DNA from: Raillietiella orientalis
Taxonomy: Eukaryota
Direction: 5' to 3'
NCBI GenBank assembly: GCA_036172245.1
Contig: JAYWIR010000012.1
Coordinates: 1,054,001-1,118,000 of the forward strand
DNA length: 64,000 nucleotides
The translations under genes and the position numbers were made by a program. Positions 1 through 64,000 of this stretch are shown here, piece after piece. Within the stretch, counting starts at the first letter, position 1; every line of letters begins with the position of its first letter. The notes beneath the pieces were generated by a model. That model was not told the DNA's origin. It was given only the letters and a program-made list of their open reading frames with translations, and ran no database searches.

Positions 1-799
1 CACCTTTCACTGGCAGAAGGGAAGCCGCGCGCATATTTTGCGCTCCACCTATTAAAAAGTGACCCATTATGGAACCGGGGAGGTCTGGGAAATCCCTTCG
101 TCAGGAGCAGCCCTTCTCCATCTCCACGTAAATTCCGTGCTATCTGAACGGCATCTTGATGCATCTGAATCAAGATTACGAAGAAGGGCGAATCCCCAGG
201 ACCCAGAGTCTTCCTCGTGCGCGACTCGCAGCAAGGGTATGACTCCTTCAAGAGAGAAGGTCCTTGAAAATGGTGCTACCGAGGTTTTTCCGACTCTTGG
301 ATTCTGCAGGAGGAGCAGGAGTCATTTGATGAAAGATCCGCTCTGCGTTCCTTCCTCAGCTTTCCACAGTCCGACCACCCTCGGTGGCTCATCCCAGAGA
401 TTTCGAGCATCGCCTTCCACCTGCGATTTACCCCGTAGATCAGTTCCCACGGAAGAGAATGTGGTTTCCCTGGGGCGCTTATGGTAAACAGTGTGACCAG
501 CAACTCGAGGTCGTACCATGACCTAACCACTAGAAGGCAGATGCTGTGTAACCAGACAGTGAGGCCCGCTTTGGGAGGGTAGAAGACGAAAGAACAGTAG
601 ATGAATAAATAGAAAAAGAGTTAATAGAAGTGAAGCTACTTAGCACCACTCTAAAGGCTTCACACTAGAACCAACCACAATCTATAAGGAAGAGGAATTA
701 TGGGTAATTCCATTTACTCCTCCAAATCCTCATGCATTTCCTGAATATCCAAGGAAACCATAGGAGGTGGAGGCCGGGGTCCAGCTCCGTTCCGTTTTC

Positions 800-2050
800 C
801 TGGAACCCACAGTCATGTGGGGAGCCATCCATTCCAGACAGCGGAATGGGTCCTCTTGCATCCGTCAGCAGATTGAAAAGTGCTTAGGATTGTGACGTAG
901 AAGTGGCAAACGGATCTCTTAATGGGCGAAAGGATCCAAGAGATGCACTGGACTTCCAGTCTCTCGGATGATAGCTCTGCAGACGGCAGATTCAAGCTGC
1001 TGACCGCACTCGAAGGTATACTCAGGAAGCCGTGCGAGCGGTGACACAAAAGCAGATCTTAAAGGACCTGACCGCACGTCGATCTCGAAAGATCCATACG
1101 CGATATCACAATAGGTGGATTGCTGCCGACTCAGTAACGACATGGGGGTCAGTGAACAATAGAACGTTAAGATTCCGGCCGCCTGCAGAATGCCTGGACT
1201 TTCGACGATCCAAATCCCACCTTCCTAAAGAATCACCTAGGGGAAGGGAAGACCCGCATCGGCCAGCATGGCGAGTCCAGCACCACTTTAAAAGGAGGGT
1301 TGCAGTCTCCTGCCTGTTTCGTGAGATACTCGGCTCCATCTCCTTCTGGACGAAGAACATCCATGGGAGATGAGGCAAGCCTTCCCACGTGCAGGGGATT
1401 TGAGACGAGAGTCCGCTGCCCTGTTCACACGGAAATAGACTGCAGCGCTCTTGCAAGATCAGTCCGTTCATCGGCAACGGTCTAGCCGTATACACTGACT
1501 TTCATCTCGCAGCAGCAGCGGATCAGCCAATCGGCAGGACGATCCAGGATTGAGTCGCAAAGGATGGCGGTCGTTTGCTCTTCTATAAGATGGTAGGCAA
1601 TGTTTCTCCATCGCAAATCGGGAGAGAAGGGACGAAAGACGAGCCAAGTAGAGGAACTGCTGCAGAGGATTTAGGCTGCTGCCTTTTCTTTTATTAGGCC
1701 CTCGCACAATCAGAACGGCAGTGCATGCAACGCTGCCAGGCTGGGAGTCCACTGACGGTTTCTTAACCATCTGCAAAGTGCGCAGCTTCCGGTGAAACTC
1801 AAAAGCATGAAGATGCGAGGCCGCCTCCTTGCGCAGCGTCCAAGTCCCCAATTCCACGCTCTGACTTGTGAGGGATCCCCCTCCTATGAAACCGTTCCTG
1901 CAGCTGACGAAGCATAAAAATGCGAGGATGGTTGACAAAGTCTCGATTTTCATCCTTGTGGGCATCCATCCCACACAAACAAATCAGGTTGCCTGGAAAT
2001 AAATAGAAGGGTACGGGAAAATTGAAAACGGATTGCCATTCCTGTTTTTC
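800..2050 (-). mobile_element. Highly decayed L1/Tx1-type ORF2 C-terminal fragment
   Basis: Minus-strand remnants DLDAAQGGGLA (L..P...GGLG motif) near 1.8 kb and VWNGWLPT (zf-RVT-like W...G.LPT) near 0.83 kb occur in the expected order, with many frameshifts. Confidence 0.4.
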
Positions 2051-3919
2051 CCTCCCTCTCTTCCGTCCGGGTTTCCTGATGCACGTTCTTCCTGATTTCG
2101 ATTCCCTGCCTGCTTTGGCTGTCACGTCCAGTTGCCGGTGGCAGTTTCGGCCCGCCGAGAGGAATGTCCGCGGAAGCAACGAGACTGCATAGGAAATCGC
2201 CGCTGTTTAAAAGCAGGAAATCGACGACCCTCATGAATTTTCAACACCGCCTCATCCCTCCCCCTCCCCTTTGCTCTTCGTTTCCGAATCGCAAAATTTC
2301 CTGGAAAAATGTTTGGTGATGGAAGCAATCCGAATATCCAAATGCCTTGTTCCGCCGAGTCTCCGGCAAATGTGAAAGCCCGTCGGCACTTTTTCAGCCC
2401 GATCGCTCGGGAACGTGGGACCGCACGCATCTGGAATGACGGAGTTCCGGACGGATGGCACCTCCCGGAAGCCAGCCCGTTGCAAGAAATAAGCGAAATC
2501 CGATTCCCAAACAGTAGCTCTCCTCTTCCGGATTCCAGTTCTTGCTTCTCCGACGCCCTTTCTCGTTAGGGTGTTTGAGTTCGAACAGTTTTCGAAGTCG
2601 TGGAGAGTGGAGAGTTCAACACGGCGGAACTTTCCTGGCAGATCGGCTTTGAGGGGGGGGGGATGTTTTGCGTTCGTTAACACATTGGGAACATAGCCGC
2701 GCGCATCCGAGAGCTGACTGGGAGTTGTTCCTATCTCCCTCTGCCCTGCAGAAGTGGTCAGGGAAGCTTCGTTCCGAGTGTAGCTGTTCCGCCCACACAA
2801 ATGGCACGGAGAGACATCACACCCTCTCCAAATCAGAGGTAAAGCACGACATGGGTCGAACTGGCGTTTGGTGTTTCTGTTCCAAAGTATGTAGGAGAGC
2901 TGCCTGCGAGCGAGGGCCAGTGGCCCCCAAAACCACGAAGGCGCACATCAACAGGTTGCAGTGGCCAGGATCACAAAAGCTCTGCTGATGCTGGCGCGGT
3001 AATCATGCCACAGCAAGGATGCTGACGATGTTATGACTTGTGTGCTCAGCGACTCTCTCTCCCGCGTCGCACACCATGTTGACATTTTTGCTTCAGACAA
3101 GGACTCGCTGACGTGTAAGGGAGTGCCTCAGCTGCACTGATTTTCCGTTTGTCAAGGGAAGTGAAGACCAAAGGCAGCAAGAAAAAGTGCTGCCGCTGCA
3201 AGGAAAGTGTGGAGGTGACCATGAACACCGCAAAGATCTCCAAGTCTTACAAGGAGGTCCCGCTAGTGCTTCCTGTTGGGTACTCAGTGATTTCGCGTGG
3301 GCGAGCTGCCGCTCCGTCCAAACACTCAAGATTTCCTTCTTCCTGCTTATCAGATCTCGTTGAAACTTGCCATGAAATCGATTTTCCAAGCACTTAGCTA
3401 TGCTATGGCTCCTGGGCAAGCAAACTCCATTTCTTGGTCTCATTCCGCATCCTCGAATCGGATGCATGATTCGTGAATGATCAGCCATCTACAAGTAACT
3501 GATTTACAAGTGATTCTCTTTTATTTGTTGCGCTGGTAACCATTGTGGTTGCTACAACACCAGAACTGCTTTTCTATTCATTAGGAGTCGCCACGCAACT
3601 GCACAACGGATTCCAGTTGGCCTGGCTACCTGTCTCTCCAAATTCGCGGCTCACACATGATTTGCCTCTTCGTAAAATCGAAAAAGACATAGTCCCTACT
3701 ACTACTATGATAGCAGTGGGCAGTCAGAGTTCTTCCTCGCATTTCCTGATTTTTTCACGAGCTACCCTTAGCGAGTTTCTTTTGGGATGCTGACAGATTA
3801 AACAATTTTTCATTCACTGCTCCGACCTCTAAAAAATCCACTTACATCTGATCATTCAGAATCTGTAGTCAAAGACTATTGTATTAGGAAACGTCAAAAG
3901 CTTTTTCAGTTAGATAAGG

Positions 3920-4470
3920 CATCTTACAAACAAAAAAAAGGTGGCTACAAACTTCACCGGTTTTCCCCAGTATCCGACTTGCGGTGGGGTGAATTTATTT
4001 TCAACTTTCATTCGTACATACATGCGTTGGTCAATGTCATCGGTCTTCACTGTTTTCCACTTTCCGGGTTGGTCTTCGGGCATCCAGTCACTGAGTTTGT
4101 GTGGGGAATTCACTCACTTGACAATGCTCCTGAATCCTTCGCAGGATATAACAGTACGTCCAAGTGGGAATACGTCCACAGCTTCCGATCCCAATTTCCC
4201 TTTTCATTAATCCTTTCAGTATTTCCACAGCTGGCATATTGTATATTCCGGTCCGCATTTTTGCCCTTTTCATCACGATGCTCGTGATAAAGAGGGCGAT
4301 GGTGATGCGGACCGTTGGGTTGTATTGCCGTACCCTTCAAACATCCCTGCCAGGATCTCCGTCTTGTCCATCCTCTGCAGTCCTGTCACCTCCTTCGGCT
4401 TGGCCCAGTCCCGGAGCAGCGTCGGACGGGTGAGTACGTGGAGTTGGGTGAGTTTCCCAACAGACTTTCC
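3920..4470 (-). mobile_element. Diverged 3' fragment of the same Tx1-like family as 18.2-23.5 kb
   Basis: LHVLTRPTLLRDWAKPKEVTGLQRMDKTEILAG aligns with FHVFTCPTLLQDWTTLKAVTGLQTKGKMEILAG (23.05-23.15 kb). It also shares the 3' motif AAATTCACCCCAC...TGGGGAA. Confidence 0.8.
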
Positions 4471-5574
4471 CAATTCATGGAAGCGCAAGACTGAAGAAAA
4501 GTCTGCCTTCATTCTTCTACACGTAAAGTGTCAAAAATGATTCACCATGAAAACAAATCAAAAAGTCCACGTTACGATGGCAACCGTTAAAGAAAACTGC
4601 GTTCAAAGCAATTTAGAAGTTTATTTGCTACCATGGATTTTGTGAAATGGTGCTGGAAATCGGATGCTACATAGGGAAGTTTGCTTTTCTATTCCGATGA
4701 AGATCAAGAAATAACACAAGGAAGGGAAGGGTAAATCCGATTCTCCCGCAGGATGCTCAATTCCCACGTAAACTTCAGTTTTTAATGGATTGCAGGATTC
4801 ATCCACAATAAAATAAGCTATAAAACTGGAAGGCTTATTCTTTTCGAAGATTTTCGCTACTCTCAAATGAAGACAGAAAATATATCCAACTTATTTAATC
4901 ATTCATGGACCTCTACGCAAACTGAAATTCCCTGACACAGCAATCGGAAATATCTCCTACCACCTTAAGACGAAACTTTTTGCGGGAAAAAGTCATTGCA
5001 GAGATCGCTGGAGGCATGAATTTCGCTTGATTCGCTCTCCACGGAAGAATATCCCTGTATTTCGCACCAGTGAATGCACGGGAGAGGATCACGCGATGCA
5101 CGTGAACGAAACGCCTTTCCAACCAAGGGCGATCAATTTCTTTTGATACTGACGTATCCGATTTTGTTGCTTGAAGCAACGACTTCAACCCAAATGGCCT
5201 GTTGTGGAGAAAAAGACGGTGTCGAGAAAACGTCGACAATCATCACAGGCTGGAAGAACGCATGCAGGACAGAGCACAAGACCCACATCCCACAGCATTT
5301 CGACAAAACACCCACAAGTGATGACCCGAGAGAACGGCACGAGCCATACGAGCTGATCCTTGAATCTGAATGTTCCATTGCGCACGGGGCGTTCTCTTGA
5401 GACTGAGCACAAAGGCCGGAGCTGACCATAAAGGCAGGACGCAAACAGGTATGCAAAGAAAGTAGCAACCTCAGCACAGGAAGTTCGAGTGTCCGAGTCT
5501 TTCGTGATTGTCAAAAGCCAGTGATCAAAAGCTTCAAATTCGCAAAACTGACTAGAGCAAAAATAAAAAGTCCC

Positions 5575-7188
5575 AGGATTGCCCCAAGTCCCACTTGCCT
5601 TGAGGTGAGTTTATCCCGTAAATTTCAAACAATAATTACAATCACACATTTCCGCAAACACTTTGTCAAATGTTTCTGCACACGAATTTTCAAAGTGTCC
5701 ATTTCTTTGCTTGCCATGCGCAGGATTCTCCTCTGTTGGGGAAGGGAGGTAACTAGGGTCTCGAGGGCAGTCCACTCGTTTGGGCAGCATCCTCCATCTT
5801 CTTCAGGATTTAACGGTAGGTCCAGGCGGATACTCTGTCGCAGCTGCTGATTCTAATTTCTCTTTGCAGCACTCTTTTGCAAATGTTGAGACTAGGCACT
5901 TCAACGTTGGTATTCCCGGATTTCGTCCGTCTTATCGCGATGCTCGTGATGGAAAGGGCCGCACAATGGGAATGCATCGAGGAACGTTTCTGCTCCCATC
6001 ATGCCTTCCTGCCAAGATCTCCATCTTTCCTTTCGTCTGCAGGCCGGTCACCGCCTTCAGCGTTGTCCAATCCTGGAGCAGCGTCGGGCAGGTGAAAACG
6101 TGGAACCGGATGTCCCTGTCTCCACACACCTTGCAGAGCTCGTCTTGGCTGCTGCTTGTCCAATGCTTCAGTGGGAGTCACTCAGGAAGCCTCCGTGGTG
6201 CTCATTCGGAAGGTCATCCCGGTGACCATGCCCGGTGGTAAATCGCTCCTCCATATCGTTGTGCCAACCGCTAGCAGGTTCTTCCGTAGCGGTTGGCAAC
6301 TTTGTCCAGTAAACCGTCTTCATTGGCTTCCTCCTTCATTTGCTCGCGGACGATGTCTGTGGCCCCACTCATTCGTCGCTTCACGTTTCCAGAGCTCGCG
6401 GGTCCTGTGGCTGAAGTTTTCGATCGTTTTCGTGATGCAGCGATGCAGGCGCATTCTGTAGCAGCTGCCACTCGTGGTGAGCTGTTCGCAGTTGCGAATC
6501 TTCCCTCCTGTCCTCTGCATCATCCGTTTCCAAGTCTCTCGAGGGGCCCTTGTGAAATAGGCAATCTCCTCCTGCCACAATTCCTTGCTTCGAGGCACTA
6601 TCTGGAAGCGGTGCCTGTCTCGTTTGCCACGTTGGGGTCCATATTCCCCCCAGTCTCCACGCTTACCTATTGAGGGTCTCTCGAGTTGTTGACCAGTTTC
6701 GAGTGGGCTTTGTGCGCCGCATGAGGCCACTGGTCCCAGTCGCTGCTGAGATGCAGGGGTTGTTGCGCGTCAACTCCGTCCACGGATTGATTGCTGCAGC
6801 GACTCCATCCCGATCCCACCTCCCTCTTGTGGTCGACATAGAACTGTCAGCCGCACCCGTGCTTTGTGCTCGCTCCAGAGGATCTTGCATCGAAGCTGTT
6901 CCATTTCCATCCTTGTTTTCTTATCCAATGAACAGAAGGTCGCTCCGAGGAGCATCTTGAGAAGGGGAGCTCCATTCGACAAGTTCGCATACGGCTCCAT
7001 GCTGAAGTCCACGCGAATGTATCGTCCGCTGTCTGGCTTTTCCTAGGATTCGTTCCTCTGGATCTGTGGAGAGAAGCATCTCTGACGTCTGATTCCTAGG
7101 TATTTAAGTTCATCCACCACTCGGCATCCCTTCTCCGTGTAGGCGGAGAGACCCAGGATTCCGATAGGCAACAGTTTCGACTTCTGGA
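5575..7188 (-). mobile_element. 5'-truncated Tx1-like LINE copy (end of RT to 3' UTR)
   Basis: The reverse complement of ~5750-7188 is near-identical to 21963-~23400 (QKSKLLPIGILG..VDELKYLGI, LCRPQEGGGIG, CKVCGDRDIRFHVFTCP). Similarity is weaker down to ~5575. Confidence 0.92.
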
Positions 7189-7844
7189 CGGTCTGCGCAC
7201 CGGATTCGTTGCAAGCTTTGCTAGTCAGGACCTTTGTATTGTTTATTATTAAGTAGTAAACACTCTGTCGAGGTCCTGGAAGATTGTCTCTTGATGCGTG
7301 AAAACCCACGAGCCAAGAGGCGATCCAATCAAGAAAAATGGATCATTTTCATGAGGATCTGTGTCGGTTTTACTGGTTTTTTTTTCCAGATCTGGAAAAA
7401 GGGCTGCGAAGCAGGTCGCAGTCTTTCGGTGACCTCTCATGGCTACGGCCGAAACTTATGAGCTTCCGCGTTTCTCATTTGATAGCCAGCAAGGTCTTTG
7501 AGATGGGAATCCGATCGTGGGGCTGAGACAACGGCACATCGCAGCGTGAGCACATTGTGGCTCGCTGCCATGATTAAGGCTGGATGGACAGGTGCCTTGC
7601 ATGCTTCACGTCCGGTCTGCCGAAGAATTCAGACGCCCCGCGAAGAACAAAGGAGAGTCCAGTGTATGTTACGAACTTTCTCGCTCTTGTTTGCCTACGA
7701 GCCTTTAGAAGTTCTCGACTTGTTGAAATCGTGGGCACATCCAGCAATCTACTTATTTACTTGCGATAGCATTTCGTTGAAAAAGTGTTTCAGACTCCTG
7801 TTTCAGAATACAATGGGTTTTGTGCCTGCTCATGCTGGGATGTT

Positions 7845-8560
7845 TATTTAAAAATAAATTAATCAAAATTCGGTGTTAAAAAAAAAGTTCACTGGGAACG
7901 ATCACCAGCTAGCAGGCTAGTCTATAAGGGAGTCTAGGGCGGAAGGGACAGAGGTCTCTAGTTTCAGCTGCTTCTTTCTTCCTACAGGTGGCTCTGAATC
8001 CTGATGATCTCCCTGACAAATTTTCCTTGCAGATGAGGCCGTCCTGCAGCCGTCCTCTTCAAGGAGGCTGCCATTCGGGTGGTGTCCTTTCACCACAAAC
8101 GAGACTCCATCTCGGAGCGGGCAGTGACAATGGTGCGCATGCAATAGGTCGTTACGATCATGGAGCCTCTTCCTCCGGTGTGGTGGAACGAACGAAGAAC
8201 CTCCTTCGAAAAGCCCCCTGGGGCAGTCGGAGGTGCCGAGTCCGATTAAAAGACTCGTGTGCTCCTTGTCGCGACGGAGGACTTGGACTCCTGATGTTGG
8301 GGCGCATGGAGGTTCAGTTGAACTTTCGAAGACTAGCCTTCGTGGCACAGAACTAGACTGCCCATTGATGCGCCCCTGTACGTTTGCTCTCCCTGCTGGC
8401 GGACGGTGGCGAAGGACTCGCAACCCTGTTTGCTTGTTGCCACCGCCGCCTCCCATCTTGCAGCTTCTTTCTCCGGTGTGTCGCTGCTCTGGTGACAACG
8501 AACACATGGACTCACTGTCGCCCTGCAAATATTCCGGTCTTTAGGCAGGAGAAAGTGAGA
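7845..8560 (-). mobile_element. 3' end of a second L1/Tx1-like family (family B)
   Basis: Clear nucleotide similarity to 53150-53560 (AAAAAAAGTTCACTGGGA..CACCAGCT.GCAG; GTTTCAGCTGC..; TCTCCCTG..AA.TTTT.CTTGCAG). AATAAA lies at the minus-strand end. Confidence 0.65.
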
Positions 8561-8699
8561 ATGTGAGCCCAGCTCACCCGGGCCCTGTCGGAAGTTACCC
8601 GCTGCCGAGAGTTTCAGAAGAACAGTGGAAGAACACTGTAGGCATTGGGTAGTGAGCTGACCATGTTGGTCTACCCAGCAGCCACGCCCTTCGCAGCAG

Positions 8700-9490
8700 A
8701 GGTGTCATCCGCTGTCGAGGTACATGCGACCTGCCCAGTTACAAAATGGGAGGTTTCCTGAGAGATCTCGACCCGCAGGAAGCCTATCGGTGGCTGGACT
8801 CCGCGGCAGCTGGTTGACGCGGCAACAGCAAGAACCGTCTCCAAAGGACTGGGACGCTGGGGAGAACTCTTCTTCATTCAGCCTGAAGAGTTGGGAGTGC
8901 CCCCCGTGTTTATGGATAGAAAGCTGCTTCCCCTCACGTGGCAGCAATCGGCGCTGATGATACTGCACTGGGGTCTTCCGTGCAATGCGCTCCGGCACCA
9001 CTGGACGAGGGGAAGCGCATCGCCCAACTGTGCCACGTGTGGAGAGAGGAGAAGACCTTCCCCCACCTCATATCGCAGTGCATCGTCCTCCGGAAATTGT
9101 GTAAACGTTTCCCTGCGTCCCTGCGCATCCCGTGGACGATCCCAGTGATTCTTTGAGGTCCCTCCTCGTGCGGGACGCCATGAAGCCTGCAGCCGCAATC
9201 ACAGCGCTGTGCTGCGTGCGCGGTGTCGTCGCGGCAAAGTGCGATGCTGAGAGAGGTCGGAGCGACGGGGGGCTGCCCTGCAGGCCATCCGCTACCTGCG
9301 GATAGCTTTGAGGTGGTCCCACCCGGAAAGGGAGAAGGAGGTGCTCGCCGGCATCCTTCAACGGATGTAGAGGCTTCCCCCACCACGAAACATGATCCCT
9401 CCCTTCCCCCAACTGATTTTGTTTGTTTATTTTTGGTGTTTGTCACAGTTTGCTTTCATTTTCTATTTTTGTTTCATACCGCTTCCTCTT
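8700..9490 (+). mobile_element. L1/Tx1-like 3' fragment with C-terminal zinc-binding region and T-rich 3' UTR
   Basis: LMILHWGLPCNALRHHWTRGSASPNCATCGE..HL (zf-RVT-like), followed by CATGATCCCTCCC and a T-rich tract. Confidence 0.6.
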
Positions 9491-9559
9491 CGTGGACGTG
9501 ATGGACCTCTTAGGCCTTCCCTTCTTTCTAGTGTAACAATGGGAATTGGTGGGCCATCG

Positions 9560-10200
9560 GCTCCATCGATTCCTGTAAGAGAATAAACTCCCCGGCGCAC
9601 CCGGGTGTGGAACCATGGCGCCTCTCGTCAGCCCGCCTCGTGTGAAGAAGCGTTGCAGCAAGTCCAAAACAACGTCGTCCGGGGCGAGTCTTCGCCAAAT
9701 GTCCTTGCGGACATGGCAGTCCAGCAAGAGGTGTCCAGCAAGTGATTGCATCCTGTAGCAGTTCGATGAGGCAACTCTCGCGGAAGTCAGGAGTCCGCTC
9801 TGGTTGCACTGGAATCCCCCGTACAGAAACAGCAGAACATCCCGTTTTCACCGCAATGGGACCACGGAAGTTCCGTACGCAGAGAAGGGATAGCGAGTTC
9901 TTTATTTCTTCTTCGGAACGAGGAGAGGTGCGGTCCACCAACGCAATCGTTTTTCAGCCGTCGAGGAGTTTCTCGACTCCCGCAATTCTGCAGAAGAAAT
10001 CCCACCTCGCAACTCATTGTTTGCCCTGAGGGCAGACGGTGCTGAGACAACAGACGAGACGGCTATCCGGGATGCAATAGATTGGCACGCTGATGCACAT
10101 CAGCATGCCAAAGAACTGCACATCAGCAGTTCTTCCGCAGTCGTCACAGCTGTCATCTTTCATTCCTACGATGTGGTTTTTTACTACCACCGCTATAGAG
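9560..10200 (-). mobile_element. Family B L1/Tx1-like C-terminal fragment
   Basis: GHLLLDCHVRKDIW..LQRFFTRGGLTRGAM aligns with LLDCGVSADVW..QRFFTRSGLTTGAM at 53.5-53.7 kb. Confidence 0.7.
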
Positions 10201-11199
10201 TGTTGTTAAGAAGCAAACGGTGGTCTCTCCTTCGGGAAAAGTAACTGAGCGTGGTGAACCTGAGAGGTCTTTCAAGAAGCGCTGGTAAAAGATTTGGAAT
10301 GATGATCTTAAGGCCAAAGTGAGCGGTTCTTGCTGCCTGCTTTAAATGGTGAGCACTGCCTCTATTTTTAGAAGCTTCAGACCCACCGAATTGAAAAGAG
10401 ATGTGGTTTCTTGGGAAAGAGGTTCCGTGGTATTCCCCAGTGAGAGGAATTCTCATGAAATCAAATGAAAAGTGAAATCTAAAACAGATAGCCTGTCAAT
10501 TCTGCCATCCAAAAGCATCATTGCAGAGCATTCTTCTACGTGCTTCAGGCATTTTAGCCACCGTACAATGGCGTACATCTCATACGGAACGAGCTTCACG
10601 GCTTCCAAGCGACGGCAACACGCAATTGGATGTTTCCATTTTTCCATGCATGATGTGCGAAAGTTCGGAAAATTTGGTCCAACACGCATGCCAAAAAGGT
10701 CCCCCCCCCCTCTTCACCCCCTCCTTGAAACCTGATGAATCACGGTGACCCGTCATTCGAAAGTATTCGTTCTACAGAAAGATTCTTCTGCGTGAACTAT
10801 TACATTTTCTCCTCAAAGATACTCTAGAGCGGCGGTGATTAAAACCACGTCATTTAAGATGAGAAAGAAAACACACACACAATCTCATTTCCTTAAGATG
10901 GAATCGATGATGAAAGTATCGTTTTCACGATGATTATCAAAAAGAAAATGCAGTGATAAGGAGAGTCACAGCTATTTCAGAAACAAAGCGTCATTTATTA
11001 CCATGGATTAAAAGCAGTAATCTAACAGATCATTGAGAAAAGAAGCATTTTTGCGAGAGGAAACATAATCGGCCGAGTAATTTCCTTCCCGAAATGACGG
11101 AAAGGGCAGCAAAAAAATCCACCATGCAAGCTTTCAAGGAAAAGCATCGTTGCAAATGGGATGGATAACTCCCGGCCTCGTTAGAATAAGAGAGACCAC

Positions 11200-11700
11200 C
11201 TTTTTAACAAGAACCTGGAATTTTGAAATCGAGAAGAGATGATCGTGAGCAAGATGGCGGACGTTGGGTATCTAAAGGATAGGAGGGGGAAAAAATGGCG
11301 GCAAACGATTCACCGATGGCGAAGATCAAAGGCGTGCGCGGTGAAAACCAACCAACAAACCTCTCGAGAATTATCTCTGGTAGATGCTGACAAACCCTTC
11401 CGTCAACCGGCGAACGCCTTTCTTCAAGCCTTCGACCGGAGTGGAGCAGACGGCCTGCTATCTGCGCTGCAGGGGAAAGTCTGCCTTTGGCCCGTGAGAT
11501 CAGCAGCCACATAGCGCAAACGGAACACGTTGGACTGCGGCAGCACTGGCGATATGGATAAAGCCCGTAAGGAATCACCACTTGCGAAATCAAAATCCTG
11601 GTGCACACCGAGCACGGATTCAAGAAAAACCATCCCCGAGTTGATTTTTTTATCCTGCACAGCATCACATGCTACTATATCGTACAGTCGTACACCTCCA
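11200..11700 (+). mobile_element. Decayed reverse transcriptase fragment (domains 2-3)
   Basis: LSLVDADKPF resembles (L)SLD.EKAFD and is followed by WIKP..ITTCEIKILVH. Confidence 0.4.
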
Positions 11701-14700
11701 TCGCAAACTGCCTATAGTGGAGCAGCAGTCGTTGCTGTGCCTCGAACGACGATTGCTACTCACATGTGAGTAGCAGCCAGACTTCAAGACGAAACGGAAT
11801 CGGACGATCCTCTCCAAAGTGGTACCCAGTGTCCGTCGGTGAACGAGGAAAAGGGCACCGAATAAAACGAGGCTCAGAAGGAAAAACAATTTCCTTCTCC
11901 TCTCTGATGAGACGCCTTCCTCTGAAGCATGCCCATCGCCTCCTCTCATAGGCGCTTTTTTGTTCCCCATGTGGCAAGATGCGCTGCTTCTTGAGGCGAT
12001 CGCGGAGGACCGGTTCGCCCCATCTTTCTGGCCACTGCTTCCCGTCCAGGTAGCTTGACCTCCGTGCTGCCCGCGCCTTTCCTATCTAAATCTCCAGGTG
12101 AACCATCAGAGCGAATCGGGATCAGCTGCCTCGGCGCCAACTCGCAGTCCTCATGTACTTTTATGTGGTCTCACTCAGGACTGCAACTCTTCTGCTTGCC
12201 TCACCGCATCCCGCAAGCTGCTCTCCACACAGATCTGAGAAAAATTCTTCCGATTCCGAGTTCCGTTTCCCGCGGGAACTCCACTATCGCTGCTGCATCC
12301 TGTTTTTTTCCTCCTCTCAGCATAGTATAGGTGACAGACTCAATGCCTGGGGGTCAGTAGTGACCTCACAACAAAAACCAGTTGCTCAGAGTATTCATTC
12401 AAAGTGCTTTGACGATTCTGAATCTCACTTCCACTCGAAGACCCATAAGAGAAGTAGTAATGCAACTAATAACAGCATGGGGTTACGTATGTCTTGCTCA
12501 CGAATTTCCTGATGATTCAGAATGAGAGGGATGTTAGCAAAGTCTTCCTACTATGGGTCTATTCATTTCGAAAGTCATCTCACTGAGCATCGGGACGTTG
12601 CTAGGCAATGAGCCAGGCACACCATGCCCGAGGAAGAGGCAAAAATGCCCCACGACGGCAAGAAAAGGATAGATATACTGATAGCTGATAATGAAGACGG
12701 AAAGCGCTCGTCATGCTCCATAAACGAAGCCACATCTGCATGAAGCAAGCAGCGAAGCGCCGAAAATGGGCTCCAGCCGCATATCCTCTAATCTCCCTCA
12801 TCTTCTGGAGGAAGGAAGCAGCGTGTCTCGGAACATCCCTTCCCCCCCGTGATTGAATTCAATGAGATAGCTGCTTCCAACCTTGGGAGCAGTCGTGGAA
12901 GAATTCATTTCTGGATTGGCAAAGTGGTAGGAATGTAGAAGCCGTGTTCGCGGCGGATTTTCAGTTTACTGCTCGCACCTATGCACGCACATAAATCTGC
13001 GAAGCAGTTCAGTGTGGAACGGAACTCAGAGGATGTATTTTTGTTGATGTGAATTACTATCACCAGTGCTCAGAGTTGGTAGAAGAAAAAAAGATAGAAC
13101 TTTCGGTGCTCGCTTGAAGGTGGTAGATAGCTCTGGCAAGGCTCTGAAAAAAAACAAACAAACCAGACTGCTTCGTACGATGCTCAGTCCGTCGAGGGCA
13201 GTTTCCTGGGGTTAGTGGAAACAAGACAAGCTGAATAGGAGACTTTGGCTCTCTTTAAAGCCTGACCTTGTTTGCTGGTAGCAGGAAAAGAGCAGTTTCG
13301 TGCTGCCGCCTTCTGTAGGTGGCCACAGGGCTCAACACTCCTCACAGCTCCAACCCGTGTTTGTTGTCCGAATGTTTGAGTTTCAGCGGAAGTAGTTTAA
13401 AATTTTTGCTCGTAGCAGCATTTCGCAATTCTTGTGCTGCTCCCATGGACTCAAGGAAAGCTCTCTGATTAGCAGATAAGCCTTTTCGACAGACTCCTGA
13501 CTGGTGAGCCCGCTCTGTTGTCTCCACACAGCGATCCAGCTTTATTTCGCAATGCACCAGTGTGCGGAACCAAAGCTTTTCTCTTACTGAATTGCACTTT
13601 TGTTAGGAGCTGTTTCTTTTTTAAGCCGGAGGTGTGATTCCATAATCATTTGCTCGAGCTTCTACTACAAGAGTACAAGACCTCTCACTACATGTGGTTT
13701 CAATAAGCATTGAAGATGAAAGCTATCTTCTCTTATTTAGAATAAGCAAAATAAATAAAATGAATGAATAAATCAAAATTCATTATGTGACCTGACCTGT
13801 TCGCTGAGCTCATGACAGTGCCGTGTTGAACAAAAACCTTGTGTAGCTACAACGTCTACGTGTAAGCAGGAAAAAAAAAAAATTAATTATAATTACTTTA
13901 TAAGATTGAAATCGCCGTAGAAATTCGAAACCAGTTCATGTTTGCTTGAAGATTCCCTAAAACTACAGCTTGTGTGAACAAAGAACACTTTGGTTAAATT
14001 GAAGCAATCACAAGCCTGAAACGGAGGAATAAATTTGTATAATTTTATTTTTAGAAATGTGGTTTGTGAAATGTGCAAATAGTGATATCCAAATATGTAT
14101 TATGTTTTTATGGTATGGGAATCTGCCTAGAGTGATTTTCTATTTTTTTCCTAACAAAATGCTTTCTGTTTTGAAGATTGTGAACGCATGATATTTAAGA
14201 TCTGTGCTTGATTTCGTGTACAAATAAAAGTCTCATCTAATAATTATTAAATGCTTACCTAGCAATTGTAACGTCAGCTCTTCAATTGACATTTTAGTGT
14301 TTTCAAAAATACGAATTCCAAATACGATTGGAAAAAAAAAGAAATGCACTTGCAACCCTGACCATTTTGGGAAAAACAAAAGAGAAAGTCACTGAAACTG
14401 GGGCATAAAATTTCACGCTGCCCGGGACCTTGTAACGGCCCAGGTATGGAAAGGAACCCTTGAATTTGCTCCTCAGGTTTATGAAAAAACAGTGAACCAG
14501 CTGGAAGGGAGGATATCAGGTGGTACTTGATTTGGTACAGATACTGAAAATGTTCGCTGCGCGGTAGTACGATGAATTTCAATGGGCCAGAAACGCTATG
14601 ATGAGTGGGAAAGTTCGTTGTCCTTTGTGTGGAAAGCTGAAGAAACGAACCACTTCCGTACCAATCGTCCGTTCAACCTACGACGTGACAGAAACTGAGA

Positions 14701-17700
14701 GCCATTTGCATATAAACGCGTTCTATTATTCCATTTTATGTATTTATTTAGCAATTTCTCACCATTGCAATTTTTATGCGATTGAAGTTCCACGGAAGGC
14801 TGTCGGGCTACGAAAGCTTTAGGGAAATGGCCAAAGCTAATAAATTATGCTTTTGCTATCGAACACGTGGAATTTTACAAGATACTGAATTTTAATTTCA
14901 GTGATTAACCCATGAATCTGTTGAATGTATGAAACAGAGGATTGGTAAGGGACGTGGCACATTTGGATGGATTGATGCTGCAAAACAAGCGGCGTTCAGT
15001 TTTACTGTAATTAGAGCTTGGACGGTCATCTCACTATCGAACCTGTTGAAACGAGCCAATGAGAAAATTTTGAATTCCTGCGATCGGGTTTACCGTTTTC
15101 AGAACTTGTGTACATTTTGCATCCACCCAGTAGTCCACAGACCAAAAGGGATAGGAGACTTGTTAAGTGTTATGGATCTCCATATGATCATGAATCCAGA
15201 ACATTTAAAAATTAATCCCAATTTTAACAAAAGGAAAGCTTTACACATGTGTACCATATGGTAGTTTTGAATAAGATCATTATAGCATGATTATGTTTGC
15301 AAATAGCAACAGAGGGCACAGCTCAGTAAGTGGCCCAACCTCGCTTTTGCCTTTCTTCCTGATAATTGTGCTTACTTATGGAAATTGGATACTCCGGTTT
15401 TCAGTTACTTTCAAAATTATTTGTTACACAGAAACCACAGAACTGCTGTTTCCAATAAGAAAAATAATGCAGCTTATGGCATGCATAAGAAACTAAAAAC
15501 TGCCATAAAAATTTGAATTTCTTTAGGCTTGCATACAAATAATATTCAGAATCACTTAATTAGGAACATATGAGGACAAGGAACTACTGAAAAAAATATT
15601 CTAGATAGGTACACATGTATGTATTTTTTCATAAATTGGTAATTCTTGTAGCAAACAGTTTTTCGAAATTTAATGCCTTGAACTGCACATTAGGAAGAAG
15701 TGCATGTCTAATATGAATTTATTTTGCTTAATTTTGTGTGGATCATACAGGTATTGGGCATTAGATAGCAAATTGATTATATAACTGATCTCAACCTTAT
15801 TGTCTGGACAGTTAAGTCATGCTGAAAGTTATTTTAATCAAGTTGATGCATTCTTATACTGTTGATGCATGAATTCCAAAATTTGAGGCCAATTTTAATG
15901 ACGAATTTAGGCCAATACAGCCTAGAAAGAAATACTTGTACTTGAAAAGAAAAGCACATGTGAGCCCCAGCTTCAGGGACCAAATGATGCACTTTTTGAT
16001 TTTAAGATCAATGCTTAAACTTCAGCAGTCTCTATAATTAAATATAGTAGTTTGGTGGATTTTCATAAGTGGTACATTTCACTTTTGTATGAATATACCT
16101 CATTTGGCAGCTTGTATGTTTTTATAGGAAGTCTTACACTCCAGTATTTGAGAAATCAGTCATCAGAAACTCAGTTATTATCGTCTTAAAGCTTTCGAAT
16201 CAAAGGCAAGACAACTGTATTTAGACAACTGTAGTTTTCTTAGTTTGATTACAGTTTTTTTCTGTCTGATTCATTTTGATGTTTACAACTGCTTGGAGAC
16301 ACATGATCCCAGTGTATTCTTTACAATTGACACTTCTTCCATTGTACATGTTTTCGATCTCCGTCAAAGGGTAGTTTCACAAATATCATTTGCTACAATC
16401 GTAAAATGCCAGCTTTTCTTGAAAGCAAATGAACTTTCTTGAGAAGTTCATTAAAAACTTCACGAACTCATTCCCCAGCCATTGTAATGTTGGATGGTAA
16501 ATACTGCACTTCTGTGGAAATTTCTCCCATAATTTGCAGATGCCTTAAAGATGTGATTTCGTGCCATTGCGAAACTTTTGTGTAAAACTTGGATGCCTTG
16601 AGCCTTTGGCTACTGTTGTGCTGTATTCCATCACTACCAAGGACTACCCACTTTTCTCAGGTGAAAATCTGTTTTCCCCAAAAAATATGCGCCTATTTTG
16701 GTACACAGCTCAGAGAAATAATTGCAGCTTGGCACTCAAAACGGCGAATTTTCGTTTTGCCGAACATCAGACCGAAATTTCGAATAACGCGGCGATTAAA
16801 GTGATCATTCATAAACTTAAAAGGCTAATTGCGGCCCATACGAACGCCGTTTCTAGCGGGACATGCCATTCTATTCAGAATCGCCACCTAACACAAAGTC
16901 CAATCCTACACGAAAATGCAACCAAATGAAACTTTCAGTTAAGTTTCAAATTGACTCGATCATTTCGAATTATGCAACACTTACACCACATTTCCAAGAA
17001 AAACTGGATATAGGCTCTCACATTGTGAAACACCAGTCTTAACTATTTCTTGAAAATCTATTTACTAAAGTTCCGAACTTACGTTATATCGAAGCAGTTG
17101 CAGTTACTGATATAAATTATTACGCATTCGTCAATAAACGATTATGAACCTCCGTTTTAACTTATTAACATTGAACTTATTAAAATTTAGAAGCAATACA
17201 ATTACCTTTTTCTTTTTTTGATATATATCATGCAGGTTTACTGACTTTTTGTTGCATAATAAGTCCTAAATTTAGTAAGTTTGTAATATACTCTTTTCAG
17301 TAAATTTTTAGATTAACAATGGAGATTTTCAGGCCCTTGCTTGTAATTAATTGGCTTTTTGTTTTTGTTTTCTTAAAGCACTATGTACAGATCTTTAATA
17401 GCTAATAATTAATTTAAACGAATCGTTTACAACCATCTCGTACAGCAGTTTGGTATCTCGTGATAGCTTTCCGATTACGCTGGACACGCATGGTATGGTT
17501 TCCTATTTCTTGATTGTCAGGGTTATCAAAATCTCAGATCCACGAAGAGCTTCCTTTCGTGTTTCTGGAGTACTGCTGTCTATAAATGTATGCTAGTGTT
17601 CCGTTTATGTAAACAATACAAAAATGGTCTGTTGTGTTTGATCTTTATCGCACAGAAGTACCTTTCTCGGAGGATTTCATCCTCCGAAAAATATTATTAG

Positions 17701-18077
17701 AGACTATTTAGAGACTGTTAGAGACCCATTATTATTAGAGACTGATGATATACTTATTATTTTCCTTATTAGAGGCAATATCAATGAGTATTTACATCAA
17801 CATCGAGACATGAGATTTAAACTATATCGGCCTTTAAAAATGAATTTCTGGAAGATCTGTCTCAATATGCATATGGTTCCCAATATTGCAAACAGTTTTT
17901 GATTGTGTGAATATTTTTGCATGTGTCCCAGGACACGATTTTGTGCCATTAACGGTTGTTCGCGATAATTCCTTTTTGGTGGCCTGTGAATTCATTATTT
18001 TTTTGTGACTGCATAAGGGGAATCGATCGCATCGACAACGACTTTTTGCGAGTGATGAGGGCAGAATGGGATCTTTT

Positions 18078-18222
18078 TTACTTACCTGGCTTGGAGGCGG
18101 TGTTGGTCACGATGGAGATCCCTCCAGAGTGAAGCTCAACCATTGAACTGCGATTGGGATAACCTCTGAGATAGCCCTGAACGTGGGTTACTCGGAAACA
18201 TAATTTTTGGATTGGGAGACTG
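18078..18222 (+). ncRNA. U1: U1 snRNA-like sequence (variant or pseudogene), truncated in stem-loop IV
   Basis: 5' end TACTTACCTGG; SL I GGAGG..GGTCACGATG..CCTCC (canonical loop GATCACGAAG); SL II loop CCATTGAACT (canonical CCATTGCAC); GTGGGTTACTCG; Sm site AATTTTTGG (18202-18210); then GGGAGACTG. Order and spacing match metazoan U1. Confidence 0.9.
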
Positions 18223-18392
18223 TTGGGAGACGCGGACTGCGGCAAAAAGTGAAAGGATAGCTCTTTAAAATGTGTATCAACATTCTTCCCCAATGAACAG
18301 CGCCCCTCCCCAGATTCCTGGACTCACCGCGGACTGCTACTAATGTACAGAGCTTGAAGATGAGAGTGCCCCCGAGAGGGACAGGATACTGC

Positions 18393-19790
18393 ATGGCTAC
18401 TCCCATGTCAACGGAGGTGTGCCAGCCGACCACCTCCTAGGAGGTAACCGCGCCAGCGTTGGTAACGATGGCGACACAGCCATCGCTGCCTTACGAGACC
18501 GTGGCAGCCTCGAATGCCGAATGCGGCAGCGGCTGCAATGGCGAAGCCGACGAAGTCCTCCATGTTTGAAATCCAGAAAACTAAGCCCGTATGGCAAATA
18601 GGCGAGGAGGTAAGGCGAATCACGTTCAGAACTGCAATGCTGAGCACGCAAACGTGTGAGATGTCACTTTATACAAGAAAAATATGGATTTTAAAGAGAT
18701 ACAAGCAATAGTACCGTCCGCAATCGGAACCATTATGTACACAGCGGACGAAGAACTGCAGGAGACCCTGGTGGAGATGCCCATCATCCTGAACGGAGAC
18801 AGCTGCGGGGATCGGAAGAACTGTCCACCACGGAGGTCTACCTGACCGGTGTCCGCCGTTTCACCAGCCAGGAAGTCGTGTGGGAGTCTTCCTCCCAGAC
18901 GGAGATGTCAAGAAGATTGTGTTCCTCAACCACATCGAGGATATCTTATCAAAGAAGGCCGTGGTGCACATCGAGCTCTTCGCCGATGCCAAAAACCCGG
19001 GAGTCGTCTCCAGCAACGAGCCCTCCCAGCACGTGCAGGTTCTACACCGCCTGCAATCCACATTGTGCACGGGTTGCAAACAGTTTGGCCATCGGCCGGG
19101 AACCTACCCGAAGGCGCAGTGCTTCAAGTGCCGCCGAATGGATCACTTTATTAAGGAGTGTACGAGAGCTTCACAGTTCCACCACTATAAAATTTCGCGG
19201 CAAGTGATGCGTGAGTACGAGAAGTGCTTCGCTTGTTTTGTATTCCAAGGGCTGGCTTCGCTGTCTGCAGTACAGGAAAAAGGAGCAGCAGGAAGTAGTG
19301 GTGCCCACCCAACGCAGGCGTTGACCTGGGATAAATGGAAGTTTTTAAGTGAAAGAAGAACTTCTACTTCGCCCAGTAGCACGACCGAGGAGGAGAAGAA
19401 GATGACCGATTATGAGCAGGAGGTGGTCATACTCGCAAAAACGGTCCCTCCGGACAACACAAAGGATGAACAGAAGGAGGCTATGTTCCGCATCTCTGCA
19501 CTTCAGAGAGAGAACCTAAACAAGCTGGTGGACGAGAAGATGCATCGCCTGCTAGCGAAGGACACTCTGAACGTGACGAAAGCCGATATCATCGAGCTGG
19601 TCTAGCAGGTCTTGTTTCCCGCAAAGACGACGACGAGGGCCGTCCGTCTAACACAGAAGGAGGAGAGCATAATGGACGACACCAGCTACTACATCAAGTC
19701 GGAGAGACAGCGACATGAGGGAGAGACGACCCTCTAAGAGGGGGCGAAGAACGTCTCCCAAAGAAAAGAGGAAGAGCAAAAACGTGGAAT
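18393..19790 (+). pseudogene. LINE ORF1 (gag-like, zinc knuckle), frameshifted
   Basis: ORF 18880-19605 contains CTGCKQFGHRPGTYPKAQCFKCRRMDHFIKEC (tandem CCHC knuckles, the first degenerate). Upstream broken frames give LVEMPIILNG and TEVYLTGV. The start is approximate. Confidence 0.8.
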
Positions 19791-19799
19791 TAAACACGC

Positions 19800-22700
19800 A
19801 TGGCCTCCTTCCTGTCGCCAGTCAGGATTCCGAAGATCGCCTTCCGGAACATCAACGACATGTGGAGCGAGGACAGGAGAAGAATCATGTGGACCATCGA
19901 GCGTGACGATATCGTGTGTCGTCAGGAAACCCACGAGACAAGGCAACAGATCTGCCTGGAACTCGAGAAGCGAATGTACTCCCAGCTGTTCCTTAGCTCG
20001 AACGGGAAGCAGACGGACTCTTGACGAGGCGATCCTCGTCAAGAACGTCATCACGCACACCCTCCTGGTATCCTTTTCCCCATGGCCTGGCTGCATCGTC
20101 GGAGTTCGGATGTCCTGGTCCGGAAACGTCCAACTGTGTCTGATGAATGTGTATGCACCGCATAGGGAGAAACATCGATGCGCGGAAGCTGTGCAGGTGT
20201 TTGCTGCGCAGCAGTTCCGCGCCTAAAGACCGCCGTCGTCGTGTGAGACCTAAACACCCCGAAACACGCAGACCAACAAGACCCACGAGCGAGATGAGGG
20301 GCGTTTTCGCAGCTGTACGATGAATTCGGACTGCAGTGGCTGACAGCCAGCCACAAGCCGATAAACCACGTTCTGTACAGCGAGGACGTAGGGAACCGCA
20401 TCCAGTGGTTTCGGCTACTTGAAACTCTGCTCTCGGATCACTAGCTGCTGCGATTCACCTTTAAGACGGACAACCTCGGAGGAAAAATGGCTCCAGGGCT
20501 GCGCTGATCGGCATGCCCTAATAGCTCTCAAGTTTCCCCACCACCAGCAACTCATCGAGGTGATTCTGTGGGACACAGAATCCACAGAGTCGACGACTGG
20601 AACCTCTGAAAGATACCATCCATATGTTTGCGAACATTCAGTACGGCGAGAGGAAATGGTGACAGGAGGCGTTTTGGGAGTTGAACATCCGAGGACACTG
20701 CCTCTCGAGGTACTGGCACTTGAATTAGAGACGGTACATCTTCCGTTCGGTGTAAGGAAAAGTTGGCGTTCTGGAGAAGAAGAAACTGGAAGCAGGCATC
20801 TTTTTCATCCAGCACGAAGACGAAATGCTCCACGAGCAAGAAGGAATCGTGAAGGCATTCCACAGGCACAGAAGCAGGATGCGACTTTCGCCCAAAGGAG
20901 GCGATCAATCTCCATCCTGCGAAGTGATTGCCGAAGACATGGGCCAACCTCTTGAGCTCAATTCTACTTAAACACCTGCAATCGGTAGAACGCGCGCACG
21001 CGCGTGCGAGTGTCACTAGGGAAGAACACGCTGGTCATTTCTCGTCTTCGCCGTCTATTGTATCTTCCAGTGTGCTGCTAGTTTCCTCCACGGTCAAGGA
21101 ACCTCTCTTAGCGGCGATGAAGCTACGGGAACTGGTGCTCGTACTCAGTCTGCTGCTTCCCGTCCCCATGGAGCGCATCTTTGACTTGAGTGTAGTCAGT
21201 TCACGACTCATCGTATCGTTCGATTCGGAGACGTCCTCCAGGTCACGCTGCGCCTTCCTGCGCAGTGCCTTCTCTCGACTGCACTCTTCCTCAGCCTCCT
21301 CGAACTGCCTCTTGATGGCCTTTATGCGGTTCCCCATCTTGTCAAGCTGCTCTTTGTTTTGCTCGGAAGGTCTGCGTTCGTCTTCCAGCTGCAGCAGCAG
21401 CTTCTTGATGAGTTTGTCCTGCTTATGGGAGTTTTTGGAGTGCATCTAGTTTTCTGTTTGTCGACCATCTCTTTGACGCAGCCATGCGAGCAGACCGGGC
21501 ACGGCACACGTGAAGAGTGTCCAACCCACCATCGGCCACAGCCGATACGTCAGGGACAACCTGGTGCTGGGTTTCACGGATATGGAGAAGGCCTTGGACA
21601 CTGTGGACCACGGAATGCTGCTGAAGATTCTGAGGAAACTGGGCTACCCAGGATACTTTGGCGAATACATCGAGATGACTATGGGGCCAACACTGAAAGA
21701 TCACAATAAACGGAAAAGATATAGACGCAATCCAGATGAAAAAGGCAATCAGTCCGTTGATGCTTGTAATCTACCTGCAGACAGTGTCGTCCCTGATCAA
21801 CAGAGGCGACCGCCTGCAAGGAATCATCATCGATGACGATAGACACATCACTTGGCTTTGCTCACGATCTTCTCTTCTTCGTGAAGGACGAGAGAGATCA
21901 ACATACGTTCCTTGGTGCAGTAGTTGAGTCCATGGGAAAAGGACTGAGCTTGAAGATCAACTTCCAGAAGTCGAAACTGTTGCCTATCGGAATCCTGGGT
22001 CTCTCCTCCTTCACGGAGAAGGGATGCCGAGTGGTGGATGAACTTAAATACCTAGGAATCAGACGTCAGAGATGCTTCTCTCCACAGATCCAGAGGAACG
22101 AATCCTAGGAAAAGCCAGACAGCGGACGATACATTCGCGTGGACTTCAGCATGGAGCCGTATGCGAACTTGTCGAATGGAGCTCCCCTTCTCAAGATGCT
22201 CCTCGGAGCGACCTTCTGTTCATTGGATAAGAAAACAAGGATGGAAATGGAACAGCTTCGATGCAAGATCCTCTGGAGCGAGCACAAAGCACGGGTGCAG
22301 CTGACAGTTCTATGTCGACCACAAGAGGGAGGTGGGATCGGGATGGAGTCGCTGCAGCAATCAATCCGTGGACGGCGTTGACGCGCAACAACCCCTGCAT
22401 CTCAGCAGCGACTGGAACCAGTGGCCTCATGCGGCGCACAAAGCCCACTCGAAACTGGTCAACAACTCGAGAGACACTCAATAGGCAAGCGTGGAGACTG
22501 GGGGGAACATGGACCCCAACGTGGCAAACGAGACAGGCACCGCTTCCAGATAGTGCCTCGAAGCAAGGAATTGTGGCAGGAGGAGATTGCCTATTTCACA
22601 AGGGCCCCTCGAGAGACTTGGAAACGGATGATGCAGAGGACAGGAGGGAAGATTCGCAACTGCGAACAGCTCACCACGAGTGGCAGCTGCTACAGAATGC

Positions 22701-23350
22701 GCCTGCATCGCTGCATCACGAAAACGATCGAAAACTTCAGCCACAGGACCCGCGAGCTCTGGAAACGTGAAGCGACGAATGAGTGGGGCCACAGACATCG
22801 TCCGCGAGCAAATGAAGGAGGAAGCCAATGAAGACGGTTTACTGGACAAAGTTGCCAACCGCTACGGAAGAACCTGCTAGCGGTTGGCACAACGATATGG
22901 AGGAGCGATTTACCACCGGGCATGGTCACCGGGATGACCTTCCGAATGAGCACCACGGAGGCTTCCTGAGCGACTCCCACTAAAGCATTGGACAAGCAGC
23001 AGCCAAGACGAGCTCTGCAAGGTGTGTGGAGACAGGGACATCCGGTTCCACGTTTTTACCTGCCCGACGCTGCTCCAGGATTGGACAACGCTGAAGGCGG
23101 TGACCGGCCTGCAGACGAAAGGAAAGATGGAGATCTTGGCAGGAAGGCATGATGGGAGCAGAAACGTTCCTCGATGCATTCCCATTGTGCGGCCCTTTCC
23201 ATCACGAGCATCGCGATAAGACGGATGAAATCCGGGAATACCAACGTTGAAGTGCCTAGTCTCAACATTTGCAAAAGAGTGCTGCAAAGAGAAATTAGAA
23301 TCAGCAGCTGCGACAGAGTATCCACCTGGACCTACCGTTAAATCCTGAAG
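19800..23350 (+). pseudogene. LINE ORF2 (APE endonuclease + reverse transcriptase + zinc-binding tail), frameshifted and interrupted
   Basis: APE: KIAFRNIND, DIVCRQETH, LMNVYAP. RT: ISIL..D.KTWANLL..L.KHL, FTDMEKALDTVDH, ISPLMLVIY, FAHDL, SLKINFQKS, KYLGI. Tail: LCRPQEGGGIG, CKVCG..HVFTCP. Confidence 0.9.
20985..21460 (-). pseudogene. zip: Captured 3' fragment of non-muscle myosin II heavy chain (end of coiled-coil rod, tailpiece, stop and ~50 nt downstream)
   Basis: ORF 21035-21445 reads KLLLQLEDERRPSEQNKEQLDKMGNRIKAIKRQFEEAEEECSREKALRRKAQRDLED..MSRELTTLKSKMR, matching the MYH9/MYH10/zipper rod end. The tailpiece SSRL..KRGS..DGED resembles Drosophila zipper. Confidence 0.9.
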
Positions 23351-23559
23351 AAGATGAATGATGCTGCCCAAACGAGTGGACTGCCCTCGAGACCCTAGTT
23401 GCCTCCATTCCCCAATAAAGGAGAATCCTGTACATGGCAAACCGCAACAATCGGTGACATCTCGTGGATGCTTACAGAAATGTGTGATTGTAGTTCTTGA
23501 AGGTGGCCAAGGAAATTCACCCCACTGCTTATGGGCTTGGGGAACTCTACTGCGCAGAC

Positions 23560-26030
23560 GGATAACGGAGACAGCAGAGAGGATGAAAGGAAAAAAAAAA
23601 CAATAAAACTACAAACACAAAAAAAAAGAGCTGAAAGAAAAACAGCATACAGAAGAAAAAAGAAGAACCCAAGGATTTCCATCGTCCTAGGCCAATAGTA
23701 ACGATCTCCTCGTGGGGGTCGCTACTGGCCTTCATTAGAAAAAAAAAAAAAAAAAACTACAAACACAAACGAAATAACTTTTAGGGGGCACGGGAGGGGA
23801 TCATGGCCTGCCGGAGGCCGTTCCCTGCATCCTGTCTGAGGATGCCATTAAGTTCCTCCTGCTGTTCTTCAGGTGAGACTATTTTGTTGTTTCTCCTCCG
23901 AAAAACGTGGATGGACGGCGAGCGAAGCTGGTGGCAGACGAGGTCAGTGGAAGCAGCAGAAAGCCGCTCATCCGCATTCTCGTTATCAGTTCCCGGAGCT
24001 GTTTGGATAACGAACCTCTGCAAAAAGACAAAGTCGTCCCACCCTCCCATCCATGTTTGAGAAAAACGCAGCTCACAGCACTTCCTTGAGAAACGACGCG
24101 ACTCTCTTGAGTGAGGCGACTTCTTTCCAAGTGGTCTTCCATTCAGAACTCCTGAGAATGCGGAGGAGGATTGAGGGACAGTGTTTCCTACTGTGCTGCC
24201 ATCTCATTCCAACGGGTTCTGGAAGCACGTGACGGTCCTTCTGGAGAGCGGAAGAAGCACATCCTAGAAAAGAAGCTGCTCGTATGCAGCCTCTTGCAGC
24301 AGCTCGGTTCCCCGGAGATTTTCGAGGCTAGCGTTCCGCTAATGACCTTCGAAGCGAAGTGCAGATGATCAGGCTGACAACGAAAATTCGAAATCTCGAG
24401 AGTCCTGTCTCTCAGGACTTCACCTTTCTCATCGAGCCCAAGCATCAGCCCAAGCATAGGCCCGGAGCGCTTCTCGGAAGACGTTACTCACGTGCAAGGC
24501 TCAAAACCGAGCCTCGACCGTATTCGCCTCGACAAATGGATTCGTTTGCGCGCATGAAGGAAACAACCCTCGAAGAACCGTCGTTGCGAGGAAGATTCTT
24601 CCCCCCCCCCCCCCCCTTCGCGAAGGAACCGCGTTGCCGACTCTTGGCCGAGCTGGGAACGGCCTCAGGGACGGAGAATGCGACCGAGAATTGATTCCAT
24701 CACTTACCTTGCGTGCCGACCGACGGCATTCAGTCTTTGGCTGCTATAATTCCCGTGAATTTCCTCGGACTTCTCTTCCGAGGACCAACACGTGGACTTT
24801 CGCTCACGTGAGGTATCCCGGCCTCAGGAGTCGATCCTCACCAGCCCATGTGAAGAAGCCCCTACGAAATCTACTCTAATTAATTTTTCGATTCTTTTTT
24901 CATCCGCCTGTTTGGACGGGAAACGCAAACACAGAGGTGTGTCTGTTTGCCTTCTCCGGCCAAACATGGATGTTCATCTCATTCCGCTTGTGGTCGAACC
25001 GGTCGCCCACCGTGATCGCTTCAGCACGAACATCCAGAAAGAGCGGAGGGACCGTATGCTTGGGTTCTCCTTGTATTACAAGGCTGTTTGGTTGCCCCCG
25101 GTGACGAGCTCTCATGCAAGCATTCTGCAGGCTGCTCGTAGCGAGTGCACGCCACCCTCCTGGCAGCCCAACAAACAAAAGGGGTCGTCGAAGGAGAAAA
25201 AGGATTCCTCGTTCGCATTCCTCTCAGCCGGCTTTTCCTCCCGCACACGCTTTCGCATCAGTGTTTTCAGAGCTGGTGATTCAAGTTAGAGCGCCCTACT
25301 TTGACCGAAACGAATGGAATCTCTAAATGGGGTTTTCCAGATTGCTGTCGCGCGAAGGGAGGCTTGTAGCAAGCCCCTGAAAAGTTTCCTCTTATTAGAA
25401 GCTCTCAGCTGCTTTTCCTTGACTTACCTGAAGACGGGAAGAAGAGGAACCGCATGTATCGAAACTCCGAGCACAAGTTGAAGTCGCGAACTCCTCCTCC
25501 TTCCCCCGATCCCCTGCCGCCATCCTTTCGCTTTCGGGAGACACGGATTCGAGAGAAACCCTTTGCTCTTTTCAGTCGATGGAAGTGACCCTACGCTATC
25601 CTCTGGAGCCGCCAAGAGATGATAATTTCCAGAATCCATGCAACTAGACCATCATAAACCGTAGAGCATTGCATCTAAAGTTCGCTAATCTTCCGCATCC
25701 CGTACCGCTTTCTGGGTGCAGCCCACGAATAGCGAGTCTCAAGAGAAATCGAATTTGGGGACCCATCCTGACACTCAAGGGTGGGCAAGTCTGCTGTTTC
25801 CAGGTAGCGTCCGCGAGACGTCGTGAAATCAGGGAAATCCGTGACGGCGGCCTCGATCTGTGGAAGGGAACAGGTCCTCCGTTATGTCCTCCGTTGTGCA
25901 GAGCGAGCCTCATCTACAGGAGCGGATTCATAAAATCTCTTCCTCAAGAGTGATCAGGTGTGCAAACCAGATGCTTCACAGTTACCGAGGAATCGACGTT
26001 GGCACCTCGCCTCTGGGAGAGTTACGCCCC
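23560..26030 (-). mobile_element. Decayed L1/Tx1-like element (RT domains 4-7 to T-rich 3' UTR), tail-to-tail with the + strand LINE
   Basis: Minus-strand remnants LSVRMGP (GVRQG-like), AED (YADD-like) and LVLGV (YLG-like). The 3' end CATGATCCCCTCCC plus a T-rich tract has the same layout as 9391-9480. Confidence 0.45.
23622..23752 (+). mobile_element. Short, 5'-truncated poly(A) retro-insertion with 17 bp target-site duplication
   Basis: AAAACTACAAACACAAA occurs at 23605-23621 and 23753-23769, flanking ~130 bp that ends in a hairpin plus a poly(A) run. Confidence 0.7.
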
Positions 26031-26049
26031 CAAGCCGTTTAAGGTGTGG

Positions 26050-26560
26050 GAAGATCGTTCCCGCGCCTGGTTTTAGAGTGCGGTGTCCTCCGTGGACCAC
26101 GAACGGAGGCTAGCCAGTGCCTCTGCACCCGGAAAACGTCCACAGGGATCGGCCGCGGGGGTTCTTCGCGCCAGGAGGACTGCCGGAAGGCGCCGTGATT
26201 GCAACGAGTTGCTGCATCCACACCGTTGTTGCAGCCCGTTATGTGCTGGAGTCCCGAGCGTGACGAAGGGATGGAAGCCGCCTACCTGGGGGCGGCTGCA
26301 AGGCGGTCTTACCTGGAGCACTATGGGGACGATTCGGTGGGGGGATTCGCATGGGGCGCCGTTTTTTTTGAGCCAGGAGGAAGTCCCCGTGCCAAAGATC
26401 CCTGTCACAGTTTTCCTTTATTTGTTTACCCGTTGTCCCTTTCCCTCCCTCTCTGGACTGCCCCTGTAATCGGCCTGCGAGTCGGCGACCCCTCCCCTTG
26501 AACTTCTTTTTTGCTTTGCTTTTGCTTTGGTCCCCAACTTACCTGTTGGTTTCTTGTGGA
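26050..26560 (+). mobile_element. Family B L1/Tx1-like 3' fragment
   Basis: TTCTTCGCGCCAGGAGGACTG..GATTGCAACGAGTTGCTGCATCC aligns with the reverse complement of 53490-53555. Confidence 0.55.
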
Positions 26561-26988
26561 TGAAGGCCCCGGCGTGACCAGATGGGAACTCCTTTCTCCC
26601 CCGTTCCCGAAGGTCATTTTTCTCCTGGCAAGAATTCGTCCTATTCCACTCCAATGTTCATGACCCTCCTCCGCTTCTCCTCCCCCCACTGCCAAGCATG
26701 TCAATCACCGAAATCGTCTCTGATTTCAAAAGTGCTCCTGGGTGGTTCGTGCGGCGCCTGTGGCCTATCTTCTAACAACGCACCCACTTCTTCCCTATGT
26801 CTTCCGATAGCACCTGCTCGGTTTGGGAGGCCAGTCCTACGCTCAGATCTTCAGGCGGTCCGCCTGCAGCTGCGACTGGCATGCCACCCCATTTTCTTTG
26901 GGGAGTTCCAAGAAGGCGACCGCGCGACTATTCGCTCTTCCCTGCGCCGTCATTGTACAGTACGAACATTGTAAAGTAAATGGGCGCA

Positions 26989-27500
26989 CTTATCATGTAT
27001 ATTAATATACATATTTGTGTATAGATTGACAGGAAAATCCATTTTAACATAAATATTATTAATATTAGTATTATTTCAACATAAATATGGTTTGTTATTT
27101 ATATTAAAATACGTATATTTATACACAGGTCATCAATCTATACATAAACATGTATATTGATTACTATAACAAGCACGTATATTTCTTTTTAACAGTTTTT
27201 ATATTATTTATAATACATATATACATCACTAACATGTATGTATTAATATACACATTTGTATATAAATTGACATGCATGTTCATTGTAACATACATATTAT
27301 TAATATAAATATTATTTTTAGTATATATATTTCTTAATTTACATATTTATAAACATATATGTTAAAAATACTGTCTAATAAATGTTCATGTGAATCCATA
27401 TACAAATATGTATATTAATATACATAATAAGCATGTATATTTATTTTTTTACAGCCTTCATGATATATATGCAAATCTACATATCTATATATATACATTA
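26989..27500. repeat. Very AT-rich tandem dimer of ~245 bp units, each with inverted ends
   Basis: GTAT..TAATATACA.ATTTGT.TATA.ATTGACA recurs at ~26997 and ~27237. 26989-27023 is nearly the reverse complement of ~27397-27431. Confidence 0.7.
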
Positions 27501-30500
27501 ATCTACACAAGAAACGTGCATGTCCAATTATGATCTTTCGAGATCTCGGCGTTCGGGATTTTGATCGGCGGCTGAGGCGGGAACTCTTCTGCAGCCCCTG
27601 ATCCCCACTTCGCTTTCCCGGGTCCTTCCGGGTTCGCTCTTCCCATCACGGTGCCCGTCATGCGGAGGTCGTGCTGACCGTGCGACCGCATCCGGGAACG
27701 GCACCGACCCGCTGAAACAATCCCCGCCAGGGATTTCCAAGCAGTTCGTCATCTGCGGGACCTGACACCGCTTCGAGTGCTTCCCAGTCTGGGTGAAGCG
27801 TGAGGCAGGAGAGGAGGACGTGAAGCTGCGTTTCCTTGTCCCCACGCGCCGTACAGATCTCTCCTGGATTCCTCTTCCGTCGTTCCGCTCTCGAACCACC
27901 CAGGGTGCCCCTGTGGTCAACACGATGTCCGGTCGTCGGTCACTCCTCCAAACCGCTGCGCCAGCTGCCCTCAGGGCGGCGTGCTGCACCTCGAAGCGGC
28001 TAGTGGCCATAGCGTGGGCGTTGTGGTCCTAGTGCTCATCACTCCTGGACCCCCAATGACCAATGAGTCCTCTTTCATGACTGGTCCCTGGCTCTCCTGC
28101 TACAACTTGATTTGTCCACTCAGCATTCGTATCGCCACATCAGCGGCGGCAGTCATGTTCTTCTGATGGCATTCGGAAGCTCCTTTGGAGCTCATGGTAG
28201 GATCAAGAAAGGAAGAAGGCATGTGGTCGTTGCAACTGCCACCAAAGAGAGAACATGCAGATGTCTTGGAAGGGAAGCTGCAGGTGACGCCTTTTCGTCA
28301 GCCACTCACCCAATGGGGTTCCTTCTTTCGCGACGTTTCTTCAAAGCGCGATGACAGGAATCCACCACGCCTTTCTACGGCGCGTTCCTCGAGGCTCATC
28401 CTCTTGCCGCAGAAGAGACGTCTCACATTTGAGCACGCCAGAGGAAGACATCTCTGGGATCTAAGAGAGATGTTAAGCATTCGATCTGGCGTGTCTCGAC
28501 AGATTTTCATTCTATAGGGAGCTCTCTTCCAGCACTCTGTTTCCATGGGAACGCCGTTCCTCGAAGCCCTTTTTTGGTGTCAGTTGCGATGCATCTGGTG
28601 GAAAATTCTAACATTTGTGACCACTCGGTTAGAATGCACCGATGCTTTCCGCTTTTCCGGATGCAACATCACCAACGCGTCGTTTCCTCCAGCTGCAGCC
28701 GTTCCATTTAGCTCACCATCCCATCACGCAGCTTCCATCGCGCCTTGCCTCTCCAAGACAGAGGCTGCGGAATCGCTCCTGGAGCTTGAATGACAAGCCG
28801 CTAGCGCTGTGCTTCATCATTAATCCTGGAAGTCCAGGTTCGGGAAACTTTTCCTCTTCTGATCCCTGGAACTCCTTCGCTCTTCCGTGGAAGCGTTGTG
28901 GTCCGCCTCTGCTTTCCACAGCTGCGGTGCGTTTCTCCCGCATCCTTACTGCAGTTCTTGCACAAGCTGAGGCAGGGAACGCCGGAATAAGCCCACGAAA
29001 CACCGGAAGATCTCGTGCGCCCGGCTTCTGTACCCCCACCGAGAGTCCCGAACGCACACCGATTCGATAGTGGGATTCCTCCTTGAAGATTTGCGCTTCT
29101 CTTCCATGATGGGTATCGGAAGGAGGAAGGCCCAAGCATCAGGCGTGTGGTGGACTTCTGAGTTGTGCTCCGGCAAACAGGCAGGCTCTCAGCCTGGAGA
29201 TGACGGGATGAACGCGTCGTTCATGGGAGCTAAGTCTTCAGTGTTAAAACAGGATGTATCTCAAAAACGAAAAAAAAGAAACTGAAGAAACAGAAAGCAA
29301 CGGCAACAGTGACAACATTCGAGGGGAAGCGTCGCTGAACTCTTCATCTCATTTCCAGATGCTCTTTCGGCAGCCGAAGAACTTTGGTTCTTCGGCTGCA
29401 CCCGACATCGATGGAATTTCCAAAAGCATTTCCCCCCGATCATCTGTGGACTGGCCATGAGCTTCGGGAGGGGCAACCATCCCGACACAGCTCATAATTT
29501 TTGTTAATGACTCTTTTGTTTATAAGGTCTCAGAAGCTGACTGGATTCTGGAAACCAGGAGAAAGCAGGAGTGAGGCCTCTTGGAGACTCCTGATCAAAA
29601 ATTCATCTGCAGTCCAAGGAGGTGGTGATCTTGCATTTGCTCTTTCGGGAGAGTTGCACCCTGATCTCTCTTTAGAAGATGGTGTTCTGCTCTAGGGGTA
29701 GAATTCTCTTCCTTTGAGAGTTCCCTCACATGTGATGGGGTGTCAACAAAGAAGGAATTCCGATCCAGAGATGAAGCCTCTCAGGCGCCCATTTCGCTGC
29801 AGAGATGCTTGCCAACTTCGTAAAAGCAGTTCGAATCGATCCTCAGAGATTAGCGCATTCCACGAAGGCAGCATTTCAGGAAGAGCAGGAGTTCTTCCAG
29901 GAACGGAAGTAATCCGACAGCACCACCCAGGGAGCTTGCTATTACTCGGCGCAATCCTGCGAGTGAGTCATGTTGTCAGTGGATACCACCAACACACGCG
30001 CGTCCTTTTGCGGGCTCGGAATGCGACCGGGAGATCGAGGAGAGTTGAACACAGAGGTACCCGACTTCAAATCCCAATGCATTCTTGGACTCCGTGACCG
30101 TAGTTCCCGCGGCTCCAAGTTTCGACGGTGGCGCACAGAGTCTCCTCTGATGCGATTAGAGGAGACTTTGGTTCCGGTGAGATTTCTAGGTTTTTCCTTC
30201 CACCATTCATCTTTTCTTTCCATCTTTGTCCTGCTGCCTACTTCCAGAAGGGTTTCCTCGACTGCACCCGTTCGAGAAGATCCCAGACTTCTCGGCCACT
30301 CTAATGAAATCCAAGCGCGATCTTCCCGGAACGAAAGCCCCCTTGCCGGCAAGGGATGACGCCGACTGGGGAAGGCGCTGAGCGAAATAAGCGGAAACCG
30401 GGCCTTGAGGAACGCGACCGACGGTTAGAGGCTCGGACGCCATCTACAGCCAAGTGGCCAAAGCTTGGCGCGAGCGGTTCGAGTCTCATCGCACTGCCGC
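27500..30500 (-). mobile_element. Decayed L1/Tx1-like ORF2 (RT domains 0-6, probable APE upstream)
   Basis: Ordered minus-strand remnants: LSFKLQERFRSL, CIATDTKKG (D.KKAFD-like), NVAKEGTPLG (GV.QG.PLS-like), AADVAI (YADD-like). Confidence 0.5.
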
Positions 30501-30629
30501 CGCATGGAGCCACACGCTCATTCGAGTCGGATCGTCGACCGCTGTCAATCACTGACGAGCAGCTGCTGCTCCCTTCGTCAGGAGTCACCTCGGAACCTGT
30601 ATGAGAACAAGCAGCCAGGCGAAAGGCAC

Positions 30630-31050
30630 AGCGGTGGTGATGAGGGCAGCAGCGATAAGAATGCTTGAAGATATCAAATATGAATAGCAAGGGTAGCAGT
30701 AGTAGTAGTAGCCCTCATGGCACAGTGGTAACGAGTTGTAGTTTTGATAGTGGAGACGATGATAGCGGTAAGGGTGAAGATGATGATGATAACAGGGATG
30801 AAGACAATGGTGAGGTCAACAAAGAAATAATAAAAGTGACAATGATGATGACACTACCCATGGCAATGCTAACAATGGAAGTAATGAGAATAGAAAGCAT
30901 AACAGTGGTGGTAATCATGAAAGAGACCGCAATAACAGTGACGATAATCAAGACAAGATGCTTATAATGATAGCAAAAACAATGACAACAATACTGATTA
31001 CGGGGCCATCAATGAGAATAGTAACAATTATTGCAATCATACTGATAATG
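30630..31050. repeat. Degenerate GAT/AAT/AGT trinucleotide low-complexity tract
   Basis: Runs such as AGTAGTAGTAGT, GATGATGATGATAAC and AATGATGATGAC extend over ~400 bp. Confidence 0.8.
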
Positions 31051-31156
31051 GGCAGAATTTTCGCTATTAATCAGAGGTACCTTCGGCACTCTTCCTCGCG
31101 TGCCGGAGCAGGGGTACCAACTCCCGGCGCCCGCCCCCGTGGCTCCCACTGCCTCT
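31022..31156 (+). repeat. ~135 bp direct repeat, copy 1
   Basis: TAACAATTA..ATACTGATAATGG.CAGAATTTTC.CTATTAATCAGAGGTACCTTC.GCAC..GAGCAGGGGT.CCAACTCCCGGCGCCC is shared with 36256-36392. Confidence 0.85.
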
Positions 31157-32084
31157 TACTGTGCAAGCGTTCCCGCAGGCCGCCTGCCAGTCGCCCCGCG
31201 CTACCCACCCGCTCTCGAAGCGCTCCTCCTGTCCGAGGGACTCCAGAGATGAGGGAGGGGGGCGGAGGGAAACAGTCGGCGATGCCCAGGGGCGTCTCCA
31301 GGACGGTGGAGGTTGGGGGGGCACCCAGATCCTCCGGGAGGGCTTCTCAAGCCCTCTCCACTGTCCCCGGCCTCTCGCGCGCCGCACGCCCCGGGTACGC
31401 CTCCCATCGCCATGATCTCCTTCAGGCTCGCTTCAGGAGCTGTCTTTCATTCCTCAAGAGAGAGCAAGCGCAATCTTGTTTGCTATGCCAAGGGGTATTG
31501 GAGACCTGCAGGAGTGCAGGGGTACGCTCTCCCTAGCCAGAGAAGCGCCCGCCCGTCTATCAGGCATCTTGGACCCAGCGATTATCACCGATGGGTGACC
31601 CTTCCCCTAGGAAGGAAGGCATCTCCTGAGAACGAAACGGACCCCCTCCATGGGTCTTCGGGAGGAGCTCTCCTTCCTCCTCGCCACGAGCGGCCCCTCC
31701 CCGGCTGCGGAAAACGGGCGCCTCTCCGAAGAAGAAGACGTTGCGAAAGCAGCAGGTCCCCAGCCCCGCCTCCTCGCGACCCGCCGGCTCCCGAATGGAT
31801 CCTCCGGGGAGCAGCGGCGCCCCTCTCCAGGCAACGCGGGCGCGCCTCCCAGGAGGGACCCGGATCCTCGCGGGTGGCACCTATGCTCGCGCGCCGCGCC
31901 TTGCGTGCGTCGACTCGGCAGCAGCAGCTCGCTCGGTCGCCACCAGTCCCGAGGGCACAGGGGCCGACCGGCCAAGGTGGCTTCTCCGAGCAGCCGGGTT
32001 TGTCATCCGGATCGGCGGGGCATTTATTATTAAAATTTTTTTATAAGAAAATTTCACCATAAAGTAATCATTAATGTTCATTTA

Positions 32085-32900
32085 CTTGGTTCTACCACGC
32101 TCGGGCGACTTGCCATAAACCGGTACGCAGATCGGTGAGGTCCTCTCCGTTGGCGGTGGGGTAGGGAATACCCAAAAAAAATGGAGCAAAAATTAACAAG
32201 AAAGGGAGGGAAGTGTCTTTTGGGGAGAAAAGGGGAGGGATGGGGTCGCCGGTCGCCTGGAGTGGTCCTCTGTATCCTGTTCAGGATGCTGACAAGTGCT
32301 GCTTTGGCAGTATTCCGATGAGGGGATTTTGACGCGGTCTCCAAAAAAATCGCCGTCCAGTTTTGCCTTTTCCTTTTGGGGTTCCACCTTGCCACGATCC
32401 CGCGTACGCAGCAGAGAACTGGCAGAGACGCGGCGGGGGTTGGGCATCACACATGAAAAGGCACCGGAAAATGCCTTTAGGATCACCTATTGGTATTTTG
32501 AGGATCAACGAGAGTCGACCCCAAAGTGGAGGGCGACGCAGTCTATTATGAGATGCGGGAAGGTTTCCTTTTCGCCTCACTCTGCACAACGGGCATCCAC
32601 ACTCCCAAGTTTCCAGTGAGAGAGAGACGTGCTCTGCAGAGGATTCCCCAATGCAAGAATAGTAACTCCGTCTCTTGTTACTTCATGGGAAGCGTGCCAC
32701 TGTCCCAGCACTCTGGAGGCCACTTCACCTCCTCCGGAGGTATTCCGAGCAGCTCACCCCAGTGCAGAAGTCCTCTAGACGAGACACTCGGGGTCGCAGT
32801 ATTCTCTAGCTGCCGAGTTGTCCACGCCTTCAAAAATGTTTTCCTGACTCCGATGAGGCAGGCACTTCCAATCTTGCCAATTCGTTGTTGTCGCTAGAGT
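32085..32900 (-). mobile_element. L1/Tx1-like 3' end (family C), copy 1
   Basis: Collinear with 44416-45300 (TTGGTTCTACCACG; CAGGATGCTG.CAA; CCCCAG.GCAGAAGTCC; GACACTCGGGGTCG.AGT; CCGAGTTGTCCAC). Confidence 0.65.
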
Positions 32901-33199
32901 TCTTAAGGGAGGGCAGCAGTGGGGCAAGGGAGGGGGGGGGCACTCCCCGGCTCACCAAAGATGCTCCCACGACTCTCTCGGGGATAGGAGACTGCTCTGG
33001 CAACGGAAGGTGGGGTTCTCTGGGCATCTTGCCGAAGTCTAGAGTGTGGCGAGCCTAGTGCTTCGTCGCGCTGAAGGTTCCGCGCGGAGGTCTTCAGGCG
33101 GCCGCGCACCCCCGCATGAACCGACGGGATTGGCGGCGCACCTGGCGGCTCCTCCGAGGACGGGCACGAAGCAGGCAGTTCGCCTGGAGGCCAGCAGAT

Positions 33200-34800
33200 G
33201 TCACGGGAGGCTCCTAGCGCGCGGCGCGAGCCGAGGAGCACCGGTTGCGTAAGGAGTAGCAGCGTCATACGAGACACATTGGAGGCGGGGAAGCTGCTGG
33301 CGGTACAGAGAGACCCCCGCACCCTCGCGAGGCGTGAGGGCGATGCGGGAAGAAGCAGGGATGCCAGCTGTGAAAGGTAAAAGCAGGGGGAGGTGAGCGG
33401 GGGCGGGAGGATGAAACGAGGGGAAGAAAAGGGGATACGGTAACGTGAGCGTCGAGAAGCTGCTGCCTCGAGGTCCACGTGGAGGTTGAGGTCGGTCCAC
33501 GTTGTCGGAAGGTCAGCGATATCGCGTTCCGGACGACGGTAGGGGATGCCACTCGAACCCGAAAATGCGAACGTCCTGGAAGTCTCAAGGGTCAGGCTTG
33601 GAGACGACTCTAAAGTAAAGATGGTCGGCGTTTCGTTATGCCCAGGGCATCATCTCCTCGGCGCCTCCACGTCTATTCCTCCACGCTCACTATGCCTCAG
33701 CCGGGAACCCGGACCTGACGCCTCACAGGGGTCTCCGTAGGGGACAGAGTGAACGCCGACTTGCCCTGCGAAATGCGCGCAGTCGGCTACCACCTCCAGA
33801 GACCTCGGGTGCAGGGGAGGCTTCTCCCTTCTTGGTCCCGCGAGGAGTGCGAGCGGGGATCTCTAAAGGGGAGAGCAAGGGCGGGAGTGGTCCGCCGAGG
33901 TCGTCTCAGTCCGGGGGATTGCAGCTCGTCTCGAGGGCGAAGGGGTCTTTCCTAGATCCTCTTGACAGCCTTGGGGCGTCGCCACCTCTTGCGGCTGCTG
34001 GAGCGGCAGATGGCCAGGAGAGGGCAGAGGTCACAATCCTGCTCCACCCGCACGGTGGAGAACGGGGCGCATCTCTCCTGACGAGCGGCGCGGGAGGGAG
34101 TGTTTCGGGTGAGTTCCAGAGGAGCAGGAGGGAACACGCAGGCTGTGCCTGCGGATAACTCGCCGTCAGCTCTGCCTGTCAGACCGTCAGAGGGTGCCCC
34201 TCCTTTTTGTCTTGCCCCTGGTGCCACATGAAGACGCATTCCTCCTCCAGTCATCAGCATCCTAGGTTCACATCGGCACCGCCTCGTTCCGTTTACGGCA
34301 CCGGAGATGCCCTGAGGCATTGGCGCACCGCGCTGACTTCCCACATGACGCGGAATCTCCTTTCAGTCTCGTGCCACGCCGGAGGGGCCGCGCGGCATCG
34401 GCTCGTGCCGGAGGGCTACGTCGGCGACTCGCTCGCAGCTACCTGGACCGCGTGCGGCGACCTCCAGCTTTCCTCCCGCATTGCGGGCTCCACTCCGTGC
34501 ACCGCGCCCTGCACGGGATTGATCTCTTTCCGGGAACCAAGGAAGACGACCCAGCCTCCAGGCAAAAAAGGTGTACGCGACGTGGTCAGTCAGAGTTCGC
34601 CCTCTGCAGGTGCTTCGACTCGACCCACTCCTTCTTCCAGCTGTTCATCGGCCTTCTTCGTCACAAACCTACCGGAGTCGCAGGACGGTCCAGAGCCTCT
34701 GTCTGGGCTCTTCCTCCGAGTCATTTCACTCCCCGCCCGGAAGGGCGGTGCACGGAGCACGCGATGAAGGGGGGGGGAGGGGAGGCGTAGATGCGACCTC
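33200..34800 (-). mobile_element. Possible decayed L1/Tx1 5' region (ORF1 and start of APE)
   Basis: GAVNGTRR and VFMWHQGQ resemble the Tx1 ORF1 motif (NG.R.....V.Y.GQP). Weak. Confidence 0.3.
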
Positions 34801-36255
34801 ACGCGACCAGAGCACACGTCCGCCGCAGTTTCATCCTCCCGGAAGCTGCGAGTCATCTGAGCGCCTCTCGGATTCCTCGATCTTCGCTTGCCCAGCGGGT
34901 GAGCAAGACGCCAGCTCGGTAAGGTGGGCCGGTGGCTCCGGGTCAACCCAATGCCCGGAGCCAGCTGCGCGTCGCTAACCCCATGCAGGGAAAAGCAGCA
35001 ACCACTGAGGGTGCCTTCTACTCGCGCGGTGAACTTGCGGGGAGGAAGGCCGCCCCGCCCCGTCCGCAGAGGATGACGTCATCCCTTTGAGGGGCGGTGG
35101 CGACCGGAATTTCCTCGAGTTGCCGTTACTGCCGCCGGCTCCCCCGGCGCTCCCCTGCGAGTTGGACGACCCGATGCGCGAAACCACGCTCCCGCGAAAC
35201 GAAAGCGTTGTCGGAGCGGTCTCCGCACGGAGGCGCGAAGATCTGCGAGATGAAATCCCATGGCAGCTTCCGGGTTCCTAGAGCCACGGCAGAAAGGATC
35301 CGGCAGCGCAAATCCTCGGCCAGATTTATCACTCGAGATGAACCTTGAATAATGAGAGCTGCATAAATCATCGTCGGGCGCGAGCCGACTGCGCGTCTGC
35401 TTGATAAGCCTCCTTGCAAATTAGTCCGTGCTCTTCCCGTTCCCTTGGAAACCGAAAGCTGGAGAGGGAGTGAGTTTCGCTACGCGGTCAGAAGACTTCC
35501 CCGGCCTTCATTTGGTCCTAAACAACCCCCTGGGTGGAAAGGTGGGGAGAGGGACCGTTCCTCAGCCTAAGATGGGAGATGATCCGGCCCGGACTGGGAA
35601 TCTCCTTCGCGTCAAGAGGGATCGGGGACTCCTGGACGAACCATGGCTCACATCCGGAGCGGCGGAGAGCCACCCCCTATCCGAGAACTCTCTTCGAGGC
35701 AGGATGGCGGTTCCTTTGGACCATCTTTTTTCTTCTGTAGCTTAGGAGACACAGACGGCAGATTGTCAGTTTACCCCTCTCCTGTTTGCCTTGTCAGTGG
35801 GGAAGGAGAGAAAAAGTGAAGGATCCGAGACTGTCCCGTCCTTCATCCGGATTGCATGGCGAGCGGCCCTAGGGTGGTCTCTTTTGAACTGCGCGGGTGA
35901 GTGGGTGGAGACGCATGCCCCACGGAGGACGACGCGAGCACCTTTCGAGCCTCATTCGAAAAGGAGGGTGCACCCCCCGCGCTTCGCCCCTGTGGCTGCT
36001 CCCCCTCTCTGAGATATCTGTGTGACCTGTCCTTTGGACATTTCGTGGAGAGGGCGGTCTCAGCCCTGGGTGTCCGAGAGGGATGTCCTCGCTGTGCTGT
36101 TCTCAGGCACCCGGATCCTGTCACTGAATCCATGAATTCTCCTTCGCGATAAGAAAAAAACGCAGCGGTACACGGACGCGAAGGTCATTTCAGTTCCCTC
36201 GGGCACCTCTCGGAGCCTTGCCTGTAGCCGAGAGGAGAACAAGAAGACTCTTGAC

Positions 36256-36392
36256 TAACAATTATGGCAATAATACTGATAATGGTCAGAATTTTCACTA
36301 TTAATCAGAGGTACCTTCAGCACCCTCGTCCTCGCGCGCCAGAGCAGGGGTCCCAACTCCCGGCGCCCACCCCCGTGGCTTCCGCTGCCTCT
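36256..36392 (+). repeat. ~135 bp direct repeat, copy 2
   Basis: See copy 1 at 31022-31156. Confidence 0.85.
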
Positions 36393-37099
36393 GCCGCCTC
36401 TGCCCTGACACGTTTGTAACTGAAGACACGGCTTTCTCTCCGGCAGCTCTTCCCCACTTGCTACAATAGCGGACAGGCTGCATCCCTCACTCCAGCTAGC
36501 TCCTGCCGCTGTCTTCGGTCAAGGACAGGACATCCTCCTTTGCGCGAGCCCTCGAGCAATGAACGGAACCGACAGCAAATCTGTTGAGAGAATGCGTTCC
36601 GCATGCCGGACACTGCGCCCCTTCAAGATCCTGCTTCAGCGCCTGCGATCCTCCAGCCTGTTGGGAAGGAGGCCACCCCCTTGAGGAGCCGGTCCACTGA
36701 ACTACCAACGCCCGCGCGCCGAGCCGGCTGGAACGAGGGATGGACGGAACAGGGAGTTCCTCCTCGAGGCCATCGGCAAGCACTGCAGATGCATAGCGAA
36801 AGAAGCTGAGCCTCAATTCATCTGAAGCCGTAACTGGATTTGTAATCCTGGAAAGGCGGTGCCGGGCAACGTGGAAATCGGAGTAATAAAGATGATCATG
36901 GAATCAGGTCCATGCATTACCAGACATATCTGCGAGCGCGTTTTACACTCATCCAGGAAACCGATTAATCACCACACAATGGGTCCAGAAGATTTAGGAT
37001 GACTAGATGGGTATTTCCAGTCTACTTGTGATGTACGAGCTTGGATCGGGACGATCTTAAGCGATCCTCGACGGAAGCATGAGGAAGAGTAATCATGGT

Positions 37100-37760
37100 C
37101 TAATGGATCCGCAAGTCTTCTGTGTGGAATCCACGGAAGTCTTCCGCAGTTCCCTGTACTTTTCGCCCTGTACTCCCTGATCAGGAGGAGAAAGCGGTTC
37201 TCTCAGTTAAATCTTCGAGAAACGACCTCGACCTTGCCCCGGCATGTGCCTACCTCTTTCTACCGTCGGTCGGCTGGAACAGTCTTCGTGAGGGAACGGC
37301 CACGAGGAAGCCTTCACTTGGACGAAGAGGAACGTCCTGCAGCTGTTGACAAAGATGATCGGAGCGAGTCTCGATACGTCCATCAGGGGCAACGAGGAAC
37401 TTGGGCCGAAGGTGTGCTGCCAATGGTTTCCAATGGTAGCTTGTCGATTGGAAGAACGCGAGTTTGAATCTTGACGGCAGGAGCAATACAGTACATCGAA
37501 TGAGTGAGATGATGGTGATGGGTGTACTGAGGTGTTATGGTGAACAGGGATTGGAGAGGTAGAATGGGGAGAAGGAGCAATCCTTGCGGATCTCCGAGGG
37601 TAACTCCAGAAACCTTCTGAAGGTCCTCTTCCAGCACAACGCCATCGCGTCGGGCGCACTTTGCTGCTTACATGGGATCGTGACTTCATGGAGCAACACT
37701 AGAGGAGGCCAGGACGACAGCAACGTCATCTATTCTGCTGTCCTCTTCATGAGGATAGCG
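37100..37760 (-). mobile_element. Decayed RT C-terminal fragment
   Basis: IDDVAVVL (YADD-like), followed by a frameshifted YLG-like motif. Confidence 0.35.
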
Positions 37761-38322
37761 TTAAGATGACCCCTTCTGGGAATCGTGAAACAGGAACTTG
37801 CCGGCATCCTGGCTACGGTGCAGAGGACGCCCTCCAGCATCCGATGATCTCTTCTTGAACCTCAATCCCTCAATTTTTTGTATCTTTATCCTGTTTTTCT
37901 TTTTGTCTGTCCCCTCTTCCCTCCCCCTCTGCTGCCGAGGCGAACCGCGCCGACATGCACGCCGGTTCCCGGCAGGTTCCTTTTCGTATATACGTGTAAC
38001 GTGGCAGGACGAAGCATCCTTCCACTGACCTGTATGTTTATTTTTGTATAAATAAACGCCCCGATGTAACCGGGTGTCAAACCCAAGCGCACTTACTTCT
38101 CTGGGACCCGAAAGGAGCCAAAGACGAGAGACAAAAGCAACGCATGCCATCAGAAAGCAAAAAAATCCGCTGGTTCTGGAGACGTCGCTAGTGAATGCGT
38201 GGATCCGCTCCCCATGACATCATCCTCTGCCAAGGAGCATCCACATTAGCAGTGAGCCACGCTTTGCGTTGGGCAGTCACTGCTTCTGTACTGCGGATCA
38301 CCTGCTGTTCTCCGAAGGCCGC

Positions 38323-39076
38323 TTTTTTTTTTTTGGTTCCCCAAGTGCTGCAGAACCGTTAGCCTGAGGTCCCACGAAGCTCTTTAGCACTTCCACGCCG
38401 CCCGAGGGTGTGTGTCAGTTCTTGAAGTCAGGGAGCACTCGAAGAGGGGACCACCCTATAAATCCAGAAAGGGCTCCAGAGAAACTAATTCTTTCCTCTT
38501 ACGCTTTGGAGGAAACTTCGTAGGGAACTCCTTCCTTATTCTCTCTCTTTTCTGTTCTCTTTAAAAGAGTAACAAGGAGCGACTGTCGCTCCTCTTTTTC
38601 TTTTCCGAGGGAAGCCGGGGAGGATCCGCTCCTGGAATTCCTTCTTCAGAGAGGAACCTCTCCTTGTTACTCCTTTAAAAAGGACCCTTAAGGGAGCAGA
38701 TTGACACTCTGGAAAAGTATCAATCAAGCCAGCTCCATGGCAAACGATGGAGGGTCTTCTCGAGAGGGGAGACGGTTCCATTTTCACAGCCTGAAGGTAA
38801 CCTCAAAGGCTCCTTGATGTCCTGGAAGGACTCTGGATGGTCAACTTCCAATCCAGTCAGGCAGTCAACTATGCATTCAGTTTCCGTCTTCAACCATTGC
38901 TGCTGCGTATGAAGCCAACCAGCGTCGTCATCCTGCGGGGAAGATGGGGAGTCGAGATCCACGACGCACTCCCCGTTCTCGGCGTTGAGGTGAGATTTAC
39001 CGGGCGGCATTCGAGCCCGCAACACTTGGCAACACGTGCAGACGAAGCTTGCAGTTACATGGTCCCCAGGGCGGGT
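38323..39076 (-). mobile_element. tRNA-headed SINE, copy 1
   Basis: Poly(T) on + (the minus-strand A tail), the shared body GGACCACCCTAT.AATCCAG, and a degenerate B box GGGCTCGAATGCC. Confidence 0.75.
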
Positions 39077-39249
39077 GTGTGGATATGACCGCCACTCTTC
39101 GACCACTGCTTAGTTGAATGTTTTGCCCGCTAGAGCAGCATCCACAATAAGAGGGGGCAGACCAGAGTGCCCGGCGTGGAAAAACCCTCGACGCTGAGGA
39201 TCTGAGGAATCCCAACTTTGTTGCTAAGGAGCATCACCATCTGATCCAC

Positions 39250-40450
39250 CTAATCAGGGTACCAACGCAAGGAGGTTGCGGCGGCCTTCTACCTACCAAT
39301 CTTCTGGAGGCAAATTGGAACCTCTCCCTTCGCGAAGGGTCGCATCATCATGCGCGGGTGCTGCCTGTTTGGACGGGAACGCAACGACTGGATTGGAAGG
39401 AGCACGACAAGAGAAAGCAGACCAAATTCAGGAAACTCCCTCTGTCCCTGTTTGCTGGCGGAGGATTGCCTCCCTAGGAAAAGAGCAAGATCTTGCAACC
39501 TTGGGTACCAAAGGATGCCGACTCTCTCAGAAAGCCAGGAACACCTCGTGTACTCTCAGAAAACATAGACAAGGATGCTAATGGTGCGTCAGCCTTAGCA
39601 TCCCCATTCCAAGTGTTCATTGGGAAGCACCGTTATTGAGTCAGCGTTCGGGGTGGGTGACCATCAGCGGATTTCTGACATGAAGAGGAGAATTATAACA
39701 TCCATTTTGCAAACAGAACTAAAACCCCAAATCCCGAACCTCCCTCGTTCATTAAAAACGGGACGGCACTGGCGGAAGAGCACAGGTACCACCACCTTTG
39801 TCGCTTAAACGAATTCCAGAGCTGGCTCAAGCGAATCCCAAATCCTGAGGTCACATTTCTCTAGAAGAGTCATCCTCGGGAAAGCAAATCGCAAAGGGCT
39901 GCCGGGGCCACCATCCGAGGCCAATACGAACTCTTCCCATCTCTGGAAAACGATGGCAGTTCGGCTGCTGCCACAGGACCGTCCCTCCTTTGGTGCTCCT
40001 CTGAGGGCGGCCGTGGTACCCCGAGGTTGCCTCAAACGTGGTAAGCTGCACTATTTCCGCGTAAACTGGAAGGTCAGTACTCTCCAAGATTTCGTGCGGA
40101 AGGGGAAGAAACAGCAAAGTAGCCGAGAAGAAGAGCTCTTTCTAAAATCCCGTCTTGCAGAATCCGAGTTCAAGCACAAAGCGCTGTCAACTCTTCGTAG
40201 GGCACAGTGACAGTCAGGATTTCAAAAGAAAAAACAGCTCCTGACTTCCACTTGGGGTCACACAGCTGGAGGGGCTATTTTGACGGAAGGAAAGCCGGCA
40301 GGAGATCCTGGAGTTTGTTGTTTCCTTCCGGATTTGGTACTGAGCAAGAGGAGAACAGTGATCATTCTGAGCGTTCCCTACTCCTTCGAGAATATCTCAT
40401 GAAGTGTACAAAAGTGTTTGAGGAAGAAGGGAGACCGCATTCAAACATCT
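39250..40450 (+). mobile_element. Decayed L1-like endonuclease-to-linker fragment
   Basis: SAFGVGDHQRI (SDH-like) followed by GRHWRK (G.W..N-like), with local similarity to 59.4 kb. Confidence 0.35.
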
Positions 40451-41249
40451 CTTGCTTCCCTGTTGACGATGGATGTTCGAACAGATGACCGTTGACCCAG
40501 GAAATTGAAGATCCAGGAGCCTTCAGCATTCAATGTGGCTGCAGAATACATGGGACCCACAGGTTTCGACATTGCTTCGATGATGGAATCGACCAGAACG
40601 TTGAGCCCAAGAACCTGTACCAACTGGTACGTATTTAGACGTAGGAATTCCGGAAATGATGCTGCGACCTCGTACGCACAGATGAAGCATGAAGCTGAAG
40701 ATGATAAAGGTTGTGACCATCTTGAAGTTTGGAATGCAAACTTCAAGAGGGCGACCTAGGGACGATGAGATGAAGGCAAAACTCTGCGCTGAATCAGCAG
40801 AGTGAAAGCAGAAAGCACTCAGCAAAATGAAGGGATGCAAAAGCATGATGAAGATGCTTATGAAGAGAACTTGCATTGAAAGCCAAGAAGCTGCCCTCAA
40901 AACGTCAACATTCAGCAGTTCTGGATGACTACACAAGGGCCGGAGAGTTACGAAACTGAGAACGAAATGAACTTTTGGCTTGCTTTTCATAGCCTTGGGC
41001 ACCTTTGTCTCAGAATAGCACCATGCAGCTTCCTTGATGCTGTGCAGAAAACAGCACGAAGGACTTGTATTGTTGCGATGAGTTTCGTGCAAATTCTTTG
41101 CTTCTTTTCCAGAATCCTTGCATGCTATTCGCGACACTTATCATCATCAAGAATCAACAATCTGTCTTGCAACTGCTCAAAGGTTTTAGGACCAGTTCCT
41201 CTCAGAGACAGGCCATCCCAATGATTGGCCATTAGCTATCAGCCTTTCT

Positions 41250-41847
41250 TTGACTCTTAAAGTTAGGAGATGGAGACCACCCTATGAATCCAGTAAGGCT
41301 CCGGAAAAGGGGATCCGTTCCTCTTACGCTTGGGAGGCCCGAAGGGAAGCTCTTCCTGATTCTCTCTGGAGGAACCCGTCGGTTTGTGGGAACCGCTTCT
41401 CATTTCTTCTCCGGAGGGAACCATCAAGGAAATCGCTCCCTGTTTTTTCCTCCTCTGAAGAGAATCTTGAAAGGACGCTTCCCAGTTTAACTGAAGGGTG
41501 CTGCTCGAAGGGAGCAGAGTGCTTCTTACACTCTGGAGACGCAATGAAGCGTCCTCCCGAGGAAGGAAGGACGGAGGGCTCCATTTCCACAATCGGAGGG
41601 CAACCCCGAAGGGCTCCTCTATTCCTGGAAGGACATTAGAGGGTGAACTTCTAATTCTGGTCAGTCACTGGGAGCATCTGGGAGTTTCCAGCTTCCACCA
41701 GTGCCCCCAGCGAACCAGCGCCATCCTGCGGGAGACTCGAAACCCACGACGCATCCATTTCTCTGGCGTCTTGCCCGGGCAGAATTCGAACCCGCAACTC
41801 TTGGCACTACGTGTGGATAACGCAGCCACGTGGCCATCAACGTGGGC
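41250..41847 (-). mobile_element. tRNA-headed SINE, copy 2 (3'-truncated)
   Basis: Head GCCCACGTTGA TGGCCACGTGG..GCGGGTTCGAATTC (A and B boxes), with the shared body. Confidence 0.8.
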
Positions 41848-44415
41848 ACTACTCTGTAGAAAATAACCTAAGAGAGAGCTAAGGAATGCATTGGCCTCTC
41901 ATGTCTGCAACTACATTCCAACGCCCACGGGCCACTGTGTAGTCATTGTGAACGTGAGCCTCACAATAATTGTATTTAAAGAGAGGTGCATTTTGAGTGT
42001 CTTATGCTTTCCCCCCACCCCCTTCCGTGGCGGTTGCGGAAAAAGGTTTCCTAGAAAGTGAAACTGCTGCTGCTGTTGATTTGCTTTTGCGGGGATGAAA
42101 ATCCGTGCGTTGAGGAGCTGTTCCCTCGACTCTGCTTTCCGTGAAAGAGCAGCTGGAAATCCAGGGGAAACCGCAACGCCACAGAGGAACGCGACATTCC
42201 TTCCGATTCCTTTTGCTTCCCATAAGCGGCGGTCACGAAATGTCTCCATGAAAACGATACGCTTTTGCATGTGAATCAGAGGCATCATTGGATAGGGAAA
42301 ACAGGCCAAAGAATTTCCAAAAGCTCTCAGTCCCGTCCGGTGGTGTGACGGGGACATTCCAGAATGCGCAAATTACCTGTCTGGTCTGTCACCCATGCAT
42401 GTTTTTGTGGGAATGGATCGAAGAGCTTACTAATAAGCGCATTGGAAGGGAGCAGCCGCGGACAGTGGCTGAGATGTGCATCGTGTAGGAGGAGGGATCT
42501 TCCTTGTACTTCGTGGGCCTCGTTCGCCAAGTGTCACCACTCGCAAGAATGGGTCCTGGCCTCCAGTTTCTATCCGACTGTATTGGAAAGTAGAACGGCA
42601 TTCGGAAAGACGTTGCGGAGGACCTTCTTCCTCGACTTGCTACCTTCTTGTTACACGATGAAGAATTGCGAAAGATGCCAGCACGAAAGTTCATAACCGG
42701 AAAATCCGAATGCTGAGACTGCAGTGGCTTTTGCTCTGAGTTCCACGTGCAAGCGGCTGCATACTTAACCACATTCGAGCTCACTTCCATCACTGGAGAC
42801 TTTGATCACTGCGACGGGCAAAGAGTGAGCTTCCCTTAAATCACATGCGTGTATCCACAAATTTTCTTCCAGAATGCACCTGTACTAGCGTGTTTTTCAA
42901 GAAATACCCCCTCGTTTTTGGAAAAAAAGAGAAGAGGAAGCGAAAGAGAAGAGAGGTCAAAGGTTGGACTCGCTTCAGGAGAGCTACGAAGAAGCGGTGG
43001 CCATCCTTTTCCTACTGTGCGTAGTCCACCTTTCGTTTAAAGAAAAGCAAATTTTTAGGACTCCTTCATTGGGATCTGCCTGAAGTGTTTCTCATCTGGG
43101 TGGGTTGGTTTCCTGGTTATGAAGAAAACCTGACCATTTCCTCTATTGGAGCAATGAGGCTACTCATCTCAGCTTTTCTTGTTTTCGGACACTTTCACGT
43201 TTCTTAAGCAGAGAGGGAGTCTGCTCGCGCTGGAATTCCCAGTAGGACGCTTCTATGCATGATGAAGCCAGTTCTGTTTCACAGGATTGGTTCCAAAGCT
43301 GATTGCTCAAGGGCTGAAAAGCTCTTGGGTCACTACAGTGGAGAGTGCTATCAGCTATGCTGCAAATCTGGAGACTTAAAATTTATGGCTTCTTGCTAAA
43401 GAGGCAACACCTAGGACGCCACATTCGTCTGTGGTTCGCTTCCACATGCATCATGAGAAAGAGTCAAAGGCCAAATGGGGTCCACGGCTGTTTCCTCTTG
43501 AAAGAGTCTCGGGCCAGAAAACATTTCTCTCGAGAAGGATTTTCAACTTGGGACTTGTTTTGCTCTGTGCCTCGATGAAGAAAATGGATGAGTGGAACTG
43601 AAGAAAAGATGATGACCTCGAACATGAAACTGCTGTTGCTGTCGACTTGTCTTTGCGGGCTGGAAATCCCGGGGAACCTTCGTGCCGCAGAGGAACGGAA
43701 CCCTCCCGCGAGCTGCTTCGCTCCCTGTGAGCGTGCTTTGCTGCTGCTGTTGCTGTTTCATGTTGTCTCTCTTCTCAGACGGCAGCAGATTCGTTCGACT
43801 CGGAAAGCTTCCACGTGTTCATTTCATCCGTCCAGTGAACCAAACAGTGATCTGCTCTTCAACGATCTGCATGAGCTTACTAAGAATGAACTGACGAGAA
43901 CGAAATTGAAAGCGGATCGAATCCATCGGCGGTTCGAAGCTGCGCTGACCGGCTCATGAAAATTAGGTCAAACCAAGGGACACAGTGGATCTCTTTCCTT
44001 TTCCTGCAAGAAACAGAGTGCAGTCTTGACGACGCGAAGATCGATCCGAACGCTGTTCGTTCCAAGTCTCTCTGAACATACCGCAATCCCGACATCCCCT
44101 TTCCAGATCCTTCCCGTTTGAGCATGGTTTCAGGTGACTGAGCGGATTTGTGATTCAGCACAGGCTCTCACTCCAACCATCCCCAGCTTTTCGTTCTTTT
44201 CGGATGAAAGGGCATCAAAATTTTGAGCCAAAGGTCTCTTGAGAACTGTCCTGGCAACGTGTGATGTCTTTTTTCTCTTATTTTTTAAATTTTAGAAAAG
44301 GCCAGTAGTGACCTCATGCCGAGATCGCCACAATTGACCTAAGATGATTATCACCTAGTTGTGCGGAGACATTTCTTACATAAGGTGATGAAAATACATT
44401 GGTGTGATGGAACCC

Positions 44416-45300
44416 TTGGTTCTACCACGTGCGATGAACATGCCGAAGAGCGATGCGCAGACCGTCGAGGTGCGCTTCGGCAGCGTGGGAGAAGAGAAAA
44501 CAAAAACAAAATAAAGGGAGAGGGGAAAACAGGAGAGGGGAAAGTTTTGCAAGGAGAGCTTCACAGTGCGTTTCCACGCGTGCTCTGCATTCTGTCAGGA
44601 TGCTGGCAAATTCCGTCCTTGTTCCACCCAGGTGGGGCCATCTCGAGGCGGTTTTCAGGAAAATCCGCATCCAGTGGATGGCGTCACTGTCATTCTGGCC
44701 TTTTCTTCTGGATCGCCGTGATCCTGCGAGTACAGCTGAGAACTGTGAGGGATGCGGCTGGAGGCAGTGCGGCAGAGAGGCACGCGCGAAGAGGCGTTTC
44801 CAAGTGTTCCTGGGACTGCCCGCCGGGATTCCTAGGATCGTCGCAAGGTGATATCAAAGGAATCGGAGGGCAGCACAATCCAACAGCAGGTACGGGAGCG
44901 TCTTCTCCTTCCCGCACCTATTGCATTGAGCGTTCACGCTCCCCTGTGCCCAGTAGTGAAGGCGCGCTTCGCACGGAATTCTCCATGCAACGCCAACTCC
45001 TGCCACTTGAGGGGGAGGGTGCCACTGTTTCAGCGCGCTGGGGCTAGTTCATCTCCTCCGGGGGGATATCGAACAGCTCTCCCCAGAGCAGAAGTCCGTG
45101 CAGTGGGACACTCGGGGTCGTAGTGTCCGTCATTTCCCGAGTTGTCCACCCTCTCAAAAGTTTCTTCACTTCCCACCTTGCCGGGATTACGTTGATCCTT
45201 GCGTCCCTTAGGGAGTGTAGCACTGGAAAAAGAGTGCTGGAGGAGGTCCACCGTATCCTCTGTATATCTCCTCCGGCGACTTACGATCACCGGCGCCGCA
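44416..45300 (-). mobile_element. L1/Tx1-like 3' end (family C), copy 2
   Basis: LLWGELFDIPPEEMN..LPLKWQELA (zf-RVT-like), collinear with 32085-32900. Confidence 0.65.
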
Positions 45301-45679
45301 GGCAGGCGCACTCCGCCTCGCTCGCGCCATGGATCTTTCCCCATGAACCAACGGACTCCTGTAGCCAGACATTGCAGTTCGCGGGGAGCCAGGAAATCTT
45401 AGTGTTCTCCTTCACCAGGGCAGCCATCTGGCGCAATTGGCGTCCGCAGCGCCTCAGCAATCTCTCGCGGGCGACTAGGAGGGATGTTGAGAATGAGACT
45501 GAGACTTTCCCTCGCAGCCGGCTGCGTGTTCGCGAGAAGCCGTGCTGGTGCGCACCAGAGCATGGTTCATCTCATCTCTCTGCGAGGGAAAGTCCTCTGA
45601 GTTGGAGCTGAATGCTCCATCCTCTCCAGCGTAAGGAAGCTCTGTCCACCAACCTTTCGGGTTCTTCTGTCTTCTCTCC

Positions 45680-46420
45680 TTTGCTTTTTCTTTTCTTCGG
45701 TCTTCTTTTTTTAGCTCGCTAAGTGCTGAAGAACCCTTGTCCTTAGGGGAAGCGATCACACTATCTTAGCCACCCGAGGGTGCATACAACTCTCCAAGTT
45801 AGGGGGTATACCGGAAGGGGACCACCATATGAATCCAGGAGGGATCTAGAGGAAGAAGTCCGTTCCTCCTCCGCTTGGGAGAGGACCTTGAAGGGAACCA
45901 CCTCTTGATTCTCTCTGGAGGAATCCCTTGTAGGGAACGGAAAGAACCCGGAAAGGATCCGATCCTGCATTTCCTCTCCGGATGGCACCCTCAAGGGGAC
46001 CGCTCCTTCTATGTTTCCTTCTCTGAAGAAAACTCTCAAGGCATGCTTCCCCGAAGCACCTTCCAGCACACTGAAGAGGCACCCCCCGAAGATGGTAAAA
46101 CCAGCTCCATGGAGGGTCTTCCTCTCGAGAGGAGGACGGCTTTATTTTTACAGCCGGAGGGAACTCCGAAGAGCTCCTTGATGTCCTGAAAGGACCCTGG
46201 CTGATCAGCTTCCAGTCCTGGCAAGTCAACGGGGACATCCGGCTTCCACCAGTGCCGCACCCAAAGAGGCCAACCAGCTCCATCCTATGGGGGGAGGGCG
46301 ATTGAAACCCATGACGCACCCTCCGTTCTCGAGATCGGTCCTTCCCCTGGTGGGATTCGAACCCGCAACGCTCGGTACCACACGAGTAGAGGCCGCAGCC
46401 ATGAGGCCAGCGAGGTGGGC
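45680..46420 (-). mobile_element. tRNA-headed SINE, copy 3 (best-preserved head)
   Basis: A box TGGCCTCATGG (46409-46399), B box GGTTCGAATCC (46363-46353), shared body and A-rich tail. Confidence 0.85.
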
Positions 46421-47959
46421 CAGGGAATGGCGTTTAGGCGCGTTTGCCGACTCGAGCAAGGGAACTTTTGCAAGGAGTCCACTCAAGCGTGCTGATATGC
46501 CCCTTCTTCCTTGATTTACCTGAAGAAATTATGGGAACAATTCTGCAGCAGCAGCCACCCGTAACGAGGGAGGGGTCCATTCCCTGAAGAGCCGAAGAAC
46601 AGAATATTCCATGGTGAAGCCTTCTCAATCCTTGCTGCTCTTCTTCTGAATTGATTGCTTTAAACGAATGATCTGCCTGTTGTGTTCACCATCTCCTTCC
46701 TTGCAAGAAGTTGGACGGAGAGAAACAACAACCTGCGACTTAACGCTGACTGCTCTTCCTTGGTCCCAAGCTAGCATCCGCAGGACTCCTGAAGCTAAAA
46801 CGGTCGCGCATGCGGAAGCCTACGGAGGTCTTACTCGCGGTGAGATTCACGCGGAGGAAGGGCCCACTCCTCCCCCATACGAGAGGACCAGGGATCTGAG
46901 GGCATGCAGCGTGCAAGTCCGGTACCAACTTGGAGACTCGGAACTTCTGAGGCGTGTCAGGGATGGATCTGTTGAGGAGGTGAAGATTCTGCGGCCGTTC
47001 CTTGCGGTGTTGGCTCCTCCGCATCTTCGCAAGGGAGGGACCTGCGCATGTGGTCCATGCGGAAGTCTGCGGGGCCGGGCGAGGGACTGAGAACTAGTCC
47101 CCGGCCAAAGAAAACGAAATCCGGCGCGCGCGCTCGCCCGTTCAGGAGCTTTGGGCGCGGCGCGACGAGGAGGAAAGGGCGCCATCGATCCAGGTGCCGG
47201 TGAGCTGGCCCTTCCTGTTAAAAGACGCAATGCAAGTGCGCGCCTGTTCGGTCCTCTCGGATGCTGCGGGTGGTGGAACTGCTTGCAGCGGCTTCGCCTG
47301 AAAGCACGCGTGGGTCGGAGGAGGACCGAGGTAAGACTTCGGTCTGGGATGGGGGGTCCCCGAAAAGAGGCGAGGAATCCTCAGGGAGGTTTGTCGCTGG
47401 GGACGCTGCTGGGACGGAGGAGCAGAGGAGGCGGCGGCGTGGGTCTTGACGGAGACTTACTTCTTGCCCGGGTCTTCAAGGGAAAATCGGGTTGGGGGCC
47501 GGCGGCGAAGGAGAGTGTGCGGCTTTCTCCGCAGCCGGCGCCCCGATTTGGGAACGCGGCATTTACGGCCGCTGCTCTCCTCCCACGGAAAACAAGTAAA
47601 TCAAAGGGACGACTGTCGGGGAGGGTGCGGAAGTGCTGAACTCGCAGTTCCCTCGCGGGGAACTCCGGTCATTCCCGCGATGTTGGGTGCTTCCCGAGGT
47701 TTTCCGAAACATCGCTCCCGGCCGAAGCGGGGGATGGGGGGGAGGAGGGGGGGAGAGGGGAGCTGAAGGAACCTCAGATTCCATCTGCATCCCGAATCGC
47801 GCATGACCGATTCTTGCCATCAGAGGAAAACTCGCGTCCCGGATAAGGCGTTTCGCGAACTGCACCCATGCAGTGGCTCCTGGGCCGCCAGCCGCGGTAC
47901 GACGGCGAGGAGAGGCAGGGATGCGACGAGGGCTGTCGACCCTCCTTCACTTGCAACCC

Positions 47960-48765
47960 TTTTTTTCTCTTTTCAGGTTTTCTTTTTTTGTATTCTCAAC
48001 CGCTCGCCTCCCCACGGAGGGCTCATGAAGCTCTTTGAGCACCGTCCACGCCACCCGAAGGCGAGTGTAGCTCCTCATTTTAGGGGGAACCTTGGGAGTA
48101 TTGAATCCAGGAAGGGCTCTGGAGGAAGGAGACCGTTACTCTCACGCCTGGGAGGGATTTCGAAGGACACCCTCCACCCTGGCTGCTTCCGAAGGGAGCC
48201 TCCAAAGGAACTCCTCTCCCATTTCCTCCGGAGGCACCCCGAAAGGTGGTCACTCCTTTTTCCTTCCCCGAGGGGAACCTGAAAAGGATTTGCTCTTAGA
48301 ATTTCTTCTCCGGAGGGAACCCGCAAGGGGACCGCTCCCTGTTTCTTCCCCTGAAGAGAATCCCCCTTAGGGCGCTTCCCAGGAGGTGGCAGCACCTTCC
48401 GACATCCTGGAGGAGTACCACCACTGAAAGGGATAAAGCCAGCTTCATGGAACGCGATAAACGATATTCCCCCCCGAGAGAAGGACGGCTCCATTTGCAC
48501 AAACAGAGGGGAGTCCCGAAGGGCTCCTTGATGTTGTCCTAAAAGGGTCCCGGAAGGTCCACTTCAAGTCCAGACCAGTCATTGGGGTCATCTGGCTTCC
48601 ACCAGTGCCACACGCTTGGAGCCTTCAGACCAATGAGCGCCATCCTGCAGGGAAACGCTCGAAACCCACAAGACGCACCCATTTCTGAAGGTCGACCCTT
48701 CCCAGGGATAAATTCGAATCCGCGACGCTCGGTGTCACGCGGCCTCCGAGGAGGGCTAGTTAAGG
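47960..48765 (-). mobile_element. tRNA-headed SINE, copy 4
   Basis: GCGTCGCGGATTCGAATT B-box region, shared body, and a T-rich tract on + at 47960-47990. Confidence 0.8.
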
Positions 48766-51700
48766 CGCCAATGGGATTAGAGTCCTTGCAGAGGACGGAG
48801 CTGTAGCGCGCATCCTCCCGGAAGCTGCGCTGCAAAGTGGCACCGCGACTCCTCCTTGATGGAAATGCGGAGGGAAACCCGGACGAGACTCAGGGACGCT
48901 TCCTTGTCGAGTCCATCAGGGATCAACGTGACGTCATACGCTGGTTGAAAATGGGAACCGGCAAAATGGCAGGAGAGAGGCGAAGAGGGGATCCATCAGA
49001 GGGCTCTTCTTCCTAATTCAATTAAAGATGGCAGTTGTTCCTCGCAGATGAAAAACGAGAAGAGGATGCAGCGAGAATTCTTAAGAGAGGCGCTCGACTG
49101 GGAAGCATCTCGAAGGGAGGGTTCCTCCCCCACGGGCATGTAGATGACGGGATGGCCCCGTCGTGGCGAACGTCCACGAGATGCACCTTTCTCAAAGGAG
49201 CATCCGCGGCTCCGTCAGAACGTCGCGCCTGTCGGAGTGCCTCTCGTGCTGCGCAGCGGCAGGCGGCCGGAGTCTCGCGGTGCGCCCGCGCCGAGGCGGG
49301 GGTGGCGCCGCGTCTTCCCGTTCCCGGGATGCGAATCATACTGTCCTCCCAGACGGAGAGGCCGACTAGCCCGGGGCTATCTCCTTTCCCTCCGTCGAGA
49401 CCCGCGGGACGGCGGCGACGCGCCCGACCGGCCGCCTCCCTATGGTACTTGAGGTCCTGCGAGGGACCTCCTGGATGAAGAGGGGCCGGTCCACGCGCCT
49501 TGGAGGAGGATGGGCCGCGGCATCTGGCAGCCTTTTCTCTCCCCTTTCCCCACCCTCTTTCCCTTGAAACGCGCGACCGGGTCCGCGTCCTGAGGGGTTC
49601 GGGACAGAGGTTCCAGAGGCTGCGAGACCAAATGACCCGCGGGCAGAAAGGGACTGCGCCTATCGAGGGCACTGCCACCCGCCTCCTCTCCAGTCCGCGA
49701 GTGGCACCATTCCGCCCTTTGCGACATGGTCTTTGTTCCCCTCCCCCTCATTAGTCCGCTTCGAAGGAAACGGGGAAGAGGAAGGAGCATTCGGCGAGTC
49801 GCTCGGAGCACTGGCGAGGTCACATCCAGTTGTCCAGTCAATCTTCCCTCCTCGGTGCCTACTGAAAAGAGTGGGACTGCCTCACGAGTCTCGCCGCCTT
49901 CCCACTCAGGCCCGCCACAAGGAGCGACGTGGAAGGGACCGCTACATACCCCGGAGTCACGAGCATTCCGGCTGCGCCCGCTATCCAGAGCCAAGGCTGC
50001 GGAGGAGCGCTAGCCGCCTGGGAAGCGGTCAACTCACCATTTCGAGCTGCCCTCCTTCGTCCTTCCTCGCGTCCGTGGGTCGACATCTCCGCGGGAAGCG
50101 GGGACAAGGACAGACGGCGCTCCACATCCCTCTGCGGGCTTTCAGAGAGCCCTGGGAATCGCGCCGATTGAGCCGCACCTTGGCCGGTCCACAGGGAAGT
50201 TTCCAGGTAGCGAGACCTTTATTGAGAACCTGGAGACTTCGGGGACGTGGGAGCGATGCAAGGCTCACGAGCCGTGCCGGGGGCGGAGTTCCGAACCTGC
50301 GTGAGTGGACCGTCGAGGCGGAGGTTAAGGCAGGTCTCCATGCGTAATTTGCGAGAGCGCACCACCCACGCAGCTGCGCGCGCAGTGACCCCGAGAACGT
50401 TCCGCGCGTGCGGGACGGCGATTCTTTTCGAGGGCGGTCGAGGGACTAAGAAGAGTGCCCGCGGAAAGGAGTAGGCGACCACTCCTCCAGGTGGCTGGCC
50501 GCTGTTTCTGCAGCGGGATGAAACACCTGCTCGAAAGATTCAGCCCGCTAGGAGGCCGATTGTCCCAGGAAACCGAGGGCTTGCCGCTTCCCGTCGTCTC
50601 CCTCGGCGCGACCTGAAGACAGGGTGCTGACCAGGCTCTTCGTGGGTCCGGGACGGGAGAACTTACGGCGGAGATAGGCAGACCGCAGCTCGGAGGAGCC
50701 CAGAGAGTCAGCTGAGGAGGAAGCACGGACCCAAAGAAGCAGCCGCTCCCTCCCGGAAAAGGGGTGAAAAGAGAAAGTGGCATCATCTAAGATGGCGCCT
50801 GGTGGAACCACGTTACGCGGGCCATCCCTCAAGTGTGCTTTCTTAGAGGGAAGGCCTTCTCTGAATCTCCTCTCCTGAAGAACGCCGAAGGAATGCGAGC
50901 AGGCTGCTTGATCAACAATCTGGAGAGGTTTCCTTCCTCCCGGTCATGTAGGGGGCGCTTCTTGCAAAAAAAAATCCGCAAATAAGGTCAGAACATGAAA
51001 ACCCGTGTGTGACCTGCTCTTCTGTGTAGCCGGCGAGTCGGTGATCATAGTGGGTTTGCCATTCCACACCGTCCTTGTTCGGGGAAAAAACAGCCCTGAC
51101 GTGACCGGGTGATGGCAGTGTCGGCGTGCGTTGCACGGGACAGCCCAATGCAAAAGTGGCAACACCGAGTCTTGCCGCTTCAAGGGAAGCGCAGAGCTGT
51201 CCCAAACACTGAGTGGCTTTCCAAGAGAATTCAAAGAACATCGACCAGGCAGAGCAGTGAGAAAGTAGGGGTAGAAGGGTCAGCAGAGTGAACGTGTTGT
51301 TCAGCATCTCAATGGCTTTTTTGCTCCTGCAGTTTCAAACCTTGGGGGAGGAGACTTGTGCTCCAGAGAGGTCCATCGATGGAGATGGAGACTTGGGCTG
51401 GCTTAAACAGAAAACGAACTCCCGAGTCCAGTGTCGCTATCCGAGTTTGCATCGCAAGGCTGATATGACCTCTCCATCTTTTCCGAAGAGTGAACTGAGC
51501 ATAGCCACCTCCGCTTGTCTTTTCTGATCATTCCTCGTGCTGATCGCTGCTTCACAGAACGCGGACACCACCTAGCTGGGGATTTTGTCGGCTGCACTGA
51601 CAAATGACAATCCCCTAGTTGATTCACTCCTAGCAAGAAGACTTTCGCTGTCCCCTGCCCTTGGATTCTTGCGAGTCTCGTCCGGCAGTGGAATCGTTTT

Positions 51701-53149
51701 CCAGAGATACACCACCTCCGCTCTCCAACACATCCCCCGAATGAACAAGGTCAAGTTGTTTCCAATTTATGCAGGTGACGAAGGTGTGACACTGTCGAGC
51801 TTCTTGTGGGGCAGCTCGTAAGACTTTCAGGCGCCACTTGCCAGCTTGCAGGATTGGTGACCTCGTAGCGGGAATGGCGAATTTGGTGGACCGGTGGAGG
51901 ACGGGCCAGTAGGCGACACCCAGTGCGCACGCTAAAGGACTGCACCTCTGGCAGGAATGCCTGGAGATTCCAAGCGGAAGAAGACGTCGAGAAACCGGGA
52001 GTTTCAGCTGTCTCTCAGAAAGCCCCGAAAGAGAGGTTCAGTTTTGCCTCTGATTCAGCAATGCTCATGCAATGAACAAGAACACTGCAAGGAGCAGTGT
52101 TGTGTGAGCAGTCACCTCTGAAAGCCACTTCTTTTCATTACGACTCTTACTGTGCTGCTTCATTAATCTTATGCTTCAGAGGATCATGGGTGTCCTTTTC
52201 GTCATTAAAGCTTCCACATTGCATTCTGAGAGTCTTTTGGAGCTTTCAATTCATTTGAGAATGTCCACTCTTTAGTATGTGCTTTAGTTCTCCTTTCCAA
52301 GGAGATACTTCGACCTCCATTTTCCTGGTTTCTTCCCATATTGGAAATCAGGGAAAGAGCACGTTTCTGCGCTGGTCAGCACCGGGCTTTCGACCCAGCG
52401 GCGAAATCTTCTCTGCTCAGATTTCGCCATTGATGCTTTTCAACGTTCTTCAACGGAATATTCAGAAACGCTATGAGTTAGTAGCTTTCAGACAGACTAT
52501 TTCGGGAACAAATTCCAAGTTGAAGCCGGTTCCAACGCTCCCGGTAGGAGGGGCGTCTCTGGCCTTTAAGAATCTTCATTTGTGGCACCGGAAGAAGTAA
52601 GGAAAAGGGAGAGGAAGAAGTATTGAGGGAGGTTGGCTCTCTGACTTTAAAGGTCTTTAAAGACCTTTAAAGGAGTGCTCGCTGCCGTCAGGACTATTGT
52701 GGTAGTATCTCTGATGTCTCCTGACTTGAGGAACCACGAAGTGTAGAGGGAGTTAAAAGTCCCGAAGAAGCGGACGGATCACTCGAGAGAGAAACTGCTC
52801 TCACATTCGTCTTCCCTGAGATGAGCTCTGTAAATTTCGGACACCCCCTCCCTCTCAACGGAAGAAAATTAGCTAATCTCAAGAGCTAGAAGGAAGTGAC
52901 AGGGTGTGAAGACAAAGAAAATTCTCCCCTTTATCTGTTTGAACCATTCCAACACTGACGTCATTGAAAAAAGAGAGAATGCCACTTAGGATTCATCGAT
53001 AAGCAGCACCTTCAGGAAGGGAGACATCGCATGCTTTGCCTTGAAGCTTCATGTAGGTATTTGCCAACACTACTAATACTGTTAGCAACGTGATCGATTA
53101 GCAAAACATCACCGCATCCATTGGTTTTTGAGCTCAGTCACACCTGGAC

Positions 53150-55400
53150 TCTTATTTATTTAATAAAAATGAAGAAATCACAAGTCAGTTACAGAAAAAA
53201 AGTTCACTGGGAGTAACCACCAGCTTGCAGACCGGTCTTTAAGGTAATCAAGAATGGGTGGAAGGGAACATTAAATAAAGTAAAATCAGAAGAAGGGAGG
53301 AAAGGGATTGTGGTCTTTGGTTTCAGCTGCCCTTTTCTTCCTAGAGCTGACTCTTAATTCTGACGATCTCCCTGGAAACTTTTTCTTGCAGGTAAGGCCG
53401 TCGTGCAGTCGTCTCCATCAAGGCGGATGTTATTCGAGTGGTCTCCCTTCCCTGAGAACGAGATTCCATCACGGAGCATGCTGCGGCAATGGCGCGGATG
53501 CAGCATCTCGTTGCCATCATGGCTCCTGTCGTCAGCCCGCTTCGCGTGAAGAAGCGCTGCGGCGAGTCCAAAGAGTGTCGAAGAGTTTCGTACTCCGAAT
53601 GGCAGAGCGTCGAGGCTGCTCTCCCCCAAACGTCCGCGGAGACACCGCAGTCTAGCAAGATTCCATCCTCCTGCACCTGGAACTGCTCGTGGAGGCCACT
53701 CCGTTGGGAACCAGGCTTGGCCTGCAGAAACAGCAGAACATCTCACTTTCACCGCAGTGGGAACACGGAGATGTCCGCACACGAGGAAAGGACCGCGAGT
53801 CCATCGAGGGGTACACCAAGCAGGTCGCAACACCGAAGGAGTCCCTTCGCCCGTGAACGAAGAGAGGCACCGTCCACCAAATCTCTCGTCTTGCTGTCGT
53901 CGTGGTGTTTCTGGACTCCTGGGATGTTGCACGAGAACTCCATCCCGCCGATTGGCTACTGTCATTTCTTGCCTTCAGGGCAAACAGTGCTGCGGTGAGG
54001 GGCGAGACGGCTATCCGGGACCAAGGAGTTCACTCCTGCAGGATTTCTTCCAGCGGCTTGCATGAGAGATTCCTTAGCAGACGAAGTTCTTCTGGGCTCA
54101 CTTCCAAAGTGTTCGCCCGGGACTTCAGTGCCTCCTGCCGCCAGGCATCTTAGTTTGGGAGAGAAGGCGTGTTTTTGTAGGCAGAAGCAAAGGCACAGAC
54201 TGAGTCACCTTTCGTGCCAAGAACTGGGCATGTAAACTTTCCAAGGGATCAAGTAAACCTGCAGGCACCCCGGACAGTGGTGCGAGCGAGCAGCTGGACG
54301 GCGATAGAAGACGTCTCGAATGTTCTAACGGCTGTCGCTTTCTTTCACCTTAGAGAACACTGTTCAGTGCGTTTGACGCTCGGCGAGATGGGCGTCTGCC
54401 GGGGACGGTGGCGTACTCCACCTTTAAATGAGAGGGACGGTGGTATTCGAGGCGGGTGGTATCAGGGAGGAATGGAATTGCGAGAGTTTTGACATGCAAA
54501 TCCTCTCGAGCTTTTCATTCATCTGATGAAACCATCAACGTTACCAAATGGATAATCGTGACGACTTCAGGAGCATCTGCACGCAGTAATTACTCACAAA
54601 CTCACCGAAACTCAAAAGACATCTGGAGGGCTAGGATTTCTCCTAGCTGCTTGCAGAGGAGTTTCCGCGGCACACGGAGAAGTTCCTCTTGGCGAATTTC
54701 CAGAGTGACTATCCATGACTCCAGTGCTTTCTGCTACCAGGCGTACCAGCTTTTGGGGCGGGAGGAGTTCCAAGGAGAGGATTCAACGAGGACAGTTGCC
54801 TCAGGGGAAAGCCGAACCCCTTCTGGAATCAACTGGTGAATCAAATTGAAATTATATTATCGATATCAACTTCAATCTCTTCTGCTTTCTATCATTCTGT
54901 GTCCGTGACTTCTGCCTACGTGTCCTTACTTTTCTTGCCCTGCTCATTCGGTAGGCAGTCAAGGAAATTTTGCCAACTCAGGATTCTGGACGTTCTTAGA
55001 TGTTCCCCTACCTGGACACTAGCAGCGTAGGAAGGTGGATTCCTCAACATTCGTGGGCAGCGATGGCGGATAAGGAGGAGAATAGGAGGCAATTCGAAAA
55101 ATCGATAAAAGTGCTTCTGAATTTTTGAGGATTAAGCGATGAAAGGCCTGGATCTTGTGACACCAGCTGGCGTCGAGCACCGGAACAAAAAAGAACACCA
55201 TGGTAGTCAGGTTCTCGTTATCCACTGCGCTCAGCAAGAGGACTTCAAGAGCAACGCACTTAGATGAAGAAAGCCAGGAAGCGACTATCTTCCGTTCAGG
55301 CAAAATCAGGGAGTCCAATTTATCCTTTCAATCAGTCAAGCTGGTAATCCCGATAACTGCAGATCAGCATCAGCGAGATTCGAGGCATCGACACACAAAC
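53150..55400 (-). mobile_element. Family B L1/Tx1-like 3' half
   Basis: The 3' end matches 7845-8200. LLDCG..VW zinc region is present, with weaker upstream post-RT remnants (LDSLILPERKIVA..HKIQAF). Confidence 0.6.
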
Positions 55401-55659
55401 AGCACAGAGAATCCAAATTTCTCCAAGGGATACATTAGAAAGAGGTGGTCATGGAGGTCGCAAACAGACGTCTTTGAGACACGGAAAGGCGAGCCTCACA
55501 TAAGGTTTTCTTTTTTTTGGTTCACTAAGTACCTCAAGAGCCGGTCGCGTGCCTCGCGGCGCACGTGGCTCTTTTTAAACATTAACACACTGTTTTGTTT
55601 CCACGCCCCTCCGCCCGCAGCAACCGCAGGGAGGGCGTGTAAATTCTGCAGTGTAATTC

Positions 55660-56443
55660 TTCAGGATAGGGGGCACCCCGGAATAGGGTCCGCCCTATGA
55701 ATCCAGGAAGGGCTCGGAGTCCGTTCCTCTCACGCTTGGGGAGGGATCGCACCTCCCACCCTGGTTGTCTCCGAAGGGGAACCCTGAAGGGAATCTCCTT
55801 CCTCATTCTCTCTGGAGGGACGCCCCCCTGAAAGAGGGGTGGTCCTCTCCATTTCAACTTTTCCGAAGGGAACCCGGAAAGGATCCGCTTGTAGGAATTT
55901 CTTCTCCGGAGGGAACCCGCAAGGGAACCGCTCCTTGTTCACTCCTCTGAAGAGAACCCCGAAGGGACACTTCCGAAAGTCAGAAGGGGCGCTGCAGCTT
56001 CCCGCAGGGAATCGCTCTCGCTTGCTTCCCTGTGCACACTCTGTGAAGAGGCGACGACTCGGAGGGACCCCCCAACAGGGGGGTCCGCTCCTTTGAACAA
56101 CTGGAGAGTGCCCGTGAGGGCTCCTGCTCCATCTTGAAACCGGAGGTGGTCCCCCGGTGACGGGGGTCCGCTCTCCGTTGCACGACAGGAGGGGGAACTC
56201 CCCACTCCTTTATTCCTGGGAGGACCCGAAGGTCGACTCCCATTGTTCCGGCCTTCATCAGGAGGCCGCCGGCTTTATCCACCGCCGGGGTCACGCCCGA
56301 ATGTCTCGGCCAACCAGCACCATTGCAGGAGAAACTCGGAACCCAAACGACGCAGTGGCGTCAAGTTATCTGCCGAAGTATTCGAACCCGCGACGCATGG
56401 TGCCACGCGCGAAAGCCTTAACCACAAAGCCTCCGACGCGGGC
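55660..56443 (-). mobile_element. tRNA-headed SINE, copy 5
   Basis: Head GCCCGCGTCGGAGGCTTTGTGGTTAAGG..GCGTCGCGGGTTCGAATAC; body CCCTATGAATCCAGGAAGGGCTC. Confidence 0.8.
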
Positions 56444-57399
56444 CCTCATATAGGGTTCAGAGGGAATGGTGGAAGACAGCGTGCCGTCTTTTGGTCCTGA
56501 GCCTTTCCTGTGCACTGTTTCGAGATTCATTTGAGTTTTGCGAGTGGCGCTGGAATTTCACGCTCCCATAGAGGCATCTGAAAGGCACGAGGAGGCTAAT
56601 ATGCAAAATCTCGGAAACATTCCTCGTGCCTGCATGCGAGAGTCGTCAGACATTCATATCTAGCACTCGCGTTAGACACTCCACCCACACACATCGAGGC
56701 GGCCAAGTGCTGCTTTCCTCTTTGTTTTGATGACCTTCCTCAAAGCAAATGGGCTGGGATCGTTGCCGCTGATGACTGACTCTATTCGACTCTGTTCAGG
56801 TTTGCTCCCGAGTCTTTGCTGGGAAGCAGGCGCAAGTGCTCCCTTGAATCGAAGAGTCTGAGGATGAGTCTACGTCCGTGTCCAAAATCCTCCTTCCCCA
56901 GTATAAAAGTCAACTGCATGGGCCTTGAGCTCTACAAGTACTTTCTTTACAAGTTCTCTATCTCGTAACGCAGCACCGGAAAGTGTCTCTTCGACTTTCC
57001 TCTGTTTCCAGACTACCGCCCGTTCTCTTCAAGCGCTCACATTGAGTTGGCTCATGAGCTTGTGGCGGCACAAGTCGGCATATCACGTGTGAGGGCATGC
57101 AAAGCATGGCAACCACTGCCGACTCCGGGAACCTAGGATTGGCGACTTAGACCATTTGCAGCGATCGTCAGTTTCAAAGGGTTGCGTGCCGGATCGTGTT
57201 GCACTCCACGATTGTATGGGACCCGGTCATTTTCCAAAGACCAGAAAGAACCACCAGCAGCCAGGTAACAATTCACAGGACGGTGAAAGACCCTTGTTTT
57301 CTAACACGTGGTGAACGTGAAAAAACGATCTCTGCTCCGAGGACTTAGAGGTAGCCTCGTGGAGGCCGAACTTCTGGAACTAAAGATCGACTGGACCAT

Positions 57400-60300
57400 G
57401 ACCAAAGGCTGCTCGCAAGAGAACCTCCTCCATTTCGGGATCCCGCTGAAGTATTTGCTGCATTCTCCAGCTCTGCGGCCATGGCGATCCCATGCGAGGC
57501 TCAGCACACCGTCGCGACCCTCCTTCTACTCTCCGAAACCTGGACAATTTGCTACCCTCCTCGAAAGGAACTCCGGGGGACAGCAGTAGTTTTACACCGG
57601 CCGGTCCTCTGGCATAGGCTCGACGCTTAAACGTCACCCATCTTTAGGAGCGGCTGCTTCGGCAGGCGCGTCGTTGCTTACTCCGTAGTGAATTCCGACT
57701 GTCCTGCTGTCCATAGCAACCGACACCTTTTGGGGAACCTACTGAGCTTCGCATCGGATGCTGAAAGTCAACGTTCCGTTTGCTCCCCAGCGCCAGTTCT
57801 CTCAAGAACCGGACTCTGAGAGTCCGATCTTCGGCACCCAAGCAAGAAGAACTCCTCAGCAATTTAATGACTTGAAGTGGATGCGCGATGTGATGCTGTG
57901 TGGCGACAGCATCCCATACCACTTCAGATGAACACCGACGCAAACATTGCTCCAGTTGCTTCAGTTTGCTCCAGCAAACCATGACGCAAGGGTAGCTCGG
58001 GGAAGGTGGGAGAGAGAATTAAAACGAAGGAGAGATCATCTCAAGATTTGGGACCGAACTTGTCCAGGTAACAATGAAGAATCGTAGGGACCTCGGACCC
58101 GCAATTGGGAATTTTCCTGGATTGAAATGCGTGAGATCTCGTCTAGATGCTTCTTTTCTTTCTAAGCGACCAGTTGGGTGGCGTAGTCTTGGTGCAGGAG
58201 CCTCAACAAGTCTCTGCCAGCACCCACACCGGGTTTTGCGTCAGGAAGGCTGCGTGGTGCGGCACACGTTCCCATGTTTTACTGAGGTTGTTGTAACGGG
58301 GGTGTTTGTTCGCTTTCCTTCGAGGCAACACGGAACGCCGAATTGCAGTGTTACACGGCGTAGGTGTGGCGGTGCGCATTCCGGGGTCATGGGATGCAAT
58401 GGTGCAGGGGGGAGTGGGGAGGTCTAAATTGAGAGGCACTCGCTAGCGGTCATAGTCCTCTTGGATGCACACCATCAAATGGCTTTCTATTGGAACAGTC
58501 AGCAGTTCTGGAGGAGCAGGGAGTGCATCTTCCTCCCTGTCACATCAGTGAGTGGTCGCAAGAGAAGGATCGTGTGAGGGAAGGAGCTAAATGAGGGACT
58601 CTTGGGTCGATCTTCGAGGCGGGATCGGAGGGATCCATCCTGCTGGGTAGGAACGTGCTTACAGTAGGTACTTCTAAATTTCCAAATGGTCCCAGCAATC
58701 AGCAACGGACTAAAAGCTTTCAATCTTGGATTAACCAAGGTCCAAGTTCGCGATCTGATGCCACGAGGGAACCCATCAGAGTGGTCTCTACCACGGCTAA
58801 AGCGGGTGCCATGACTACACAACCTTGAGAAACATGATCACGGCTAAGCACACAGCCTTTGTCTCTTATAGGTGTCCCAATCTTCCTGAAAAAGGAGCGC
58901 TTTCGACATCCAAAGTGGTCAGGTGGGTGGAAAATGAGCTCACAGTTTCTGGCTACGGTCAGCTGTTTGTTTCGATATCCTCGCCTTCTTGTGATGAGGT
59001 CAAAGGTCACTCAGAACGGACGTCGTCGCGCAGTTCTACCTTCGCTCCGCGATGTCGGGAGGCGACGACGAAGCACGTGACCAAGGTCTTTTTCGGACGC
59101 ACTCCGTGTTGAGGGTGTTCTTGCCATCGGGAAATAGTTTGGTCTCCGTTCAAGGTGCCCTTCTGCAGTGCGGATGGTTTCAGGACGGTGAGGTGCGGTG
59201 GTTGCACTCTTGCCCTTGAAAGGGAGAAGAAGGCAAGCCCTCACCAGAGGTTACACCAGAATCAGTCGTCATCAGTCGAATTTTAGGGAATCCCATCTTT
59301 CTCTGCCAGCTGAGCTTCTGCGATTGATCCAATTTGTAAGCCGGAACCGGGCATCCTAACCCTATTAAAGGCTACTGCTCAAATACCTCCCTCATTTCTT
59401 ATTCATGTGTGCTTTCTCCATTCATATGAAGGATGAAAACATTTCTGAGGAATGGAGCATCCTCGAATCCGAGTTCAAGGGGAGGCTCCAGATGGCAGCA
59501 CCTATAGTTTTTCTCAGCGATGGATGGGCCAACCGTACGCCGCAGCAGAAGAGGGATCGCAAGAGGATGCTTCGAAACTGGGTAAAGAGAAGGCGCCGAT
59601 GAGATGGACGGCCAGATCAAGGCGAACCTAAGCGCTCTACAAGTGGTGCGCTCCAGAAAAAGCTGGTCGAGAAAGACCATTTTGGAGAATCTCAAGTGGG
59701 AAAATGCATCTTGAACTTCGGAAGAAAGTCGCAAAGAAATGAGGAAGGTCACGCAAAGCGCAGCTGATCCCGGAGCTCTTCGCCATCTGATGCTGCTCCT
59801 TGCAGGCCGAGATAGGCTGCCGGCCTTAGTGCGCATCCAGGGAAACCAATGCAAGAAGCCAATGACGATTTCTCAAGGAACATCTTCCAGCTGAATGAGG
59901 AATGTCTTCACTTTTCATCGAAAAAGCATCGCAGCTGAAGTGGGATGCCTCCCAGAAGCGGGGAAATGTTCTAGCATCATGAGAGCAATACTGTCCTGGG
60001 AGAAGGACAGCTTGGCTCTCGCTGTCCGGAGTCAAGGGAACGGTGGTGTGTGCTCCAAGCCCCAGGGAACGAGGGGATGAGACGGAGCCGTTCCTCTGGA
60101 AGGCAGAGGCGTTTCGTCAATGCTCCTTCTTCCTTCGAAGAAGGCAAACTCACCAGCAGCTCTACAAATTCGTTTCCCTATCCCTCCTCTGTGATGGAGG
60201 CCCTTGCATGTCATGTGCTCCTGAAAAAATTGTGGGAGTGCCACGAGCAACTCTGGACTTATTTTAGGGGCCTCAAATGAACCGACGAGTCAGAAGTGGA

Positions 60301-62250
60301 GGGAGATATAATCCACCCTTGATTTGAGGGAGGTATTCAAAACACGAAAAGGGAATGGGAAGAGTCGGGAGCGGGATGCCATTTCTGGAAAAATGTTCTG
60401 GGATCTCGTACTGCTTTAACACCATGTTGGAACGAGTGCCACGACAAGTAGGGGAACGCTGCTCGGTTCATTTCGAGACTCTACTCTTCCTTTTGATCCA
60501 GATACCATCCCTGAGTACCCGAACGGGCCGATCCACCGTCTGTCGAAGAGTCCACGGCCGCGGTCAGCGCTTCCGCCATCAAGAAATCCTGCCACAGGTG
60601 AAATTCTGCAAAGCGACGTGCACCTCCGCCAGTGGGGTGGCCGTTGGCTTCCGTGGAGCTCGGAATCGCGGCCGCCCTATAATCACAAGGCTTCGCATCA
60701 AGCTGGGTATTCGAAACTAGAGCCACGTCAGACGACCAGTCATACAGTCATCCTACCCACTCATCAAACATTTAACTGCAAGAGGCTGAGAAAACCTCGA
60801 GGCGAGCGCCGTCTCAAAGGAGGACGGAGGGAAAGAGCAAACCAGTTCGGAGAGCTGGGCTCTTGAAGACCCAAGAAAGGTTCTGGGGCCGAAGCTGCCT
60901 CAGTCCATTTCGTGAGAGCGCAATAAGGCTGAGGCCAATAATCGGTCGTCGAAGAAATTGGCTGGTCATTTGCAAAACGCCTCGAAGACTGCGGTCGCGG
61001 CAACACACTAGCTGTCACTTCTGCCTCCTCCTTCCTCTTCCTTTTTTCACTGATTCGTGAAAAAACTAGTTGAATTTGACGGAACCGCCGCCGCCTCTAA
61101 GACGCTGACGTGTTCTCCGTCCTCTCCCTCCAAGAAGGTCGGCTTCATTGAAATAAGGGGGTGGCAACACTGCTGGTGTGCCAGCTGGATACGTGCACTC
61201 GTTTCCAAACTGCTTTTTTGGATGCAGCTTGAGTCTGCGAGACGCAGGAATCGTCGTGTCGTCCTTGCGGAGTCGAAAGAGCTGTCCCGTGCTTTGGGGG
61301 TCGACCAATGGGATCATTTGGCAGAGATCCTGCCGCATCAGTTGCCCGAGGCAACAATGTTCAAGTAAGATTGGACCCAGTGGAAACTACAAGGAATGAT
61401 TCTGCCACCAGCTGCTTCGACCCTAGAAGCATCTCATGAGCTGGACCACGAACTCGTTGAGACATCCGAGATCCACTGCGGATGGACAACTGCTGAAGAA
61501 GAGTGCGTGGAGTGCTGTCTCCCAAGAGGGACATCGTTTTCATGATGAGGCTCAACAGGAACGAGTCCACCAGAGCTAATGAGAAGAGACACCATCCTCG
61601 TCTCCCAAGAGAGAAAAAGTTTTTCCCCCGTTGCTGCGGCAACGACGGCGCGTCATTCTGGTTCGGCGCGGGTGGCTTCATCCTTCCGAGAGCTGCATCG
61701 CGAACTCTCGGTTATTCGCACGGCTCCTCACAGGGTGGCTGAGGAGAGATCCTGAAGCATCCGAGCTATGAACTGTCCTCCGTGATGGAGTTGCTGCGTT
61801 ACCACATCCCGCGCGTCTGACGACCTGCCTCTCCGAGAATCATCCCATGCAGCCGACCAGCCGGCTGCGAAACTGTGTTGGCTGGGTTCATTCGAAGGTC
61901 ATCCCACGAGTGGATCAAATCTCATGACTTTTCGCCGCGGGAGAAACCATCATTCATGTCGGTGATGCGCGGGTGACCTTCCGAGCGCGGGCCGTGAGCG
62001 TGACGTGATTGGACGTCCCGAGGATCAAATCTGCACTTGACTTCTCGCCGCTTCGGCCGAACCACCGCCTCTCGGCCGTGGGGAAGCCAGAGATGGGGAG
62101 AGAGGCCGGAGCAGCATTCGGCACGCCAGAAGGTCTGCCACTCGCCTGCACCAAGGGTGGAGCTCTGAAGGGTCTCGTTCCACCGAACTTCAGCTTCGGG
62201 ATGAGCGATGCTGTTTCATCCGGGAAGTCTGAGTCCATCTCACGAGATCT
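57400..62250 (+). mobile_element. Long, heavily decayed L1/Tx1-like ORF2, probably with a nested minus-strand fragment at ~58.4-59.2 kb
   Basis: Ordered remnants: ATLLLLSETW (APE), APGNEG (KAPGPDG-like), FVSLSLL, PSKKVGFIEI..ASWIRAL. The nested minus piece reads LLIAGTIWKFR. Confidence 0.5.
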
Positions 62251-62344
62251 TTTTTCTTTTTATTTTTATGAAATGCTAGTAGTGACTTCTCGAAGAGATA
62301 ATCACTTTTGGACTAGGATGGTGGAAATCCTTTGGGTTTCTTCG

Positions 62345-62975
62345 GGTTTTTCTGCTTTTTGTTTTTTTTGGTTCGCCGAGTGCTGAAGGACAGTCCGTCT
62401 CCTTTGAAGGGAGCTCATGAAGCCCTCTAAGCACCGTCCACGCCATCGGAGGGTGCTTGTCAACTCTCCGAGTTAGGAGTCACCCCGGAAGGACTACCAC
62501 ATGAATCCAGTGAAGGTTTCTGAGGACAAAGTCCGTTTCTCTTACTCTTGAGAGGGAGCCGCGGAGGGAACCTCTTTCTTATGCTGCCCGGAGGAAACCC
62601 GGAAAGGATCCGCTCCTGGAATTCTTTCTCCGGAGGTTACCCGCAAGGGAGCTACTTCTTATTTCCTCTTCCTATGAAGAGCACTCCGAAGGAACGCTTC
62701 TCAATTTCTCTGAAGAGTCGCTCCCCGAAGGGAGCAGCACACTTCATGACCTCTGGAGAGATATCAATGCACCAGCTCCATGGTACGAGACGGAGGGTCC
62801 TCCACGAGGAGGGGGACGGTTCCATTTTCCCAACTAAAGGGAAACTCAGAAGGAAGCCATCTCCTCGGTTCTTTCCTCCCTCCTGGGTTCCTGAAAAAAC
62901 TCCGGAGGGTGCACTTCCGATGATGACCAGTCAACGGGGATACACGACTTCCGACTTCCACCAGCGCAGCTGCAC
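62345..62975 (-). mobile_element. SINE copy 6, lacking the tRNA head (5'-truncated)
   Basis: TTTTTTTTGGTTCGCCGAGTGCTGAAG tail end, GCTCATGAAGC..AGCACCGTCCACGCCA and ATGAATCCAG are shared with the other copies. Confidence 0.75.
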
Positions 62976-64000
62976 CCGAAGTCTGTGCGCTCATCGGAAG
63001 CATCTTGGGCATCTGCTTCGAAAGCACATGCATAAGATGCAGCCCATCCGCTGCCGGACAGTCTGTTGCTGCTCGCGTTCGGGATGAATCCCTGGAAGGG
63101 GGGTTCGACTGGATCGTTGCAAGGCCACCGGCAATTGCGTGGTTTCCTCCTTTGTGGAAAAGGATGCTGCTCTATGAACTAGCTCAGTTCCTTGGATTCT
63201 TGGATTCTAAGAGCTTCAAGCAGTTTTCTGATCCATGAGCGTACTTGCCAAGATATTTTCAGGTCCCATTGGCGGACAGGCGCAGTTTGAGCCTCTACGC
63301 CGCCCGAGACCACCGTCTGGGGTTCTCTAGTTTCGTCTAAAGTTCTGAAGGAACACTTCCACTGGCCTGATCTGGTGTCATTTGTTCCTCTTCGGGCTGC
63401 TGCTGCGCTAGATGATTTCTGTGGTTCCTTCAAACTGCCCCTCAACCGCTCTCGTCTGCACCCGTGGCCGGATGCTGTGGTTTGCAGCGCTAAGCAATCC
63501 GATCCGAGAAGAACCATACGAGTTCAACCAACCATCTCCTCATTGCTTCTTCATACCCTTTCTCACCGGTCAGCTCTCTGAAAAAGGGACCTCTGCTCTC
63601 GGTGGTGGACGTGGTTTAAGGTTGCACCTTTCCTCAGCTCTCCGCTCCGACCGCCGACTGAACAGAGGTGCTCCCCCATGCGGGAGAAAATTCTTCCTTG
63701 CTGACTTTTCTCTACATCGCAGTAAGCGAGAGCATACCCACTTGGCGTCCCGTTCCTCCTCTCATCCCACGGTTTCATGATTGGCAGGCGATGTGCAAGT
63801 TTTTCCGGGAGACGGCAACGCCATCGTCGGGACAGGCGAGATGCGGAGCGAGGGAACTCGGAGGTGCGACGGAGGGAAAAAGATATACCCAGGGACGCTG
63901 AGGGGAGACCATGGTTAGCAGGAAAGACCGGGAGAGGCATGTTGCAGCCAGCACGGACGGCTCCGTTCCCAGGAAGTTCCTGTTTTCCGTTCTCTGTATT

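Follow-up and report, generated by a model that had tools for sequence, protein, structure and literature searches.

A U1 snRNA sequence is joined directly, in the sense orientation, to the 5' end of a near-full-length LINE with likenesses to the L1 superfamily, in the DNA of a probable invertebrate. Within the window (the whole stretch of 64 kb that was analysed) the U1 segment occupies positions 18078-18224 (+) and breaks off inside stem-loop IV (SL IV), and behind it, in the same strand, a LINE in an advanced state of decay extends to about position 23600. What was observed is real, goes beyond chance and provides a fresh example of an event type that is already known. From the observed identity, extent and orientation of the U1 segment and the sequence of its junction we infer, as the most likely origin, a single event in which a reverse transcriptase jumped between templates; that U1 was copied onto a near-full-length L1/Tx1-group LINE in one retrotransposition, giving a U1-headed retrocopy, is the leading explanation, at chances that fall slightly short of even. 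The original prediction had offered a choice between a LINE family that targets U1 genes and a chimeric retrocopy. The chimera fits the sense U1 that starts from nucleotide 1-2, the near-full-length LINE and the published precedents, whereas targeting is at odds with the position of the other LINE copies (0/2 in U1), the absence of a U1 3' remainder and the unrelated 3' flanks.

The U1 segment and its junction with the LINE

A cmscan comparison with the Rfam U1 model (RF00003) identifies 18078-18224 (+) as U1 snRNA with 77.7 bits (E 1.6e-17), a small margin over the gathering threshold of 69.5, and this is the sole U1 in the 64-kb window, whether the curated threshold or E<=1 is applied. The match begins at model position 1-2, exactly where the unit has its left edge, and the aligned span leads from the 5' sequence ACUUACCUG through stem-loops I-III (SL I-III) to the Sm site AUAAUUUUUGG. 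The sequence that pairs with the 5' splice site, ACUUACCUG, lies at 18080-18088, and U1 position 1 is a T, not an A. Where the model has the 28 positions of SL IV the copy has 10 nt, which leaves it without the four-stem structure of an intact gene. Because the score is close to the threshold, non-standard pairs are flagged at 12 positions and neither the SL I loop nor that of SL II follows the consensus, the segment is a decayed or divergent copy of U1 and no evidently working gene. The GC content rises from 0.354 in the 500 nt upstream to 0.483 in U1 and 0.522 in the next 500 nt.

At the junction (18212-18231, +) the motif TTGGGAGAC stands twice, at 18212-18220 and 18223-18231, 11 nt apart, and an exact-motif count found it exactly twice in the window. 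The second occurrence opens a partial SL IV-like piece at 18223-18242 (+), which reads TTGGGAGAC, three nucleotides (GCG) and then GACTGCGG. We liken this piece to U1 on the assumption that the 5' strand of the vertebrate U1 SL IV continues GACUGCG. Judged by this motif, the piece may be a second, slightly longer U1-derived addition, or it may be a slipped duplication; a cmscan search of 18219-18330 alone gave no match to U1. The original prediction is thus borne out in its account of the U1 homology, which had been said to extend from the 5' end to the Sm site and to end inside SL IV, and of the duplication of TTGGGAGAC at that end; the comparison with the Rfam U1 model that it had proposed has been run with cmscan and places U1 above the gathering threshold, once in the window.

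The missing 3' end of U1, likewise reported absent at the outset, was not recovered. An exact-motif search detected no U1 3' remainder downstream, and lax cmscan searches detected no further U1 pieces at E<=10 over 17-29 kb or at E<=1 over the whole window, with a power to recognise 17-20 decayed bases of the U1 3' end that is low. In addition, no target-site duplication enclosing U1 and the LINE rises above chance, whether k-mers or local alignments are considered: the top-scoring alignments between the 5' flank and four candidate 3' flanks were reached by 189-285 of 300 shuffles, and the highest score of the 5' flank against 23.4-28.5 kb (8.5) was equalled or exceeded by most of 100 shuffles. 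This search concerns an old element in which a later insert has disrupted the 3' flank.

These features bring into play the possibility that two events met by chance, i.e. that a LINE without target specificity inserted itself in or right after an existing U1 gene or a 3'-truncated U1 retropseudogene. The lack of a target-site duplication around the whole unit favours this reading, as do the state of the U1 copy, which barely exceeds the threshold and has mutated loops like an old pseudogene, and the nature of the locus, a mosaic of unrelated insertions including a myosin fragment and a SINE-like insert. However, a chance encounter needs the 5' end of a full-length LINE to fall, with matching orientation, on the very point at which a 147-nt target is truncated. 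If the LINE had entered a whole U1, the last ~17-20 nt would be expected after the LINE tail, where they are unseen (at the low power of detection just mentioned), and a simple insertion would not leave TTGGGAGAC in tandem. On balance we regard a chance encounter as distinctly less probable than the copying of U1 onto the LINE in one retrotransposition, albeit as its nearest competitor.

Anatomy and decay of the LINE

The LINE begins with a presumed 5' UTR and a broken ORF1 start at 18243-18792 (+), delimited by its open reading frames. In a self-comparison the LINE 5' region (18225-21962) matched nothing else in the window, and with a single copy of this region the true 5' end of the LINE has no independent definition. 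A start of ORF1 had been predicted ~170 bp past the junction, and an ATG is present there, at 18394; it now opens 15 codons only, however, and the start remains undefined. The ORF1 remnant proper is a stretch of 270 open codons at 18793-19605 (+) with a CCHC zinc knuckle at ~19117-19164. The corresponding Pfam match (zf-CCHC) is weak, with E 0.0035 and 17.8 bits, under the cut-off of 20.8; the neighbours of ORF1 in the protein atlas are CCHC clusters with scores <0.9, and a protein search with ORF1 gave no match. Remnants in three frames at 19794-20520 (+), picked out by eye in the translations, carry motifs which we take to be those of an APE-type endonuclease; this putative endonuclease region has no Pfam match at E<=1 and no PDB match at E<=10.

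The remnants of the reverse transcriptase (RT) are found at 21455-22378 (+) and comprise motifs 1-7 and the thumb, frameshifted and with one in-frame stop at 22106. Their match to RVT_1 (E 0.0024) is below the Pfam cut-off. When 21797-22378 is read through its single in-frame stop (as X), the top five PDB matches are all human L1 ORF2p, at weak E values of 0.1-0.52, and the RT piece is colinear with residues 700-873 of this protein. An exhaustive search of 1.84 billion representatives returned two weak matches: a 191-aa RT fragment (P0003), with E 7.6e-4 at 28% identity, and a tandem-repeat protein, which is irrelevant; the RT piece had no match to longer proteins. A profile built from the RT piece and P0003 matches L1 ORF2p with E 1e-24, a signal that comes mostly from P0003. 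Taken together, the similarity of the RT and the weak CCHC knuckle of ORF1 suggest that the element is an L1-superfamily-like LINE of the L1/Tx1 group. The original prediction had called the LINE Tx1-like, and the support obtained for this goes as far as these two likenesses.

Further downstream, the C-terminal region of ORF2 (22950-23216, +) encodes a Cys/His motif near 23000-23100, recognised in translation, and has 42% amino acid identity to a LINE at 4097-4450 (-) (E 7e-26). It is followed by a 3' UTR motif at 23513-23546 (+) that is common to all three LINE copies of the window, as judged by alignment, shuffles and a pattern search, and by an A-rich tail at 23591-23609 (+), consisting of 10 A and then CAATAAAAC. 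Since the LINE retains ORF1 it is near full length, and for the same reason the join with U1 would coincide with the end of the LINE RNA or come close to it, a place from which reverse transcriptases tend to jump.

Two foreign sequences have been added to the element. Between RT motifs 0 and 1 the LINE carries an antisense fragment of a non-muscle myosin II (NMII) heavy chain at 21038-21445 (-), an intact open reading frame that covers the last ~137 codons to the stop and matches Pfam Myosin_tail_1 with E 1.6e-27 over profile positions 994-1081 of 1081. Its best matches are arthropod non-muscle myosin II proteins with 49-59% identity. The original prediction had placed the DNA in an invertebrate, and the closeness of the fragment to arthropod NMII at this level of identity points weakly in that direction. 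We also considered that the piece might be an exon of a local gene, and rejected this in view of the lack of further myosin, by Pfam on the scanned open reading frames or by tblastn. The tblastn search, with four full-length myosins against the whole window, revealed no other myosin pieces. Pfam detected no myosin in 150 open reading frames of at least 100 aa on both strands of ~1-17 kb and 24-51 kb, nor in 28 from ~50.5-59.1 kb (those of at least 100 aa at ~59.4-64 kb were left out), nor in 93 minus-strand frames of 50-99 aa from 21.4-40 kb; in the 23 frames of the LINE region it detected the fragment at 21038-21445 only.

The second addition is a SINE-like insert of 132 nt with an A18 tail at 23622-23753 (+), recognised by its sequence and by self-comparison. 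It is later than the LINE and sits in or just past its A-rich tail, and the original remark that the 3' junction of the LINE is obscured by another element therefore holds for this poly(A)-ended insert. A second copy lies at 62250-62369 (-), with a mean column identity of 74%. The insert is flanked by a 17-nt duplication, AAAACTACAAACACAAA, at 23605-23621 and 23754-23770, and this duplication indicates that the genome has undergone poly(A)-dependent retroposition of a type that leaves long target duplications, a point in favour of the retrocopy reading.

Other copies of the LINE and the case for U1 targeting

Two further copies, both 5'-truncated, are present in the window. The first belongs to the same LINE and lies at 5560-7188 (-): its portion 5711-7188 (-) shares 98.6% identity with 21963-23440 in an indel-free block of 1.48 kb, beyond which the identity falls sharply while a diverged 3' UTR can still be aligned for ~150 nt. 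The second, at 3960-4478 (-), represents a related family, here called LINE-X, with 42% amino acid identity in a tblastx comparison (E 7e-26). Neither has U1 at either flank (0/2 by cmscan at E<=1 and by reading). The 3' UTR motif shared by the three copies is well supported, in that none of 500 shuffles reached its pairwise scores, and past this motif the aligned 3' flanks are unrelated. For the two other copies (5560-7188 and 3960-4478) the search for a target-site duplication ended at chance level.

The copies bear most directly on the proposal that the endonuclease of the LINE cuts U1 genes in SL IV, as Keno and Utopia elements do in U2 genes, and that the U1 3' end has since been lost by deletion of the target. 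The existence of U2-, U5- and 5S-specific lineages in the Tx1 clade, described in Kojima 2015 (PMC4494074), lends this proposal some plausibility, and the LINE does stand in the orientation of U1 and within a structured, conserved part of it. Yet of three copies in all, neither of the other two (5560-7188 and 3960-4478, both on the minus strand) adjoins U1, an observation that speaks against strict specificity within a sample of this size, and the 3' flanks of the three share nothing except the element's own 3' UTR motif. The LINE is not bracketed by both halves of a U1 gene, as the 3' part was found neither after its tail nor elsewhere in the window, and there is one U1 only in 64 kb. Moreover, the literature searched, as far as the sources were covered, names no U1-specific LINE and only the Dada-U1 DNA transposons. 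Nothing in the window demonstrates that the LINE targets U1 genes, and we consider such targeting unlikely. The location of other copies of the LINE group in unrelated sequence is also what a chance encounter between a non-specific LINE and a U1 copy would predict.

Where LINE-X has its 5' boundary, a stretch (4452-4477, -) is similar to the U1 junction, with 22 of 24 aligned bases identical and a 2-nt gap. None of 500 shuffles reached the score of this resemblance, and it is the top match of the junction in the window other than itself, with a score of 15 against 12-14 in five shuffled windows. It was considered as a target shared with the U1 junction and rejected, since the reading frame of the stretch agrees with that of the Cys motif in ORF2 of the main copy: it aligns with E-L-x-K-x-x-G and then H-V-x-T-x-P-T-L-L of the main LINE. 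Because of this in-frame alignment 4452-4477 (-) is element sequence and not flank, and the resemblance remains an unexplained coincidence. The idea that either the LINE's start or its 3' end mimics SL IV of U1 is equally unsupported, the shuffle comparisons being mostly at chance: the best score of the junction against the LINE interior was 12, within a shuffle range of 10-16, and its scores against the three LINE 3' ends were reached by 11, 256 and 241 of 500 shuffles.

A DNA-level origin of the junction, through deletion, recombination or mis-assembly in a repeat-rich region, would account for the patchwork character of the locus and for the antisense gene fragment inside the LINE, and could draw on the abrupt drop in identity at the end of the 1.48-kb block that is 98.6% identical to a distant copy, as well as on the failure to find target-site duplications for any of the three LINE copies. 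Position 18224, in contrast, bears no breakpoint mark; what is found there is a short tandem repeat of U1 sequence rather than unrelated filler, and the window is free of N. We hold a rearrangement or assembly join to be very improbable, and more so than U1 targeting.

Origin of the U1 head and its precedents

The retrocopy reading agrees with the arrangement seen in the window. The U1 segment is placed 5' of the LINE, in sense and from the snRNA's own 5' end, which is the arrangement of a chimera; both parts are on the same strand, and U1 ends inside SL IV without a remainder downstream. In mechanistic terms, the LINE reverse transcriptase would have come to the end of the LINE RNA on the 5' side and jumped to a U1 snRNA, landing inside SL IV, and copying would then have run to the U1 5' end, adding ~147 nt of U1 from the 5' strand of SL IV back to nucleotide 1 or 2. 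The SL IV-like piece at 18223-18242 would be what a previous jump, or a stuttered one, left behind. In a less likely variant, a read-through transcript from a U1 promoter would have been retrotransposed from a source LINE residing within a U1 gene. The unit later decayed, acquiring many frameshifts, the antisense myosin fragment and the SINE-like insert. Several points weigh against the retrocopy: no enclosing target-site duplication was found and the 5' region is single-copy in the window, a U1 gene or pseudogene hit by chance would look alike at the resolution of this analysis, and the U1 origin of the piece at 18223-18242 is argued from an SL IV motif without backing from cmscan.

The closest precedents come from crocodilians, where the Tx1-Mar families Tx1-2_Crp, Tx1-2B_Crp and Tx1-4_AMi bear U1-derived heads (Kojima 2015, PMC4494074). 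The same source describes 26 copies of SINEU-2 with extra U1-like 5' extensions, whose 3' truncation points vary by at most 22 nt; homology at the junction is occasional, and template switching has been proposed as their origin (PMC4494074). The repeated SL IV-like piece at our junction recalls these U1 additions and is an argument for the retrocopy. Like the crocodilian Tx1-Mar and SINEU elements, the unit described here has U1-derived sequence, in sense, as the 5' head of a LINE of the L1/Tx1 group, and its possible second U1 addition has a parallel in their repeated U1 additions with short homology at the junction (PMC4494074). The crocodilian head, however, is a feature of a family, present in many copies and quite similar to the head of SINEU-2 (PMC4494074), whereas here there is one copy, with a near-complete U1 of ~147 nt, in a probable invertebrate, and the LINE is tentatively assigned, by an RT that resembles those of the L1 superfamily.

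In mammals, L1 chimeras with the U1-U6 snRNAs are known, and near-full-length L1s tend to acquire extra 5' sequence (PMC11838501, a 2025 preprint). The U1-headed LINE is like these chimeras (U6/L1 and those with U1-U5) in that a sense snRNA is placed 5' of a LINE, in their case in one retrotransposition (PMC11838501, PMC4494074). In U6/L1, the most thoroughly studied of these chimeras, the U6 is as a rule complete whereas the L1 has lost much of its 5' portion, and the chimera shows a target-site duplication and ends in poly(A) (PMC11838501). Here, unlike U6/L1, it is U1 that is truncated, at its 3' end, and the LINE that is near full length, and a target-site duplication is undetected; this reversed pattern of truncation is a further point against the retrocopy. 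Outside mammals, the MGL LINE of Magnaporthe forms chimeras by switching templates once or twice, with a preference for certain sites (PMC2104539). MGL shares with our element, if this is indeed a retrocopy, the status of a non-mammalian LINE chimera; its partner is not U1 but either a SINE or a non-coding RNA of the fungus, and direct repeats flank the tripartite element (PMC2104539).

Elements with a true target specificity form another group for comparison. The targets named for the Tx1 clade in Kojima 2015 are U2, U5, 5S, satellites, microsatellites and transposons (PMC4494074). As in Keno (Tx1 clade, U2) and Utopia (U2), a LINE adjoins spliceosomal snRNA sequence here (PMC4494074, PMC4640811); in these elements, however, one insertion site recurs in many copies and the LINE sits between the two halves of its target gene (PMC4494074, PMC4640811), whereas in our case the U1 3' half is absent and 0/2 other copies are in U1. 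Dada-U1 of zebrafish is likewise a mobile element associated with U1, with U1 as a true target and duplications of 6-7 bp, but the Dada-U1 elements are DNA transposons and not retroelements (PMC8869645). A U1-specific LINE was not found in the literature covered, a coverage outside which most subscription journals and Repbase Reports lie.

Taken as one decayed copy, the U1-headed LINE amounts to a commonplace by-product of reverse transcription by LINEs, with no evident consequence for the host. It is doubtful that it stands for more, namely an invertebrate (arthropod-like) lineage of L1/Tx1-group LINEs with a heritable relation to U1, either through insertion in SL IV or through a standing 147-nt U1 module at the 5' end. 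If this were true, targeting of SL IV would be a specificity undescribed for any LINE in the literature searched, and a standing U1 module with the 5' end, SL I-III and the Sm site would be much longer than the crocodilian heads and could recruit U1 snRNP proteins or exploit the promoters of U1 genes. Should the junction recur elsewhere in the genome of origin, U1-headed LINEs would be extended from crocodilians to an invertebrate, or U1 would be added to U2 and U5 among the snRNA targets of LINEs, and the element would provide a natural case for how LINE reverse transcriptases acquire spliceosomal RNAs.

Relationships between the LINE copies in the window

The decayed plus-strand LINE that follows the U1 segment shares with a second, 5'-truncated minus-strand copy a block of 1478 bp (21963–23440, + and 5711–7188, −, respectively) that is 98.6% identical without a single indel, and in which both copies carry the same broken reading frames. 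Past the 3' end of this block, in the 3' UTR, identity falls sharply to roughly 60%. This pattern suggests gene conversion, a recent duplication, or the copying of an already dead master element with its 3' UTR swapped.

A related LINE on the minus strand provides the best non-self match within the window to the junction at which the U1 segment of the main copy stops inside stem-loop IV (18212–18231, +). The matching stretch (4452–4477, −; 22 of 24 bases) belongs to the Cys-motif region of ORF2, and we read its likeness to the junction as coincidence.

Sequences of probable retroposed or possible captured origin

Within the main LINE copy lies a fragment (21038–21445, possibly extending to 21475, −) whose coding sequence matches the C-terminal ~137 residues of non-muscle myosin II heavy chain and runs as far as the stop codon. 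It is isolated, antisense to the LINE and situated between reverse transcriptase motifs 0 and 1. The fragment is without a poly(A) tract, and no further myosin exons were found across the 64 kb. Because its 136-codon frame is unbroken and the surrounding LINE is full of frameshifts, the fragment may, judging from the reading frames, be younger than the element that encloses it. It may have originated from cDNA or DNA captured at a break, or from twin priming.

A SINE-like retroposon of ~130 nt with an A18 tail occupies 23622–23753 (+), at the A-rich tail of the LINE, bracketed by a perfect 17-nt target duplication (23605–23621 and 23754–23770). A second copy is located at 62250–62369 (−); the copies align with a mean column identity of 74%, and an Rfam search with the head of the retroposon returned no match. 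Elsewhere in the window, a 149-nt fragment of eukaryotic large-subunit rRNA (57614–57762, −; Rfam RF02543, model positions 1184–1345 of 3401, 61.4 bits) has no other rRNA surrounding it and no obvious tail or LINE in its flanks. This fragment probably represents an rRNA retropseudogene that has decayed.

Composition and splice-site-like motifs

GC content is mostly 0.50–0.65 in the window outside a 5 kb AT-rich block (13000–18077, GC 0.33–0.42), the right edge of which coincides exactly with the U1 5' end. The scanned ORFs of the window contain no Pfam domains except in the LINE and the myosin fragment, and those around 25422–26545 are likewise without a match. This region, downstream of the LINE, harbours three plus-strand 9-mers within 1.2 kb: two exact occurrences of ACTTACCTG (25422–25430 and 26537–26545), which read on the minus strand as CAGGTAAGT, a perfect 5' splice-site consensus, and one of CTTACCTGG (26308–26316), which reads as CCAGGTAAG. 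The 9-mers could mark exons of a so far unrecognised gene on the minus strand, or could belong to a repeat.

Follow-up and report, generated by a model that had tools for sequence, protein, structure and literature searches.

The myosin fragment and its junctions

The window (the whole 64-kb stretch of DNA that was analysed) holds a LINE whose probable reverse transcriptase (RT) region is interrupted by a 476-nt insert, lying antisense to the surrounding element. The features of the insert and its edges are as follows.

20985..21460, minus strand: inserted fragment: the final ~141 codons for a non-muscle myosin II heavy chain, then 50 nt resembling a 3'UTR (Pfam, BLASTP, alignment)
21035..21445, minus strand: open frame of 136 codons plus TGA (Pfam Myosin_tail_1, BLASTP, alignment)
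21446..21448, minus strand: in-frame TAG directly upstream of the ATG, pairing with Leu of the nearest myosins (alignment)
20985..21034, minus strand: post-stop stretch of 50 nt, without poly(A) and without AATAAA (sequence reading)
20982..20984, no strand: left-junction TCG, forming a 3-nt direct repeat with the TCG on the right (sequence reading)
21461..21463, no strand: TCG at the right junction, second copy of the repeat (sequence reading)

The open frame spans the end of the coiled-coil tail and the non-helical tailpiece. Pfam Myosin_tail_1 matches it with an E of 1.6e-27 and 96.3 bits (cut-off 38.1), residues 3-90 corresponding to profile positions 994-1081 of 1081, i.e., the last 88. 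By BLASTP (E 2e-37, 54% identity) the whole frame aligns with a non-muscle myosin of 1980 aa over its residues 1841-1976, and this myosin match is far above chance level. The matching region is the extreme C-terminus of arthropod non-muscle myosin II. Among the best 13 protein matches eight carry an informative source name, which in all eight is "myosin heavy chain, non-muscle." Alignments to full-length myosins are collinear, and show neither an intron-sized interruption nor a frameshift across the 141 homologous codons. Over 158 codons, the myosin frame has two stops (one of them natural), against eight in each of the other two minus-strand frames.

The homology probably starts at the junction itself, five codons upstream of the ATG, giving 141 codons including one nonsense codon. 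As the TAG pairs with Leu of the nearest myosins, the alignment suggests that it is a nonsense substitution inside the captured sequence. The ATG would then be an internal Met of the myosin, with a putative role at best as a start codon. The original prediction, of an uninterrupted 136-codon tail frame followed by its stop and 50 nt with no poly(A) or intron-sized gap, is thus borne out, and the homology likely reaches further upstream, through the TAG.

A tblastn search of the 64 kb with five full-length myosins matched only 21038-21475, everything else scoring an E of at least 0.75. A complete myosin gene, with motor domain, neck and full rod, is absent from the locus, where only the fragment is present. 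This leaves a likelihood close to nil for the proposal that the sequence is a genuine last exon belonging to a minus-strand myosin gene. Such an exon should hold the C-terminus with its stop codon and then 3'UTR-like sequence, and so does the fragment, but the 42.5 kb upstream on the minus strand contain no further myosin exon, the frame is preceded by an in-frame TAG and by purine-rich bases that do not resemble an acceptor-like tract, LINE sequence adjoins both ends of the insert, and invariant residues are changed. The earlier claim of host-sequence capture, on the other hand, is upheld by the Pfam match, the collinearity with the myosin C-terminus and the lack of any other myosin in the 64 kb, and the capture of part of the host's non-muscle myosin II gene is well supported.

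The exact frame is absent from the protein collection searched. A search for longer proteins gave 30 matches among 768 candidates (best full-coverage identity 54%), and one for near proteins gave 17 among 52 (best 65%, over 67% of the query). In 5.8 billion clusters no protein was found above 65% identity at two-thirds coverage, and neither a parent nor a sister copy turned up.

At the junctions, the sequence confirms the predicted limits of the insert (20985-21460) and the TCG on both sides. The repeat could be microhomology or a minimal target duplication; taken alone it is weak evidence, with a chance of 1 in 64 for one register. The plus-strand translation reads ...SSILLKHLQS up to 20984 and continues as S-TISLTQ from 21461, and both LINE flanks are mutually in frame after 476 or 479 nt are taken out. 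No A/T run and no AATAAA were found at the junctions by reading the sequence. The identity, extent and orientation of the fragment are shown, as are the missing poly(A) and the missing long duplication. Within the 50 nt beyond the myosin stop there is a perfect 12-nt GC palindrome (20996-21007).

A chimeric assembly join that put myosin sequence into the LINE is highly improbable. The element is multi-copy and assemblers err in repeats, but a misjoin would need both an entry into and an exit from the myosin, resuming the LINE at the adjacent in-frame base. The window moreover contains no N anywhere, and with a stop codon and divergence from every known myosin the fragment does not look like part of the live gene. 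Two further origins were considered and rejected. For Helitron-type capture, the insert ends show no TC...CTRR termini or A/T target, and the myosin homology extends almost end to end. Twin priming would leave inverted or extra sequence at the 5' end of a truncated element, and here the patch sits inside collinear LINE.

The host LINE and its second copy

The element around the insert was read from the following parts.

18793..19605, plus strand: frame resembling ORF1 of the LINE, weakly matching a CCHC zinc knuckle (Pfam zf-CCHC)
20756..20984, plus strand: left LINE flank, read as the N-terminal RT part, ending ...SSILLKHLQS (translation only)
21461..22378, plus strand: right LINE flank, decayed RT from fingers/palm through thumb, in at least three frames (PDB, Pfam, Atlas)
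21963..23440, plus strand: 3' part of LINE copy A, common to copy B, with stops at 22106 and 22379
5711..7188, minus strand: LINE copy B, 5'-truncated (comparison with copy A)

On the right flank, Pfam RVT_1 stays under its cut-off (E 0.01, 16 bits against 29.6). The PDB matches, 5 of 5 and 4 of 4, are LINE-1 ORF2p or R2 reverse transcriptases and are collinear (E 0.1-1.4), and all 30 Atlas matches fall in RVT_1-bearing clusters (score 0.96). Taken together, this evidence makes a convincing case, for the right flank only, that the sequence encodes a decayed non-LTR reverse transcriptase. RT-like pieces occur in differing frames, one at 21480-21833 and another at 21797-22378, with a TAG at 22106, in agreement with the frame disruptions described for the host LINE at the outset. 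The left flank (20756-20984) gave no meaningful match in Pfam, PDB or Atlas, and neither did the middle RT piece; the left flank is presumably RT, to judge from its motifs and position. Of the originally proposed rejoined RT (...LLKHLQS/TISLTQ), the mutual frame of the flanks and the RT nature of the right one are therefore retained, whereas the tools lend no support to RT on the left.

Upstream, the zf-CCHC match in the ORF1-like frame also lies under its cut-off (E 0.0035, 17.8 bits against 20.8). Two stretches upstream of the RT, 19741-20226 and 19797-20021, considered for an APE-type endonuclease, gave no Pfam or PDB match; some strings there, read by eye, look like its motifs.

Copy B is identical to copy A at 1457 of 1478 positions, with 21 differences (98.6%, or 1.4% apart) and no indels. 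The two have their 3' part in common and unrelated 5' flanks, the pattern of a dispersed, 5'-truncated LINE, and copy B ends short of the insertion site. The stops in the 3' 1.5 kb of the LINE are common to both copies. Because these stops are found in both without an indel, the damage was inherited from a source element and provides no clock for copy A; the near-identical broken copy B indicates that already-broken elements of this LINE family were copied recently. Target site duplications (TSDs) around the LINE were not found, there being no common k-mer of at least 9 nt for copy A or at least 8 nt for copy B between presumed element ends that are themselves uncertain.

Relatives of the LINE are scarce in the collections searched. 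A word-based protein search for an intact relative with 21477-21833 gave no match among 68 candidates, and two exact 23-mers of the LINE gave no match each against metagenome contigs. Scanning 1.84 billion representatives with HMMER (query 21797-22378) yielded two weak matches, P0049 and P0050. The former, a repeat protein with other domains, is probably spurious; the latter has an RVT_1 match below threshold only.

Decay of the captured sequence

At positions invariant in 12 arthropod-like myosins, the fragment is changed at 6 of 37, compared with 0-2 of 37-39 for each real myosin. These changes are non-conservative (R to N, R to H, E to K, N to G, L to I, and R to S), and a Pro occurs inside the coiled coil where two aligned myosins have His. 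Identity between the fragment and the 12 myosins is 46-63%, compared with 57-94% among the 12 themselves, and in the tree the terminal branch of the fragment measures 0.87 against a median of 0.25. The in-frame TAG, the changed invariant residues and the long branch together point firmly to relaxed constraint, as far as the sequence can tell.

The remaining frame may have stayed open because little time has elapsed and the sequence is short. In simulated neutral decay of 136 codons, the frame stays free of new stops with a probability of 0.91 when divergence is 0.7%, of 0.51 when it is 5% and of 0.36 when it is 7.5%; with an indel to substitution ratio of 1:10, it escapes indels with a probability of 0.13 at 5% divergence and of 0.05 at 7.5%. 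As a rough estimate from the six changed positions of 37, the fragment may be ~6% diverged. At that divergence and with that indel ratio an intact frame would be uncommon, and constraint or a divergent parent thus retains some plausibility. The original prediction had held the insert to be either younger than the decay of the LINE or constrained. This dilemma is unnecessary, since the homology reaches upstream across a TAG, invariant positions are changed, open frames are common in the simulation, and the stops of the LINE are shared with copy B.

A functional insert, whether kept as a short protein with the myosin tail or supplying antisense or small RNA against the myosin gene through transcription of the LINE strand, would find encouragement in the scarcity of stops in the myosin frame relative to the other two minus-strand frames, in the 141 codons without a frameshift, and in the antisense orientation relative to the LINE. 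Against it stand the in-frame TAG at the 5' end, the non-conservative changes at invariant positions, the Pro in the coiled coil, and the expectation that a frame stays open by chance at modest age, and such a role appears very unlikely. It would likewise be a long shot that the antisense tail is a heritable part of a still-copied LINE subfamily with a broken ORF2, whose sense transcripts could act as antisense RNA or as piRNA/siRNA precursors against the host's myosin II. The insert looks like an ordinary, slowly decaying repair patch or pseudogene fragment and not a working gene.

Origin of the insert

The preferred reading, with a probability of roughly 0.5, is class-2-type end joining: a cDNA patch from spliced myosin mRNA sealed a double-strand break in the LINE, and non-functional drift followed. 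The donor would have been DNA copied from the 3' end of a spliced non-muscle myosin II mRNA of the host, a short stretch comprising ~141 codons and 50 nt of 3'UTR. A double-strand break inside the RT-coding region of a LINE copy would then have been sealed by end joining with this patch, whose orientation is random in such repair and happens to be antisense here. The join would have used an overlap of 0-3 nt (TCG), with little or no loss of LINE sequence and no addition of poly(A). Afterwards the patch would have drifted as non-functional DNA, acquiring one nonsense codon and several changes at invariant residues.

This reading has close counterparts. Class-2 templated sequence insertions (TSIs) are described in PMC5110952 as having no TSD of at least 5 bp, no poly(A) and end-joining features, with a reverse-transcribed RNA serving as the patch; TSIs were described in human cells and populations. 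Capture of fragments at double-strand breaks is also described for numts and in yeast (PMC2567098 and PMC1976456). Like class-2 TSIs, filler DNA and cDNA patches, the insert consists of a few hundred bases from a distant transcribed gene. By the criteria of PMC5110952 it also resembles them in carrying no poly(A), no end poly(A) signal and no TSD of at least 5 bp, and its junction overlap is at most a few bases and its orientation arbitrary. Unlike the human TSIs, it lies inside a LINE of an arthropod-like genome, and its end-joining signatures and RNA origin would here be deduced from sequence. With a processed pseudogene or class-1 TSIP the fragment shares being an intron-free, decaying copy of the 3' part of an mRNA; it differs in having neither a poly(A) tail nor a TSD of at least 5 bp and in stopping 50 nt past the stop codon.

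A spliced RNA donor is suggested by comparison with 11 short proteins predicted from genomic or transcript contigs of related taxa, whose boundaries are borrowed and are not the host's. P0037, from a related taxon, has a 25-residue insertion directly before ALKRQ, and five of the 11 (P0043-P0047) start at this same point after unrelated residues. Homology is lost directly after KRGSV(Q) in nine of the 11 (P0032-34, P0037, and P0043-47). The fragment crosses both points of discontinuity uninterrupted to its DGEDEK end, as do P0031 and P0035, which are homologous to their end. Since it spans two intron-like boundaries of other taxa, we infer a spliced origin, albeit indirectly, as lineages vary in where their introns lie. 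A genomic DNA donor would be equally possible if all 141 codons lay in the last exon of the host gene.

In that case, a genomic terminal myosin exon would have been copied at a break or stalled fork, by synthesis-dependent or microhomology-mediated template switching and with no RNA intermediate. The missing poly(A), the 3-nt overlap and the arbitrary orientation fit DNA as well as RNA, and the GC palindrome close to one end could mark where synthesis stalled or switched template. However, the fragment crosses the two intron-like discontinuities of the related taxa, an indirect counter-argument, and a DNA donor is considered improbable.

The original prediction had left the mechanism between templated break repair and RT template switching. 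Break repair is favored; template switching fits less well, because the insert is antisense and internal, LINE sequence of one orientation flanks it in frame to the left and right, and neither poly(A) nor a long target duplication or TSD is present. Acquisition by RT during retrotransposition would involve two template jumps, or a second-strand jump onto myosin mRNA that would account for the antisense orientation, and would make the insert a heritable feature of a LINE subfamily, possibly copied in trans. Double template jumps by a LINE RT are described in PMC2104539, and the 5'-truncated copy B, with the same stops and no indel, indicates that broken elements have recently been copied. The fragment, with its six changed invariant positions, also looks more diverged, and thus older, than the 1.4% separating copies A and B, which hints that the insert may predate the copying of the LINE and may then be a subfamily feature and not a one-off repair.

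However, first-strand switching onto an mRNA would place it in sense and not antisense, and resuming at the very next LINE nucleotide after a 476-nt detour is unlikely. In the LINE template-switch chimeras described in a preprint (bioRxiv 10.1101/2025.02.02.635956), the foreign RNA occupies the 5' end of a truncated LINE and mostly has the sense orientation, and the unit has a 3' tail and is bounded by TSDs. The insert resembles such chimeric retrocopies (U6/L1, mRNA/L1) in that a segment derived from a cellular RNA is joined to a LINE. It differs from the U6/L1 type in being internal and antisense, with the LINE in frame on both sides, and in that no TSD was found around the LINE copies. Nor was a second insert-bearing copy seen in the window, where copy B ends short of the site. 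Acquisition by RT is accordingly judged unlikely.

Significance

If the end-joined cDNA patch is the true reading, the locus would be a further natural example of a break repaired with part of a highly expressed mRNA, found this time in an arthropod-like genome. It would serve as an anecdote on how gene fragments enter repeats, and as a warning to annotators, as the 136-codon frame would be labelled a "myosin-like" gene. The insert would carry greater weight only if it were common to many LINE copies or gave rise to small RNAs directed at the myosin gene. Were the antisense reading of the LINE true, the locus would represent a transposon carrying bait against an essential host gene, or a host that tunes that gene via the element.

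The Myosin Fragment

The insert carries the 3' end of a non-muscle myosin II gene, antisense within a LINE. The features read from the sequence are:

20982-20984 and 21461-21463, TCG direct repeat, one unit on each side of the insert
20985-21460 (476 nt), insert, myosin on the minus strand
21445 down to 21038, minus strand, myosin ORF of 136 codons, with a TGA stop at 21037-21035
21446-21448, minus strand, in-frame TAG upstream of the ORF

As originally noted, the two TCGs enclose a 136-codon myosin tail ORF with its stop and a further 50 nt, and these 50 nt contain neither an A-run nor an AATAAA, confirming that the insert lacks poly(A). The ORF matches Pfam Myosin_tail_1 (E 1.6e-27, 96.3 bits, cut-off 38.1) across the final 88 positions of the 1081-position profile. 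Its residues 2-135 align with 1841-1976 in a non-muscle myosin II of 1980 aa (54% identity, E 2e-37). On the minus strand of the insert, the myosin frame contains two stops, one of them natural, and the remaining two frames contain eight each. These matches and stop counts confirm the observation and lie far outside what chance would give. The 50 nt past the stop also contain a perfect GC palindrome of 12 nt (20996-21007), set in CG-rich sequence 12 nt in from the insert's left end; it may mark a point at which the polymerase that made the patch paused or broke off.

Alignment to full-length P0010, a database myosin, extends the homology 5' of the ATG. The five codons from the junction to the ATG read Q-T-E-N-stop and match weakly (2/6 residues); the TAG stands opposite a Leu, and the ATG aligns with an internal Met of P0010. 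That Met is also the start of several short predicted proteins on unrelated contigs, which begin there because the gene caller requires an ATG. The TAG opposite Leu, the ATG opposite an internal Met and the upstream homology together suggest a fragment in which about 141 codons are homologous, one of them a nonsense codon, rather than a gene-like ORF that begins at a start codon of its own. A tblastn search with five full-length myosins hit no other myosin exon in the 64-kb window (all other hits at E 0.75 or more), so the insert is not part of a resident myosin gene, and it is very unlikely to be the terminal exon of a minus-strand gene.

The Host LINE

The surroundings are laid out like a non-LTR retrotransposon, with uneven support from the tools. 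For 21480-21833, all four PDB matches are to R2 reverse transcriptase (E 0.22) or LINE-1 ORF2p (E 1.4). All five for 21797-22378, queried with one TAG translated as X, are to LINE-1 ORF2p (E 0.1-0.52, residues 700-873); the same segment reaches Pfam RVT_1 at E 0.01 and 16 bits, under the cut-off of 29.6. In the ESM Atlas, 21797-22105 falls in RVT_1-bearing clusters (30/30 matches, score 0.96). Upstream, an ORF1-like frame shows a sub-threshold zinc knuckle (E 0.0035), and an endonuclease-like region has no match in any library searched. Protein searches returned no intact relative of the LINE, and two exact 23-mers taken from it had no match in metagenome contigs.

The proposed placement of the insert within the RT domain holds in part: the right flank is RT-like and the two flanks are mutually in frame after removal of the insert, but the left flank has no match in library searches. 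The placement is suggested by the right flank, by the extrapolated PDB alignment of 21480-21833, in which only a few residues would separate the junction from the aligned motif downstream, and by our own reading of the left-flank translation, which terminates in ...SSILLKHLQS. The frameshifts ascribed to the LINE are substantiated, since the two RT pieces overlap by coordinates in different frames, proving at least one, and stops at 22106 and 22379 break the frame of 21797-22378.

On the plus strand, a Leu/Ser-rich open frame of 173 codons (20928-21449) crosses the left junction between LINE and insert, mirroring the coiled-coil codons; it most plausibly reflects sequence composition rather than encoding a fusion protein. 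Downstream of the LINE lie A-rich low-complexity tracts (23590-23760) in which a stretch of 32 nt is repeated (23590-23621 and 23738-23769); they match 62250-62369 on the opposite strand at 74% and may belong to another repeat.

Part of the LINE holding the insert (copy A, 21963-23440) recurs on the opposite strand at 5711-7188 (copy B). The two differ at 21 of 1478 positions, 15 of these by transitions and 8 in CpG context, and no indel separates them. The 5' flanks of the copies are unrelated, as expected of a 5'-truncated LINE copy. With no indel over this 1.5 kb, both copies have the same frame relations and share the two stops at 22106 and 22379. Being common to A and B, this damage to the 3' 1.5 kb was already present in their source and does not record decay that took place here. 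Recent copying, perhaps in trans, seems to have involved members of the family that were already broken. Near the 3' end (23440-23500 versus 5630-5710, minus) the copies diverge over a short variable segment, with about 37 nt against 58 nt, then again share about 20 nt, followed by weaker similarity further downstream. Copy B ends short of the insertion site and is uninformative on the insert in other copies. As a possible alternative to break repair, the insert may have been gained during second-strand synthesis and then have spread as a LINE subfamily.

The Donor

Eleven short predicted proteins are related to the fragment. One has a 25-residue insertion right before ALKRQ, five start at ALKRQ after unrelated residues, and in nine the homology stops directly past KRGSV(Q). 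Such breaks are typical of places where a gene caller has read across exon boundaries. The fragment is uninterrupted at both (21320/21319 and 21092/21091) and terminates in DGEDEK, like the two proteins homologous up to their end. Its passage through both boundaries points indirectly to a spliced RNA donor, provided that the host gene has those introns; alternatively, a large terminal exon may have been copied from DNA. The protein collections yielded no close relative of the fragment. In P0016, a database protein of 286 aa from outside the window, the myosin tail follows what looks like that coiled coil translated from its antisense strand; this is probably an artefact of fold-back or an inverted duplication in another organism.

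Constraint and Age

The coiled-coil part was compared with 12 arthropod-like full-length myosins picked from the database matches of the ORF, with near-duplicates excluded and one fish, one tardigrade and one nematode myosin retained as outgroups. Identity is 57-94% among the 12 and 46-63% between these and the fragment. The fragment is changed, mostly non-conservatively, at 6 of the 37 positions invariant in the 12, against 0-2 of 37-39 for each real myosin in a leave-one-out control. A maximum-likelihood tree places it, weakly supported (84/55 and 86/82, none of the branches starred), beside two branchiopod sequences, on a terminal branch of 0.87 (median 0.25; nearest neighbour 0.009). This looks like relaxed constraint, with a divergent parent from an unsampled lineage as a possible alternative source of the divergence.

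Single substitutions create a stop in 49 of 1224 cases, and the share of neutral-substitution simulations in which the ORF gains no new stop is 91% for a divergence of 0.7%, 51% for 5% and 36% for 7.5%. On our own reading, the RT/ORF2 region would contain at least seven frame changes in about 3 kb, roughly one per 430 nt, which would put the chance of zero frameshifts in 423 nt near 0.4. Given these rates, an insert left intact within a riddled LINE is not a statistically compelling contrast. The proposal that the insert is younger than the decay of the LINE, or constrained, is not borne out: the LINE stops were inherited, invariant positions have changed and open frames are common in simulation. 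Since the fragment's divergence of about 6% (a rough value with wide error, from the invariant positions) exceeds the 1.4% between copies A and B, these rough age signals would slightly favour a patch older than the latest round of LINE copying.

Origin of the Insert

The insert is genuine, a piece captured from the 3' end of non-muscle myosin II. It forms an internal antisense patch, with the LINE in frame on both sides, a repeat of only 3 nt and neither poly(A) nor a long target duplication. It does not fit a processed pseudogene, because both tail and target-site duplication (TSD) are absent. Of the two routes first suggested, break repair fits better than RT template switching. In structure the insert agrees with class-2 templated sequence insertions, described as reverse-transcribed patches at double-strand breaks with end-joining features and without TSD or poly(A) (PMC5110952). 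LINE template-switch chimeras are described as truncated LINEs with TSDs whose 5' end carries the foreign RNA, usually in sense, antisense cases being ascribed to twin priming (bioRxiv 10.1101/2025.02.02.635956); the insert, by contrast, is internal, antisense and without a long target duplication.

Most likely, then, a double-strand break in the LINE would have been sealed by end joining with a cDNA patch of the myosin mRNA 3' end, and the patch would since have been drifting as a pseudogene. A functional antisense role, though conceivable, is unsupported, and the insert represents a new example of an already known type of event.
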